A stretch of DNA of 64,000 nucleotides from Ruditapes philippinarum. Lineage: Eukaryota. Both the position numbers and the translations under genes were made by a program. The notes beneath the pieces were generated by a model, which was not told the origin of the DNA, did not search any database, and saw nothing but the letters and a program-made list of their open reading frames with translations. Every line of letters begins with the position of its first letter. The stretch's first letter is position 1. The stretch is from positions 124,001-188,000 of the forward strand of contig NW_026859070.1 of the NCBI RefSeq assembly GCF_026571515.1. The letters run 5' to 3'. Below, piece after piece: positions 1 through 64,000 of the stretch.

Positions 1-134
1 CTTAGAACCATTTCCACATCTTAATTACTAGCTGGCACGTACCCATCGGAATTCGGTCATAGGACCGCAGACTGTGGCGCATCTTCCCGATCCTGTACAT
101 ACTATACCTACATGTATAATTATAACATTCTTCT

Positions 135-1326
135 CAAAGGGGTACGGCTCATTGAATGTTCACAAAATATGTATTTGATGGTAGAAAACATTTATCCTAA
201 GTCAGAAATGAATTCTAAGTCCATTCCCATTATACTATATACTAATATATAGACAAGGGTAACAACTCCCATAAGAAGGTGTCTATGCCCAATCAGGGTT
301 TTTGCCTCGCAGTTTTTTACACGATACAGCATAAATAAAAAGGAATTATGCTATTTGTAGTCGAATGATTTATCTATCGAACCAATGTAAAACTTTTCTT
401 ATATCTCTTATATTTAACGAGTACTGGCCGTCAAAGTAACAAAAAACTGTTCATTTTCGCGAGGTCGACATCGATCGTGGCTACGCAGGAAACACAAAGT
501 TACACGACTGTTGCAATCGTTGGAGATAATATCACAAGCATTTATCATGCTGGGCAATTAAAAATACATAAAAGTAATCAAAATATACCAATAACCTATA
601 ATGACAATATGATATAAACTCACCTGCGGCTTCAAAATATTTCCCCGTTGAAATTTCTATAAAACACCGCCATCTTGACGAATGTAAACAACCGTCATTT
701 GATTGGTCGATTTATTTCCCGAAAATATACCCGTAAATTTCCGAAAAATACCGACCAATCAGATGACGGTTGTTTACATTCGTCAAGATGGCGGTGTTTT
801 ATAGAAATTTCAACGGGGAAATATTTTGAAGCCGCAGGTGAGTTTATATCACATTGTCATTATAGGTTATTGGTATATTTTGATTACTTTTATGTATTTT
901 TAATTGCCCAGCATGATAAATGCTTGTGATATTATCTCCAACGATTGCAACAGTCGTGTAACTTTGTGTTTCCTGCGTAGCCACGATCGATGTCGACCTC
1001 GCGAAAATGAACAGTTTTTTGTTACTTTGACGGCCAGTACTCGTTAAATATAAGAGATATAAGAAAAGTTTTACATTGGTTCGATAGATAAATCATTCGA
1101 CTACAAATAGCATAATTCCTTTTTATTTATGCTGTATCGTGTAAAAAACTGCGAGGCAAAAACCCTGATTGGGCATAGACACCTTCTTATGGGAGTTGTT
1201 ACCCTTGTCTATATATTAGTATATAGTATAATGGGAATGGACTTAGAATTCTTTTCTGACTTAGGATAAATGTTTTCTACCATCAAATACATATTTTGTG
1301 AACATTCAATGAGCCGTACCCCTTTG
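135..1326. mobile_element. Foldback-type non-autonomous DNA transposon (hAT- or P-like), 1192 bp, in an intron of carboxypeptidase 1
   Basis: Arms 135-709 and 752-1326 are near-perfect reverse complements around a 42-bp spacer. Termini are CAAAGGGG...CCCCTTTG. An 8-bp TSD ATTCTTCT lies at 127-134 and 1327-1334. Confidence 0.9.
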
Positions 1327-1547
1327 ATTCTTCTGGTCTTTGATAATCTTTTTAATACGCTTTTATCATTGACATGGTCTGCTTGTTTGACCTGGTAGAT
1401 TTGGTATATTTTTTTAAATAGTATACCATTACGTGCCAAATTGAGATATAATTATGTAAAATGTTATCAAATACCGAAAAAAACATGATAAAATAACTTG
1501 TACAAAATCGTGAGATATTGTAATTTATTGCGGTCAAATGCTCTTAC

Positions 1548-4404
1548 CCTATCATCAACAAACGTGTACTCGTACCCGTCTGGGTTGGTAACCGGAAGTA
1601 TATACCAATCAAAACTGTCCACCATTTCCGTTACATCCGTATCAATCTTGTACCTATCAAGCATCTGAAAGATGAAGACAGTGCTAAAATGCACGGATAC
1701 ACTATGTCCTCGAAGACAGTGCTTAACTGACGGACAAACTTTGACCCGACATATATTTTACTTAAACAACATTGAAATTTCAAGAATTTTATGGGGAAGT
1801 TACGATTATAATTGCAACTAATTGACACTAAATATCTTAGTTAATAATCTTATTATCGTGCGAATATAAGAGTAGTTGATTTCCCTCTCAAAGTCTTATG
1901 GATACAAAAAAATGCCGAGCAACGGAGTCCGGAAGCCAGGAGCTATCTCTTTATGTTTTTTTTTAATCGAACTATGAACTAATTCAGAACTGGACAAGTT
2001 CATTTTACAAGTTTAGTCGTGTAAAGGTTCAACTTAAATTTTATGGTGGTTTATTTGTGTCATGTCGTATTTTTACTTCTCGGGTCACTTTGTCGTACTT
2101 TCGTCTGGCACCCCACAAAGCAAAAGGCGAAAATACGACAAAGTATTTTCACTTTGTGCCCCGCGGAGCGAAAGTATTAAAAATACGACAAATTGGTGAC
2201 TGTCGTATTACCGTGTGTTCGCCTTGCACACCGCGGAGCGAAAGTGTATACGACAAAATGTTGATTTTGTCGAATTTTCGTGTTTTTGTTCGGCGCACCG
2301 CGAAGCGAAAATGCGACATGACAGAAATCAGACACCGTAAAATTCTGACTCATCACCTTTAAACATGCTGACTAAGGGTTGTTTAATAAAATCATGTAAT
2401 ATTTTACCTGTCCAGCCATGTAAATAACTGTAGCTGGGGAGATCCACTCACGTGCATGAATACCTCCTTCAATCCAGAACGCTGGTCTGTCCGCATTCTG
2501 TGGCTGTGTACTAATCTAAAATATGATTTGGATACATATTTTTCTGTATTTTTGTTCTGTTTTTCTTGCATATTTTTCGAAAACTACATTTAAAGACAAA
2601 ATAATTTCTTTTATGCGCTTGTTTTTTAGGTATAAGAAACTGGATGTGCGACAACGTATATGTCAGTTTTGAAAGTTATGAGAGAAAGCTATTCAAAAAC
2701 CTTTTGATGAATAACATCTTTGAATTAAAAGACAGTACAAAATGTACACATTAAACGGAAATCCTTTACCAGAGGTCAACAATTTTATTCAATAAAATGA
2801 GCGAATAAGTTAAAAAATTTACATATTTTGTGATAACATTCCACATAATGGACAAAACCATTTTCCTTTTACTTGTACTACAAACTGGCCTTTGTGTAGA
2901 GGTGGCCTTTTTGGAGAATTTTACTGTCTTATTTATAATAGATCATATACCTTTATTCCAACCATTTCTCTCCCCTCATAAGACTTTGTTACGTTAAACA
3001 AGGTGGCCCGGTCTTTGTACACATTTGTTATATTCTGCATCCAGTCATAAATCTAACGAAATAAACAAATGAAAACATAATATTGTTTCATTATTATTGT
3101 AATATATAAGAAAAGATTGTCCTTTACTAAGGGCGCTCACTGAACTATTCATATACAATGTAGATATCCAGGCAGAATGAAAACTTTTTAAAACTTTGCA
3201 TGAATAGGTTAACAGAAATTATTAAAGCGCACTTCTTTTGATGTGTCAGTTCTTAAATTTGAATTTTCAGACCCAGTGAGATTCTATAATGTGATTTGAC
3301 AGAAACCGTCTGATCGCCGACAAATTCTATGTCACAGACAATAAAAAACAAGAACGTTTTTCCTTTTCTTTTCATACACGAATGCACGTGCGATAACTGA
3401 AAAATTATGTATATTTATACTTACATCGTCTAACCTGTGGTATTTTGTGTAGTCAAATTCGTTGGCTTTGGACTCTCTAATATTTCTGTAGGCCTTTTGT
3501 TCATCAATTATTTGCTGAACATTCTCAATCATGATTTTAACGGACATGTCTTGTTCCAGCAGATAATTTGTGACGTCATCATATTCAAACGGTGACAGAC
3601 GAATATCTACGGAATTGTTAACGCTTGATGGGGCACGCCATACGTCCAAGTGCTGCAAATAAAAGTCATATGAAAAAAGTTACTACCATAAACATGTGAC
3701 TAAATATACTTAAGATATAATAGGTGACAGTACTCCGGAGGTGACAAGATTTTGTTAGTCCTTGTCTTTAAAAAGTGGAATGTTTGTCTTAAGCATGCGT
3801 AATGCATAATCTGATTCCCCAACCCCACCTCAAAGTATTTGAAAACAAGGAGATTACTTGACTTACCTGTTCTTCTGACAGGAGATTCTGTAAAAGTTTC
3901 ACTTCCGGAACGCTATGCGGAATTACTCTTATCACTTTATGCCTGAAATAATGTAAATTTCTTAAAGAGAGGATGCGGCTTGTTTTTAACGTGAACGCAA
4001 TCACTATTTTGATTTAGATTTGCCTGCTTTCGCTCCAGACAAAGATTCGTTTTTAAAAACGCTTTATATAGCCTGGTTACAACAGTAAGTAAATAACAAA
4101 CCTGTGTTACCAATAATATTACAGTCAAGCAAGCCTGTTTATCCGTAAACGCCAATTTTATTTAATCGTACAGGTGATCAAAGACGATTATAAGATTTTC
4201 ACACTAATTAGAATGATCAAATGCTTTACAGGATGAAAAAAAGAATAATATTAGATTTAAAAATTATTTTTGTCTCAACGAAAATAATATTATATCTAAA
4301 ATTGAGGAGATTCAAACTTACCCAGCAAACGGCCCGTGCCCCAGCGTTCCATGAAGCCCAAGCAATGGTAACACGAAAACGGCTAACACTTTCAACGTTT
4401 CCAT
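1548..4404 (-). CDS. M14A procarboxypeptidase A/B-like, copy 1 (first six exons; the 3' part lies left of the window)
   Basis: Exons 4322-4404 (signal peptide METLKVLAVFVLPLLGLHG), 3867-3942, 3425-3652 (propeptide LDVWRAP), 2951-3052 (SYEGR), 2408-2515 (GGIHAREWISPA, zinc motif) and 1548-1664 (PVTNPDGY). All junctions are GT-AG and phase-compatible. Confidence 0.93.
2042..2339. mobile_element. IS3EU-type MITE, 298 bp
   Basis: Imperfect ~32-bp TIRs TATGGTG..TGTCATGTCG and CGACATGACA..CACCGTA, with internal CGACAAA/GCGAAA repeats. Flanking 6-mers AAATTT and AAATTC form a TSD with one mismatch. Confidence 0.65.
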
Positions 4405-5373
4405 TTTTAAATAAGTGAATTAAGTGATCTTATTTTTTAAATTCAGATATTTATACTCGTGTTTGAACTATAAAATCATGCGATAAACCGTGGTGCATGT
4501 ACCAGTTTTTGGTATGGTCTAGATTTAAACGTAATAATTATATCTGATAATAGGGACATACGATATGTTTAATTTTGTTCTGTATTGACTTACTTCAAGT
4601 GGAATAAGATTAAATGATAGCAAATCTCAACGATTACCCATTATCCAAAGTTTGAATGAAAGGGGCGGAAAATCACGATTGAATAGGGTATATTATAGCT
4701 ATGGTGTCAGTTTTCAGTCGGGCATACTTCCTGATCGGGAAACAAGGGGATTCCCCTTCAAGGCTTCCCGATCAGGCCGCAAACGTCAAAATCCTTCCCG
4801 ATCGGGAAGTTTATTGGCCTTTTTACGTAGTTCAGGAAAAATGGCCGGTGCATAATAGTTTTCAACCCACTACAATATATGAATATCACATTTAAGTGCA
4901 GAAAAGATATATCTAAAATCCTACCGAGTCATTTTCTTTTAAAATGTCTAAAATTAAAATAATCTGAAAGTGAATTTGAGTGAAGTTTTACGATTTTACT
5001 AAGAAGTAGCTGCTTCCCGTTTTGGAAACACTGTTTCCTGATCAGGCATCTAGCATAATATTCACCATTAAATGTTTCCTGTTTGGAAAGTTTTATTCTT
5101 TAAGTTAGCGCGTTCTATTCTGGAATTATTTCGTGTTGATTGAGATTGCTTGGGACAACACCAACAAATAAAGTTATCTGTGCAACAAATCAACATGTGA
5201 GTCATGGTTTGAATGTTTTGAAGTCTGGTGTGCCTAGCAGTTCAGATACAAATGATAGCATCATAGGTGGTGTCTTCTCAAATTTTGTAAAAACGAATAT
5301 TCAAATATATTCGAATATGTAAAAACGAATATTCTAACATCAATTTTATTATTCGTTCCCGGCCCTAGTTATT

Positions 5374-7521
5374 TTTATTATGCCCCACTTCGAAGAAGAG
5401 CGGGTATATTGATTTGCTTATGTCCACACAATATATGTATGACTATAAATTGTATGTATATAGAGGATATTGAATGAGTGTAGTTTAATACTAAATTTAT
5501 TGAACGAGTTGAATAAAATCATATTATTCGAGCCTCTGGCGAGCATAATATTGTTTTATTCAACGAGTTCAATAAATTTAGTATTGAATCTACACGAATA
5601 TAATATTCTATTTACAAGAACGGTAAACTGTTAAAATGAGTAATTTTTCAATGACGCGTTTATAGAGTAACGCTAACATTAGCGCGCTTTAACGCTATGT
5701 TTCTATATAGCGCAAATGACGTCACGTCAAAGTGTTATTACACTAGTGTAATAGCGTTTTTATTAAATAGAGGATATTGAATGAGTGTAAGTTCAATACT
5801 GAATTTATTTCACGAGTTGAATAAAATTATATTATGCGAGCCTCTGGCGAGCATAATATTATTTTATTCAACGAGTGCAATAAATTCAGTATGGAACTTA
5901 CATGAATTTAATATTCTATTTATCACATACCCAAAATAAAGACTAAGAGTCATATTTCATTGACGCGCCTATATTATAGCGCTAACATTTAGCACTCTTT
6001 ACACTATGTTTGTATAACGCTAATGACGTCACGTCAAAATATATGCACGGCCGTGCAATACCATATTTACGGAGTCGCAAAATCGGCACGGGTGTGTGAT
6101 AAATGGCTTTATTACATTCCTGCGCCGCGATTTATGTGATAAACAATTTTATGTTGAATAAAATATATGTTATGTTATGTTAATGTTGGTCCGTCAGTAC
6201 ATCGGTAGACCTCAGTTATTATCTTAAAAACTATTTATCACATAGTCTTCATATTTTACATACTAATTGGTCATAACTATAGTAGGTGAAACATATTGAT
6301 TTCAAAGCTTTGTCAAAGGTCAAGGTCACAGGGACCCTAAATGTCAGAATGGTTTCCGCTCATTATCTTGAAAAAAAAAACTATTTCTCACAAAGTCTTT
6401 ATATTCCCAAATTAATTAGTCATATGCTGTAGATGACTCCTATGATTTTGTGGTCACTAGTTCAAAGGTCAAGGTCACAGGGGCCTTAAATGTGGGAATG
6501 GTTTAAGCTCATTATCTTGAAAACTATCTATCACTAAGTCATTATATTTCACATATTGATTGGTCGTAAGTATAGATTACCCTATCAATTTTGGGGTCTT
6601 TAGGTCAATGGTCAAGGTCACAGGGACCTTAAGTATGTTTGTTTATCCGTCGTTAGACCACATTGTTTCTGCTGATTATCTTAAAAACTATTTATCAAAT
6701 AGTCTTCATATTTCATATATTGATTGGTCAAAACTATTAAATAACCTATATTGATTTTGGTGTTAACTAGCGTAAAGGTCAAAGTTACAGGTGTTTTAAA
6801 TTTCGGAATGGTTTCCGCTCATTATCTTGAAAACTATTTATCAGAAAGTCTTCATATTTCACACATTGATTGGTCATAACTAGAAAATGACCCTTTTTGA
6901 TTTTGGATTCACTAGGTCAAAGGTCAAGGTCACAGTGACTTGAATGTCAAAATGGTTTCCGCACAATATTTCGAAAAGTATTTATGACAAAGTTTTCCTA
7001 TTTCATGTGTTGATTAGTCATATGTGGTAAATGACCCTTATTGATTTTGGGGTCACCAGTTTAAAGGTAACAGGGTCCTTAAATGTCAGGATGGTTTCCG
7101 TTCACTATTTTGAAAACTATTTATCACTAAATCTTTTATATTTCACTTATTGATTGGTTATAATTAGAAGATGACCCCTGTCGATTTTGAGGTCTTTAGG
7201 TCAAAGGTCACAAGGACGTTAAATGTCAGAATGGTTTCTACTCATTATATTCAAAACTACCCGTTATCAAGTTTTTGTGTTTCACATTTTAATTGCTCAT
7301 AACTTGTAGATGGCCCCTATTGATTTTGAGATCACTAGGTCAGAGGACAAGGTCACAATAACCTTGAATGTTCAAAGTAGATGCCCATAGTTACATTTAT
7401 ATGATAAAATATATATTATTCCAGCTACTCTCCATTTTGTTTAACTTACTTATGATAGATTTCATTCAATTTCAGCTAGAAAGGGGGGGGGGGCATATAT
7501 GTCATTATGATATTTCTTGTT
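5374..7521 (+). mobile_element. Helentron-associated (HINE/pearl-CvA-like) element with an internal ~145-bp satellite array, interrupted by a nested repeat at ~5430-6180
   Basis: 5' end TTATGCCCCACTTCGAAGAAGAGCGGGTATAT. About 8 monomers marked by TCAAAGGTCAAGGTCAC at ~6314, 6462, 6607, 6773, 6917, 7061, 7201 and 7339. 3' end GGGGGGCATAT...TTCTTGTT. Confidence 0.7.
5460..6105 (+). repeat. Two tandem copies of a hairpin-containing dispersed repeat; a third, inverted copy is at 22628-22933
   Basis: Units start ATAGAGGATATTGAATGAGTG at ~5460 and ~5768. Each has an internal palindrome centred on GAGCCTCTGGCGAG. Confidence 0.75.
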
Positions 7522-10290
7522 TTATTTTTTTATTTTGTCTTATATTTTATTCATTTTTTAAAATTAAAGTGCCTTAAAGGGTATGTTCTATATCTTATTA
7601 CCATATAAATTACCATATTTATTTCATACAATCATTTTGGAAGTATACTTTTTTAAAATTTAAACAATAATTTTGCATCTGATATATACACTTAAGTTTC
7701 AGAAAACAGAAATATGACACAGTCACTACAAACACATGAAGTATGCAAACACGTCTTAAGCTATAGCCAAAAAAAAATATTTATGTGAGCTCTAGTCAAC
7801 ATTTAACTTAATTATTTGAGCTGCATGTTAATTGTTTTGAGAAATTACACTCTATGCAATGTTGTAATGATGATTTTTGTACTGTCCGTCAAGTATAGCT
7901 AATGTTTTGATAGGTATTATTACGCCTAACAAGAACATAAGTTTCGCCAGATATATTCCACTCGTCGTTGAATTATGTGCCACATGTCTTTAAAAACTGA
8001 CCAGGCTTGGCAATTTCTAATCAGCAAGGCCAGGTACTACTACATGTTAAGAGAGAATTGTAATGATTGTAAGCTTGAGACCAAATCTACACTTGATATA
8101 TTTTTTGCTTCCAATCGCCGACCAATCATTGCCTGGTGATAAAAACATTATTTTCTTTTCGCAGCCGTCTGTTGGCATATGAAAGGTTTCATTATCAAGA
8201 AAATTCTAGAAAACATTAAACAAACTTTACGGCAATCCTCGATGCATTTATCGATATATATATATGTCAGAAGCAAATTCGAAATGTATGATTGCAGACT
8301 TCTAAAGAGATCCACAATTCCTAGACAAATTGGTTGTGTATGAATGACTAGAGCGCCAGATTGTCATATAAAACGTAATTTGAATTTTAAAACCCAATCT
8401 GAATCGCCTACAATACAGTAAATATGTTTTTGAAGTTATCTTTGGGGTTTTTAGAGAATCAAAAAGTGTTCTTGTGAATGCCCATGTGGTGGCTGCTATG
8501 GAGAATTTCTTAGCAAGTTCTTATGAAGACAAACAATCTCAAATGTTAAGACTGAAACGGAATCTATCGTACCAAACAATATCAAAGCAAAACCTAGGAC
8601 TTTTGTAGCTGGGTTTGAAGAATGTATTTATGTTAATAAAAATACGTTAACAATTGATTGCAAAGGCAGTATCGACAGCTTTGTACAATGAAAAACCATT
8701 TGAACAAGGCAAACTTGGTAAGAAAAATTATACAAAGGTAAGACTGCAAATGTTGTATTTCATTATGTGGATATATTGTACATCCAGTAACGCAGGAATG
8801 TGCAAATAACGTAAAAGTAACATCGAATATGTGCAATACTATGGCCAAAACGAGTAACAAGGTAGGTAAACGAACCAAATATTTTATTGTAAACCAAATC
8901 AAAATGTATGGCTGCTATGGCATAACATTTTAACCAAACATTTCGAGAAATAATGTTTACTTTTTAAGCGTAAGATGACCCAAGAAGTTTGGCAAATGTC
9001 TCGGATACACTGAATATATAAAGCCACAATGCAATATATATTGTATAATACAAAGCTATCGATGAAGCACATTAAGTCGCACCCCATACGCTAGCCAGGT
9101 TGTCATTACCAGGAATGATCATGAAAAATAATCACTTCTATGGAGCGATTTTTGATGAGATTTAAAATATAAATTCTCAGCAACCGTATGCTTTAATTCA
9201 TTTCAATCAATTAGATTACAATAAAAATGTTGGTTCATTTTCTTTGCTTGGTGCTCGTATCCACCATATAATTGTACACTTCTGCGAAATTCCTATCTAC
9301 AACGTGTATTTGATAACAGCCAAAAATGGAACAGAGAAAATAGCAATGCTGGTGGGGAGTGTCTGGGCTTTGGTCATTTTTAGAAGTCTGTGGAAAGTAT
9401 TTAAACGACGTATATAGAAGAGTTGCTGCTCATTTGTACGTTTTATAGCTATGGGATAAGATTTATTTTGACGAAACGTATTACTTTGTTATAACTGCAT
9501 TGTTTTGGTAAACACAAAGAAGGGACACAGGAGTCAAAGACATCAAGATATGAATTGCAGACACGACGGACCTTTACAACTTTGGATTGTTGAAACTATT
9601 AATCCATTAAGATGTTAACATATTCGTGTTTCGCACTAATGACCGTCTCGTATCAAGGTAATAATTATACGCAGTACAACTTTTGAGCAGTTTATTTACT
9701 TTATGCATCTCACTCTTGTACACATTCAATTTCACTAGTTTTTTTTAAAACAAACAAGTCGACCATAAGAGATTTTAGAATACGAAATCACACCGTGCTT
9801 TACACATTGTTAGTCGATGTTTTGATCAATTAAACAGAGATTGTATATACACTTAAGTGGAGCAAATAAAATGACGAAACAACAAAGCCAGGATATGTTT
9901 TGCAATTTATTCCTCAAAATTACAATATCAATATTATGCATCAGAACATTTAGATCACATACACAATTATTATGAAATATTAAAATAAATTGTCATGGAA
10001 AAAATCTTAAAATGTTTTTGTGCGTTATATTGAGTTAAATATACCAATAATTTTGCATAATATTATCATTTGCTTTCAAATATATTATTTATTTAGCAAA
10101 TAGAATGTATTTGAACACATCATTTACAATCTGCTTAAATTTTCTTATTTCTCCGTATTCTGCACATACTTTTATATACATGTATAATATATAAAAATTG
10201 GTCCGCACGCATGATAATAATTCTGCAAATAATTATCGTTTGAATATACAATATATCACTTTACCCGCACGTATTTTCTACTACAATATC

Positions 10291-13200
10291 CTAATTATTT
10301 CGAACATATTTTGCAAGCGCTTTAAGAGCCTCCAGCGTTTCTTTCCCGCTCGGTATAATTTGGTCGTCTGGTAGCAAGAAGCCGTACTTTCCGTCATCTC
10401 TCAGCTGTACGTCATAGGCAAATTTCGCCCCCAGTTTTCCGTAAACCCAGTCAACACCAAGGCCACTAGCAACAGCTGATTACAGAATAGAAAATGAATA
10501 ATGTCACGACAAAACCAACATAATGGGTTTGCGACCAGCATGGATCCAGACCAGCCTGCGCATCTGCGCAGTCTGATCAGGATCCATGCTGTTCGCTTAC
10601 AAACCCTATAGCAAGTAGGGAGTCTGATAGCGAACAGCATGGATCCTGATCAGACTGCGCGTAAGCGCAGGCTGGTCTGGATCCATGCTGGTCACAAACC
10701 CATTATGTTGGTTTTGTCATGGCACGGCTCAAATAAATAATGTCAAATGTTGGTTTATAACATTCCGTAAACAAGCGGTGGTACATATTTTTTAGTTTAT
10801 ACAAATTTATTTTAGTTCGATTGAGTTAGAAGCTATCAGCTTATTGAAAAAAACACTCGAATCCGTTCCTAGAACCAACCAGTACTAAGCAATGAATATA
10901 AAGTTTTTTTTGCTCAAGGAACAACGGCTCTTGTCTCTGACAGGGTTTGAACCCACGCGCTGAACTTATTCCAATAGGTATATATGCTTGCGTTTTTTTA
11001 ACTTTTATTTTCATTTATATTACCACTTTTCTCGGCGATAAATCATCACAATCGCAGTTGTATAGCTTTAGTGATACAATTTATGCAAATGTTGTCGCTC
11101 ATATTTATTAGCCGTCTTGCCACTACATCATATGGTAGTGTAATAATTAACAATGTGCAGCCTGACCGAGACTCGACCCGGTACCCTCGGAAGTAGTGAA
11201 CAGTTCAATACTGTGACATATTGTATTTCAATTTTGTTTTAGATAATGAAATCAGCAGTCTTAAAAAATAAATAGATAAATAAAAATTGTATTAGAAATG
11301 TATTATAACTCACAGGCTCGGTTAGCGATTTCTCCATGTGCAAATTTGGTACCATAAACTTGTTCCAATGCTTTGACGGCCACTGTTGACCCTTCATCCT
11401 GAAATAAAGGGAGATAAATCTTGAAAAGAATATTTAAATCTTAAAAGGAATATTTAAAATAAATGCATGTACTTAAAAAACTGAAATATTCTTGATAACG
11501 GACGTACAGGGTGATCCAAAATATCTGTAATTATTGGGTAGGGCAGTATTGAATTTCGTGCATTTATTTCAATACGCATGCAAATCTTTGTTCCGTCCAT
11601 GTACCGTTGATTCTGAGTAGTAAACTAAACCGGATAGTTTCATTGCTTGAAATAAATAAATAAATAAATAATAATAATTATTATAATTATAATAATAAAA
11701 TCAGTAAAAGTGGCAATATGACTATTGTCTGTGTCTAACTCGCATCGAATCCTTGCCGTTTCTCTTCAGATTTTGCGGTAGGGTTTATATCCGTCCAGTT
11801 ACGCAAAAGGTTACTCTAGTTGTTTATTCACACACCCATCAGCGATTTATAGTAACAACTAGCTTTTGATTCCAATAAAACGAAAATTCAATATAAAAGT
11901 AAAGGTTGCTATTATATCAGTTATGTATACAATCATAATTTTATAAGATAGAAACACTGTGATAAGTATCCTTTTTTAGATCAACACCATGCACATTACA
12001 GCGGGTTGTCAGAGAAGACAACTCAAACTATGGAAGAAGTCATGATTAGATCAAGGGAGTTATAAAAAAATTAAATTGGCAGCCATTTTGAGGACAGCTC
12101 GTATTACGTATCAGACGAGGAAATTTTAGCCACATTCAAATGTTACCTGGATTTTGAAATCGACCGGAAGTGTGTTGGTCGATGCCCAGGGTGACAACCA
12201 TTGTTGTGTGTAGCTGTGAAAATTTATGAACCCTTTAAGGTTTTCAATTTTGCTCATATAATCAGCAACTCCTTTGATTTCAACTTCGGAGAAAGCGTTA
12301 GGCCCGCAGTAAATGTTTGAACATGGGTCTTTGCTCGCTCCTGACTCTGTAATAGATAATTGGGTCAAAAAGTGTTTATATGAAACATTGTTAAAGGAAT
12401 TTACATAGGACACACTTGACTTGTTTTTCAATCCGAGAAATTTTCACTGCGTATGCTTTTATACTTCATATTCATGTTGTTACAATTTGAAAATATAATA
12501 TTTTTTAAAAATAAACAGCTTTCCAGTATCATATACCGTTGATCTTAATTAAATGCAAATAGGTTAACGATTTTATTGTGCAGAGCGCAAGAACCGCCTT
12601 CTACAACATTTATTAGATCTATAACATTAGATTATTTCACTTGATTCATTTCCCTTAGTTTAACCCTTTTTTGTCACATTACAAGATATTTCATATCATT
12701 TCACAAAGCATTTTTTTATTATATCAGATCAACGTAAAGGTTTTGCAAAAAATATCTCAAGCTCCATATTTTCGTGACTTACTACACCAGTCCCAGTCCC
12801 AGTTCCTATTGGCGTCAACACCACGACAGGCACCATGCTTTGATCGGGTCTTTCTCCACAAACGTGTCTAGAAAAAAATGTAATATACTTTTTAGTAAAT
12901 CTCTGTAAGTGGAAGTTGCAAAATATTCCGAAAACGACCGGAAGAGACTTTTCTTCTAATATGACATTATGGCACCATATCATAGAGTATTTTTACACCA
13001 TGTATACACGACAGTAAAGCAAAACAGTTGCCAATAGTTAAAACAGATTGTAATGCAGCGCGTACACTCAATATAGTACGCAAATAATGGTAAGTATGAC
13101 AAAAGCAAATTGGCTGGGCAAAGAAACAACATTAAACAACAATATCGTACAGCAATAGCATAGGCCCTTCCCAAAAATGAATATAAGGCTATAGAAAATA

Positions 13201-16200
13201 TTCTTTTAGGGAGATAATAATTACTTTTTACAGCAATAAAATTGGATTGCGTAATTAAATATCAAGCATTTGCAAAAATTTAATAGTTTACTTAATTAAA
13301 AATACATGTATATTATAAGCTCACTATGACTTTCTTTAACCATGCAGGAGCTCGAGTGAAATATGTCATCATTGTACTTTTGGACCGTGGCAGTACATGT
13401 ATATGTCTTTAAACATATACGAAATAGCAAATACCTCATTTTAAGTGAAGTCAGTATTAAATCATTCGTCTTACCGAATCATCAACAAATGTGTACGCGT
13501 ACCCGTCTGGGTTGGTAACCGGAAGTATATACCAATCAAAGCTGTCAACCATTTCCGTCAATTCCATGTCCAGTTTATACAAGTCCAGCATCTAAAATAA
13601 CACAAAATTGTAGAATCTTTTAAAAATTTCACTTTATAGATTAAATAATGTTTAAATTCGTTAGATTTAAAATTATAACATACTTTTCATAAAGATATTT
13701 TCAATTCACTTTATAGTTCAGTATATGTAATAATTTACACATCTTTAAGCTCAGAAACGCGAAGTTAAGAATCCGGTTTCCTGAATGAAACAAGTTTTGC
13801 CGTTGGAACTATCTAAAGGTATCATTTTATTTTAGATATTTTTAAAAGGTCTTTATTGGAAAGGTTTTCATCGCAATATTTAGAATGATATTTCTGTATT
13901 TTCTAAAAATAAAAATGAAGAGCCTTCGAAATAGACATGTTTTGTCTTATGAATGCTCCGTTCAGGGCAAACAGGAAACCAGAAATATTCTACGAATAAA
14001 TTCGATTTTTTTGGACATTGGTTACGGAAGAACACGGAAAATGACGTTTTGCACGATTTTACACAAAGTGTGTTATGCGGATCAGACCTTAATTAAAATG
14101 CAAGGAAGGACAACATTACCTGGCCAGCCATAAAAACAACTGTGGCTGGGGAAATCCATTCTTCCGGGTGAATACCTCCTTCAATCCAGAACGCTGGTCT
14201 GTCCGCATTTTGTGGCTGTGTGCTAATCTAATTACATTAAAAGATAATTTCATATAAAAAATAAATATATAATTTAGTTCCTTGTTAACTGAATAATATA
14301 TAACATATGATTATATGTAACATTGGTAAATATGGTTGTAATTGTATAATGGTCATAACGCCTGCAATACATTATATGTTTGTTACTGTATATTATTTCA
14401 TATGTTTTTATATACATAAATATAATGTACGGTATAGAGTAGGATATCCTCGACCTGCATATACCTATTGACGAGGAAAATAAATTAACATGAAAAAAAA
14501 AAAAAAAAAAAAAAAAAAAACATTAAAAGATTGGTTTTACTCCTAAATTCTTAGACTAAATAATGAACTATACCGAGTTTCATGATAAGAATTTGCGAAT
14601 TAATAGTGGCAGTTTAAAGTATAAACTTAAATGATATATTGCATGTTGACTGTATTTGTTCTCTTTAAAAATGTAATATAATAGAGATTTAAGTCAAGAA
14701 TAATTTTCTTTTATTCATATGCATTTATCCAATTAGTATTAACTATTAATTAATATGGTTAATACAGGGAGATAAATACCTTAATTCCAACAAGTTCTCT
14801 CCCCTCGTAAGACTTTGTTATATTAAACATAGAGGCCTTGTCTTTGTAAACGTTTGTTATATTTTGCATCCAGTCATATATCTGAAAATAAGAGTAACTG
14901 TTAAGTTGGATAATTGACCATTATCAATTTGATTCATCGTCGTCATCACCAATTATCATCATTATTATCATCATAATCATCATCATAATCATCATCACCA
15001 TCACAACAATCATCATCATCAACAACAACATCATCATTATCATCATCACAACAGTCATCATTATTCATCATCATCATCATCATTATCATCGCAACCATCA
15101 TCATCACCGAGCGAAAATTTCGTGTACATCAACTTTAAATAAATTTGAAATAAATGCGATATGATACATAAAGCATCCACTTCTCCCTAGCCCAAGATGA
15201 ATGTTGTATTAAAATCGGGCAACCATTATAAAAATGTACATGATGTGTCATTGTGTACATGAATAAATAAGCATGTAATCAGTGCATTACATGAAGCGGA
15301 AAAAGGAAGAATAGCGCCATCTGGCGTCAAATATGGTTATGGATATAGATATACTTACGTCATCAAGTTGGTGATATTTTGAGTATTCAAACTGGTTTGC
15401 TTTGGGCACTTTGATATTTCTGTAGGCCTTTTGTTCATCAATTATTTGCTGCACATCCTCTATCATGATTTTAACGAACATGTCTTTTTCCAGCAGATAA
15501 TTTGTGACGTCATCATATTCAAATGGTGACAGACGAATATCCACGGAATTGTTAACGCTTGATGGTGCACGCCATACATCCAAGTGCTGCAAATAGTGTT
15601 TTAAGTTAGAAACTTAAAAGGAATATTTGACAAAAACATGCATCAGAGTTAAGGGTATTGCTAAATAAACTCTGCAAATCATGCAAACTGCACGAGAAAT
15701 TTCGAGTATTTCGAACTCTACCGAGCTTTATAACATTTATTTTATTATAAGTTTAGAAAAAAAGAAGAAAAAAAGTGAAAAGATTGCAGTATATCAAATA
15801 AATTGTATAAGTTAAATTAACGTTTACAATGGTTACTCGGAATGAAGTCTCTTACAGTCTTTATTATCAGCCTGTGCCGCTCTTGACCAATTTAATTTCG
15901 TTTATAATTTCTAGTGAACACTAACAGGCATGCAAAACAATAGTTACTAAATTGTCAAATATTCTGGTTTACTTTTGGGAAAAACACTTAAAAATTTACC
16001 CGCTCTTCAAATAGGAGATTCTGCAGATGTTTCACTTCCTGTTCGGTATTTGGGGTTACTTTTATCACTTTATGTCTGAAATTAAAACATATTCAATTAA
16101 CTGTTATTTTCATTTAAAGTTTTATTAAACAGTTTACAGAAAATATCACCGACTATTCAAAACGTTTGTGTCGCTTCAAATACTTAGTAACTCGTGTTCA

Positions 16201-16632
16201 TGATTTATGATGTTGTTCAACGAAAAAATAATCATATTCATGTCGACTCTGTGCCACCGCAGTTTAATGCAAACTTTAATGATTATAAAGAAAACAATTA
16301 GAAGAAAATTAAGTGAGAATTTAATATTACGCAATTTAGGAGTATAAGCAGCAAAAACAGGAATGAAATTAAAATCCAAAGGTAGGTAACTGTACGTTGC
16401 AAAAACGCATTATCTGCCCTTTTAAACCGAGCGCCATGCAATGAAAGCAAATGGAACCGATTTCAAATGAGGTTAAACGCAAGCATATTATTTATTTATT
16501 TATTAAATAACTTTTGCTCATTTAAGACTTAAAACGATAATATAGTTTTAAAATTCAACCTTACCCCGTCCATGGTCCATGACCCAACGTTCCAAGAGGC
16601 ACAAATATCGCTAGTGTAACTAGAAGTAACAT
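10291..16632 (-). CDS. M14A procarboxypeptidase-like, copy 2; 417 aa, 10 exons; predicted catalytically dead (E270Q, Y248S, R71E)
   Basis: Exons 16565-16632, 16000-16075, 15359-15586, 14780-14881, 14120-14227, 13475-13591, 12783-12867, 12147-12346, 11314-11398 and 10291-10475 total 1254 nt with an open frame. Motifs [36 protein letters not shown] and YDVQLRD..YGFLLP. Confidence 0.93.
10502..10730. mobile_element. Palindromic MITE (Sola-like GAG..CTC family), left end truncated
   Basis: Same sequence family as 23640-23874 and 42704-42938 (GCATGGATCCAGACCAGCCTGCGCATC.GCGCAGTCTGATCAGG). Confidence 0.85.
14935..15107. repeat. Imperfect (ATC)n microsatellite in an intron
   Basis: Visible CAT/ATC triplet run. 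Confidence 0.9.
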
Positions 16633-18229
16633 TGTTGTTGATTTCAGTACAGAATAAAACAAACTTATTCAAATTTTGTTTATTTATACTAGTTTATATA
16701 TCACATGATCTCACACAGTTGATGTACCAGTTTTTGTTATTGTCAAGTGCTGTGTTACTTACTGTACTGTAAGGCAGCTGATTAAAATACGGGGAGATAA
16801 ACTTCAAAAAGATTTCAAAATCTTTATTTTAGTATTTCATTGAACATATGATTTAAATACTTAAGGTTAACCTGATAACCGGTTTAATCACAAGCGTAAA
16901 GTTGTCGTGGCCTATATTTTTCCCCCTCAACTTTTTGTAGAATTTCTACAACACTTGCAAAAAGGCCGCTGATATTTTTTCTGTTCCTCGATTTTTTTGT
17001 AAATAGAAAAACGCTCCTTGCTAATTCCAACAACTGTTATAAAATATGGAGTTTTATACTTTCCCCACGATAATTTGTACGATTTCAGCAGAAAATATAA
17101 GTTGGCCGCGACATTTTGTGATAAAACGATAAAATTTCTCGTCGTTTTGAAATGGCCGCAACCGGCCACCATAAGTAACCATTCTTCTGTGTTCTTTATG
17201 TTTTTTGACATGACGGCATGGCGGGACTGAATATATTTTTTGAGCAATATATACTATTAAGGTTTAAGTATGGACGAGTAACTTGTGCACAATATCAGAT
17301 CATTCGCTTGGTCCATTTTTTAAAAAATATTCATTTTCATTATAAAAAATGACCTAAAACTGAAAATCATTCAAATGTTTTTAATTCAAATTAGGCAAAA
17401 ATAAATAAATAAACAAACAAACAAACAAACAAATAAATAAATAAATTTTAAATAAATAAATAAATAGATAGATAAATAAATACACATGCACAATTCTTCC
17501 GTTGATAGAGAATTAACTCGACACACGGTCAAACATTCGTAAGCTTCAGTTTCCTATTAAAGAAGTAAGACAATGTTTACTTTACGTCCACTATGATTGA
17601 AAATGCATCTTCAGAATAATGCCTTTATCTAAACTTAAACTAACGTACCGATTTAATGAAAGCGCGCCAAAAATTATCAACAACGTTACCGCGAATAACG
17701 TCACCGCGTAAGGTGACACTTCCTGGAGACTGAGGAAACAACATGGCGCCGTTCTCGAAGCATTATGACAACTTTGAAGCATACATGATCAACTTCAATG
17801 AAGGTTAGTGTTTTATTCGAAAAAAAGTAGTTTATAGTAACAAACGTACGGTTTATTGAGTCATAACTTAGTATGACCAATTGTTTTACTTTATTAAATC
17901 GGTAAGTTTGTTTAGATCTATTAGAAAAATTAAGAAAGTCTGCGAGCAAATAGATCTAGGCCTGCAAAATCACAAAGTCCACAAGTTTCGGTTACTAGGT
18001 GCTATTCCTATTTTATAATGTAGTTTTTATTAAAATATGTAAACAACTGGGGATGTTGGGGTTGTAACCCTCAATAAGCAGTGTATTTACAGGATTCCCG
18101 GGTCCGATAAACTATATATTCCTTAAATATAGGTTGTTAAAGAATCCATTTTTATAACACTTTATGATGCTTACTTTTATGATATTTCATTGTACGTACT
18201 CAAGAATATTAAATACATGCAGAGACATA

Positions 18230-19080
18230 GTTATAGACAAATATGAAGTCATTGATTGAAACAGATCTAGATTACTTAAAATATCAAATCATAAATTTCG
18301 ACATAGAAGATTTAGTCAAATATTAAGTCATAGATTTCGACATAGAACATTTAGTCAAATATTAAGTTTAGATTTTAGTTTAGTTTAATAATATTTTATT
18401 GCAACTATCATCGTTATCATTTACAATACATGTAAGGTTACATGAATCATACAAAAAACAAATATTCACAGATATATAATGCAAATAGGTTGAGCTACAA
18501 GTTATAACAACATTAGCAACATGCAGCCCTCCCCACAACGTCATTTTTCAAGAGATCATATTTATTCCGGTACTTGACATGTAGATATTCTTAACTAGCC
18601 TTTAAAAATATCTACATGAAATATTTAGTCATATTTAGACATATATTTAGTCAAATATGGAGTCATAGATTTAAGACATAGATTAAGTAAAATTTCAAGT
18701 CATAGATTAAAGCATAATTCTATAGTCGAATATCAAGACCTCATTTAGACATTTTTTTCAGATATAGAGTCGTAGACAAATATACATACAGATATGTATA
18801 GATTGAATGAAATATCAGAAAAAAGATGTAGACAACAATTTAGTCAAATTGCTAATAGATCATCAATTTAGACAAAAATTTTGTCAAATATTAAGTCCTA
18901 GATTGAAACAAATTTGTAAATAAATTAAGACATAAATTTAAAAAGATATTGCGAGATAAATTAAGCTATACAATGTAGACTTTAAACAAACTTTCAATCA
19001 GAAATTTAAAAACAGATTTAATCATATTTTAAAACAGTGATTTAGTCAAATCTTGAATCAAAGAATTAGTCATATATCTA
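18230..19080. repeat. Degenerate ~38-bp minisatellite
   Basis: Recurrent TTTAGTCAAATATTAAGTCATAGATT motif, with two near-identical units at ~18288-18368. Confidence 0.6.
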
Positions 19081-19149
19081 GATACATGTATATAACTTAC
19101 ATGTATATATTACCCCTTCAGGTTAAGAAGAAACAATCCGAAATCTAAA

Positions 19150-21378
19150 ATGTGGGGGACATCTCACAACAGAAGCAATCCATGGCGGCTCTTCCGTCCA
19201 TCGACTGCTACCGAAAATCACGAACCATCACGAGATCGAAATAACAAGACGATTGAGTATTCACGTGCACGCAGTTCAGCAGACACAGTTTTGTCAAAGA
19301 GACAGGAAACAAACCATGTCTTTTACGAGCAATATGACGACAATGCAAATGCAAACATTATAGATAAATTTAACGTTTATGGCTGGAAAAAGAAATTTAC
19401 ATGTGACAAACAAACCCAGACTGATCCTGCAACTGAAACGACAACGAACCAGAAAATTGCTGCTCGAAAGTCGTTTGCGAATAAAGTCATATATTCTAAA
19501 TCGTGCGACAGTTTGCTGAAAAAAACTCCGACACGGCTTTATTTTAGTAGAAGCTTTGATAATTCAAAGAAAATTAGAAGATGTGAAATTGATGAGCAGC
19601 AGACGACAAAGTTTTGTGACAATCGTGAAAGGGTTCTTGAAAAACTGAAAAAGCCACACGATGATTTATCATCAAATACGGCTGTTTTTCCAGAAGGTCT
19701 TAGCATGACCGATGGTTTTTATGGCGGCAATTGTTACAAAAACACCCAACACGAAGACGAATTCATGTCGCCAAAAGAAAAATGCGAGAAAAAACCAAGC
19801 GAAGTCCCGAATCGCATCGAACAAAGAAAAAGTAAGCAATATCTAGGCGACGATATCTGTTCTGACTTAGAATCAAATCTTAGAAATATGTCATGTCAGG
19901 ATAAAACAGAAGACACTTTTATAAACGAATGGAGTCCATTTCATCAGAACCGTGAAAGAGACAACGAGTTTAATGATTATCGTCAATCTGATGATGTCAG
20001 TCTGGCTTCAGAGCGAAGCTGCTATTCAATATCTTCCGAGGAACAAGAAAACGAGATTGAGTATGAGATTGTCGACTGGTGTGAATATAATGAGGGTTAC
20101 AAAGAAACAGAAGATTGTTCCAAAAAGAGGTCTGGCGGAATCAGTTCCCAATTAAACACACCCGTACTGGACCTGAGTGCCCTAGACGGCTATCATACGG
20201 CCCCAAACTCGCCGCATGCTCCCATTGAATCCGAAGAATATCCTCCGCTATATCAAGAGAAAGAGATTATCTTGGATTTCACAGAAAATAATGGTGCATC
20301 AAATAATAAGTGTGTAAAAGAAATCAAAGATTTTGGGAATCGCTGTGAATCTGACGGTGCATCATCCCATTACAAAAAGGAAGATAATGCTTTCCAAAAA
20401 CAGACTTTGTGTTGTAAATGCGGAAAAACTATGGCATCCAATGAGGAGCAGTTTCAGAGTGGTACGGTTGAAAATAGAAATAAGACAAATAATCGTAACA
20501 ATCAATATGAGCTGGTTGGACAATACCAAAGGTCAACTGAGGTTGACTTTAGAAATCTTACGTTAGAGACGCCTCCATTTATAGCAGTGAACAGTCTACA
20601 TTACGAAGCTGACCCAGAGACCGGGAAAGCAAAAGTCGTTGGCCGAGGAAGTTTTGGACAGGTGTATAAGGCAAGATTTTCAGATCCTAGGTTTAACCAT
20701 CTTCCAATAGTTATTAAAGAATTTGATGAAGAGTTCACGAATTCTAAAGAAATCATCGAGGAAGCAAAACGTTTGAATTACCTACAAGATACGAGATATG
20801 TTCCTATTTGCTACGGCCTTCTATGCTTCGGCTCCCCAGTCCAGCCGAAATATGGGATTGTCCAGGAATACGTAGGCACCGGTTTGACCTTGGAACAAAT
20901 GCTTTGGGATCAGTATGAACTCCCGTTAGAATACTGGTTCCGGATTGCAATACAGTGTTGTGAAGGGCTTGCTAGATTCCACGATAAAGGCATTCTTTTG
21001 AATGATATTAAAACCAATAACATTTTACTGGAGTTTGAAGATCATTCTGTTCGAATACGATATATCGATTTTGGACTGGCTACAGACATGCGCGGGAAAC
21101 GGTATAAGAACAGTCGCTCATTGGAGGATTTTGTTTACCTTGCACCGGAAGTGAGAAAATACGGAAAAATCACTACCGTGGCGTCTGATATCTATTCACT
21201 AGGTTTTATTTTGGAACAGATAAAGAAATATACGGGTGTGAACGAGTTAGTGGTGATAGCCCGTCTATGTATGGAAAGGGATCCAGAAAAGCGACTTCCG
21301 CCATGGAAAGCAGCAAAACTGTTGAAAGATCACATGATCAAGCTTGGATTTGACGTCATGTTTTCATGGGACGTTTAA
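19150..21378 (+). CDS. Divergent Ser/Thr-type protein kinase, 742 aa, CDS in one exon, long disordered N-terminus
   Basis: C-terminal domain with GRGSFGQV, VIKE, alphaC Glu (IIEEA), LLNDIKTNN, DFG, YLAPE, SDIYSLG and DPEKR. A splice acceptor (CCCCTTCAG) ends at 19121, just upstream. Confidence 0.92.
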   Translation: MWGTSHNRSNPWRLFRPSTATENHEPSRDRNNKTIEYSRARSSADTVLSKRQETNHVFYEQYDDNANANIIDKFNVYGWKKKFTCDKQTQTDPATETTTNQKIAARKSFANKVIYSKSCDSLLKKTPTRLYFSRSFDNSKKIRRCEIDEQQTTKFCDNRERVLEKLKKPHDDLSSNTAVFPEGLSMTDGFYGGNCYKNTQHEDEFMSPKEKCEKKPSEVPNRIEQRKSKQYLGDDICSDLESNLRNMSCQDKTEDTFINEWSPFHQNRERDNEFNDYRQSDDVSLASERSCYSISSEEQENEIEYEIVDWCEYNEGYKETEDCSKKRSGGISSQLNTPVLDLSALDGYHTAPNSPHAPIESEEYPPLYQEKEIILDFTENNGASNNKCVKEIKDFGNRCESDGASSHYKKEDNAFQKQTLCCKCGKTMASNEEQFQSGTVENRNKTNNRNNQYELVGQYQRSTEVDFRNLTLETPPFIAVNSLHYEADPETGKAKVVGRGSFGQVYKARFSDPRFNHLPIVIKEFDEEFTNSKEIIEEAKRLNYLQDTRYVPICYGLLCFGSPVQPKYGIVQEYVGTGLTLEQMLWDQYELPLEYWFRIAIQCCEGLARFHDKGILLNDIKTNNILLEFEDHSVRIRYIDFGLATDMRGKRYKNSRSLEDFVYLAPEVRKYGKITTVASDIYSLGFILEQIKKYTGVNELVVIARLCMERDPEKRLPPWKAAKLLKDHMIKLGFDVMFSWDV

Positions 21379-22627
21379 GAGTATGTGTAACGACAAACGT
21401 ATATCAGGCATGGCCGAAAGTTGAATAAGACGACAGTTATGATGGCAGCAGACAGCGTTATTATATTAATTTACATGTATATATATTTATATTCAAAACG
21501 AAAAATCGAATAGAACATTAACTGACTGCACCAACAGTTAAATTTAACTCATGGAATTATTATTATTCATTATGAAAAAGTGATCTTTAAAACTGTATGA
21601 GTAATCTGAAAAACAAAACAACCTTTGCTATCAACAGGAAGTGAATGAAATAGTATGTAGTTTAATACACGAGTAGAATATTGTTTTAATATTTGGTCAC
21701 AAGACCATTGAACTATTTCAATATCTTCTTCATCCATCACTGAATCATGTTTTACAGAGCTGACGCATTTGTTATAAAGTACATGTACATTGTTTTAAAG
21801 CATCTGCGCGTTACAAAAGTAGCTAGAAGCGAAAGTAAAAAAAAAGGTTTAGGATTTCAAAAAATTTAAACAGAAAATCTAAAAATTCGGTATTTGGAAT
21901 TGCCGTTTTTTTCTTCAAAAATGAAAGAATGTACATAAATTCGCTAAATTTTGTAATAAAGAACAAATTTGGGTTATATTTCAAAATATTTGTTTTCATA
22001 TATTGTATGTTATAGTAGCAATAATAAATACTTGATTATAAAATACCGTTTTAATTGTATACATTTTAAAAACATACTTAAATCTATCTTACGTCGTTCG
22101 ATGAGATATTGAAAAATATCAGTAAGATATAATGTATGTGATATCACACTTATAGAGAGTAAGTGATATATATAGAAGGTGTTTAAGATTTTTTTCTTTA
22201 GATACATGATTTATTTTCATCTAGTGGTATGAAAATAAATAGTTCACGAGTGACGATAGCCACGAGTGAAATATGATAATTTTCATATCAGAATATGATA
22301 TCACAAAATAAATCCGGGTTTTTATAGAAATAAAAAAAACTTTAATTTTTTGTTCATTGAATGCTTTTTCTCTTTTTTTTTAAAAACAATTCTTAAGACT
22401 TCTTTAATTTTGTGTATTGACTTAATTAAGAAAAAAGTCGTCCGGCAAGGCACACCAGTGAAAATACAGAAAATATATTTCACTGCAATGCAAACCAATA
22501 TTTCATTTATAAGTACATTGTATATAATAATCAATTATACAGGTACATTGAAAGATATTCGGAACAATTTTTCCTGCACTATATTCGAAGTTTCAAAACT
22601 TCCATAAAACAAGATTCTACACAATAA

Positions 22628-22933
22628 TTTATCATACACCCGTGCCGATTTTGCGACTCCGTAAATATGGTATTGCACGGCCGTGCATATATTTTGATGT
22701 TACGTCATTAGCGTTATACAAACATAGCGTAAAGACGCGCTAAATGTTAGCGTTATACTATAGGCGCGTCGATGAAAAATGACTTATTTCACTTTAATTT
22801 GGGTCTTTATTTTTAGTATGTGATAAATAGAATATTAAATTCGTGTAAGTTCACATAATCTCGCATAATATAATTTTATTCAACTCGTGCAATAAATTCA
22901 GTATTGAACTTACACTCATTCAATATCCTCTAT
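22628..22933 (-). repeat. Inverted copy of the 5768-6105 dispersed repeat, with half of its hairpin deleted
   Basis: Reverse complement of ACGGAGTCGCAAAATCGGCACGGGTGT and ATAGAGGATATTGAATGAGTGTAAGTTC. Confidence 0.8.
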
Positions 22934-23239
22934 ATATGATTCGTATATGTGGTAAACATTTACAAATCAAAGTTGATTAATAAATAAATATGACAATGCG
23001 CTCAGAGTATATAAACAAGCTTTCGTGATATCAGTATCAAATAAAGTAGGAATGAGTAAATCGGCTTGAACCTTGGACCGGACACTTAAATCTTTTATCT
23101 CGTATTGTAACATCAAGCTTACTGTCAAGTGCTCGCATATAAATATGTACAAGCAAAGTTTACTTATACATATGTGAATTATTTGTAATAAATATAATTT
23201 TACAGATATTTTTGAACAGATCTTGGCTTGCACAAAAAC

Positions 23240-26200
23240 ATGGTAAGTATGGTTTTCTTAGTTTTTAGTTAGGTCTTGTTTGGCAACATAATAAGGCACG
23301 AAGTAAGTGTAAGCACATGGTCTGGCGTTATAGAAAAATAACAACATCAACAACAACAACTAACTAAAGTTAAAAACAACAACGTATAGATATTGTTTCA
23401 GATAAATTTTTTGAAATATCGTTTTCATATTGAAAATACAACATGCGATAACCAGTCTACATGCTTTCAGGTTTATAATAAGCTTTTCGTATATATAAAA
23501 CGCGAAACTATGTTTATTCTCATTTTTTATTTACATTGCATTTCTTTTTTTTAACTTCTATGTAATATCTCTGAGTTGGATCCACCAAACTTTCCTGGAT
23601 AACTTACCAGTATTTCCTGCCGCAAGTCCAACATTATTTGAGCCGTGTCATGACAAAACCAACATAGTCGGTTTGCGACCAGCATGGATCCAAACCAGCC
23701 TGCGCATCCGCGCAGTCTGATCAGGATCCATGCTGTTCGCTATCAGTTTCTCTACTTGTAATAGGGTTTGTAAGCGAACAGCATGGATCCTGATCAGACT
23801 GCGCGGATGCGCAGGCTGGTCTGGATCCATGCTGGTCGCAAACGCATTACGTTGGTTTTGTCATGACGCGGCTCATTTCTAAATTAACCGTAAGTGACTA
23901 TAAGGATGCTACACCGGCGCTGCCGGTACAAACCGGAATATCTAGCTCGAGGGTAACTGTTAACGGCGGTAACGAGGCTCTGCCGGCCATTTAATTAAGT
24001 CAATGTACGCGATCAATTGAACGGAACAATTACGTCTTACCAGAGGATCGGACCAGCGACCCTTGTGTTTCAAATCCGATGATCTACCTATTGAGCTAAG
24101 TGGGCGGAGTCAAACTGTATGTAACTGGTCACTAGCATTATCTAGAACCTCAATGACCTCGTCTTTTCACTATGTTTTATTTTTCACTTTTTTTTCAAAG
24201 TTGTGGAGAAGTTGGTTCCTTATTTCCGGTATATGCGCAGTGCTACTTTCGTACCGGATGTATGTTGTCCTTCATCGTGAAATTCCATCGGAAATTGAAA
24301 ATCCCCACATTGTGCGATGGCTTGATGAAGCTGGTAGAGTAGGAAACACTCTGGTTTGTAAACTAGATACTTCTTTTTATTAACGGGTGACATATTTTTT
24401 ACACTGACCTTCATCCATATTCAACCAATAAAATGACATTTAATGAAAAAGGGTGCATATTGGCATAAATAAATGACAACACACCACGAATGAAATATAT
24501 ATGAATGATGTTAGTGATTGTGATATACATAATTCGATATAGCATACCTACATATCGTTCTGGAAAAAAAATATTATTATTCATCATTTAAATGCCCATA
24601 CTAAATCACTTAGAACTCTTATCATCTTTATTTTAATTGTTCAAGAAATATTCTGTATGAATAACAAAATGATACATTTCTGCCGATTTAAGCATTTTTT
24701 AGATACGGCGCCGATTGTAGACCAATTCCATTTAAGATACGTAACTCTATATCAAAATACAACTTTTTAATTTGACAAGTGTATAAAACAGGAAACCTTT
24801 AAAAGGAAAATGTTTTAATATTAAATGATGATCAGGTTATTTTGATTTTCTAGACTTGGATATGTCACCAACTTGGTGTTGAACACGCTACATGGCCAGC
24901 AAAGATGGTTGTGAATTTTGGGGCACGCCTGCTTTTTAATGGTTTTGGTAAACCGGTTACAAATATAACGGTAATGTATAATGATTAAAGTGTACTATTT
25001 TCTTGGGTAGTTTATGGCCATAACTTCGGATCACAAGCCTTCCGTATTTTTGCTTCGAATATCAATGTGAAAGTTGAGTATTATTGTTCAGAAGTAATAC
25101 AGAACCTTGGGTGGTCTACGCAGAATCAATCTTGAAACAATATAGGACAGCTCGGATTATCCTTCAACGATTCATATGACTAAAACAGTGTCTTCAAAAC
25201 GAGTTTAAACTAAATCACTAGATATACTAAAATGTAATTTGATTCGAAAGAAATCCTTTACCTTAATTTTGTAAGTGATTAAAACAATGGCTTGTTGTTC
25301 GGTTGAGAAAATTTATTATTATGCAAATTTCGTAAATGTAGCACCACTTCTATTATTAAAAAGTTCTTTTTTTAAGTTTTTCATTAAAGCTATTTTGTGC
25401 TACAGTTCGAGACTAAATATATTTATTTGTTTGTTTGCAGGTTCGTTACACAAGCATTGACTCAGTGCCGGTAACAATATTTTTACCCGATACACTAACG
25501 ACTAAAACCAAATATCCGACCATGGTCTACTTCCATGGCGGGGGATGGACCTGGTTCTCTGTAGGTAGGTGTAGGATTCATTTCTGTTTCCGGTGTATAA
25601 ATATACATTTTTTCTCTACAGTGTAATGACCAAGTGAATTAAAACCAACCATTGTTATATTAAGCCTATATCACGCTAAATACAATGTATCTTAAATGAA
25701 CTTGTTCATCTTTAACATGGAAAAATCCATTCATCATTTTAGAGTAAATGCAAAAAAGTACTTTACTGACTGAATAGTAAACATTCTTTAATTGATTTGT
25801 CCATCCATGGCCAAAACCATTCATCATTAAAGGCAAAAATAAGTATGTATTGACAATGCAGACAACGATCAGACGGTAGCGATCTTGGACTACACTGGTC
25901 CTGTCGCCGACAGCAGAAAAATGGCTAGCAATAGACAGAAAATGAAATTGCAGAAATGTTCGTCGATGTATTTCTTGTCGCTATGGTATATTGACAAAAC
26001 AAATAAATCACTGATCACTAATTAGTGTTCTTTTCTGTTTTATTATCATTTTAATTATTTTACAGATGTTTATGCGGGTTACCTTGCACATCTCGCCAAG
26101 AAAACCAACGTCCAAATAGTAGCTGTCGAGTATGTTTTTGTTACATTTATTTTTGTGAATTTCATGCAATATTGACTATGTTCAAGCTCTTAAATATTTG

Positions 26201-28027
26201 TTCAATCTTGGCCTGCACAAAGCACTTTGTTATTTGTCAAATAAGCAAGATTTCATTTCATCACTGTTCATAGTAAAAATGAACTAAAATTCGCTGTTTA
26301 CATATATGCAAGACATAAGACAATAACTCTTATTAATACACTTGTTACTATATATATAGTAACAAAATTGCCTATGATTTCAACTGATTATGAGTGTCAC
26401 GTGACCTATTATGAGTTTGCGGCCCGGGGCTGAGAACTAGTTATCAGCCCGCAGAAAATGTGAACGTGCACAAACTGAAACAATGACGTCATATTTTACG
26501 TCATCAAACAGTTAACTGTAAAAGTGAAAGAAGATTGTCAGCACGAATCGCTTTATTTCTATTATGAGAGCTTAAGCGTCATTAGTACAAACAGATTTTT
26601 GTTACTATTGAAATTTGAAGAAATAATACGACAAATTCATTCCGAAAAAAAAATGAAAATAAAACTTGCTTCTAGATTCTACTGCTTTGAACACACAAAC
26701 AGTAAACGTCTCTGTACAGTACAGAACAGTAGAAGGGTAGACAAGAATTTCAACGAAAGAACTTCAAAGTATTTGTTGGTGTTTTTTTTTGGTTTTTTAA
26801 AAAAAATGCTACTATTAGATCTACCAAGTGTATTAAAGACATTAATACACGTCAGAGTAGGGCCGGAAGGTGATAATCGGCCCTGAATGAATAATGGCCC
26901 TCGGGCTAAAGCCCTCGGTCCATTATTCATTTTGCGGGCCGATTATCACCTTCCGGCCCTCTCCTGCCGTGTATTAACCTCTTAATGTTCCACGATGCGA
27001 TGTTTATGAATATACAAACAGTTTTTGTTCAAATACATGCCTTTGACTACATGTCATTAACTTTGTAAATTGTATATTGTATCAACTTCCTTCAGTGAGT
27101 AAGCCTTTCCTTTTTGTTGGCAAATGAATAGATGTACATATAATTTGTTTTCAAACTAGATTTGATCTAGCGTTTTCATGATATTTTAAATGATATATAT
27201 ATATACACACAATAAAATCATTTTGTTCAACTTTAAACGTCATTTATAGTTACAGAAAAGCTCCTCAGTTTCCATTTCCGGCCGCCTACGATGACTGCCT
27301 AACTGTAACCAATGGTCTTCTGAAACGTACAGCCGATTTCAAAATAAAGGCGGGAAAACTTGTCGTCGCGGGAGATGGTTCCGGCGGAAATTTGGCAGCC
27401 GCCGTGGCTCATGCTACTAAAGGGAAAATACTCATGCAAATTCTTATCAACCCGGCCTTGCAAATCTTTGACTTCGAGACGCCGTCTTATCAAGACAACG
27501 TGAACACACTTCCGGGGTTGTCGTCTGCTTTTAGGAATTCCTATCACTGGTTGTCTTATGCTGGAATTTCCAAAGATTTTTTACAAATGGCGGTTCAGAA
27601 TAACCATATTTCACAAAACAATTTGAATTCTGCCTTTAGTTCTTATCTTGATAGCAAAAAATACTTGCCTAGCTACCATGGTGTAACAAAAAGACAAACC
27701 AAACGAAATAGAAAATCTGCTAATATAATAGTAACGTCTGCTTTTAACGGTATAATTGCTGATCCTCGGATAGCACCAATGATGGCCGTTCATATCAAAG
27801 ATGTTCCGAATGTGTATATGATTACGTCACAATATGACGTATATAGGGACGAGGCCATCATGTATACACACAGGCTGTTTGACGCCGGTGTGAAGGTTAA
27901 ACTTGAACACTACCATGAGGCTTTTCACGGATTTTTCATGTTTTGTGGATATGGGCCAATCGAATTTGAAGTGAGCAAACAGGCGTTAAATACACTTGCT
28001 GATTTCTTGAACAATATGGCACAGTAA
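23240..28027 (+). CDS. AADAC/NCEH1-like (HSL-family alpha/beta hydrolase), ~412 aa, N-terminal membrane anchor; nucleophile elbow GDGSG
   Basis: Exons 23240-23242 (ATG|GTAAGT, the least certain exon), 24201-24353, 24854-24970, 25441-25564 (YFHGGGW), 26066-26129 and 27250-28027 (DYRKAPQFPFPAAYDDC, AGDGSGGNLA, YDVYRDE, FHGF). Total 1239 nt, open frame. Confidence 0.9.
23640..23874. mobile_element. Palindromic MITE, Sola-like, 235 bp
   Basis: GAGCCG...CGGCTC termini, 4-bp TSD ATTT, nearly fully self-complementary. Confidence 0.9.
26330..26984. mobile_element. Non-autonomous hairpin-containing element (possibly Crypton-like) in an esterase intron
   Basis: ~135-bp palindrome at 26842-26977, and alternating TTAATACAC / GTGTATTAA motifs at ~26333, 26828, 26842 and 26969. 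Confidence 0.5.
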
Positions 28028-28630
28028 ATAGTAACGTAATTAATTACATCACGAAATATGACGTCAATGACCATACAAGACGAAATTCATTTTTAACAAA
28101 AATAATTTAGACTATAAAGGTCCAAGAATCAAATAATAACATTAAAACTTGTTTGTTTTTCCTTCTTTGTCTGTTTAGAAAGGTAGTTGGTAATTTGAGC
28201 CACTCGAATCTTCTTACTGGAACTGAGCATTAATAGTGCTATATAAAGATACGTGGTCGTGGCACCAGTGGGGCTCGAACCAACAATCCTGGGTTGTGAG
28301 GAAGGCACTTACTTACAAAACTGCCGACCCATCTGTTCTAGAATCTCACCATTTTGAACATAAACTTCTTAATTTCTAAGAGCATGAATAGTGATTTAGG
28401 CCTGCTCGGGTTCCGTACTCATTGTGTGTTAACGGAACATTAGGTTTTTAACACTTAACCTTCTTTGTTCAGAATGTAAAATGGATAAAAATCGTTTAAG
28501 ATAATGAGTGTAAGTAGGGTTAAAAGTAATGAACACGATATAAACGGATAAAGTTCATTAAAAAAATCTATTACATGTACATACGTTTTAAAAACTATTC
28601 ATAACTATCAATTTTTAAATCATAAAGTAT

Positions 28631-31600
28631 CTAATGAGATGAAAATTCGTTTTTCTGAGCTAATCTTGCCGTGACCAGTATTTGGTCTCCATCTAAAAAC
28701 GCGTGATTCAAGAGATCACGTGCCGTTCCTCTGTTGCGTGCATCAACTACGAGACACGTGTCTATAAAAGATTTCAGTCCATCTGATAGTTTGTTATATT
28801 TCTTTATAGTTGGTCTACCATTTCTTTTTATAAGTTTCATAGCACGTGTTCCTTCCTCATGTATATATGGTGGTTCTCCGTCAATCATTTCTATAAGTGT
28901 TATACCATAGCTCCATATATCTATTTTATAATCATACGGTCTCCTGAAAAAAAAGAATGGTTACAGTGTTAGCAATATGGCAAATGTTTGAAAATTCTAT
29001 AACAAAAATAAATGCTTAGATTTACACAGAATTTTATTTAACAATACTTATACATTAGACATATATTTAACCTGTCGCATAAACACGTAGTTTTGGCTTG
29101 CCAAACGATGAATTAGATTCTAAAAATATCTTTTTATTACTTTTCTGATACTGTTATACTTATATAGTTCATACATTAGCATAAACTTAAAAGAATTTAA
29201 AGGAAAATGTTTGAAAAGTTTGCCCAAAAGTATTTTAAAAATATTTTATCAATGTCATGTAGTTACATGCCAAGTGAATTTATTTAAGTGTAAGAAAGAA
29301 ATGGAAGACTGTATATAAAATGTATTTCATACATACCTTGCCACCACTTCCGGTGCCATAAAGCACGGTGAGCCAACCAGTTCGTTCTTCTTGGCATTTT
29401 TATCATGAATGTAGCTGGTACCAAAATCCGTTATCTTTACTCTCCCATATATATCAACTAACACATTGCTGCTTTTGATATCTCTATGAACTATGTTCTC
29501 TTTATGGAGATAGTCCAAACCTTTCACACATTGACTAGATATGAAACAAATATGTCCTTCTTCTAACGCTACATTTCTTATAATCTTCTTTAGCGAACTA
29601 CCATTCACGTATTCCATGACAAGCCAGAATTTCTTTACAGCTTCAACATAAATCGCATCTAGAGCGGTGACAACATTATCATGGTAGATCTTCTTCATTA
29701 TGGTCACCTCGTTTGCCAACACATTAAATGGCTGTTTTTTAACCTCTAATATCTTGATGGCAACCATACAACCGTTCTGTTTCGTTTTGGCTAGAATCAC
29801 GTGACCAAAAGTTCTGCAAATATAGTATAATGTGAAAAGCTGAATACATTGCGAATTAAGAAGATTTGTTTTAAAGATTTTTGGACACGGGTATCAAATA
29901 TGAATGTACAATTGTCGTGGTAGCTATAACTCAGACTTTAGATATGCGCGTTAAACCATGACACCCATTGATGTTGATACATTATAAAGTTTTGACATTG
30001 ATACATTGGTTTATAACAACAGTAGGATTTTGATAGTAATATACTGTATGATAACAACAGATAAATATATGACCTCGACATTGATGTCACACCAATAGAC
30101 AAATAATAAGTTTATAATATTGATACATCACAACATCAGTAAAGTGTACATGTATGTCCTTGACATTGATCCGTCCAACTAACAAACTATTTGTCCTTCA
30201 CATTGAAGCATCACATTAACAGACAAACTACATACTGATAGATCAAGCAAACGTCCTTGACATTGGTACGTCTCCCCAACATACAAAAAATAGTTAAAAA
30301 CAAACATACTTACACTCATAGATAAATTGTGAACATACATGTAGATATAAAGGTGATACTTACCCTGAGTCTATTAACTTTATTGGAGAATATTTTCTTT
30401 TGGGATCATCGCCACTTGACAGATTTCCTAACAAAGTTTAACAAATAATGCAACATTACAGACGAGAAAAATAATGTGACATAGAGAACGAGGAAACATA
30501 TTCACTAACGAACAACATGGTATAAAGTCATAATGTTTGGGAATATTTGATTGATCATTTAGAGCTTTAATGTAAAATGTTTAGCTTATATTGATCACAA
30601 TAATTACGAGCATTGTGTTCGTTTATCAAGCCTTGTATTTTATATGCACCAAAATGATTAAAATGTATTTTTAACCCATGAACCAATAAACTTGTCCATT
30701 ATTTAGGACAAAAGCATTTACTTGTACACGGTGCCTATACCAATACCAAAAAACTAAAAGTACTAAAACCAATACAAAAGACGGTCCAGGTTTTATATTT
30801 TTTCATAACTTTTTAAATATATTATTATTATATACTTATGAATGAACTATTGATGAAATATAATGCGTATTTTCATTTTTCGTATTTTCACAGTGAAATT
30901 TTTTTTTCACTGCTGTTAAACATATTTTCCGTATTTTCACTGGTGTCTTGCTGGACTACTTTCTTCTAATTTCTGCCAGTACACAATGTTTAAGGGAAGG
31001 TTTTTTCTATTAATACAGGATTTATTTTCATCGAGTGGTATGAAAATAAATATTTCGTGAGTGGCGGTAGCCCCTGAAATATGATAATTTTCATACCACA
31101 AGAATATCCTCTTTTTATCTTGTATGGAATAAAATGTAGAGCCTGCTCATTCTAGTGTGGAACCATGAAAAGAATGATTCTTGATCTTCTGATTGTTTGA
31201 GCACTCGCGGTTTTACTTTATGTAAAATACTGTTTTTTTTTACCCTTAAACTTTCTATGAATGTTTTATTTACTAGAAAGGGTGGGTTCAACACTTTACC
31301 CGATTCTATTAAAACAATGGAAGAAAATAAAATTTGAAGCGTCTATTGTACACCATGCATATCATAAAATGTTATGTGGTGTAGGCACAGTGATTCATTA
31401 TTTTTACGGCAAATTTCAAATATGTGCTGACTGGATAGCCAAATTTGCTTAGGAAAATTTACATTCTGAGAAAATGTTTCGTTTACTTACTTAACATTTT
31501 GTGATACAACATGTCGACAGCTCTCGGCTGAACACGTGACTTTGTCTTCGACACATCCTGCAACAAAAAGATAATGTTCAATTAAATGTTTTGAAATCGT

Positions 31601-34600
31601 TTGTGAAAGAGATATTTAGAAATTACTTACACAAGAAAATACATGTATAAAGATTAATAACTTCTTTCAGTAAAGGTTATTTTAATGGCCTATATAAACT
31701 GTTATATGCAATATAACCCTCATTTTGCAGCTTGGGTTATATATACAAGCAGCCGTTTATATTTGGCCATATAACCTGTCAACAATTTTAATAAATAGTA
31801 AAATAGTTAATGGTTTTAACAACGAAAGTTTCAATTCAGAACAAAATGATATTATCTGAGATATATCACATGCAGCCGTTTATATTGGGCCATATAACCT
31901 GTCAACAATTTTAATAAATAGTAAAATAATTAATGGTTTTAACAACGAAAGTTTCAGTTCAGAACAAATTGATATTATCTGAGATATATCACATGCAGCC
32001 GTTTATATTGGGCCATATAACCTGTCAACAATTTTAATTAATAGTAAAATAGTTAATGGTTTTTACAACGAAAGTTTCAATTCATAACATAACATAACAT
32101 AACATAACATACATGTATAGTTTATTAGCATAATATGTGTTTACATACATACATAGCCATTTACAATGCAAGAAGTACAGACATGAAATTTTTAACAGAA
32201 GAACATGATCAAACAATTCAAAAAGGATAAGTATATTGATAACATGTACATTCAGTCAATTTTCAAAAAACAATACAAATTTTCAACTGTGACTAGATCA
32301 GTAAATAAAAAATAACTATAAAAATTGCGTTTCTTTGATCATTATATAGTATGATAGTATAAAATACTAAAGAAATCGCCAGTGTATTTAAACATTGTTA
32401 TTGGTATTTCGTAGTTGAAAGGCAGAATATATGAATTTAGCAACATTGATAATACATTTTGAGGATTCGCATGATAGAAGGGTTATGAACTTTTGGATTG
32501 ATGGCCATCTACAATAATATTGTTTAAAGTATTTGGTTCTTAGTTCACTATATTTCGGGCATACTAATAAAAAATGATACTCATTTTCAATCATGCGCAT
32601 ATTACATTCTTGGCAAATTCGAAGGCGTCGATCGACATTTGTGTATCTTCCAGTTTCGATAGCTAGTTGATGAGAAGACAATCTAAATTTAGATAATGCT
32701 ATTTGATATTTTCTTTCATTTATACATTCTAGATATTTTTCAAAATTAAAAGTATGTTTAAATAGACAGTATGAAGATAATCTGTTAGAGTTGTTGATAT
32801 TAGTGTACCAAGATTGTTTATAAATATCAAGGATTCTCTGTTTGATAAAATAATAAGGGATGACTATATTAGTTTGATTAATCCATATATCAGCCAATCC
32901 TACTTCCTCTAGAATATGTTTTATCTGATAAGCCCAATTCATGTTGTTATATGTAATATTTTGATTTGCATCATTTGACAACATAAAATAAACCTTTCTT
33001 ATTAATACATTGGTAGATGTCAATATTTTAATCCAGTATTTAATCATCAATAGTTTTCTATATATTTTCATAGGTACTCTTCCAACCTCACCATATAGCC
33101 CTTCTAGATTTGTAGATTTTTTTACACCAAGCACCTTACGTAAAAATTTACAATGTATCAACTCAATAGCTTTTGATTCGTGATTTCCCCATATTGGTGC
33201 ATTATAATTTAGGACTGATCCAACTAGGCTATCGAACAGATTACATTTATCTTTATTGGTTAATTCTATTTGGTTGAAAATAATGAACAAGTTGTGTAAA
33301 GCATATGATGCGTTGTAGCAACGCTATATGTCGCAACGCCGCTATATGTCGCAACTAACGCTAAATGTCGCAACGCTGACGCTATATGTCGCAATCAACG
33401 CTATATGTCGCAATCGCCTACCGCTAAATGTCGCAACGTTGCCGCTATATGTCGCACAAAAATCGATTGCCGCTAAATGTCGCAACCCCTTGACGCTAAA
33501 TGTCGCACTTGGTGGAAAAGTCAAATCAGATCAGGCACATTGACCGATTGGTTTCCATTTATATTTGTAACAAAACTACCTTTCACAAATACATATATCG
33601 CATTAACAGAGGTTATATCGGTAACAAAATGAAATTAAATATAAGCCGCGTGAATTCATATCGTTACTGCGTGATGTGTCTTATTACTATTTAATACAGT
33701 GGAACGGACAACAAACATCAAAATAGTTGGTAGCGGGACACTTGAAGGTCAAAGGTTAAATTCGTGTCCGCTCCATAACTTTTTCATTTATTATGCTAAT
33801 TTGATCAAACTTCACACAAATGTTCACCGGCATTAGATATTGTGTCCCATGCAGCATCAAGGTCACACTTGAAGGTCAAATTCTTGTCCGCTCCATAACT
33901 TTATCATTTATTATGCGAATTTGAACAAATTTCAAACAACTTGTATATAACCCAGGCATTCCGCACCGTCGGTCTATTTGAAGCATTGTCCTTAGCACCA
34001 CAACAGTTTTCTGACCAATGAAAAGCACACACGTCACAATAACATCAACTAGGTATAACAGAAACGTGATACTTTAATATAATATATATAATTATACAAG
34101 CGTAAATGGCTGCGAAACAATTGTTTGATGGAAAGGCATGAAAAACTGTTATTAAAAAGGCAGCTGTTGAGTTTTACCAAATTGCTTAACAGCATGTTAA
34201 AAGCAAAAAAATGTATTACTATGTTACACCACGAAGTTATAAATTACAATCTGATCTTAACATTTTACTGGGTTAAAGAGGAATCGTTACTATAGTATAA
34301 TTTTAATAGTAAAATATTCCTTATCACACGGTTTATTTGATTGTAACGGGTCTGGTCAAAAACTTTAATGCGTTAAATATAAAAAAATATACATTTCTTC
34401 ATAACGAACTTGTTTTCTTGTTTTAAGGCAAAAAAATTAGATGGATAGTTTCAGATATACAATTTTGTATTATGAGAATGTAACACATTTTGCGTGTTTG
34501 TCCAATACAAAACAGTGCCCCTTTAGATACAGACAGGTCAGGTAACAAGATTCTATGCGTCATCATTTCCTGAGCTTTATTGTCTAGTTCCATGATATTT

Positions 34601-37600
34601 AGTCTCGATTACCTACCCCCTACACAAGAAAATCTGAAATCGTCCAGTCCATTGGATGTTTACGGACATGAGAAAATACTTTCTTTTCATTTGACAAAAA
34701 TGAAAAATAAAAATGTTTTGCAACAATGCGAGAAATTTAAAATGTGCCCCAAAGTGTTAAAATTATGTACGAGACATTTTTTATTTACTTGTGTTTTTAT
34801 TGGGAACACGCAAAATAAATCGTGTAGTGCCGCAGTAAATCATGTGTGTTATATAAAATCATATAAGACTTGGATGCTTCGCAGCCGAATAAAGGCACTG
34901 TGACGCCGCATAAAAGTCCTGTCGCATAAACGGGTTCAAAGTCATTGATGCGGTGATTTTCCTCGCATAATAGTAGTGAACACGTTTATGCGGCTAGGCG
35001 CAATGCATAAAGCGAAAATTGCTTTTATGCGGCGCAGCAGTGCCTTTTTGCCACATAAAGAGGTTACACCTGAGTTTATATATTTTCAAGCCAAACAAAG
35101 TAAAGTATTAATATTTCAACAACTTTCGATAATAATTTATCCCTTAAACAGGGATTCCATTGTAAACTACTGTAGAACGGTTCTAACACATTAAAGTAAA
35201 TGAATCTTATTTTATAATTTTCTTTCATATACAAAATCGAGTTACTGGTATGCCTAGATGCCTCTAAAACCTGCGCGCCTGTTCCGACAAATGCGGCGGC
35301 AAATTTTCACGATTTAGCGAAATCAATTTCACGACATAATAAAAATTTAGTACACAACCGAGCAAACTTGCGTGGCCTGTCATTAACAATTATCTCTTAA
35401 AAATGTTTAAAATGACGTTACGAATGATCATAAATGTCCGTCAGTCCAATAAATGGTAAAAAAATATGTCATACGCCGATTCAATTTTGATTGACACGTT
35501 GCACATTTACATAACCTTGGCAGGAGATAAATGTTTTTTTTTATATTTATATTATTTTTTAACGTCAAAAAACACCCCGTCACTAAAACAAAAAAGTCTT
35601 AAACATTTTAATTGTTTTTATGCGGTGACAGGGTACCTTTGTGCCGCATAAAAAGTATTTCTTTAATGCGGAGAAAATCACCGCATAAACGACTTTGAAC
35701 CAGTTTATGCGGCAAGGCCGCAATGCGGCGGCACAAGGCACCGCAAGAAATAAAATACACGTTACTGTTATACAGTTAATAATGTGGTAAGATACCATGA
35801 TTACAAAGTCAAATCAAAAAAATAAACTCAAGTTTGTGCAAATCATTTTAATCCATATTTTCCAACAAGAACAAGTATATTGAAATAATTGATACTGTAA
35901 TGATTAAGTGAACAATAATATTCATAAACGACTAGTGTAACCGTAAAACTACATAAAACATTATATGGCACTAGAGTTTTAGTGCAGTTTGTGTGTTATC
36001 ATTTTAAGAATAGTAAATTATAAACTTCATAAAAATTATGTACAAATCTCTCATTTGTAATCAAAGAAATAAAACAAAACTTTTGGAAATCAAACTTTCA
36101 AATATAAACGAAGTACAATGACGAAAACAAATTCTTAGTACTAATTGTGATATTTAAAAAAAAAATGAAATCCAATGTTATATCAGTTTCAGCTTTCACC
36201 TATCTCATGTATTTTAAAACATTATTATATGACCTACAAACGTTCATTGCCTTCTATACCATATATCTTCAATTTCAAACCAACATATGGCATCAACGCA
36301 AAGACGAAGGTGTAACCAGGCATTTGCCCAACGAGATTCTCTAATTATACGTCTTATTTCGAGAATTAGGCCAGTAAATCTTCCAAAATTCATAAGCAGT
36401 CTCCTTACACTAACAATATTCGGTGCATCACTCATAATATCCGGAGAAATGTAAATGCGCGGCATTTGTGCATCACACAGACTAACAACATTGCTTAGAT
36501 GGCACCGATTAAGGACGTATCTTGGTGCAGGGTTGCCATTTAAACAGTATCGTATAATTTTAACCTGAACAAGAAGTGGTAAATCATTAAAAATAAATGA
36601 ATTCCGAAGGTTTCTATGCCCTCGACGTCGAATATTTTCCACAAGGGAACGTAAAGTAAGCAAATCATTATTTACAGGCAGTTTACTATTATCAGTGTAA
36701 TTTAGTCCATTATCTTTGTGTATATTTCCTAAGTTCAGCATTATCATCGTGATGTTGGAAATGTTTGATTATAATACAGTATATTATGGAACTCCATAAA
36801 CGACAGCCAACTGTTGACTGCTTACTGCGCGCTGCTTACACTATTGCTTACTGCCTACCGTGCGTTGCGCGTATTTATTTGCAATGTATCAGCCAAAGGA
36901 TTCCGACCGAGTTATCAACGATTTATTGCACAGACACGCATAATTATTTAGGTTTTGGTAAATTTAATGCTATAAGCAGTGAACAATAAGCAGTAAGCCG
37001 TCAGCAGTTGACAGTAGGCAATTGACAGTAAGCAGTTGACAGTAAGCAGTAGGCAGTTAACAGTAGGCAGTAGTTACTGTATGTGTATTTAAATTCGCGG
37101 AAGCAAATTTTCGCGGAAAGGTCCACTTTGGGGGTCTATACAAATATTCGCGCTAAATTGAATTCGCGGAGGTGACTGCCAAAAATCATAAATTCGCGTA
37201 GACCACTCAGGTTAAAAAAAGAAAAATTACTGTAATCATCGTGGGAGTTCACAGTTATTTTTAATACCAGGTGTCAAACAATACTCTTTTGAACAGAAAA
37301 AAGACGTTGTCTAGCGGACAGATTATAGAAAACAAAAGAATGCCCGTTAACGTGCATAATTTTTCACAGTTTGCGTCATAAACGTCTTAACATCTGATCA
37401 GAGCATGTTTTGGTTTTTCTGAACAAACAATTAAAAAAACATAAACATAAACGATTTTAAATGATCAATAACTTGGAAAACAAAACACAATTACACAGTA
37501 AAGATTTAAATAAAAAGTGTGAAAGCATATCACATACTGATATACATTGAAGTAGACAGTAAGCAGTCAACAGTTGGCTGTCGTTTATGGAATTCCATGT

Positions 37601-40600
37601 TTTAGTCCATGCATTTATTAATTTATCAGTGAATTCCTTTAAATGTTGTTCTAAGAATATATATGTACCTGTAAACTATTAAAGTAAATTAGGAAAAATA
37701 CCAAGGGTCCAACCGGGTTTCGAACCACAGACCTCTTGGTCCGTAGACGGACACCTCAACCACGTCGTTAAAGGGTTAATCTAACAGCAAGGCTGATGGA
37801 AGTGGCCTATATACCTACAACCACTACACTCCTCCCCTCTTTACTTTTCAGAGCTAGCCAGCTCTCCTGAATGACACTCCCTGCTTACCGCATGAGTCTG
37901 TCAAACACTTCTGACACTATTAAAGTAAATTAGGAGGCCGAAAAATACCAAGGGTCCAACCGGGTTTTGAACAACAGACCTCTTGGTCCGTAGGCGGACA
38001 CCTCAACCACATCGCTAAAGGGTTTACCCAACAACAAGGCTGTTGAAAGTGGCCTATATACCACTGCACTATATTGTGTTTGACCTTCAGAACGGCAACT
38101 ATTTCGGTAACTGAATAATTTTATGACCATTATAGTTGTAATAGGTCGTCCATTTTTATTTTAATGCTATTAGCAGTGAATGATAAGTAGTAAGCCGTAA
38201 GCAGTTGACAGTAAGCAGTTGACAGTAAGCAGTAGGCAGTCAACATTTGGCAATTCCATAGTATATTGATTCATTAATGTTCCCAAAGAAATATTGAGAT
38301 AAATATAAAAAGTTATGAAAGTATAACAATTCTGTCATAAACCTAAATCAATACACCGCATAGTTACGAATATCGATCAACAGATCAATTGGGTATTATT
38401 TAATACTTACATGTAGTAAAGCCTATCTAGTCAGATTATGAACAGGTAAAATTAAGATATAGTTCCCCCTTAGCATTAACAAGCGGTTTGCTCAGTTATG
38501 TCAAATAATAAAACAAATATACATGTATATCCAAATGTTTTTGTTGATGCATTTTGTGAGAAAGACATCCTCAAAGAGAAAGTTTGATCTCACACCTGGT
38601 CCGTGGTTGAGAACCAAATCCATCCCTTTTATCAAAAACCGTTTCTATGGCCAAACAAGGTTTTTGCCATAGACCGCGAAATACAACTTTTGTTTGCTTA
38701 CTAGGATATGTTTTCATGTGTAAATGGTATAAACTTTAAATGTTTTAACATTGAGTTCCATCTGTTACTTTCCTACCAAGTGCGACATTTAGCGTCAAGG
38801 GGTTGCGACATTTAGCGGCAATCGATTTTTGTGCGACATATAGCGGCAACGTTGCGACATTTAGCGGTAGGCGATTGCGACATATAGCGTTGATTACGAC
38901 ATATAGCGTCAGCGTTGCGACATTTAGCGTTAGTTGCGACATATAGCGGCGTTGCGACATATAGCGTTGCTACATGCGTACTGTGCTATCCTGCTTTGCG
39001 TTCTGTACCAAGAGCCATTTTTAAATAGGTGTGTTCCTAAGTATTTGAAGGATTTAACAACCTCTAATTGCTGTTCACATAAAATAAAATTATGTTGTGT
39101 ATGACGGCCCCTTTCGAAAATCATTACTTTTGTTTTGTCGGTGTTTATTTTTAGGCCCCAAGTATCACAATAAGCTTCTAGTTTGCTTAGTAAATCTTGA
39201 AGTGCATTTTGAGTGTTTGCAAAAAGTACCGAATCATCGGCAAAATTCAGAACAAAATGATATTATCTGAGATATATCACAAGCAGCCGTTTATATTGGG
39301 CCATTTAACCTGTCAACAATTTTAATTAATAGTAAAATAGTTAATGGTTTTAACAACGAAAGTTTCAATTCAGAACAAAATGATATTATCTGAGATATAT
39401 CACATGCAGCCGTTTATATTGGGCCATATAACCTGTCAACAATTTTAATTAATAGTAAAATAGTTAATGGTTTTAACAACGAAAGTTTCAATTCAGAACA
39501 AAATGATATTATCTGAGATATATCACAAGCAGCCGTTTATATTGGGCCATATAACCTGTCAACAATTTTAATTAATAGTAAATTAATTAATGGTTTTAAC
39601 AACGAAAGTTTCAATTCAGAACAAAATGATATTATCTGAGATATATCACAAGCAGCCGTTTATATTGGGCCATATAACCTGTCAAAAATTTTAATTAATA
39701 GTAAAATAATTAATGGTTTTTACAACGAAAGTTTCAATTCAGAACAAAATGATATTATCTGAGATATATCACAGAATTATTATTCTATTAGAAATTATCA
39801 TGAAAGTAAGGATCATACCTTGTCTTGTATTTGAGAAGTTTTCGTCTTCGTCTCGTTATCCAACTCCACTGAATGACTAAAATTAAGAAAATCATATTTT
39901 ATCACTTTGTATTAAAAAAAATCATGTTTATTTCTTCATAACATATGTTCGTATAACCCCACCCCCCTAAAAAAATAACGAAATAAAAAATCAGTTTTTA
40001 ACATGCATTCTACATATAGTTCTAAACAAGTCGAAAAGTTTTCACATAGCAACACCTTTTTTGTGTAAACGCTACATACATGTACATGTTATTACTGTTA
40101 TCTTTTAATATATTTTCATCAAAATTTTGATCATATTAAAGGATAATGCTGAAAGTGTTTTGGCATCTCTTTGGCAATTTAAAACGCGACTATCTAAACA
40201 GCTGTGCATTAAATACATGTATATATTTGTTTTATTTATTGAAATCTGGAATTTTATTTTTTCTGCACTTTACCTGGTATGTAAAGTTGATCGACGGTAA
40301 ACACTGAGAATTCCGAACATCGAATCATCTTCATCATTGAAGTATAAGGCAGGACATTCTGAAAGTAAGATTTTCAATTTAACTTTTAAAGCTATAACAT
40401 ACAATTTTAGATAGGTATCCATCTCATTTGTGTTGTAATATCACGCGTGAAAATTCCAAAATGTTATTACAATTATATAAACATGCATGTTAACATACTA
40501 TGACTAATATATATACATGTATAATAAGTAAATGGTGCGAGTTAACATTATGATGTCTTCCATCCACCCGAAAACTACCTATTACATTCTTATCCTTAAT

Positions 40601-40645
40601 AATAATAAGAAAAAATTATTTACCTATTTTACCGCCTCTGTCCAT
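28631..40645 (-). CDS. PAK/STE20-like kinase copy A, ~358 aa, no CRIB domain seen
   Basis: Exons 40633-40645, 40274-40358, 39819-39876, 31491-31557, 30364-30427 (DPKRKY), 29337-29813 ([22 protein letters not shown]) and 28631-28943 ([16 protein letters not shown]). Total 1077 nt. The first exon is less certain. Confidence 0.88.
31746..32084. repeat. ~122-bp tandem array, left part (~2.8 units)
   Basis: Unit GCAGCCGTTTATATTGGGCCATATAACCTGTCAAC...GATATTATCTGAGATATATCAC; the array continues at 39244. Confidence 0.9.
32388..33290 (-). pseudogene. C-terminal part of LINE ORF2 (post-RT region and zinc knuckle)
   Basis: 300-aa ORF with [14 protein letters not shown] and [13 protein letters not shown] motifs typical of LINE ORF2. 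Confidence 0.85.
36244..36747 (-). CDS. Uncharacterised 167-aa ORF with an F-box-like motif, inside the TIR element
   Basis: Uninterrupted ORF in very AT-rich [20 protein letters not shown] resembles the F-box consensus, and the C-terminus is Trp-rich. Confidence 0.5.
   Translation of the reverse strand: MIMLNLGNIHKDNGLNYTDNSKLPVNNDLLTLRSLVENIRRRGHRNLRNSFIFNDLPLLVQVKIIRYCLNGNPAPRYVLNRCHLSNVVSLCDAQMPRIYISPDIMSDAPNIVSVRRLLMNFGRFTGLILEIRRIIRESRWANAWLHLRLCVDAICWFEIEDIWYRRQ
36785..38260. mobile_element. IS3EU-type non-autonomous element, 1476 bp
   Basis: TATGGAA...TTCCATA termini, perfect 6-bp TSD GTATAT (36779-36784 and 38261-38266), CAGTAAG/CTTACTG subterminal repeats, and an extra internal TIR copy at 37557-37598. 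Confidence 0.8.
37675..38062 (-). repeat. Direct duplicate of a tRNA-derived (SINE-head-like) segment
   Basis: ~140-bp units at 37675-37815 and 37916-38062, containing a B-box-like GGTTCGAAACC on the minus strand. Confidence 0.55.
39244..39773. repeat. ~122-bp tandem array, right part (~4.3 units)
   Basis: Same unit as 31746-32084. Confidence 0.9.
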
Positions 40646-42703
40646 ATTCCTAGATTACAAGAATACCACTCTAAACATTTCTGATTTTAGTTGTTCGTCC
40701 ATTAAACGTATTAATGTGTGCGGTTTAAAATCGGCTGATGCCTATCGCCTTGACGGTGTTTCTAACGAATGACGCTAACGTGACATCATAAACGCCAGAC
40801 GTCATAAACGCTTAATGGTTTCGTACTCAAACTAATTCGTTATTACATCTCATTTTGGGTTTAACAAAACAAACCTTAAACCAGGGACACATTACTTTAA
40901 CAATTGTCACAAAATAATAATATTTAAAAGCCTATTTTTGGTGAACTTTTATAGTTATAAAAAAGTCGCTCATTGCATGGCCAATTACTTGAACAATCTT
41001 TTTCACTTCTGTTTATTTATTTTTTTAATTTTTTTTTTTTTGCAATTAGTACAGTTTTAGTGATTAAGTATTAAATTTAGCCAAAATACTATTTGTTTAC
41101 ATTTTCCTACCTCTATGACAGATAATTTCATTATAAGAACTACTTTCCATTATTCCAACGTTATAACACCAATGTTTGCTCTTTCTAAAGTAGTAAAAAC
41201 TTAGTTTCTGAGACATAATATGCCTTTAAACCATTCTTTGGTTTATCTATTATTATTTTTTTAGCTGTAAAATACGACTCAGTTATAAAAATTGAACTTG
41301 TCTGACCATTATATAATTGGTTGCGATTACAGCTCAAGAAATTCCACGTGACTTAAAAGAGGAATTCTCGAATCAGATAAAATTTAATGACTGTTTATTA
41401 TTATAAACTATTAGAATTTAGGACTCCTACTCGATCAGTTGTAGTAAGTATAATATATCATTGACGATTCTACTAGTATAGGAAGATATAAAAGCATTGT
41501 CCTATACACCAAGTATGATTTAATTCATATTGTCACCATAATAATTTAATAAGATTAAAAATTACTTGCTGGAAATCGAAATCTTAAACCACCTTATTGT
41601 ATTGCTTCATGTATATACTACTATTAAATTGTCTACTACAAAAGATATCAATATATAATGCATATTTTATTCTTTTTGAAAGACCCTGCTGGTCTATCAT
41701 CGGTTTGGAAGGAAAAACAAAGTTGAAACATAAGTATGCTAAGTGGTATTTTTGGTAAATATTGCATTTTTTTACGACCTTTGCCGATATACAGGTTTGT
41801 AACAATACAAAACTGTACTATCTTCATATCTAAATTGGACCTGAAATAGCTGATTTTATAATCAAATAACCTATATCAATATGTAGACGGCAAATAAATG
41901 CCTTTACTGCTTCCGATCAATGCATTATTACGATTTTGTCCACCGAGAAAGAGCGATCGACATTTATAGTTCATTTATGGATTTTTTTAAAACTATATAT
42001 CAAATGTCCAATGAAAGAAAGAAAACGAACTACTCTATAAATATTTTTTTACATATTTGATAAACGAAAATATGTTTCATGTCTTGCGATTTAATCCCCC
42101 GCTACTTCCGGTCACTGTACAAATTTTGAGCCTACATGTATATACAAACATATATAATTATATTTTAACTTTAACCTTTCTTGCGAAAACAGGAAGTAGA
42201 GACGTGTATACACTGTTTTTGATATATACATGTTAACTATATACAAATATTTAAATACTTCATCAATACCGAGAAAAACTCGTTTAGTCTTCTTCAATTA
42301 CCGCTTAAGTTTAAATAGGGGTGCTCATTATTTCTACCCCATTTTACTTTGCATCGACCTTGTACTGGCAAACGCACAAAAATAAATAGACTGAAATAAT
42401 TATAAAGTAAATTATAATGTAGAGCCATGCATTCATAATGAATGCGATTTTGAAGTTAGCTTTCAGTGCATTGTACCTTAATATAGAATTAGTAAGTATT
42501 TTTCAGTAACGACGCAGATTGTGTATATGAAATTACCAGCTCGTTATAATCAGTGAAAATTGAATACACTGTACACGTTTTTTTTTCTGTAGGCGTCCTG
42601 TTTTATAAAAAATAATCGCTCGCAGTTTGGAATATGTTCTGTTTATATCAAATATGTGATATTTTAGAAATACTTTAAAATGTGTGTATTAACATTAATA
42701 TAT

Positions 42704-42938
42704 GAGCCGCGTCATGACAAAACTAACATAGTGCGTTTGCGACCGGCATGGATCCAGACCAGCCTGCGTATCCGCGCAGTCTGATCAGGATCCATGCTGT
42801 TCGCTTACAAACTCTATAACAAGTAGAATAACTGATAGCGAACAGCATGGATTCTGATCAGACTGCGCGGATGCGCAGGCTGGTCTGGATCCGTGCTGGT
42901 CGAAAACCCATTATGTTGGTTTTGTCGTGACGCGGCTC
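42704..42938. mobile_element. Palindromic MITE, Sola-like, 235 bp
   Basis: GAGCCG...CGGCTC termini and TSD ATAT. It is absent from the paralogous region near 50130. Confidence 0.9.
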
Positions 42939-43289
42939 ATATATTTAATCAGGCGATTTGAGTAGATAAATTTACCTCAAATGTGCGATAGCACATGGAA
43001 TATATGTCTTAAAAGTGTAACAATCTGCATTCGTAAGTATGTATTATTATTATTAACCATAATCAATTTGTATACTATGTATTATCGCTATTTTACCCAT
43101 CGATGATTTTTTTTGAAAAGAATCGTTTTCTATTTCATAGAATAGGATTTGACCCCCACCTCCGTCGGTCCCGATTAACCGGCATTACGGAAAAAACAGA
43201 CAATAACTTTATCGTCTGGCCGGACTTGATTTAAATCTACTGCTATCAAAATTGAACTATTAATCATGCCAAATTATTCAATGTGACGT

Positions 43290-43430
43290 ATCTGCTAATA
43301 TAATAGTAACGTCTGCTTTTAACGGTATAGTTGCTGATCCTCGGATAGCACCAATGATGGCCGTTCATATCAAAGATGTTCCAACAGGCGTTAAATACAC
43401 TTGTTGATTTCATGAACAATATGGCACAGT
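43290..43430 (+). pseudogene. Duplicated 3' fragment of the AADAC-like gene with a 170-bp internal deletion
   Basis: Matches 27715-27807 joined directly to 27978 onward. Confidence 0.9.
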
Positions 43431-44036
43431 TAATAGTAACGTATTTAATTACATCACTAAATATGACGTCAACGACCATACAAAAGACGAAATTCATTTT
43501 TAACAAAAATAATTTAGACTGTAGAGATCTAAGAACCAAACAATAACATTAAAACTTGTTTGTTTTTCCTTCTTTGTCTGTTTAGAAAGGTAGTTGGTAA
43601 TTTGAGCCACTCGAATCTTCTTACTGGAACTGAGCATTAATAGTGCTATATGAAGATGCGTGGTCGTGGCACCATTGGGGCTCGAACCAACAATCCTGGG
43701 TTGTGAGGAAGGCACTTACTTACAAAACTGCCTACCCATCTGTTCTAGATTCTCACCATTTTGAACATAAACTTCTTAATTTCTAAGAGCATGAATAGTG
43801 ATTTAGGCCTGCTCGGAGTCCGTACTCAATGTGTGTTAACCTAACATTAGGTTTCTAACACTTAACCTACTTTGTTCAGAATGTAAAATGGATAAAAATC
43901 ATTTCAGATAATGAGTGTTGGTAGGGTTAAAAGTCATAAACACAATAACGAATAAAGTACACTAAATTTTTTTCTATTACATGTACATACGTTTTAAAAA
44001 ATATTCATAACTATCAATTTTTAAATCATAAAGTAT

Positions 44037-47000
44037 CTAATGAGATGACAATTCACTTTTCTGAGATAATCTTGCCGTGACCAGTATTTGGTCACCATTT
44101 AAAAACGCGTGATTCAGAAGATCACTCGCCGTACCTCTGTAGCGTGCATCAACTACGAGACACGTGTCTATAAAAGATTTTAGTTCATTTGATAATTTGT
44201 TGTATTTCTTTATAGTTGGTCTACCATTTGTTTTTACAAGTTTTATAGCACGTGTTGCTTCCTCGTGTATATATGGTGGATCTCCGTCAATCATTTCTAT
44301 TAGGGTTATACCATAACTCCATATATCTATCTTATAATCATACGGTTTCCTGAAATAACGAGAACGGTAACAGTGTTAGAAATATGGCAAATGTTTGAAA
44401 ATTCTGTAACAGAACTAAATGCTTATGTTTTAACAAAGTTTTATTTATAATACTTATACATTGTACAAGATTTACCTTTAGCAAAGACGTTTTCATTGGA
44501 TAATCGTGACGTTTATGTATATACACTAATGCTGTTAGTTTTTTTTAAATAATTTTCTTTTCTTTTTTTCAAGTATAGTATTTGTGCTTTATCATATTTT
44601 TTTTAACTTATGAAGACTTTCGACAGGTTATATGACCGTGTGTATACTCGGGTTATATAAATTTACAGCCGTTAATATATATAAACCGTCTAAAATCTTT
44701 ATACACGGAGTTTTGACTTGCTAAACGGTGAATGAGATTCTAAAAATATCTTTTAATTTCTTTTCTAATACTGTTTTCCTTTAATAGTATATAAAGAATC
44801 ATAAAATAAAAAGTATATAAAGAAAAAGTTTTAAAAGTTTGCCTGAAAGTGTTTTAAAATATTTTATCAATGTCATGTAGTTACTTGTCAAGTGAATTAA
44901 TTTAAGCATTATAAATGAAAACGGAATACTTTATAAAGATATGTTTTATATATACCTAGCCACCACTTCCGGTGCCATATAGCACGGTGAGCCAACAATT
45001 TCGTTCTTCTTGGCATTTTTATCATATATGTAGCTGGTACCAAAATCCGTTATCTTTACTCTCCCATATATATCCACCAACACATTGCTGCTTTTTATAT
45101 CTCTATGAACTATGCTTTCTTTATGAAGATAGTCCAAACCTTTCACACATTGACTAGATATGAAACATATATGTCCTTCTTCTAACGCTACATTTCTTAC
45201 AATCTTCTTTAGCGAACACCCATTCACGTATTCCATGACAAGCCAGAATTTCTTTACAGCTTCCACATAAATCGCATCTAAAGCGGTGACAACATTATCA
45301 TGGTAGATCTTCTTCATTATGGTCACCTCGTTAGCCAACACAGTAAATGGTTGTTTTTTAACCTCTAATATCTTGATGGCAACCATACAACCGTTCTGCT
45401 TCGTTTTGGCTAGAATCACGTGACCGAAAGTTCTGCAAAATAGAGTATAATGTGAAACGTTGAATACATTGCAAAGAAAAGAATATTCATTTTTAAGATT
45501 TATATTCTTTATTTGAATACTGATATCAAATATGAATGCACATTTGTCACTAAGAAATGTGCGCAAAACCTTTTTGAACTACACTTGACGGCGAACCATG
45601 ACACCAACCGCACTTACAGACAAATGTTTAAGTTTTTGTCATTGAAACATTAATGCATCCCAACACCTCTTGACATTGATACATGATAACAACAGAAGAA
45701 TATATGGCCTTGACATTGATATGTCACAAAAATGGCAAAATAATAAGTTTATGATATAAATACATTATAACATCAGGAAAATGTACATGTACATATGTAT
45801 GTCCTTGACATTGATCCGTCCAACTCACAAACTATATCCTTGACATTGAAACATCACACCTATAGACATATTATACATCCTAAAAGCTGATGATCAAACA
45901 ACGTCCTTGACAATAGTAAGGCCACCCAATTGACAAAAAGATTTAAAAACAAGCATACGCTCATAAATAAAATGTGAACATAGAAATATGGTGAGACTTA
46001 CCCCGAGTCTATAAGCTTTATTGGAGAATATTTTCTTTTGGGATCATCGCCGCTTGACAGATTTCCTAAAATAGTATAACAAATAATGCAACATTATAGA
46101 ACAAGAAAAATAAAACGTGACTTAGAGACCGAGAAAATTTTAAAATAACGAACAAGATAGTATAACCTATCAAAGTTTTGAAAAATTTGAGTTTTAAGGC
46201 AAAATATCTAGTTTATTATGATCACAATAATAACGAGCATAATAATTATCGCCCAAAAAGCTAAGTTTTTAATATGCACCAAATTGTTTTAATTTTATTT
46301 CTAACCCTTAACCCGCTAAATATCCTAAATGGAAGGACAAGACCATTAATTTACACGGTACCTGTACCGCGTGACTTTTTGTGATCTGCGTGGGGCAAAA
46401 AAAACCAATACGAGAGACGGTTCAGGTTTTATTTTCTGTTATAACTTTTTTAATATGTCATTATTTTATATTGAATAAAATGCATAGCTTAAAAAGTTTC
46501 CTGGAAAAAAATTGTAAAGTGAAACCGCGTGAATATCTGCATGATTGTTCAAATACGCGGCAAAAACATCCTATGTATGTATGTTACCCACTAGACTGAT
46601 AGGGCTCAACACTTTATCCGATTAAAATAACCAAATATAAAAAAATGGAAGAAATTAAAATCTTGAGCGTCTGTTATTACGAAAATCATAAATGCCACGT
46701 GATGTAGGCATCGTAATTCATTATTTTACGGCAAATTTAAAACATGACCAAATTTACTAAGGAAAATTTACATATCATTTACTTACTTAACATTTTGTGA
46801 TATAACATGTCGATAGCTCTTGGCTGATCACGTGACTTTGACTTCCTTTGAGTAGGTGTAGATATATCCTGAAACATAAAAGATAACGTTAAAATAACAT
46901 TTTAAAATCACTTGTGTAGAAGATATTTATAAATTTCATGTTTAACAAAAGAAAAGATAAATACATTTATATATATTATCAAACATTGAATAAGATAAAG

Positions 47001-47832
47001 TAGTTTCAATTCAGAACAAAATGGTACTTTTAATTATTTATCTATTAGAAACTGATCATGAAAATAAAGGATCATACCTTGTCTTGTATTTGAGAAGTTG
47101 TCGTCTTCGTCTCGTTATCCAACTCTGCTGAATGACTAAAATTAAGAAAATCATATTTTATCATTTTGAATTAAACAAAATCATGTTTAAATTTCTTCAC
47201 AACATGTTTTCGTTTAAAACAAAACCCGACCATAACATTCATTCTACATAATTATTATAATTCTTAACAAGTCGGAAGGTTTTCACATCGCCACATATTT
47301 ATTATGTACACGCTATCTTGGTATACATTTTCATCAAAATTTTGATCATATTAAAGGATAAAAAGCTGAAAAGGTTTTGGCATGTCTTTGGCAATTTAAA
47401 AGCAGCTGTGCGTAAAATATATATTTGTTTTATTTGTTGAAATCTGGAATTATATTTTTTTCTGCACTTTACCTGGTATGTAAAGTTGATCGACGGTAAA
47501 CACTGAGAATTCCGAACATCGAATCATCTTCATCATTGTCGTATAAGGCCGGTAATTCTGAAAATAGATTTTCAGTTTTACTTTTTAAGCTATATCATAC
47601 AATATTAGTTAGGTAGTCATTTCATTTGTGTTTGAATATCACACTTGAAAAATCAAAAAGATCATTATAATTTTATATACATGAATGTTAACTTACAATG
47701 AATAATATATACATGTATAATAAGTAAATGCTGCGAGTTAACATTATGTTGTCTTCCATCCACCCGAAATCTACCTATATCATTATTTTCCTTATTAATA
47801 AAAACAATATTTCATTTACCGCCTCTGTCCAT
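44037..47832 (-). CDS. PAK/STE20-like kinase copy B, ~363 aa, no CRIB domain seen
   Basis: Exons 47820-47832, 47473-47557, 47078-47135, 46787-46868 (15 nt longer than in A), 46002-46065, 44956-45432 and 44037-44349. Total 1092 nt, open frame, same motifs as copy A. Confidence 0.88.
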
Positions 47833-50510
47833 ATTCCTAGATTACAAGAATATCAACATAAACATTTCTGATTCTAGTTCTTCGTCCATTAAACGTATTA
47901 TTTTAGTTGTTTAAATGTATGCGGTTTAATATCGGCTGATGCCTACCGCGTTGACGCTGTTTCTAACGAATGACGCTACGGTTAGTGACATCATAAACGC
48001 CCTGCGTCATATACGTCTTATTGGTTTCGTACTCAAACTACAATGTAATTCGTTATTACATCCCATCGGGTTTTAACAAAACAAACCTTAGAACACAGAC
48101 ACATTACCTTAACATGTGACACAAAATTAATTTAACTTTAAAAATCATTATGCCTAGAAAATGTTGTTTTTTTTTAATTTCACAAAAGCTTTATCATTTT
48201 TGGTGTATTTTAATAGTTTTAAAACAATTTGTTCATTGGCCAATTACTTGAACAATCTAACAATCTTTTTCACTTCTGTTTTTTTTTTGGCAATTAGTAC
48301 AATTATAGTGAATTTAGTTTTAATTTAGTCAAAATTCTTTTTGTTTACATTTTCCTACCTCTATGACAGATAATTTTATTGTTAGATCTTCTTAACCCAG
48401 ACATGAAGCATCTAAAATGCTCTTCAACCATTATTCCAACGTTATAACACCAATTTTTGCTCTTTCTAATGTAGAATTTTTTTTAAAGTTTCTGAGGCCG
48501 AATGTGCCTTTAACCATCCTTTCATAATTAATTATTATGCTGTGAAAACCTTGAACTTTTCTGATCACCATGAAATTGTAGTCGTTCCACGTTAACAGAG
48601 GAATTCTTAAATCAGACGAAAGAAGTAGTATAAAACAAATTGATGTTTATTATTATAAAGTATTTGAATATTGTGAGTAATATAAGACTCTTACTCGATC
48701 AGTGGTATTAAGTATAATATATAATTGACGATTCTACTAGTACAGGAAGAAATAAAAGCATTGTCCTGTATACCAAGTATGATTTAATTCATATTGTCAC
48801 CTAATTTGCCGTCTATATATATTGATATAGGTTATTTGATTATAAAAACAGCTATTTAAGGTCCAATTTAGATATAAAGATAGCACAGTAATGTATTGTT
48901 ACAAACCTGTTTATCGGCCAAGGTCGTCAAAAAAAATGCAATATTTACCAAAATACCACTTAGCATACTTATGTTTCAACTTGTCTTTCTTTCTATTTGA
49001 TTTTAAGAACACGATGATAGACCAGGGTCTTTCAAATAGAATAAAAATATGCATTTGATGTTGATATCTTTAGTATTAGACAGTTTAATCGTAGTATATA
49101 CATTAAGCAATTAAATAAATGGTTTAAGATTTCGATTACCAGCAAGTAATTTTTAATCTTATTAAATTATTATATGCCTTTACTGCTTCCGATCAATGCA
49201 TTATTACGATTTTGTCCACCGAGAAAGAGCGATCGACATTTAAAGTTCATATGTGGAACTTTTTAAAACTATATATCAAATATCCAATGAAAGAAAGAAA
49301 ACGAACTTCTCTATAAATAACATTACACATTCGATAAACGAAAATACGTTTCATGTCACTGTACTTTTTTTTAGCCTACATGAATATACAAACATGTATA
49401 ATTATATAATTTAACTTTAACCTTTCTTGCGAAAACAGGAAGTAGAGACGTGTATACACTGTTTTTGATGTATACATGTTAACTATATACAAATATTTAA
49501 ATACTTCATCACTAACGAGAAAAACTTAGTCTTCTCCAATTACCACTTAAGTTTAAATAGGTTTGCCAATTATTTCTACCCCATTTTACTTTGCATCGAC
49601 CTTGTACTGGCAAACGCACAAAAATAAATAGGCTGAAATAATTATAAAGTAAACTATAATGTAGAGCCATGCATTCATAATGAATGTAATTTTGAATTTA
49701 ACCTTCGGTGCATTGTACCTTGATTTAGAATTGGTAAGTGTTTTTCATTAACGACGCAGATGGGGTGTATGAAATTACCCGCTTGTTAATCAGTGAAAAT
49801 TGAATACATTGTACACGTTTTTTTTCTATGGGCGTCTTGTTAAAAAAAAAAAATAATCCTCGTAGTTTGGAATATGTTCCGTTTATATCAAATATGTAAT
49901 ATTTTAAAAGATACTTTAACATGTGTGTGTTGAACAGTGAAAGAAGTACAAAAAAAATGCAGATTTATTGCATTTAAGACGGTGATAAATGTTGTGGAAA
50001 GTAAAATAAAGTCACTTCTTTTCTATTCTATTCAGTTTTGTCGAAAGTTTTAAGGGTATTTATTAAAAAAAAACCGATTTATAAATAGATTAGACTGTGT
50101 TACTGATCAATTACTGATACATTATTATATATATAATCAGGCGGAGTAGATAAAATCACCTCGAATATGCGATAGCTAGCACATGGAATATATGTTTTAT
50201 TAATTAAAAGTGTAACGCTCGCATTCGTAAGTATGTATTATTATAATTAACCGTAATAAATTTTTATACTATATATTATCGTCATTTTACCCATCGCTGA
50301 TTTTTTAAAAGAATCGTTTTCTATTTCATAGATTTGACCCTCACCTCGCATTACGGATAAAAACGGACAATAACCCTATCGGACTGGCTTTAAATCTACT
50401 GGCATCAAAATTAAACTATTTATCATGCCAAATTATCCAATGTGACGTATCAAAGATTTAACGCTCAAAATGACTTTACTTCAATAAAATTTACTTCAAT
50501 ACTTTTTTTC

Positions 50511-50594
50511 AACGACGATGGCGACGACGACGACAACAACAACTATGAAAACAGCAACAATAACAACAACAACAACAACAACAATTACAACAAC
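50511..50594. repeat. (ACG)n/(ACA)n microsatellite
   Basis: Visible triplet run. Confidence 0.85.
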
Positions 50595-52341
50595 ATGTGT
50601 TAAGCATAACAATGTTTTCAACCACAATATACATTACGTGAAATATTCAAAGTGCGCTTTCTTTAAACTAAATCTTTATATTGATTTTTTATACAATATC
50701 ACCTTCAATAAATAAGGATTAATTAATCAATTATTCGATATTTTCACTGTCATTCCAGTTATATAACTGTTTAGATACGTACTATTAAGGATTAATTCAA
50801 AGCACCACACTGTCATTTAATCTTAAATTTATGTATATTTTGTAAATTACCTTGTACAACGGACGGATCGCGTTTATGCACGCAGGGCCAAATCCGTGAT
50901 CGTATTAAACTTGGGGTAATATAAGTGTCAACCGAATTAAATTAGATTTATGTTTAATAGATCAAGAAATCTTAAATACAATGCCCGTTCTTAATTGAGG
51001 GCAATTGTATATTCTCTATCAATGGCATTTTGTTTGATAAACAACGATATATAAGCTAGGTTAACCAAACGAATATTTTAGGATATTTACATTCTGCTGT
51101 TTAGTGTGGAGAAACGATAAACAAAAAATTAAATTGTATTTAAAAAAAGTTTGGTTAAAATGGTTCAAACTTTGGACATGTTAAAACTTTAAATAAATAA
51201 AGACCTTATTGTACACTTTTATGCGGAATAACCTTATAAGGTAAACTTTCAACACAGGTATGTAAAATCTTATTTTAAACATAACGTTTTTATATTTGTC
51301 TTTATACCAAGTAAGAGAGGCAAATAATTAGTATTTTAAACACAGTTGACGTTCTTTTCCTTAATAAACTGAAAGAAAGATATATTGAATATTTTCCCGA
51401 TGCCATCATCTATAATCTTCAATCCCTCAAAGATTCCGTTAAGCCCGTCCTTTCGCGTATTTTTAAAATAGATTTACTTTATCATTTTGTCATTTATTAA
51501 TGTAAGTGACTAATAAACAAGAACGGCAACTCTATATTTTCATATTCAAATGCAAATCAATGTATCAGATTTTTCAACTATTACCTTAAGACTTATAATA
51601 TACAAGGTAATGTATTTTCACATTGATGTTGGCAAAACTTGTGGCCCAACCAATATTTCAACATTTCCTCCAAACTGTTAACATACATGCTTCATCTTCT
51701 TTATTTTCTCCATCATTTTGTCCGAAAATAAATTATTCTTTTCCTTTACAATTACATTAATATTTCAAACCAAGGAATAAGGAACTCATATAATGTTCTA
51801 TAGATTTATTGAAGTTAACTATTTCTAATGATGATTTCATGATTATATTACAATAATACATCACACAATATAATATCGTACACGTATTCAAGGGTTAATG
51901 AGGGTCCATCCGACCTATCATATCTAAGGAACGCCTTAAATAGTACATAACATTCCTATATATAGATTCTATAATTACAGTAAGTCCATTATAAGCATAC
52001 GACACGTGTGATCAATTATAAATCAATCAATCAATACTTTGCAATTGGCGCAATTCTTGTGAATATAGCCCTCCAAAAAAATTAAAATGTAGACGGAAAA
52101 CAGCCATTTTAGAATAGTTATTCGGGAATACAGGTTAATCCGACTGCCACAACCCTACCCATTATTTATTGTTTATAACAATGATAAAGACTAAAAAATC
52201 CGACAGTTACAGCGGCAGTGCATTCTATACATGCACAAAATTGTCATATAATTTTCGAAAGTTATGAAAATATATCAAAAATTTGCACGAGAATATGTAT
52301 TTCGCTTCAAATAACCTTGTAATTCGACCTATATATAAAAC

Positions 52342-52713
52342 CATAGGAACTCTGGAACAGGACCGCATATTGCGGCGCATAAATCCGAATCCGTACCGGC
52401 TTGACATTTAGTTTGTCCGACCTTTGAATATCTTTTCATATTATGCGAGCGGGTGGTCTTTAATTATCTAATCTCAATTTAATATAATCTGCTAATTTAA
52501 AAATCAGTCAAATTTACGGTATATTGAAATAATACCGTAAAATTTGACCAGTTTTAAAAGAGACAGATTGGGTTAAATTCATAATATATTTTTTGAGTCC
52601 ATACACTCGGATAATACTAAAAGATATTTAGATGTAGCAGAAACGTTTTTAAAAACCGTTACACGATCGAAAATATACGCCGCAATCTGCGGTCCCGTCC
52701 TCGAGTTCCTATG
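52342..52713. mobile_element. P/hAT-like MITE, 372 bp
   Basis: ~39-bp TIRs CATAGGAACTC..GGACCGCA..TTGCGGCG and a perfect 8-bp TSD TATAAAAC. Confidence 0.85.
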
Positions 52714-52779
52714 TATAAAACGACTATTTAATATCTTCTGCTGACCACAATGGCAAAGATATGTGCATTATGAACCCAA

Positions 52780-53372
52780 GGGGCCAGTTACACAGATGGT
52801 CGGTCCCAAATCGGTCATTTAATATTAAATTATTCGCTGATATGATCGGTTGTCATGCGTGATTTTATTTCTGGTTTTCTGTGTAAACGGCCATCGGTGA
52901 CAGAAAGCAAACTCAAACGGGGTTTGGTCGGTGATAAAAATTCTGAAATACTATCGGTTTTTATCGTTTGTAAATTGGAGCTAAATCGGGCGTAACGCTG
53001 ATTAATCGGTGTTTGATAGCTAGTCATTAGTGGTTAAACACTTTCCGTCAGATATGGCAGGTGATTTCATATTTGGTTATCTTTGTCCGATCGGCGATTT
53101 CGGCGATTAAGAGCTTGCATATCTCGTGATATAGGTTGCTTTCTGTTATTTGTAAAATATTTTCAAAGATCGAGAATTTTAAACATGTTTAAAATCCCAA
53201 ATCGTTAATTTTTCACCGAAGAAACTTATCTTTCCCCAATAGCAGTACATAGTCGGAAAACAGGTGACCAATAGGTGATATCGGTGTTAAATACGTTGTC
53301 ATCGGTTCAGTTCATAATTTGGCTAGAAAAACTACCGATTAATCACTGATGGCTCTGTGTAACTTGGGTGTT
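52780..53372. mobile_element. Probable PIF/Harbinger-like MITE remnant
   Basis: Short TIRs AGTTACACAGA / TCTGTGTAACT with ATCGG-rich interior repeats; TSD unclear. Confidence 0.4.
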
Positions 53373-54404
53373 ACAGGAAACAATAAAAATATACATGTAT
53401 AACGCTAGAACTTTCATCTACAATTCAATATATCATTGATAGATATATCATATTTAAACCAATCGAACCGTGCGTTCTGTATGTCACGTAGTAAACCTCG
53501 GCTGATTTAAAACCCCTTTGTTAACCCATGAACGCCTCGTGCCTCGTGCATTTTTTCTAACCAAGTGTAAACCATACTACCAAAAGGGATACAAGTAAAT
53601 GGTTTCCTGCGGTGAACATTTTTATGATATAAAGATATTTCATTTAACTATTTTCAACATTATTTGGGGGGTTGGGGGGGGGGTAAATAAACGTTTGTAT
53701 CAGCAATATAGTTGACAATTGAATTAACGATCAATATAGAAGACGGTCTTTGGTAACTGGTGACCGTTGAAGACCGGAGAAGGTCGAACATAAAACAATT
53801 ATTTCTTTAAAAGAAAATGATTAAATAGGCCTAACATATTATGAATAATTCCGAGCAAAAAATAAATAAAGTAAACACACAAGATTACGCAGAAAATATC
53901 TTTATTTATTATGGCAGATGCCACTACGAATATTTTAATTTGTAGATTTTCAGTATAGACAATTTATTTAAAATTTGAGATAGATATTTAAGATAGATAT
54001 TAAAGAAAAATTGATAATTTTCAAACACACCATTCAAGTTTTTTCCACCTTAAACGGTAAAATAATTATAGAAAATGAGAAATATCACGCAATAGTTTTT
54101 TGTTCTTACTTAGGTGTACTTCGGACTAATTCCCTACAGGTAAATCTGTAACGTACCGGCAAACGTTATTTAGCTAGATTACCAAGTACCAAAAAGAAAA
54201 ATTAGAATTATAAATTATTTGGATATAACGTAACAGCGCGGGTGACACTGTTGTACCAACGGTTTATTGATATTATTTTTCATTTATCTTTCCTCCGAAC
54301 AAAGAGAGAAAATTGCCTATAAGATTGATCTGGATTTTTTTCCATAACAATAAAAAGAGTGAGATAATTTTCACTATATATATATTTTTCAATCAAGGCA
54401 AAGG

Positions 54405-57400
54405 TATGGAAGCCTTGGAGGGTCACTTTTGAGTTTCGACTTACGGATGTTTTACTTTTGACTTTCGACTTTTGACTTTTGATTTGTGACTTACGTCTTA
54501 TGACTTTTGGCTAACTCATTTTACACGTGCTTTTGAAAGCAGCAACTTTGGTTTCAGGTATGTTTTTAAACGTTTTAAATAATTTCATTGCGATTTGTCA
54601 TGGTTAAGGAGGGAATTTAATGTTATTTGGTATACTCCCATAGTGGTAATATATCACAGACTTTAATTCCACAAGTGTAACTGTTTGTTTTGTGCAATCT
54701 GCTGTGTTCTAAATATATTCATTATAATAGTGCTTATACATTGTTGTCCTCATCACAAAATCTGTCCATAAGTAACAAACAGAGTTTTACAAGTAGACAG
54801 GGTCTAAAAATGGCATGGTGCACAGTATTAAACATGTATCGCAATTCAGCATTTTATTGAGCTAACACAGACTCAGTGTTTCTCTAAAGTACTTAGATAG
54901 TGTTGACCAATTTCATAAAGAACGGCAAGTGCTATGTTCATACACACAAGTACAAAGTTAACTTATAATTGTGCTCGAGCACCATATGCATTTAGCATCA
55001 ATGTCTAATTTTGTTGTATATTTTAACAAATGAGAAAAGAACACTTAAGAGTAAACATAGATATAGGACCAGTTAGAACAAAATATCCTACTAGCATTTT
55101 AAATGCTATATTTTTTCGCACCTATCAATCTTTAAAAGACGGAGCTAAGAGATTTACCCATTTTATATACTATGAATGTATAAAGATTTAGATAAAAGAT
55201 AAACTCTTATTTCAGACACAACTACTGGATTCTACAGATCCGATTGCTGGTACTCGAAGCATTGTAGCTGGAAAAAGCACATCTAACCAACGCATTGAGA
55301 AGTGGTGGTGTACATTACGACAAAATGGATCCAATGGTGGATTAATTTTTTTCCAAGACTTACGCGATACATGTGTATTTAATGATTTGGACCCGATACA
55401 ATGTGAGAACTAAAAATTGTGCTTCATGGACCTCATACAAACCGAGTTAGACCTGATTGCACATGAAATAAGGCAGCAAACCAGTTCTTCTGCTATTTGT
55501 GGTAAACCTGACACAATGTTTTTTACCAGGTCTGTATGAAACTCACGACTTCGGCAATGCAGTTAACTTGAGAGACGTATATATTTGCAAAGAACATATG
55601 TGTTCACACCCAAAAAGACAATGTGAGAAATTCGTAGAATTAGCACCCCTTCTGAAGCCAAATCTATTGATGCCATTGGACCCTGATTTAGCACTACAAC
55701 TGTGTACCGAGTTGAACGATTTAATTTTGAGAATATATTTAATATAAATACGCTTTGAAACGACTAATACTGATTTTGTTTCGTGTTATTGATATATACT
55801 AGGTTACAATAGGTTAAGTTTCAAAAATGATGTTATAAAATCATAAAGACGATAGTCTACCATTTCACTTCATTATATGGTTGTTTTAAGATATTGGTTT
55901 GTAAATATTTAGCAAATTACAATATATTTGTAAATTATCATTTAACTTATAAGCACTCTAATTTGCATTATAAAGCATTGTAAAATTGACAACATTGTTG
56001 AGTGGTATACCTAAAGGACACTTGTATGCAAAATTTAAGCAAAATTTATCGTACGGATTTGGAGTTGTAGGCATTATTATGAGTCAGATCATATACATTA
56101 ATAAGGCTTTTTAAAAGAAATACATGTATTGAAAGTCTAAAAAAAATATCCGTTTACATCTAATCATTATCATGTTTTGATAATATATCTATATTATATA
56201 TTATATCTATATATCTAATATATAATCACGTTTTGCAAGTGTTGTTTGTTTAGATGAAAATAATAACATTCTAGTAATGAACTATGCATGTTAAATGCAT
56301 GACTATTCTCGACACTATAGAAATATGCATGTAAATGTTTCTTTACCCCACCCATTTGAACATTTTCTATCATATCACTCTAAATTTAAAAAATCACTGA
56401 AATTACATTAAGCCAAAGGGCTTGTATCAAAGTTTGCTAAAATCTTTCTAGAAGTGTTCTGATTTATTCTGTGAAATATGGAAAGCTTTTACCGGCTAGT
56501 TTGTAATATAAAAGCATTGAAAATATTTTATGTCGTATTTGCTCTTAGATTGAGCATTTATTAGGCAATGAATATCTGTAAAAATGATAATAAAAGAAAA
56601 CGAGCATATTTTTCCATCTAAATATAGCTAGAAATATACAAAAATACTGAAGAAAAAAATGAAGAAAAAAAAAAAGTTGGCTCCTATGGGATTCGAACCC
56701 ACAACCATCTGATTTCAAGAAACTATTGTAAATACTCTTGAAATGGAGGTAGTGCATTAAAATGGTCATACCTTAATGGGTCATTTCTTAAACAGTCTTT
56801 GCATGTACTTTTTCACGAAAAGCATACGTGTAGTGGGAATCTTCCTAAAGTTATTTAAAAAATCAAATCTATTCAAATTTATTGTACAAGTCAATGGTCA
56901 TTTTAAAGATTTCCAACTCAGCAGCCTGTAAATATTAATTTTTAAAGATTTTACATCACAATATATGTATGTGCAATTTTGTGAATTTTTTACGTAAAAT
57001 GCATGCAGTATTTCTTTTTGTTTTTGGCATACGTATTACGAGATTAATTGCACTATATGAATCGACTTCTGGTTGTATCTCTTCTATCAAGCCCTGGTTA
57101 CAAAAAGGCTGTCCGACTAGGAATAGAACCTCGGTTTCCCGCGTGACTGGCAGGACACTTTCTACTATGCCAAATGTCACAGGGGGGAAAAGATATGCAG
57201 CCATACCGGGATTCGAACCCGGACCCCCTTACAGGGCTAGTTCTGTCCCGACCGAGATTGCACATCATCTACTGAATAGATTCGTACCGTGACATAAGTT
57301 ATACGTGTAATTTCAAGTATGTGTAATTAGATTCAAACGTCTTATTCATTCGCAACAAATAGCAGCCATACTTTATAGGATGTATTATGGTATTTAAAAG

Positions 57401-60400
57401 GAATATATATGATTGTTATTTCAAAAATGATAATTGATCTTTGTTATAAATGCTGACTTATTTTCTCGTTTTTTAGGTTTTGCCTTGTGACTTTTCACTT
57501 ATAATTTATTACTTTTTACTTATGACTTTAATCTTTTGACTTTTGACTTATAACTTTTGCCATTTGCTGTTACTCTTTGCCTTAATTGGTATAAACATTA
57601 GTTTTACTTGAATTTAGATTAATGCAAAATAAGCAAATTTTAGATACAATTACCAAACGCAAGGGAGCACATTGGCCGAGAGTGGTGTTGAAATCATATA
57701 ATGTTTACAAGTACATTTAGCCACCAGCCTCATTTTTGCATTAGAATCCTCATTTGTTGACTATTTATTATTTTGTTATTGTAACTTTGTTATAATCAAA
57801 ATAAACTTGTAATTTACCACCGGAATAAACAGTATATAAATGTTACAGAGATTTTTTAATCTATGTAGAGATAGTGTTCCATTTAAATTATAAGTAAGAG
57901 GTTGAGATGAGCAAAGTAGAAATAGAATACCAATCACTATAGACGTAAACTGTGTGGAACCAGCCAACTCCCTCAACAGACTACCTACATATACCTCTAC
58001 CGAGAGACCACACTACCAAAGGTTTTTGTCTCACGGTCTAGACCGTGACAGGTTGGCAGAGCTATCAATAATTTTTTGGAATAAATGCGTTTAAACATAT
58101 AGCAACAAACATTGTTTATTCTACAAACGTGCTTTATTTTGTTTAACAAAATTGTTGTTTTAAAAGAAAACAAATGTATTAGATATGCAAAAACAAACTG
58201 CATTTGAGCTTCATTATATTTAATTTTAAAAAAAGAGATAAGAAATACAGAGGTTAGCATTTTGTTTCTAAAATAGCACATACATGTATGCCTTACTTAA
58301 AAGGAACAGCTAAAAATAAACACTGCCATCAACAAAAACTTCAAGTATTTACGTCACAGAAGACATATATACATGCAATATTTCTACAAAACAACACATT
58401 GTTGATACGTTACTGATGAAAAACTAAGAAATCATGAGTGTTCTAACGAAGCTTTTGAAATCATAAGATAAATTAGGTAAACTAGCAACGCTAGAGTGTC
58501 TGTATTATTATTTAAGTCAGGATTTTTAAAATAATTGTCAGAGCGTTATTTCTTCATTTCTAAATGTTCAAAAGAGAGAAAAAGAAAAACAAACATAGTC
58601 TCTAGCTAAAAATGTCCTAGTTAACTTTAAGAAACTGTATACATTGTATAATGTATATATTAAATAACGTCCACAAGTTTTTTTTCGAAGATGGCCGACT
58701 TTAAATGTGATAGAAATCTCATAGTATTTCGTAATGAGCATACCCTCAACCCACAGCATGTCGAAAAAGGGAATGTTTAACTTAGGAGAACGATTAAATG
58801 TTATAATCAAAAGTTTTGTTAACAACACAATACACTCTGTCTCGCCGAGACATATCTGCCAGTAAATATAAGTTGATGCCTTCAACAGTTTTTGTGATAA
58901 TTATGAGTTTAACAAAATTTAAGTATGAAAAAAAAAAAAAAAAAAAAAACAACAAGAAAGGGGAGTTTCTAAACTGTATGATAGCTATGATAGCAAGAAG
59001 TATGTTTCTTTCTGCCTCGCCAAGCTATATGAACATACAAAGTTTTGATTTCGGTACCTTTCAATCATATAAGTTTTAAAATTCACAATGGCGAAATACT
59101 GAAAATTATGAAAGCCAGAATTATGAAATCATGATTTTTCACACTTTTCTCTGTCTTACCATGACCTGTCTATCGATACAAGTCTTATACCATATTGGAG
59201 ATATGGACAGAATAAAATAAACGTGGCGGGACGTGACATTGCGTGTTTCCAATAAAGCGTCCACAATAAGTGGTGGGGTTGAAACTTGAAAATTATCGAG
59301 CGTCTGAAACAAGTGTGAAAAAGTAACACTCGTATTCCGACAATGTCTGAATATTTCCATAGACAATAACGCATAAAACCAAATCACCAGTGTTTGAACA
59401 TTTTGCATTTGCTAAACTGTACTACTTTCCACTCGGAACGAACGCTCTTTTGCAATGAAACCTCTTAGTCTTCTAAACTGGCTCCTAAAACTTGACAAAT
59501 ATGTATTGCTGATGCTCTTGCAACTGCTTTGTAGATGAAACCATTCGACAGGACGTCCATAATTCCTACAGGTAGCTTTACTAGAATTATAATTGAAAAC
59601 ATTAAAAGTATGTGTTATCTCAATTGAAATGAAATACGTATATATACACAATGAAATACAAAAAATCCCTTAATACATAACTGTATACAAAAGTTTTAAT
59701 ACAAATAACATGTACTTTGTACTTGGTAGGTGTCCTAAGTTATTGAAACTGAACTAGTGTATGAAGTTTCAATATTATATCATAACTGGTTTATGGGACC
59801 ATATTTCATAAACCTTCTGACAAAACATTTTAGCTTTAAAAATGGACATAAGTATGTCAAATTGTGAGCCACTCATACGAAACTTGGTCATTGACCTTAG
59901 ATGTCAGCACTTAATATGTGTTTTTAGTTTCAAAGGAATCGCTAAAATAGTTTTTGAGAAACTATTTTTTCATGAAAATTCTAAACCATAAATTCAAAGT
60001 CGAAAACGAGGCATAATTTGATAACAATGAAATTCAGAGATTTCTAACTGAGAGCGTGTTCTAAACAAGTGTGTGAAGTTACAAAGCTGTATGATTTATT
60101 GATTTTGAAATACCATTTTTCATGAAACTTCTTAACTGTAAATTTCTTTGTCAAAATAAGTCCTATAATTTGGTCTATATTCAATATAAAATGGACGAAG
60201 AATGAACTACGGGTGAAAATCGATTGAAACTGCAGCAAACAACAATGCAAGACTTTTTTGGATTTGGAACCCATATAAAAAAATAAAGCGTTTGATTCAT
60301 ACGCTGTATGTCAATTTGAGATTATATATGCCTGTTACGGAAATCAAAATAAAAAATGGATACCCAATGCAATGCAATGCAAGCAAAGTATTTTCTTTTC

Positions 60401-60701
60401 CTAATCAATTAAAAAGGCTTATATAAGAATAACATTCTGTTCTTGCATATGAGCCCACATATTTTGTTTTTTAAATAAGTCTCCAGGAAATTTAGGTAAA
60501 TGAACTTACCTCGTCTGAATCGTTGGCATATTCTGCCATATTTTCCTTGGAAATTATGAGGGAAGCACGTGGGACAATAACAAAATCCATAAGTCAAAAA
60601 TCAAAAGTCACAAATCAAAAGTCACAAATCAAAAGTCATAAGAAAATAGTAAAATAAATCTATAAGTCGAAACTCAAAAGTGACCCTCAAAGGCTTCCAT
60701 A
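54405..60701 (+). mobile_element. Decayed IS3EU-like DNA transposon, 6297 bp
   Basis: 39-bp TIRs TATGGAAGCCTT(G/T)GAGGGTCACTTTTGAGTTTCGACTTA with one mismatch, 6-bp TSD CAAAGG, TTTTGAC heptamer subterminal repeats and a transposase remnant. Confidence 0.85.
55215..55745 (+). pseudogene. Integrase-core (DDE) transposase remnant of the IS3EU-like element
   Basis: GKSTSNQRIEKWWCTLRQ/QWWINFFQDLRD...CFMDLIQTELD...GKPDTMF, with frameshifts and a stop. Confidence 0.8.
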
Positions 60702-61347
60702 CAAAGGCGCTCCTTTTTTGGCTGTTTGAAACTTAAAATAGATTCTTAAAGCTTGAATAAACGTGTAAAAAAGCTGTTCTTGAGCGGCTTTAATATTTTA
60801 AGTAGTTATGTACTTAAAATAGGTTAGCTCTACAAATTGGATATAATAACTGACTTTCTCTACCCTATTGTTACATTGTTACAAAACTATGTTAAATACT
60901 AACAATCCTGTACAAACGGTAGCGGTGTCCATACTATTTTGGCTGTTTGTTGTACAAATATTTCTATATCTGATTATTTACCCTAGACACTTGATATAAA
61001 TATTAAACATTGTCAATGAAAATATCATATTTGTATTTTATAAACGGTGTTAACGTAAGAATGTGTGTACTTTAAATCAAAATGACACGTGGACTATCAT
61101 AAAGGTATAATTTTCATTTTCTTTAAACTTAATATAAATTTCAAAAAATATATAATATCTTACATCAACCCCGGTTACATTTTCTATCTCTCTTCGCTAC
61201 CCCTCTTTCCATCGATCCCTTTTCCCTTTCTAATTCCCTTGCTCTATCCTTCCTTCCAACCTCGCTTCCTCAGTCCTTCCCGCGCTATCTCCCTCGCTTT
61301 CGCCCTCCAACCTAATAAAGGTATATTTTTCAGTTCTATTCAGTTGA

Positions 61348-61676
61348 NNNNNNNNNNNNNNNNNNNNNNNNNNNNNNNNNNNNNNNNNNNNNNNNNNNNN
61401 NNNNNNNNNNNNNNNNNNNNNNNNNNNNNNNNNNNNNNNNNNNNNNNNNNNNNNNNNNNNNNNNNNNNNNNNNNNNNNNNNNNNNNNNNNNNNNNNNNNN
61501 NNNNNNNNNNNNNNNNNNNNNNNNNNNNNNNNNNNNNNNNNNNNNNNNNNNNNNNNNNNNNNNNNNNNNNNNNNNNNNNNNNNNNNNNNNNNNNNNNNNN
61601 NNNNNNNNNNNNNNNNNNNNNNNNNNNNNNNNNNNNNNNNNNNNNNNNNNNNNNNNNNNNNNNNNNNNNNNNNNNN
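61348..61676. other. Assembly gap (329 N)
   Basis: Run of N. Confidence 1.
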
Positions 61677-61785
61677 ACTCACTCACTCACGCAATCACGC
61701 ACTCACTCACTCACTCACTCACTCACTCACTCACTCACTCACTCACTCACTCACTCACTCACTCACTCACTCACTCACTCACTCA
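61677..61785. repeat. (ACTC)n microsatellite
   Basis: Visible tetramer run adjoining the gap. Confidence 0.95.
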
Positions 61786-62265
61786 TTTTTAAAGGAAGTT
61801 GACCGACATTCACAAACTGCGAAATTTTATTGAAAAGTCTGGCATTAGTCCTAACTTTTCATACATAAATTAAAAAAAAATAATATATTGGCACGTTAGT
61901 TTGTCTTTTTATAAACTTTATAACTAGCTTTACTTTTGAATACTTATACCAATTATATGTTTGTATGGAAGGTAATTTTTTTCCCCTTTGTTAAAGCTAC
62001 AAATTTAGATATTTTGAATGAAATAGCAAATTATTATTAAAAATTGCATACGATTGTCGAAAAAAATCTTTTATATCATTCATAAAAAGACCGCGTGTAG
62101 ATTTTTTGTTCTATTATGTACTATATGGTATTAATGGAAACACATCGACAATAATTCGCAACCCGAAGATGGACGGAAAAAGCCGAATAGTTAAAAACGG
62201 ATATGGTACAATATATTATCAAAATGCATTTCTAGAAATGATGTAAAATGGGAAAATACAATAAT

Positions 62266-63292
62266 AACAAGCAAATATGTTGAATTTATATCCCCCGCCG
62301 AGTACTGTTTATTATTAACACAACAACCGAAAACATAAGGCTTTATTTATATATTAATCATGACATAAACAGAAATATTCTTTGAACTTGATAAATATTC
62401 AGGACAATAACAGAGCCATAACTTTGTGTTAAATAGTAAAATCTGGAAATGCCCATGAGTTGTATGCATACTACATAACTAATCAAGAGCCATAAATCTG
62501 AGTTATAAGTATCTGACTGGAACAAGGCGACTATATGCATATCTCCTCTTAGTATCCCATAAAGTTTCATTGAATTCCAGCCAGTAGTTGCAGAGAAGTA
62601 GCGAGGAAACAAATATTTTTCTATATGGATACTGCATAACTAAGCAATGGCCATAACTCTGAGCGGAACAAGCCGACGATATGCGCATCTCCTCTTGGTA
62701 TTGAAGGTTCCCATAAAGTTTCGTTGAATTCCAGCCAGTAGTTGCAGAGGACTACACCGGAAACGATTTTTACTCCATATGCATATTCCATAACTAATCA
62801 AGGGCCATTACTCTGTGTTAAAGTGTCTGACCGGAACAAGCCGACGATATGCGTATCTCATCTTGGTATTGATGATTCCCATAAAGTTTCGTTGAATTCA
62901 AGCCAGTAGTTGCAGAGAAGTAGTGCGGAAACGATTTTTTACTCAATATGCATACTACATAACTAATCAAGGGCTATAACTCTGAGTTAAAGTGTCTGAC
63001 CGGAACAAGCCGACGATATGCGCATCTCCTCTTGATATTGATGATTCCCATAAAGTTTCGTTGAATTCCAGCCATAACTCTGAGTTAAAGGGTCGGACCG
63101 GATCAAGCCGACGATATGCGCATCTCCTCTTGATATTGACGATTCCCATAAAGTTTCGTTGAATTCCAGCCAGTAGTTGCAGAGAACTACTCCGGAAACG
63201 AAATTCGGTTGGACGGATGGACGGATGGACGGACGGACGGACAACGCCAAAACTATACCCCCCTCCCGATTCCATCGGCGGGGGGAAATAAA
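62266..63292 (-). mobile_element. Helentron-associated (HINE-like) element with a (GTCC)n tract and a ~170-bp internal array
   Basis: On the minus strand: CCCCCGCCGATGGAATCGGGAGGGGG head, GTCC microsatellite, 4-5 monomers, and a tail CGGCGGGGGATAT...CTTGTT. It is inserted in a ~140-bp AT-rich tandem repeat. Confidence 0.75.
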
Positions 63293-64000
63293 AAGTGCAC
63301 ATTTGTTTTTTTGTTTATTTTTTTTTTTTGCATTGAAATAAATGTATTTCATTAAACATATTTACATTATCAAAATACATTTCTAGAAATGTGGTAAAAA
63401 GAGAAAAATACAATAATAATAAAAAAGTGCAACACGGGCACATTTGTTTTTTTGTTGATTTTTTTGCATTGAAATGAATTTATTTCATTAAACATATTTA
63501 CATAAAATTTATCACTCATAATTCTGAAATATTTATTATTATTTCAGAATACTTAACAAATTATCATTTAGAAAACTATATATTTTGTCCAGACACCTAT
63601 TGCTCCAAAAAGTAAGGAAAAAGCAACAACATTTAATATTCACAACAATTTCATAAATACAACAAGAAAACATTATTTATATACAGAGAGGTGTACAAAA
63701 TAAATTGAAAATAGCGACTTGAAAATCTTGATAATAAAAGAAGGAAGAAAAATAAGCACAAGAAAATGCCCTATTTAGACCCAAAAACAATGTTTTTCAT
63801 TTGAGAAATGTTGTTAAAAAAGTGACCAATTTTTCGGCGCCGCCCCCATCAAAATGTTCCATCAGGGGGTTGCCCGAGGGGGTTGAGCCCATTCTGTTTT
63901 GGGGGTGAAAGGGGGCGCGACACGTGCACATTTGACCTATATTTACAATAAAAATAAAACTTTGTTGGGTTAATAGAGTTTTATTATTGATGTGGGGGTA

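What the first reader, a model, noticed from the sequence alone, without database searches (positions are those of the whole stretch)
10291..16632. Intact secreted pseudo-carboxypeptidase next to an apparently canonical paralog
Seen: a complete 417-aa ORF with signal peptide and propeptide. The zinc ligands (H69, E72, H196) and the carboxylate-binding R127/N144/R145 are retained. However, the general base Glu270 is Gln (YDVQLRD; codon 10405-10407), Tyr248 is Ser and Arg71 is Glu. Copy 2 reads HPEEW where copy 1 reads HAREW; this CGT>GAA change alters all three bases in an otherwise near-identical exon. Established: E270 is essential in M14A enzymes, and E270Q-type mutants are essentially inactive. 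Inference: a neofunctionalised zinc-retaining binder of peptide C-termini, or a decoy for carboxypeptidase inhibitors.
Basis: partly seen in the sequence, partly recalled or inferred. Interest (0 to 1): 0.75.

Follow-up and report, generated by a model that had tools for sequence, protein, structure and literature searches.

The report
Clam carboxypeptidase copy that lost catalysis
Next to a normal carboxypeptidase gene, the Manila clam has an intact, spliced duplicate that has lost the catalytic glutamate and half of its substrate groove but kept its zinc- and carboxylate-binding residues, so it is likely a non-cutting 'dead enzyme' that would grip peptide ends instead of digesting them, a new case of a known kind.

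Summary
A 10-exon gene (16632-10291, - strand) encodes 417 aa, identical to Ruditapes philippinarum XP_060601871.1. It has Q270, S248 and E71 and keeps H69/E72/H196 and R127/N144/R145. The tandem copy 1 (XP_060601834.1) is canonical, E270 included.

Spliced contigs occur in 2 of 4 runs laid, and one contig reads CAG at codon 270.

The duplication is old (dS about 0.5, dN 0.09). Copy-2-specific changes hit 11 of 21 cleft sites against 31 of 284 others, and 51 of 52 conserved non-cleft positions are kept. So this is a constrained pseudoenzyme, not an error.

Two limits apply. The cleft changes are as many as neutral drift after loss of catalysis would give (7-11 expected), so neofunctionalisation is not shown. 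The inhibitor-decoy idea is disfavoured: 5 of 6 top inhibitor hotspots are changed.

Best reading (0.5): a zinc-holding binder of C-terminal carboxylates with a reshaped pocket. M14 pseudopeptidases are known; this residue combination was not found in print.

The parts
16565..16632 (-). Copy 2 exon 1: ATG, hydrophobic leader (likely signal peptide)
   Evidence: hydropathy
16000..16075 (-). Copy 2 exon 2 (propeptide)
15359..15586 (-). Copy 2 exon 3 (propeptide, basic linker, start of mature domain)
14780..14881 (-). Copy 2 exon 4
   Evidence: exon 4/5 joint inferred from the loose end at 14229 in run X1
14120..14227 (-). Copy 2 exon 5: H69, A70P, R71E (14164-14162), E72
   Evidence: joint 13591/14120 in X1
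13475..13591 (-). Copy 2 exon 6
   Evidence: joints in X1 and X3
12783..12867 (-). Copy 2 exon 7: R124, R127, N144, R145 kept
12147..12346 (-). Copy 2 exon 8: H196 kept; D163N, T164I, S199T, M203L, G207A
   Evidence: X1 allele keeps the derived residues 199-208
11314..11398 (-). Copy 2 exon 9: I246R, I247A, first base of Y248S
   Evidence: joint 11397/12146 in X1 and X3
10291..10475 (-). Copy 2 exon 10: S253L, S254G, A255V, G268D (10413-10411), E270Q (10407-10405), TAG
   Evidence: X3 contig 10211-10427 with 0 differences; P0157, P0159
10502..10724 (.). High-copy inverted-repeat (MITE-like) insertion at the 3' end of intron 9; a similar stretch precedes exon 10 in allele P0157
1548..4404 (-). 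Copy 1, exons 1-6 (4404-4322, 3942-3867, 3652-3425, 3052-2951, 2515-2408, 1664-1548) of the canonical paralog XP_060601834.1; the rest lies beyond the window start

Best explanation
Copy 2 is an intact, spliced tandem duplicate of a clam A/B-type procarboxypeptidase that is predicted to be secreted and catalytically dead, and it likely works as a zinc-holding binder that grips the free C-terminal carboxylate of a peptide without cutting it. Shown: gene structure, residues, transcripts in 2 of 4 runs, an old duplication, constraint on the fold, and D268+Q270 in three sequences. From established knowledge: without Glu270 the zinc-bound water is not deprotonated and the leaving amine is not protonated, while R127/N144/R145 can still hold a carboxylate. 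Inferred: the propeptide is removed at the basic linker as in the parent. The S1' pocket is refilled (G207A, S253L, A255V, G268D, partly offset by I247A), so the last residue bound would be small or carry an amine, not aromatic. R71E reverses the charge at S2. The ligand therefore differs from the parent's substrates and from canonical inhibitors. The ligand itself and the tissue are unknown.
For: ORF and splice sites are intact although dS to copy 1 is 0.505 and introns do not align; P(intact) is about 2e-11 if neutral since the duplication. dN/dS over exons 2-6 is 0.091/0.505. Only 1 of 52 strongly conserved non-cleft positions changed (Y238F) against 5.7-7.3 expected, P 0.002-0.011. All four Cys are kept. 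The model has pLDDT 94.5, and TM 0.90-0.91 to procarboxypeptidases A. Four spliced joints are seen in X1 (depth 325-407) and three in X3 (depth 6-11). All six zinc and carboxylate residues are kept: P 0.005-0.07 if they were free to drift. D268+Q270 are kept in allele P0157 (57/60 identical) and in P0159 (44/54 identical). Glu->Gln allows peptide binding without hydrolysis (PMC5683605). Pseudopeptidase CPXM2 binds Arg-Sepharose specifically (PMC11266112).
Against: The number of cleft changes (11 of 21) is what neutral drift would give (6.8-11.4), and keeping R127/N144/R145 alone is weak evidence (P 0.08-0.29). The zinc ligands could be kept for stability. Y248 and R71, which help hold peptides (PMC12346392, PMC10687636), are lost, so binding may be weak. 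Copy-2 alleles differ at 5 of 113 residues against 2 of 343 for copy 1 (Fisher P 0.012, small and mixed samples), which fits relaxed constraint. Two 2026 raw-read runs show almost no exon reads (X21, X23). In vertebrate CPO duplicates, predicted pseudoenzymes mostly showed weak purifying selection (PMC9925722 section 8). No binding or activity was measured.
Confidence: 0.5

Rival explanations
1. Dead enzyme with a drifting cleft. Catalysis was lost once, the groove has since drifted, and selection keeps only the fold, either for a role on another surface (scaffold, partner of the active paralog) or merely because a misfolded secreted product is harmful. The gene may be on a slow path to loss.
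For: 11 of 21 cleft changes against 6.8-11.4 expected under neutrality. Non-cleft changes are also raised: 31 on the copy-2 branch against 14 on copy 1, and 42 vs 14 overall, P 2e-4. More amino-acid differences between alleles. If constraint ended recently (0.02 changes per site), an intact ORF has P 0.14.
Against: All six zinc and carboxylate residues are kept (P 0.005-0.07). D268 and Q270 both persist in P0159, which differs at 10 of 54 positions. Deep spliced contigs in X1.
Confidence: 0.3
2. Rewired enzyme. Asp268, gained two residues before the lost Glu270, would act as a relocated general acid/base (or the protein keeps another hydrolase activity such as esterase), and the other cleft changes make it resistant to inhibitors or change its substrate.
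For: D268 is absent from 145 homologs and, among 151 exon-10 hits, occurs only in P0157 and P0159, both with Q270. Zinc ligands and R127/N144/R145 are kept, and inhibitor hotspots are changed.
Against: Position 268 lines the S1' pocket (PMC9925722), not the water site, and Asp is shorter than Glu (own knowledge). Y248 is also lost. A CPD double E270Q mutant had no detectable activity (PMC5683605).
Confidence: 0.1
3. Decoy that soaks up dietary or parasite carboxypeptidase inhibitors and so protects the active paralog.
For: It shares the fold and zinc site with the paralog, and both copies are transcribed in run X1. R127, R145, Y198 and F279 are kept. Without E270 it would not turn an inhibitor over.
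Against: 5 of 6 grade A/B hotspots for proteinaceous inhibitors are changed (R71E, Y248S, T164I, D163N, I247A; PMC13388685, a simulation study). R71 and Y248 make the PCI hydrogen bonds (PMC10687636). 7 of 12 anabaenopeptin contacts differ (PMC5015106). A decoy should keep the paralog's surface.
Confidence: 0.07
4. Assembly error, or an unexpressed pseudogene.
For: X21 and X23 show next to no exon reads. P0001 is the only member of its 90% cluster.
Against: X3 contig 10211-10427 has 0 differences across codon 270, and spliced joints appear in X1 and X3. Independent sequences P0157 and P0159 carry Q270. ORF intact, dN/dS 0.18.
Confidence: 0.03

Closest known systems
M14A (A/B) procarboxypeptidases, e.g. 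human proCPA2 (1aye), porcine proCPA (1pca), human proCPA4 (2boa); paralog XP_060601834.1
   Same: Propeptide plus catalytic domain; TM 0.90-0.91 and 36-37% identity; zinc triad and R127/N144/R145; 78% identity to the paralog.
   Different: E270Q, Y248S, R71E, G268D and a refilled S1' pocket. Neither copy has the Asp255 of true CPB (A in copy 1, V in copy 2), so the label 'carboxypeptidase B-like' is loose for both.
Ecm14, fungal M14 pseudopeptidase with a prodomain (PMC7706225, PMC11266112)
   Same: Prodomain-bearing M14 protein that keeps H69/E72/H196 and R127 and lacks E270.
   Different: Ecm14 is defined by N144D and E270K and has H145, so its carboxylate clamp is altered. The clam protein keeps N144/R145 and has Q270. 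It arose independently, nested among bivalve enzymes.
CPXM1, CPXM2, AEBP1, CPD domain III (M14B pseudopeptidases; PMC11266112 table, PMC5683605)
   Same: Non-catalytic M14 domains; CPXM2 binds Arg-Sepharose, and peptide binding is proposed for CPD-III.
   Different: All lack R145, three lack a zinc ligand, and position 270 is Tyr or Glu. They belong to another subfamily.
Predicted pseudoenzymes among duplicated vertebrate CPO/CPA/CPB genes (PMC9925722) and MEROPS M14.UNA non-peptidase homologues (PMC4826915 table)
   Same: Tandem A/B duplicates with substituted active-site residues (6 of 76 CPO, 1 of 51 other A/B duplicates).
   Different: Those mostly showed weak selection, and their residues are in a supplement that I did not read. 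Here the fold is clearly constrained and D268+Q270 is shared with a diverged relative.
Engineered E270Q-type mutants of CPD (PMC5683605)
   Same: Same Glu->Gln change, stated to allow binding without hydrolysis.
   Different: Natural, and accompanied by ten further cleft changes.

Membership tests
M14A carboxypeptidase (sequence/fold family) | Peptidase_M14 domain preceded by Propep_M14 activation peptide | tested here: met
   Pfam E 8.6e-88 and 8.7e-18; TM 0.90-0.91 to proCPA
M14A carboxypeptidase (sequence/fold family) | Zinc ligands H69, E72, H196 present | tested here: met
   H178, E181, H305; the motif reads HPEE instead of HA/SRE
M14A carboxypeptidase (sequence/fold family) | N-terminal signal peptide | tested here: inconclusive
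   hydrophobic leader by hydropathy only; no predictor available
Active M14A enzyme | General acid/base Glu270 | tested here: not met
   Gln, CAG 10407-10405
Active M14A enzyme | R127, N144, R145 | tested here: met
Active M14A enzyme | Substrate-positioning R71 and Y248 | tested here: not met
   E180 and S357
Carboxypeptidase B specificity class | Acidic residue at 255 | tested here: not met
   V364 in copy 2, Ala in copy 1; criterion from PMC9925722
M14 pseudoenzyme (criteria of PMC9925722) | Catalytic residue substituted, other conserved residues retained, ORF intact | tested here: met
   58 of 63 positions conserved at 90% or more are kept; 4 of the 5 lost are cleft residues
M14 pseudoenzyme (criteria of PMC9925722) | No measurable peptidase activity | not testable with these tools
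   needs recombinant protein
M14 pseudoenzyme (criteria of PMC9925722) | Transcribed and spliced | tested here: met
   spliced contigs in 2 of 4 runs; protein itself not detected
Ecm14 family | N144D and E270K | tested here: not met
   N253 and Q380; definition in PMC7706225
Inhibitor decoy | Inhibitor contact surface of the active enzyme conserved | tested here: not met
   5 of 6 grade A/B hotspots and 7 of 12 anabaenopeptin contacts changed

The most novel reading that the evidence does not exclude
The acid has moved, not vanished. Asp268, found here only together with Gln270 and kept in a diverged relative, serves as a relocated general base, and the other cleft changes remove the contacts that inhibitors use. 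Clams would then have an inhibitor-resistant M14A hydrolase with a rewired catalytic site, and 'E270 is indispensable' would have a natural exception.
Probability: 0.1. Interest if true: 0.8.

Novelty: new variant of a known kind. Interest (0 to 1): 0.42.

Why it matters
M14 pseudopeptidases are known, but the five reviewed ones (AEBP1, CPXM1, CPXM2, CPD-III, Ecm14) have all lost R145 (PMC11266112 table). This one keeps the whole zinc triad and carboxylate clamp and carries the same Glu->Gln change that biochemists engineer to get binding without cutting.

It sits beside a 78%-identical active-type paralog. The pair is therefore a convenient system for asking whether a dead peptidase becomes a peptide receptor, an altered enzyme or a drifting relic. 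It also corrects a database label: XP_060601871.1 is annotated 'carboxypeptidase B-like'.

The limit is breadth. It is lineage-restricted, natural Q270 recurs in three other unnamed M14 sequences (P0195, P0218, P0264), and no function is shown.

Tried and rejected
- No whole genome is held for this window, so further paralogs outside the window could only be judged from annotated proteins. Three R. philippinarum proteins besides P0001 turned up only as P0002 and P0122 (copy 1 and its near-identical twin). tblastn found no third copy in the window.
- The metagenome scan gave 9 loci of 40-72% identity, none of them copy 1 or copy 2. So there is no DNA for copy-1 exons 7-10, and dN/dS covers exons 2-6 only.
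- Recent gene conversion in exons 2-6 was not supported: longest identical run 43 nt, permutation P 0.13. In exon 10, both clam copies share A373 and A376 where P0159 and Mercenaria have V and S. This suggests a local conversion or parallel change and was not resolved.
- X3 holds a second exon-10 contig (10334-10475) with 7 differences whose positions were not displayed. It may be an allele or copy 1, so it was not used. X1 shows no laid contig at 10280-10387, and the bin holding codon 270 is swamped by the repeat, so X1 says nothing on codon 270. No displayed piece spans the R71E codon. Only 40 of 154 difference rows were shown.
- Contig depths were not used to rank the two copies. 4 of 24 listed runs were laid.
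- In one search, three weak secondary alignments (P0019, P0191, P0194; E 2-7) were dropped before counting Q270. The P value printed used a guessed count and was replaced.
- D268-to-zinc distance could not be measured. No complex was predicted, because the report claims no protein partner.
- Earlier findings of the scan: none, by words or by sequence.
- Literature: no paper on this gene in the listings; two searches returned 0 papers. The library lacks most subscription journals, so work on insect midgut inactive carboxypeptidases may be missed.
Full report
OBSERVATION. The - strand of 16632-10291 holds ten exons with GT-AG introns that splice to a 417-aa open frame. The product equals P0001, XP_060601871.1 of Ruditapes philippinarum, and has an M14 activation peptide and an M14 catalytic domain. 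By bovine CPA numbering (motif offsets recalled, consistent with the alignments to human CPA4 and CPA1) it keeps H69, E72, H196, R127, N144 and R145, and has E at 71, S at 248 and Q at 270 (CAG, 10407-10405). Six exons of a second copy lie at 4404-1548. Its full product is P0122 (XP_060601834.1, same contig), with R71, Y248 and E270. Exon 5 is 86% identical between the copies, ordinary for this pair (76-89%), so the three-base difference at codon 71 is less singular than stated.

NOT AN ERROR. Of 24 runs listed, four were laid on 10100-14400. X1 shows four of the five introns in that stretch spliced out at contig depth 325-407, and X3 shows three at depth 6-11. The exon 9/10 joint is not among the displayed rows. 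An X3 contig covers 10211-10427, codon 270 included, with no difference. The X1 exon-8 contig differs at five bases: two synonymous changes, E296K and M292L; it keeps the derived residues at 199-208. Loose ends in X1 match copy 1, so both copies are transcribed there. The raw-read runs X21 and X23 have next to no exon reads (4 and 6 in 100 of each run read), so expression is restricted by tissue, stage or animal; which is unknown.

INDEPENDENT SEQUENCES. A search for short proteins with residues 296-400 returned three. P0157 is 57/60 identical to exon 10 and is preceded by sequence like the same intronic repeat; I read it as an allele. It keeps L253, V255, D268 and Q270. P0158 equals copy-1 exon 10. 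P0159 is 44/54 identical to copy 2, 43/54 to copy 1 and 41/54 to Mercenaria, yet has D268 and Q270. It is most simply an ortholog from another clam (inference; its source is unnamed and a third paralog is not excluded).

HOW RARE. Among 145 other homologs of 200 aa or more, E270 is in 143, R71 in all 143 ungapped rows, and D268 in none. Among 151 proteins mapped at 270 after the profile search, 11 have K (Ecm14-like, by the criterion of PMC7706225) and five have Q. Three of these five are distant (P0195, P0218, P0264). D268 occurs only in P0157 and P0159. The single Mercenaria hit and the Mya and Dreissena hits have E270. The tree joins copy 1 and copy 2 (92/92, below the starred level) with Mercenaria as sister (95/93); the copy-2 branch is 0.22 against 0.087.

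SELECTION. Over exons 2-6, dS is 0.505 and dN 0.091, and introns do not align. A frame neutral since the duplication would be intact with P about 2e-11; with only recent release (0.02 changes per site), P is 0.14. With Mercenaria as outgroup, the mature domain has 42 copy-2-specific changes against 14 for copy 1 (P 2e-4), and the propeptide 7 against 7. Copy-2 changes hit 11 of 21 cleft positions and 31 of 284 others (P 1e-5). The 21-site list follows PMC9925722 and PMC10687636; 250 and 254 are recalled, and 122 and 142 are left out. Sixteen further bivalve homologs and Mercenaria differ from copy 1 at 0-6 cleft sites. Of 52 strongly conserved non-cleft positions only Y238F changed, against 5.7-7.3 expected. 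AlphaFold gives pLDDT 94.5, and the model matches procarboxypeptidases A at TM 0.90-0.91. The fold is thus under selection and the cleft has changed.

WHAT THIS DOES NOT SHOW. If the cleft had been free to drift along the copy-2 branch, 6.8-11.4 of the 21 sites would have changed. Eleven is within that range, so positive selection is not demonstrated. What argues for a used cleft is what stayed: all three zinc ligands and R127/N144/R145 (joint P 0.005-0.07; the clamp alone 0.08-0.29), and D268+Q270 in P0159. Against it, copy-2 alleles differ at 5 of 113 residues and copy-1 sequences at 2 of 343 (P 0.012, pooled from unlike sources).

MECHANISM. E270 activates the water and protonates the leaving amine (PMC12346392, passages). 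Glu->Gln permits binding but not hydrolysis, and the double mutant of CPD had no activity (PMC5683605, passages). Positions 203, 207, 243, 247, 253, 255 and 268 shape the S1' pocket (PMC9925722, passages and section 8). Copy 2 has L, A, I, A, L, V, D there, where copy 1 has M, G, I, I, S, A, G. I infer a narrower pocket with a buried acid and an S2 site of reversed charge. The likeliest working is therefore a secreted, zinc-holding protein that clamps a C-terminal carboxylate with a small or amine-bearing last residue and does not cut (0.5). Cell-wall stem peptides of ingested bacteria are one candidate ligand; this is speculation. Rivals: a drifting cleft with only the fold kept (0.3), a rewired enzyme using D268 (0.1), an inhibitor decoy (0.07), an artefact (0.03).

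THE DECOY IDEA fares badly. R71, R127 and Y248 (grade A) and T164, E163 and I/L247 (grade B) are the shared inhibitor hotspots in a simulation study (PMC13388685, passages), and copy 2 keeps only R127. R71 and Y248 make the PCI hydrogen bonds (PMC10687636, passages). Seven of twelve anabaenopeptin contact positions (PMC5015106, passages) differ from copy 1. These contacts are also substrate contacts, so the result does not by itself show inhibitor escape.

COMPARISON. It is an M14A family member by domain, fold and zinc triad, fails the test for an active enzyme, and meets the sequence criteria for a pseudoenzyme in PMC9925722. It is not Ecm14 (N144D, E270K; PMC7706225, passages) and not one of the M14B pseudopeptidases. 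All five in the review table lack R145 (PMC11266112, passages). Predicted A/B pseudoenzymes after duplication are on record in vertebrates (6 of 76 CPO, 1 of 51 others; the residues are in a supplement that I did not read) and as M14.UNA in a fly transcriptome (PMC4826915, passages). PMC13651249 and PMC12927552 (passages) added little. No paper on this gene or on a mollusc M14 pseudoenzyme appeared (search listings only).

VERDICT. Real, expressed and constrained; very likely a pseudo-carboxypeptidase; a new variant of a known kind whose function is untested. Interest 0.42.

Noticed in passing
window 134-718 and 743-1327: 585-nt inverted repeat, 99% complementary with a 24-nt spacer, in intron 6 of copy 1: a young foldback element or an assembly artefact.
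   Followed up: no
window 6218-7362: Degenerate tandem array of about 145-nt units (5-6 copies) between the two carboxypeptidase genes.
   Followed up: no
window 5482-5922: Nested direct and inverted repeats of 72-139 nt upstream of copy 1.
   Followed up: no
window 10502-10724 and about 23550-23860: Very high-copy MITE-like element in intron 9, with a similar copy near 23.6-23.8 kb.
   Followed up: partly
window 19096-21378 (+): Long single open frame (760 aa stop to stop) with a C-terminal protein kinase domain behind a long low-complexity region.
   Followed up: partly
window about 25400-28027 (+): Alpha/beta hydrolase (Abhydrolase_3) gene, last exon 27194-28027.
   Followed up: partly
window 28631-29893 (-) and 44946-45578 (-): Two near-identical protein kinase exons about 15.6 kb apart (PAK/STE20-like by my recall): another tandem duplication.
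   Followed up: no
window 32388-33323 (-): 311-aa frame resembling the C-terminal part of a non-LTR retroelement protein (recalled likeness, not tested).
   Followed up: no
P0019 (Mizuhopecten) and P0015 (Dreissena): Other bivalve paralogs with cleft changes but E270 kept: P0019 has D at 248 and 6 cleft differences from copy 1; P0015 has C at 279. Cleft remodelling recurs in this bivalve family.
   Followed up: no
P0195, P0218, P0264: Distant unnamed M14 proteins with Gln at 270 but no Asp268: natural E270Q has arisen more than once.
   Followed up: no
window 61348-61676: 329-base N gap flanked by a short-unit repeat.
   Followed up: no

Follow-up and report, generated by a model that had tools for sequence, protein, structure and literature searches.

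The locus and its gene models

The window, a stretch of 64,000 nucleotides from the Manila clam Ruditapes philippinarum, holds two PAK-like kinase genes, here copies A and B, both on the minus strand and both with seven exons, GT-AG introns and frames open throughout. Exon 1 of copy A (40624..40645, ATG at 40645) has two possible donors, after 40624, as in the paralogues, or after 40633; the former, 9 nt further on, is probably the one in use and yields a protein of 361 aa, as against 358 aa with the other (protein P0019 starts MDRGGKIE). It is followed by exon 2 (40274..40358), which encodes a conserved motif, DDS[IM]FGIL[NS]VYRRS[ST]LH, by the linker exons 3 (39819..39876) and 4 (31491..31557, up to the pre-kinase helix), by exon 5 (30364..30427), of 64 nt like its counterpart in the parent gene described below, by exon 6 (29337..29813), which carries the kinase core, and by exon 7 (28631..28943), with the C-lobe and the stop codon. 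Copy B, encoding 363 aa, has the same layout: exon 1 at 47820..47832 (ATG at 47832), exon 2 with the N-terminal motif at 47473..47557, exon 3 at 47078..47135, exon 4 at 46787..46868, the 64-nt exon 5 at 46002..46065, the kinase core in exon 6 at 44956..45432, and the C-lobe and stop in exon 7 at 44037..44349. Between 86 and 91 aa precede the kinase domain in these models, in agreement with the short N-terminus of about 85-90 aa first read from the DNA.

The NCBI model P0001 ("PAK 3-like", Ruditapes philippinarum) matches copy B and includes its exon 3; it differs in the 5' exon and is missing the last one. Its 5' exon and early stop were set aside, the seven-exon model common to A and B being preferred. 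Contigs from four runs were compared for the region of copy B only, no listed source of such contigs being registered as RNA; in one of them, from a probable RNA run, intron 44350-44955 and its upstream neighbour are missing, the latter with a joint 9 nt off the predicted donor. Since 38 of its roughly 480 letters differ from copy B, this contig stems from a paralogue; spliced RNA thus exists for at least one paralogue of A and B.

A clam family with an acidic activation loop

The earlier note had called the genes duplicated, which holds for the tandem pair, but understates the matter: the large kinase exon has at least 13 close matches in the Manila clam genome, 53-100% identical, and the family is older than the A/B duplication. 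The activation loop of copy B, KKNEIVGSPCYMAPE, carries Glu at the position of T423 of human PAK1, and so does that of copy A (Glu codons at 45000-45002 in B and 29381-29383 in A), as the earlier note had proposed from the loop alignment; in the best PDB sequence match, 1YHV, which is the T423E mutant of PAK1, the clam Glu is aligned onto Glu423 and a Cys onto Y429. Every one of the 13 family loci has an acidic residue here (nine E, four D). The hard clam Mercenaria mercenaria has two family genes (P0017/P0018 and P0025), both with E at this site and both without CRIB. Searches returned 89 PAK-like loop rows, of which 81 have T or S and eight have E or D, the latter all being family members; with all 13 loci acidic and all eight such rows coming from the family, the acidic site is not due to chance. 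E and D have been swapped between old lineages of the family.

Purifying selection on A, B and the family is strong. Over the whole coding sequence, dN/dS between A and B is 0.23 (dS 0.18; 38 synonymous and 33 non-synonymous differences; p 2e-9). For exon 6, dN/dS ranges from 0.05 to 0.48 in 33 of 36 pairs among nine loci, dS being saturated in the other three. The frame is open through both kinase exons in only five of the 13 loci (A, B, C1913, C13756 and C4053); the others, in which stops or frameshifts occur or parts are lacking, perhaps represent pseudogenes or faults of the assembly.

Origin from a CRIB-bearing PAK

PAK1 and PAK3 are the top PDB sequence matches of the A and B kinase domains, and Group I PAKs (PAK1/2/3) give the best fold matches of P0025, but they have a CRIB and another exon layout. 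The region that lies in a single exon in A and B is spread over four in clam PAK1 (C9084) and over four or more in the clam PAK4 gene (C10199). A closer likeness is found in a CRIB-bearing gene on contig C9500, which models as a compact PAK of 477 aa and is assigned to the invertebrate Pak3/MAX-2 type (a class described in PMC3490964) on the basis of its compact layout and atypical CRIB, the tree being one without a named fly or worm sequence. Like A and B, this gene has the 64-nt exon and a single exon that spans Gly loop to APE+4; its intron phases agree with theirs throughout the kinase domain, and it has the same two-residue insertion ahead of beta5. It differs from them in having a CRIB, Thr at 423, K308, Y429, DFG+1 Phe and KSDN, all absent from the short clam kinases, and an autoinhibitory helix, which these apparently lack.

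The STE20 phylogeny, which had been proposed as a check, points the same way. In a tree of 48 rows the family forms a clade (100/100) within a molluscan Pak3-type clade (97/92), and an AU test on a quick tree of 24 rows rejects its placement together with PAK1 (p 0.0037). By tree position and gene structure, the family descends from a CRIB-bearing invertebrate gene of the Pak3/MAX-2 type, not from PAK1. Its stem is long, so the exact sister is uncertain, and so is the placement of the slug protein P0044 as sister of the family. The parent of Pak3/MAX-2 type, along with the changed specificity residues and the conserved N-terminal motif treated below, goes beyond what the earlier note had covered.

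A lineage-specific PAK expansion without the 5' regulatory exons is also reported for birds (PAK3L, in tandem arrays and mainly expressed in testis), where positive selection is described (portions of PMC13477013), unlike the purifying selection on the clam family. In the bird sequence examined the loop site is not acidic and the P+1 loop is degenerate. In the tree it is placed apart from the clam family, its row being partial and long-branched, and by this position the two arose independently.

Catalytic, phosphosite and specificity residues

The Gly loop of both copies reads IDSG|TFGHV, split by a phase-2 intron, with Asp in place of the first Gly (codons 30369-30371 in A and 46007-46009 in B), an alteration already spotted in the earlier note. 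Seven of the ten clam loci that were read have this Asp, and the other three have Gly. The VAIK Lys, the alphaC Glu, HRD, DFG and APE are intact in A, B, P0017/P0018 and P0025, with the exception of DCG in one isoform. The hallmark of a pseudokinase, i.e. the loss of the VAIK Lys, the HRD Asp or the DFG Asp, is absent, all three being kept, and by motif A and B are thus not pseudokinases. The HRD Arg is kept alongside the acidic loop residue, as in RD kinases. The predicted structure of P0025 is a confident PAK kinase fold, whose fold matches are PAKs, a model of this kind being no proof of activity.

The K308 site, the phosphate clamp of PAK1, is non-basic in all 11 readable clam loci, where Phe comes with a one-residue deletion (Phe at 29726-29728 in A and 45345-45347 in B), and in P0017, where it is Tyr. 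A non-basic K308 site together with an acidic T423 site means that phosphosite and clamp were lost jointly, a pairing also reported across AGC kinases in a section of PMC6969211. At the Y429 site both copies have Cys (29363-29365 in A and 44982-44984 in B), the family as a whole showing C, R, H or S; in human PAK1, Y429C is presented in passages of PMC6821231 and PMC10017488 as a gain-of-function allele with reduced dimerisation. APE-2 is Phe or Tyr in A and B, at a position where Trp is said, in part of PMC6445471, to be common to all STE20 kinases.

All three of the specificity determinants mapped for STE20 kinases are altered: KxxN changes from Ser-Asp in PAKs to Ser-Ser or Ser-Asn (KSSN or KSNN in A, B and paralogues), DFG+1 from Phe to Thr in the same proteins, and the beta3-alphaC loop is changed as well. 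P0025 retains a Lys near the start of alphaC and the KxxN Asp, so some of these changes are not family-wide. Under the published STE20 rules, as given in sections of PMC3898841 and PMC6445471, such changes predict a preference for Thr and a weaker preference for Arg at -2, and PAK4 with a mutated KxxN pocket is described in the latter as about 1000-fold slower on its usual peptide. With determinants changed in this manner, the usual PAK substrates are probably not those of the family kinases.

Some of these residues lend themselves to another reading, namely that A and B are weak kinases or pseudokinases, whose fold is maintained because it serves as a scaffold, or pairs with full-length PAKs as a heterodimer and damps them, the Glu only doing away with a phosphosite no longer of use. 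Engineered T423E commonly serves as "active PAK1". According to portions of two reviews (PMC3485743, PMC3490964), T423E PAK1 in fact lacks activity, since Glu is unable to replace the phosphate in its contact with Lys308, and this favours a dead or feeble kinase, as do the Gly-loop Asp, which may hinder ATP binding, the loss of K308 and of the KxxN Asp, the replacement of the APE-2 Trp in A and B, the DCG, DLG or GS-to-VS variants seen in some copies and the many broken loci. Yet lineages far enough apart for dS to be saturated all retain Lys, alphaC Glu, HRD Asp, Asn and DFG Asp, and for a phosphosite that is merely disabled there would be no need to remain acidic at every one of the 13 loci. 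This reading is regarded as unlikely.

The N-terminal motif

The motif of exon 2 is common to the clam copies and to P0025, which are only about 42% identical overall. The same motif forms the end of large proteins of low complexity on at least nine other contigs, mostly without the RRxS site. In the non-kinase families examined, tblastn found no kinase exons within some 8-10 kb downstream of the motif, the motif-bearing non-kinase proteins had no Pfam match, and their database relatives amounted to two clam proteins only. A search of the ESM Atlas returned no usable match for the motif. As it also ends unrelated proteins, a targeting role is at least as likely as autoinhibition, and the distribution of the motif suggests that it serves for targeting.

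Autoinhibition would be retained if the kinases were active, not constitutive, the motif being what is left of the autoinhibitory helix, or what took its place, with RRx[ST]L at its end as a phospho-switch operated by PKA or by the kinase itself; control would then have moved from GTPase to phosphorylation. The RRx[ST]L end fits a consensus of basophilic kinases, and the motif is kept between copies as distant as P0025. Moreover, an HMM of the autoinhibitory region, built from 25 PAK regions, puts the motif in register with the helix that follows the CRIB, but its score of about 2 bits is not significant and a motif-less control does as well. The intron phases flanking the motif are also unlike those of the parent's helix exon, the single-chain model gives the motif a pLDDT below 50, and its occurrence in unrelated proteins without nearby kinase exons, mostly lacking RRxS, points to targeting. 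A phospho-switch of this kind is therefore held to be improbable, to much the same degree as a loss of activity.

The tandem duplication

Copies A and B are the product of a tandem duplication, with unit A at 27715-43292 and unit B at 43290-50451. The junction (43290..43430, plus strand) consists of an internally deleted fragment of the last exon of the neighbouring esterase gene (copies at 27715-27807 and from 27978 onward) and shows 3-bp microhomology. The five exons compared are 91-95% identical between A and B, and five introns 61-85%. One intron of copy A (31558..39818) owes its large size to a 123-bp satellite, to fragments of LINEs and to a 5.7-kb element (33314-38974) whose inverted ends measure 208 bp.

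Instead of an old, stable pair, the copies might be diverged haplotypes set in tandem by the assembler, or the outcome of recent unequal crossing-over. In line with this, the piece of the esterase gene found at the junction matches its source at 99% identity, as against 61-85% for the A/B introns, and contigs from other individuals have A-like and B-like letters mixed near the 3' end. The dS of 0.18 and the heavily diverged introns speak against it, however, as does the clean junction with its microhomology and internal deletion, so that such an origin appears distinctly unlikely; if true, it would leave the finding at the level of the family unchanged.

Absence of CRIB and the upstream region

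That the duplicated unit has no CRIB, as the earlier note had maintained, is confirmed by profile search: the PBD (PF00786) was found in none of the five family proteins scanned (the control P0040 scores 2.7e-22), and the eight PBD matches of the genome are all on contigs other than this one and those of the rest of the family. In the absence of PF00786 from its proteins and contigs, the family is PAK-derived and does not consist of regular PAKs. The 3.4 kb between the start of copy A and the stop codon of copy B is also free of any CRIB-like open frame.

Both copies have a TAA in frame, 12 nt upstream of the ATG, and the 200 bp upstream of the ATG are conserved as far as the most distant paralogue. 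CRE-like sites number two to five in seven of 11 upstream regions, compared with about 0.3 expected, the patterns having been picked after viewing the alignment and two of the 11 rows being the same place; the four rows without such sites have unrelated upstream sequence. In the window, the CRE-like (TGACG) clusters fall at 40770..40804, 130-160 bp upstream of the ATG of copy A and promoter-like in appearance, and at 47952..48009 upstream of the ATG of copy B. By its conservation, the upstream block looks like a promoter and first exon.

The NCBI model of a paralogue, P0012, has an extra upstream exon, which was discarded, as it lies in sequence unrelated to the other copies and is without CRIB. 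That a CRIB exon has gone unseen upstream, so that the genes would be longer and would be ordinary GTPase-regulated PAKs, is very unlikely: the contigs of the four runs do not reach the 5' end of the transcript and P0012 joins its short exon to the TAG ahead of the ATG, the acceptor feared in the earlier note, but this TAG is not kept in all copies, the exon of P0012 is as just described, no family contig has PF00786, the 3.4 kb upstream of A hold no CRIB-like frame, the promoter-like block is kept out to the most distant paralogue, and the Mercenaria models lack CRIB as well.

Activity and control

The reading favoured here, with moderate confidence and from sequence comparison, is that A and B are PAK-derived kinases of venerid clams which lost the CRIB, fixed an acidic residue at the phosphosite and are likely independent of both GTPase and phosphorylation, with rewired specificity. 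It endorses in part the view first taken of these genes, as GTPase-independent and constitutively active kinases. Independence of GTPases is well supported by the lack of CRIB, the upstream TAA and the conserved upstream block; constitutive activity, deduced from T423E as the classic activating mutation, is not established in the light of what PMC3485743 and PMC3490964 state. Kinase activity is nevertheless plausible on other grounds, i.e. the catalytic residues, Y429C, the joint loss of K308 and the precedent of phosphorylase kinase. Counted against the favoured reading are the inactivity of the engineered T423E, the Gly-loop Asp, the Phe or Tyr at APE-2, the loss in KxxN and the eight of 13 loci that are not open through both kinase exons.

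The gamma subunit of phosphorylase kinase belongs to the CAMK group, other than that of PAK. It has a natural Glu182 in place of the loop phospho-Thr, which makes its domain constitutively active (part of PMC10978961). Both this enzyme and A/B are RD kinases with a natural loop Glu, a mechanistic analogy only, and unlike A/B, phosphorylase kinase is controlled by a C-terminal calmodulin-binding region. By this analogy, the loop Glu of the clam kinases would pair with the HRD Arg, and the alphaC phosphate clamp K308, no longer needed, would have become Phe. The loss of Y429 would remove autoinhibitory or dimer contacts, Thr at DFG+1 would shift the preference towards Thr, and the loss of the KxxN Asp would weaken the preference for Arg at -2. 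Output would be set by the place and time of expression, in view of the conserved CRE-like cluster, and would also depend on targeting through the N-terminal motif. A role of the family in the germ line is a guess, made by analogy with bird PAK3L.

A bolder version, put forward tentatively and considered rather doubtful, is that venerid clams possess a working phosphomimetic PAK, in which T423E/D, the rebuilt beta3-alphaC loop (K308 to Phe plus the deletion) and Y429C would together give full activity without phosphate or GTPase, overcoming the defect of the engineered T423E, and in which a short mobile motif, common to several unrelated expanded clam families, would have taken the place of the CRIB as the module by which the kinase is targeted or controlled, likely in a germ-line pathway.

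Conclusions

In a portion of PMC3490964 an N-terminal CRIB/PBD is ascribed to every PAK. CRIB-less PAK expansions, as in bird PAK3L, and a natural loop Glu, as in phosphorylase kinase, are known separately; in the open-access literature, no description was found of the clam family, nor of any PAK with a naturally acidic T423 site, nor were the two features found combined in print. In the clams, the acidic T423 site has been kept by selection since before the split of Ruditapes and Mercenaria. If the proteins were inactive, they would make up a new PAK-derived pseudokinase family. On the favoured reading, of PAK-derived kinases likely independent of GTPase and phosphorylation, the family would be a second independent PAK, after bird PAK3L, to shed GTPase control and expand, and it offers a ready set of second-site changes for testing what makes an activation-loop mimic work.

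Genomic surroundings of copies A and B

Copies A and B, two members of the mini-PAK family (CRIB-less clam PAK kinases with Glu or Asp at the PAK1 T423 site), lie on the minus strand of the window, next to an Abhydrolase_3 esterase gene (24021-28027, plus strand), presumably arylacetamide deacetylase-like, within the last exon of which falls the duplication breakpoint. A single frame of 760 aa (19096-21378, plus strand) encodes another kinase-domain protein, its domain being C-terminal and its catalytic loop reading LND, not HRD; duplicated minus-strand exons at 1467-3949 and 12126-16082 resemble a zinc carboxypeptidase gene pair. The copy A intron harbours a 5.7-kb element (33314-38974) with near-perfect inverted ends of 208 bp, inserted in a LINE fragment that itself lies within a 123-bp satellite.

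Unspliced contigs from sequencing runs X1 and X2 span the kinase gene's terminal exon and intron (window 43902-45020) and mix A-like with B-like letters; they possibly represent a long esterase 3' UTR running antisense over the kinase gene, or DNA.

The exon 2 motif outside kinase genes

Elsewhere in the Manila clam genome the motif of mini-PAK exon 2, in the form of an acidic part plus FGIL[ST][VI]YxxSG[LI]H, forms the end of low-complexity ORFs that are large (100-580 aa) and in many cases arranged in tandem (contigs C6800, C9111, C2128, C1192, C12706, C10677, C14127, C9227 and C10027, the last having the motif twice; loci L055-L066, L073, L077 and L078). A Pfam search of these ORFs gave no matches, and all relatives found for them were from clams. 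On C1192, two exons (L073:8475-8599 and 9337-9409) that resemble an EF-hand, calcineurin-B-like protein, themselves unmatched in Pfam, lie 6.8 kb downstream of a motif-bearing ORF, where the phase is wrong for a direct join.

Relatives of the mini-PAK family

In the tree the family is sister to P0044, a PAK of the slug Arion vulgaris in which the start of the CRIB is truncated and the T423 and Y429 sites hold Ser and Cys, respectively; P0044 may be an intermediate towards the mini-PAKs, or its position a long-branch artefact. In the clam, contig C1913 (L031, L085) carries an intact mini-PAK copy, with a tandem series of several ATG exons and of partial copies upstream of it. One or more further Pak3-type copies occur at C5891:297399-298447 and C12068:1-6219 (L045, L079), comprising a kinase part with Ala at the T423 site, DFR replacing DFG, and KSAN, and a second CRIB exon closely resembling that of the CRIB-bearing parent on C9500. 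The Pak3-type parent lineage is itself duplicated.
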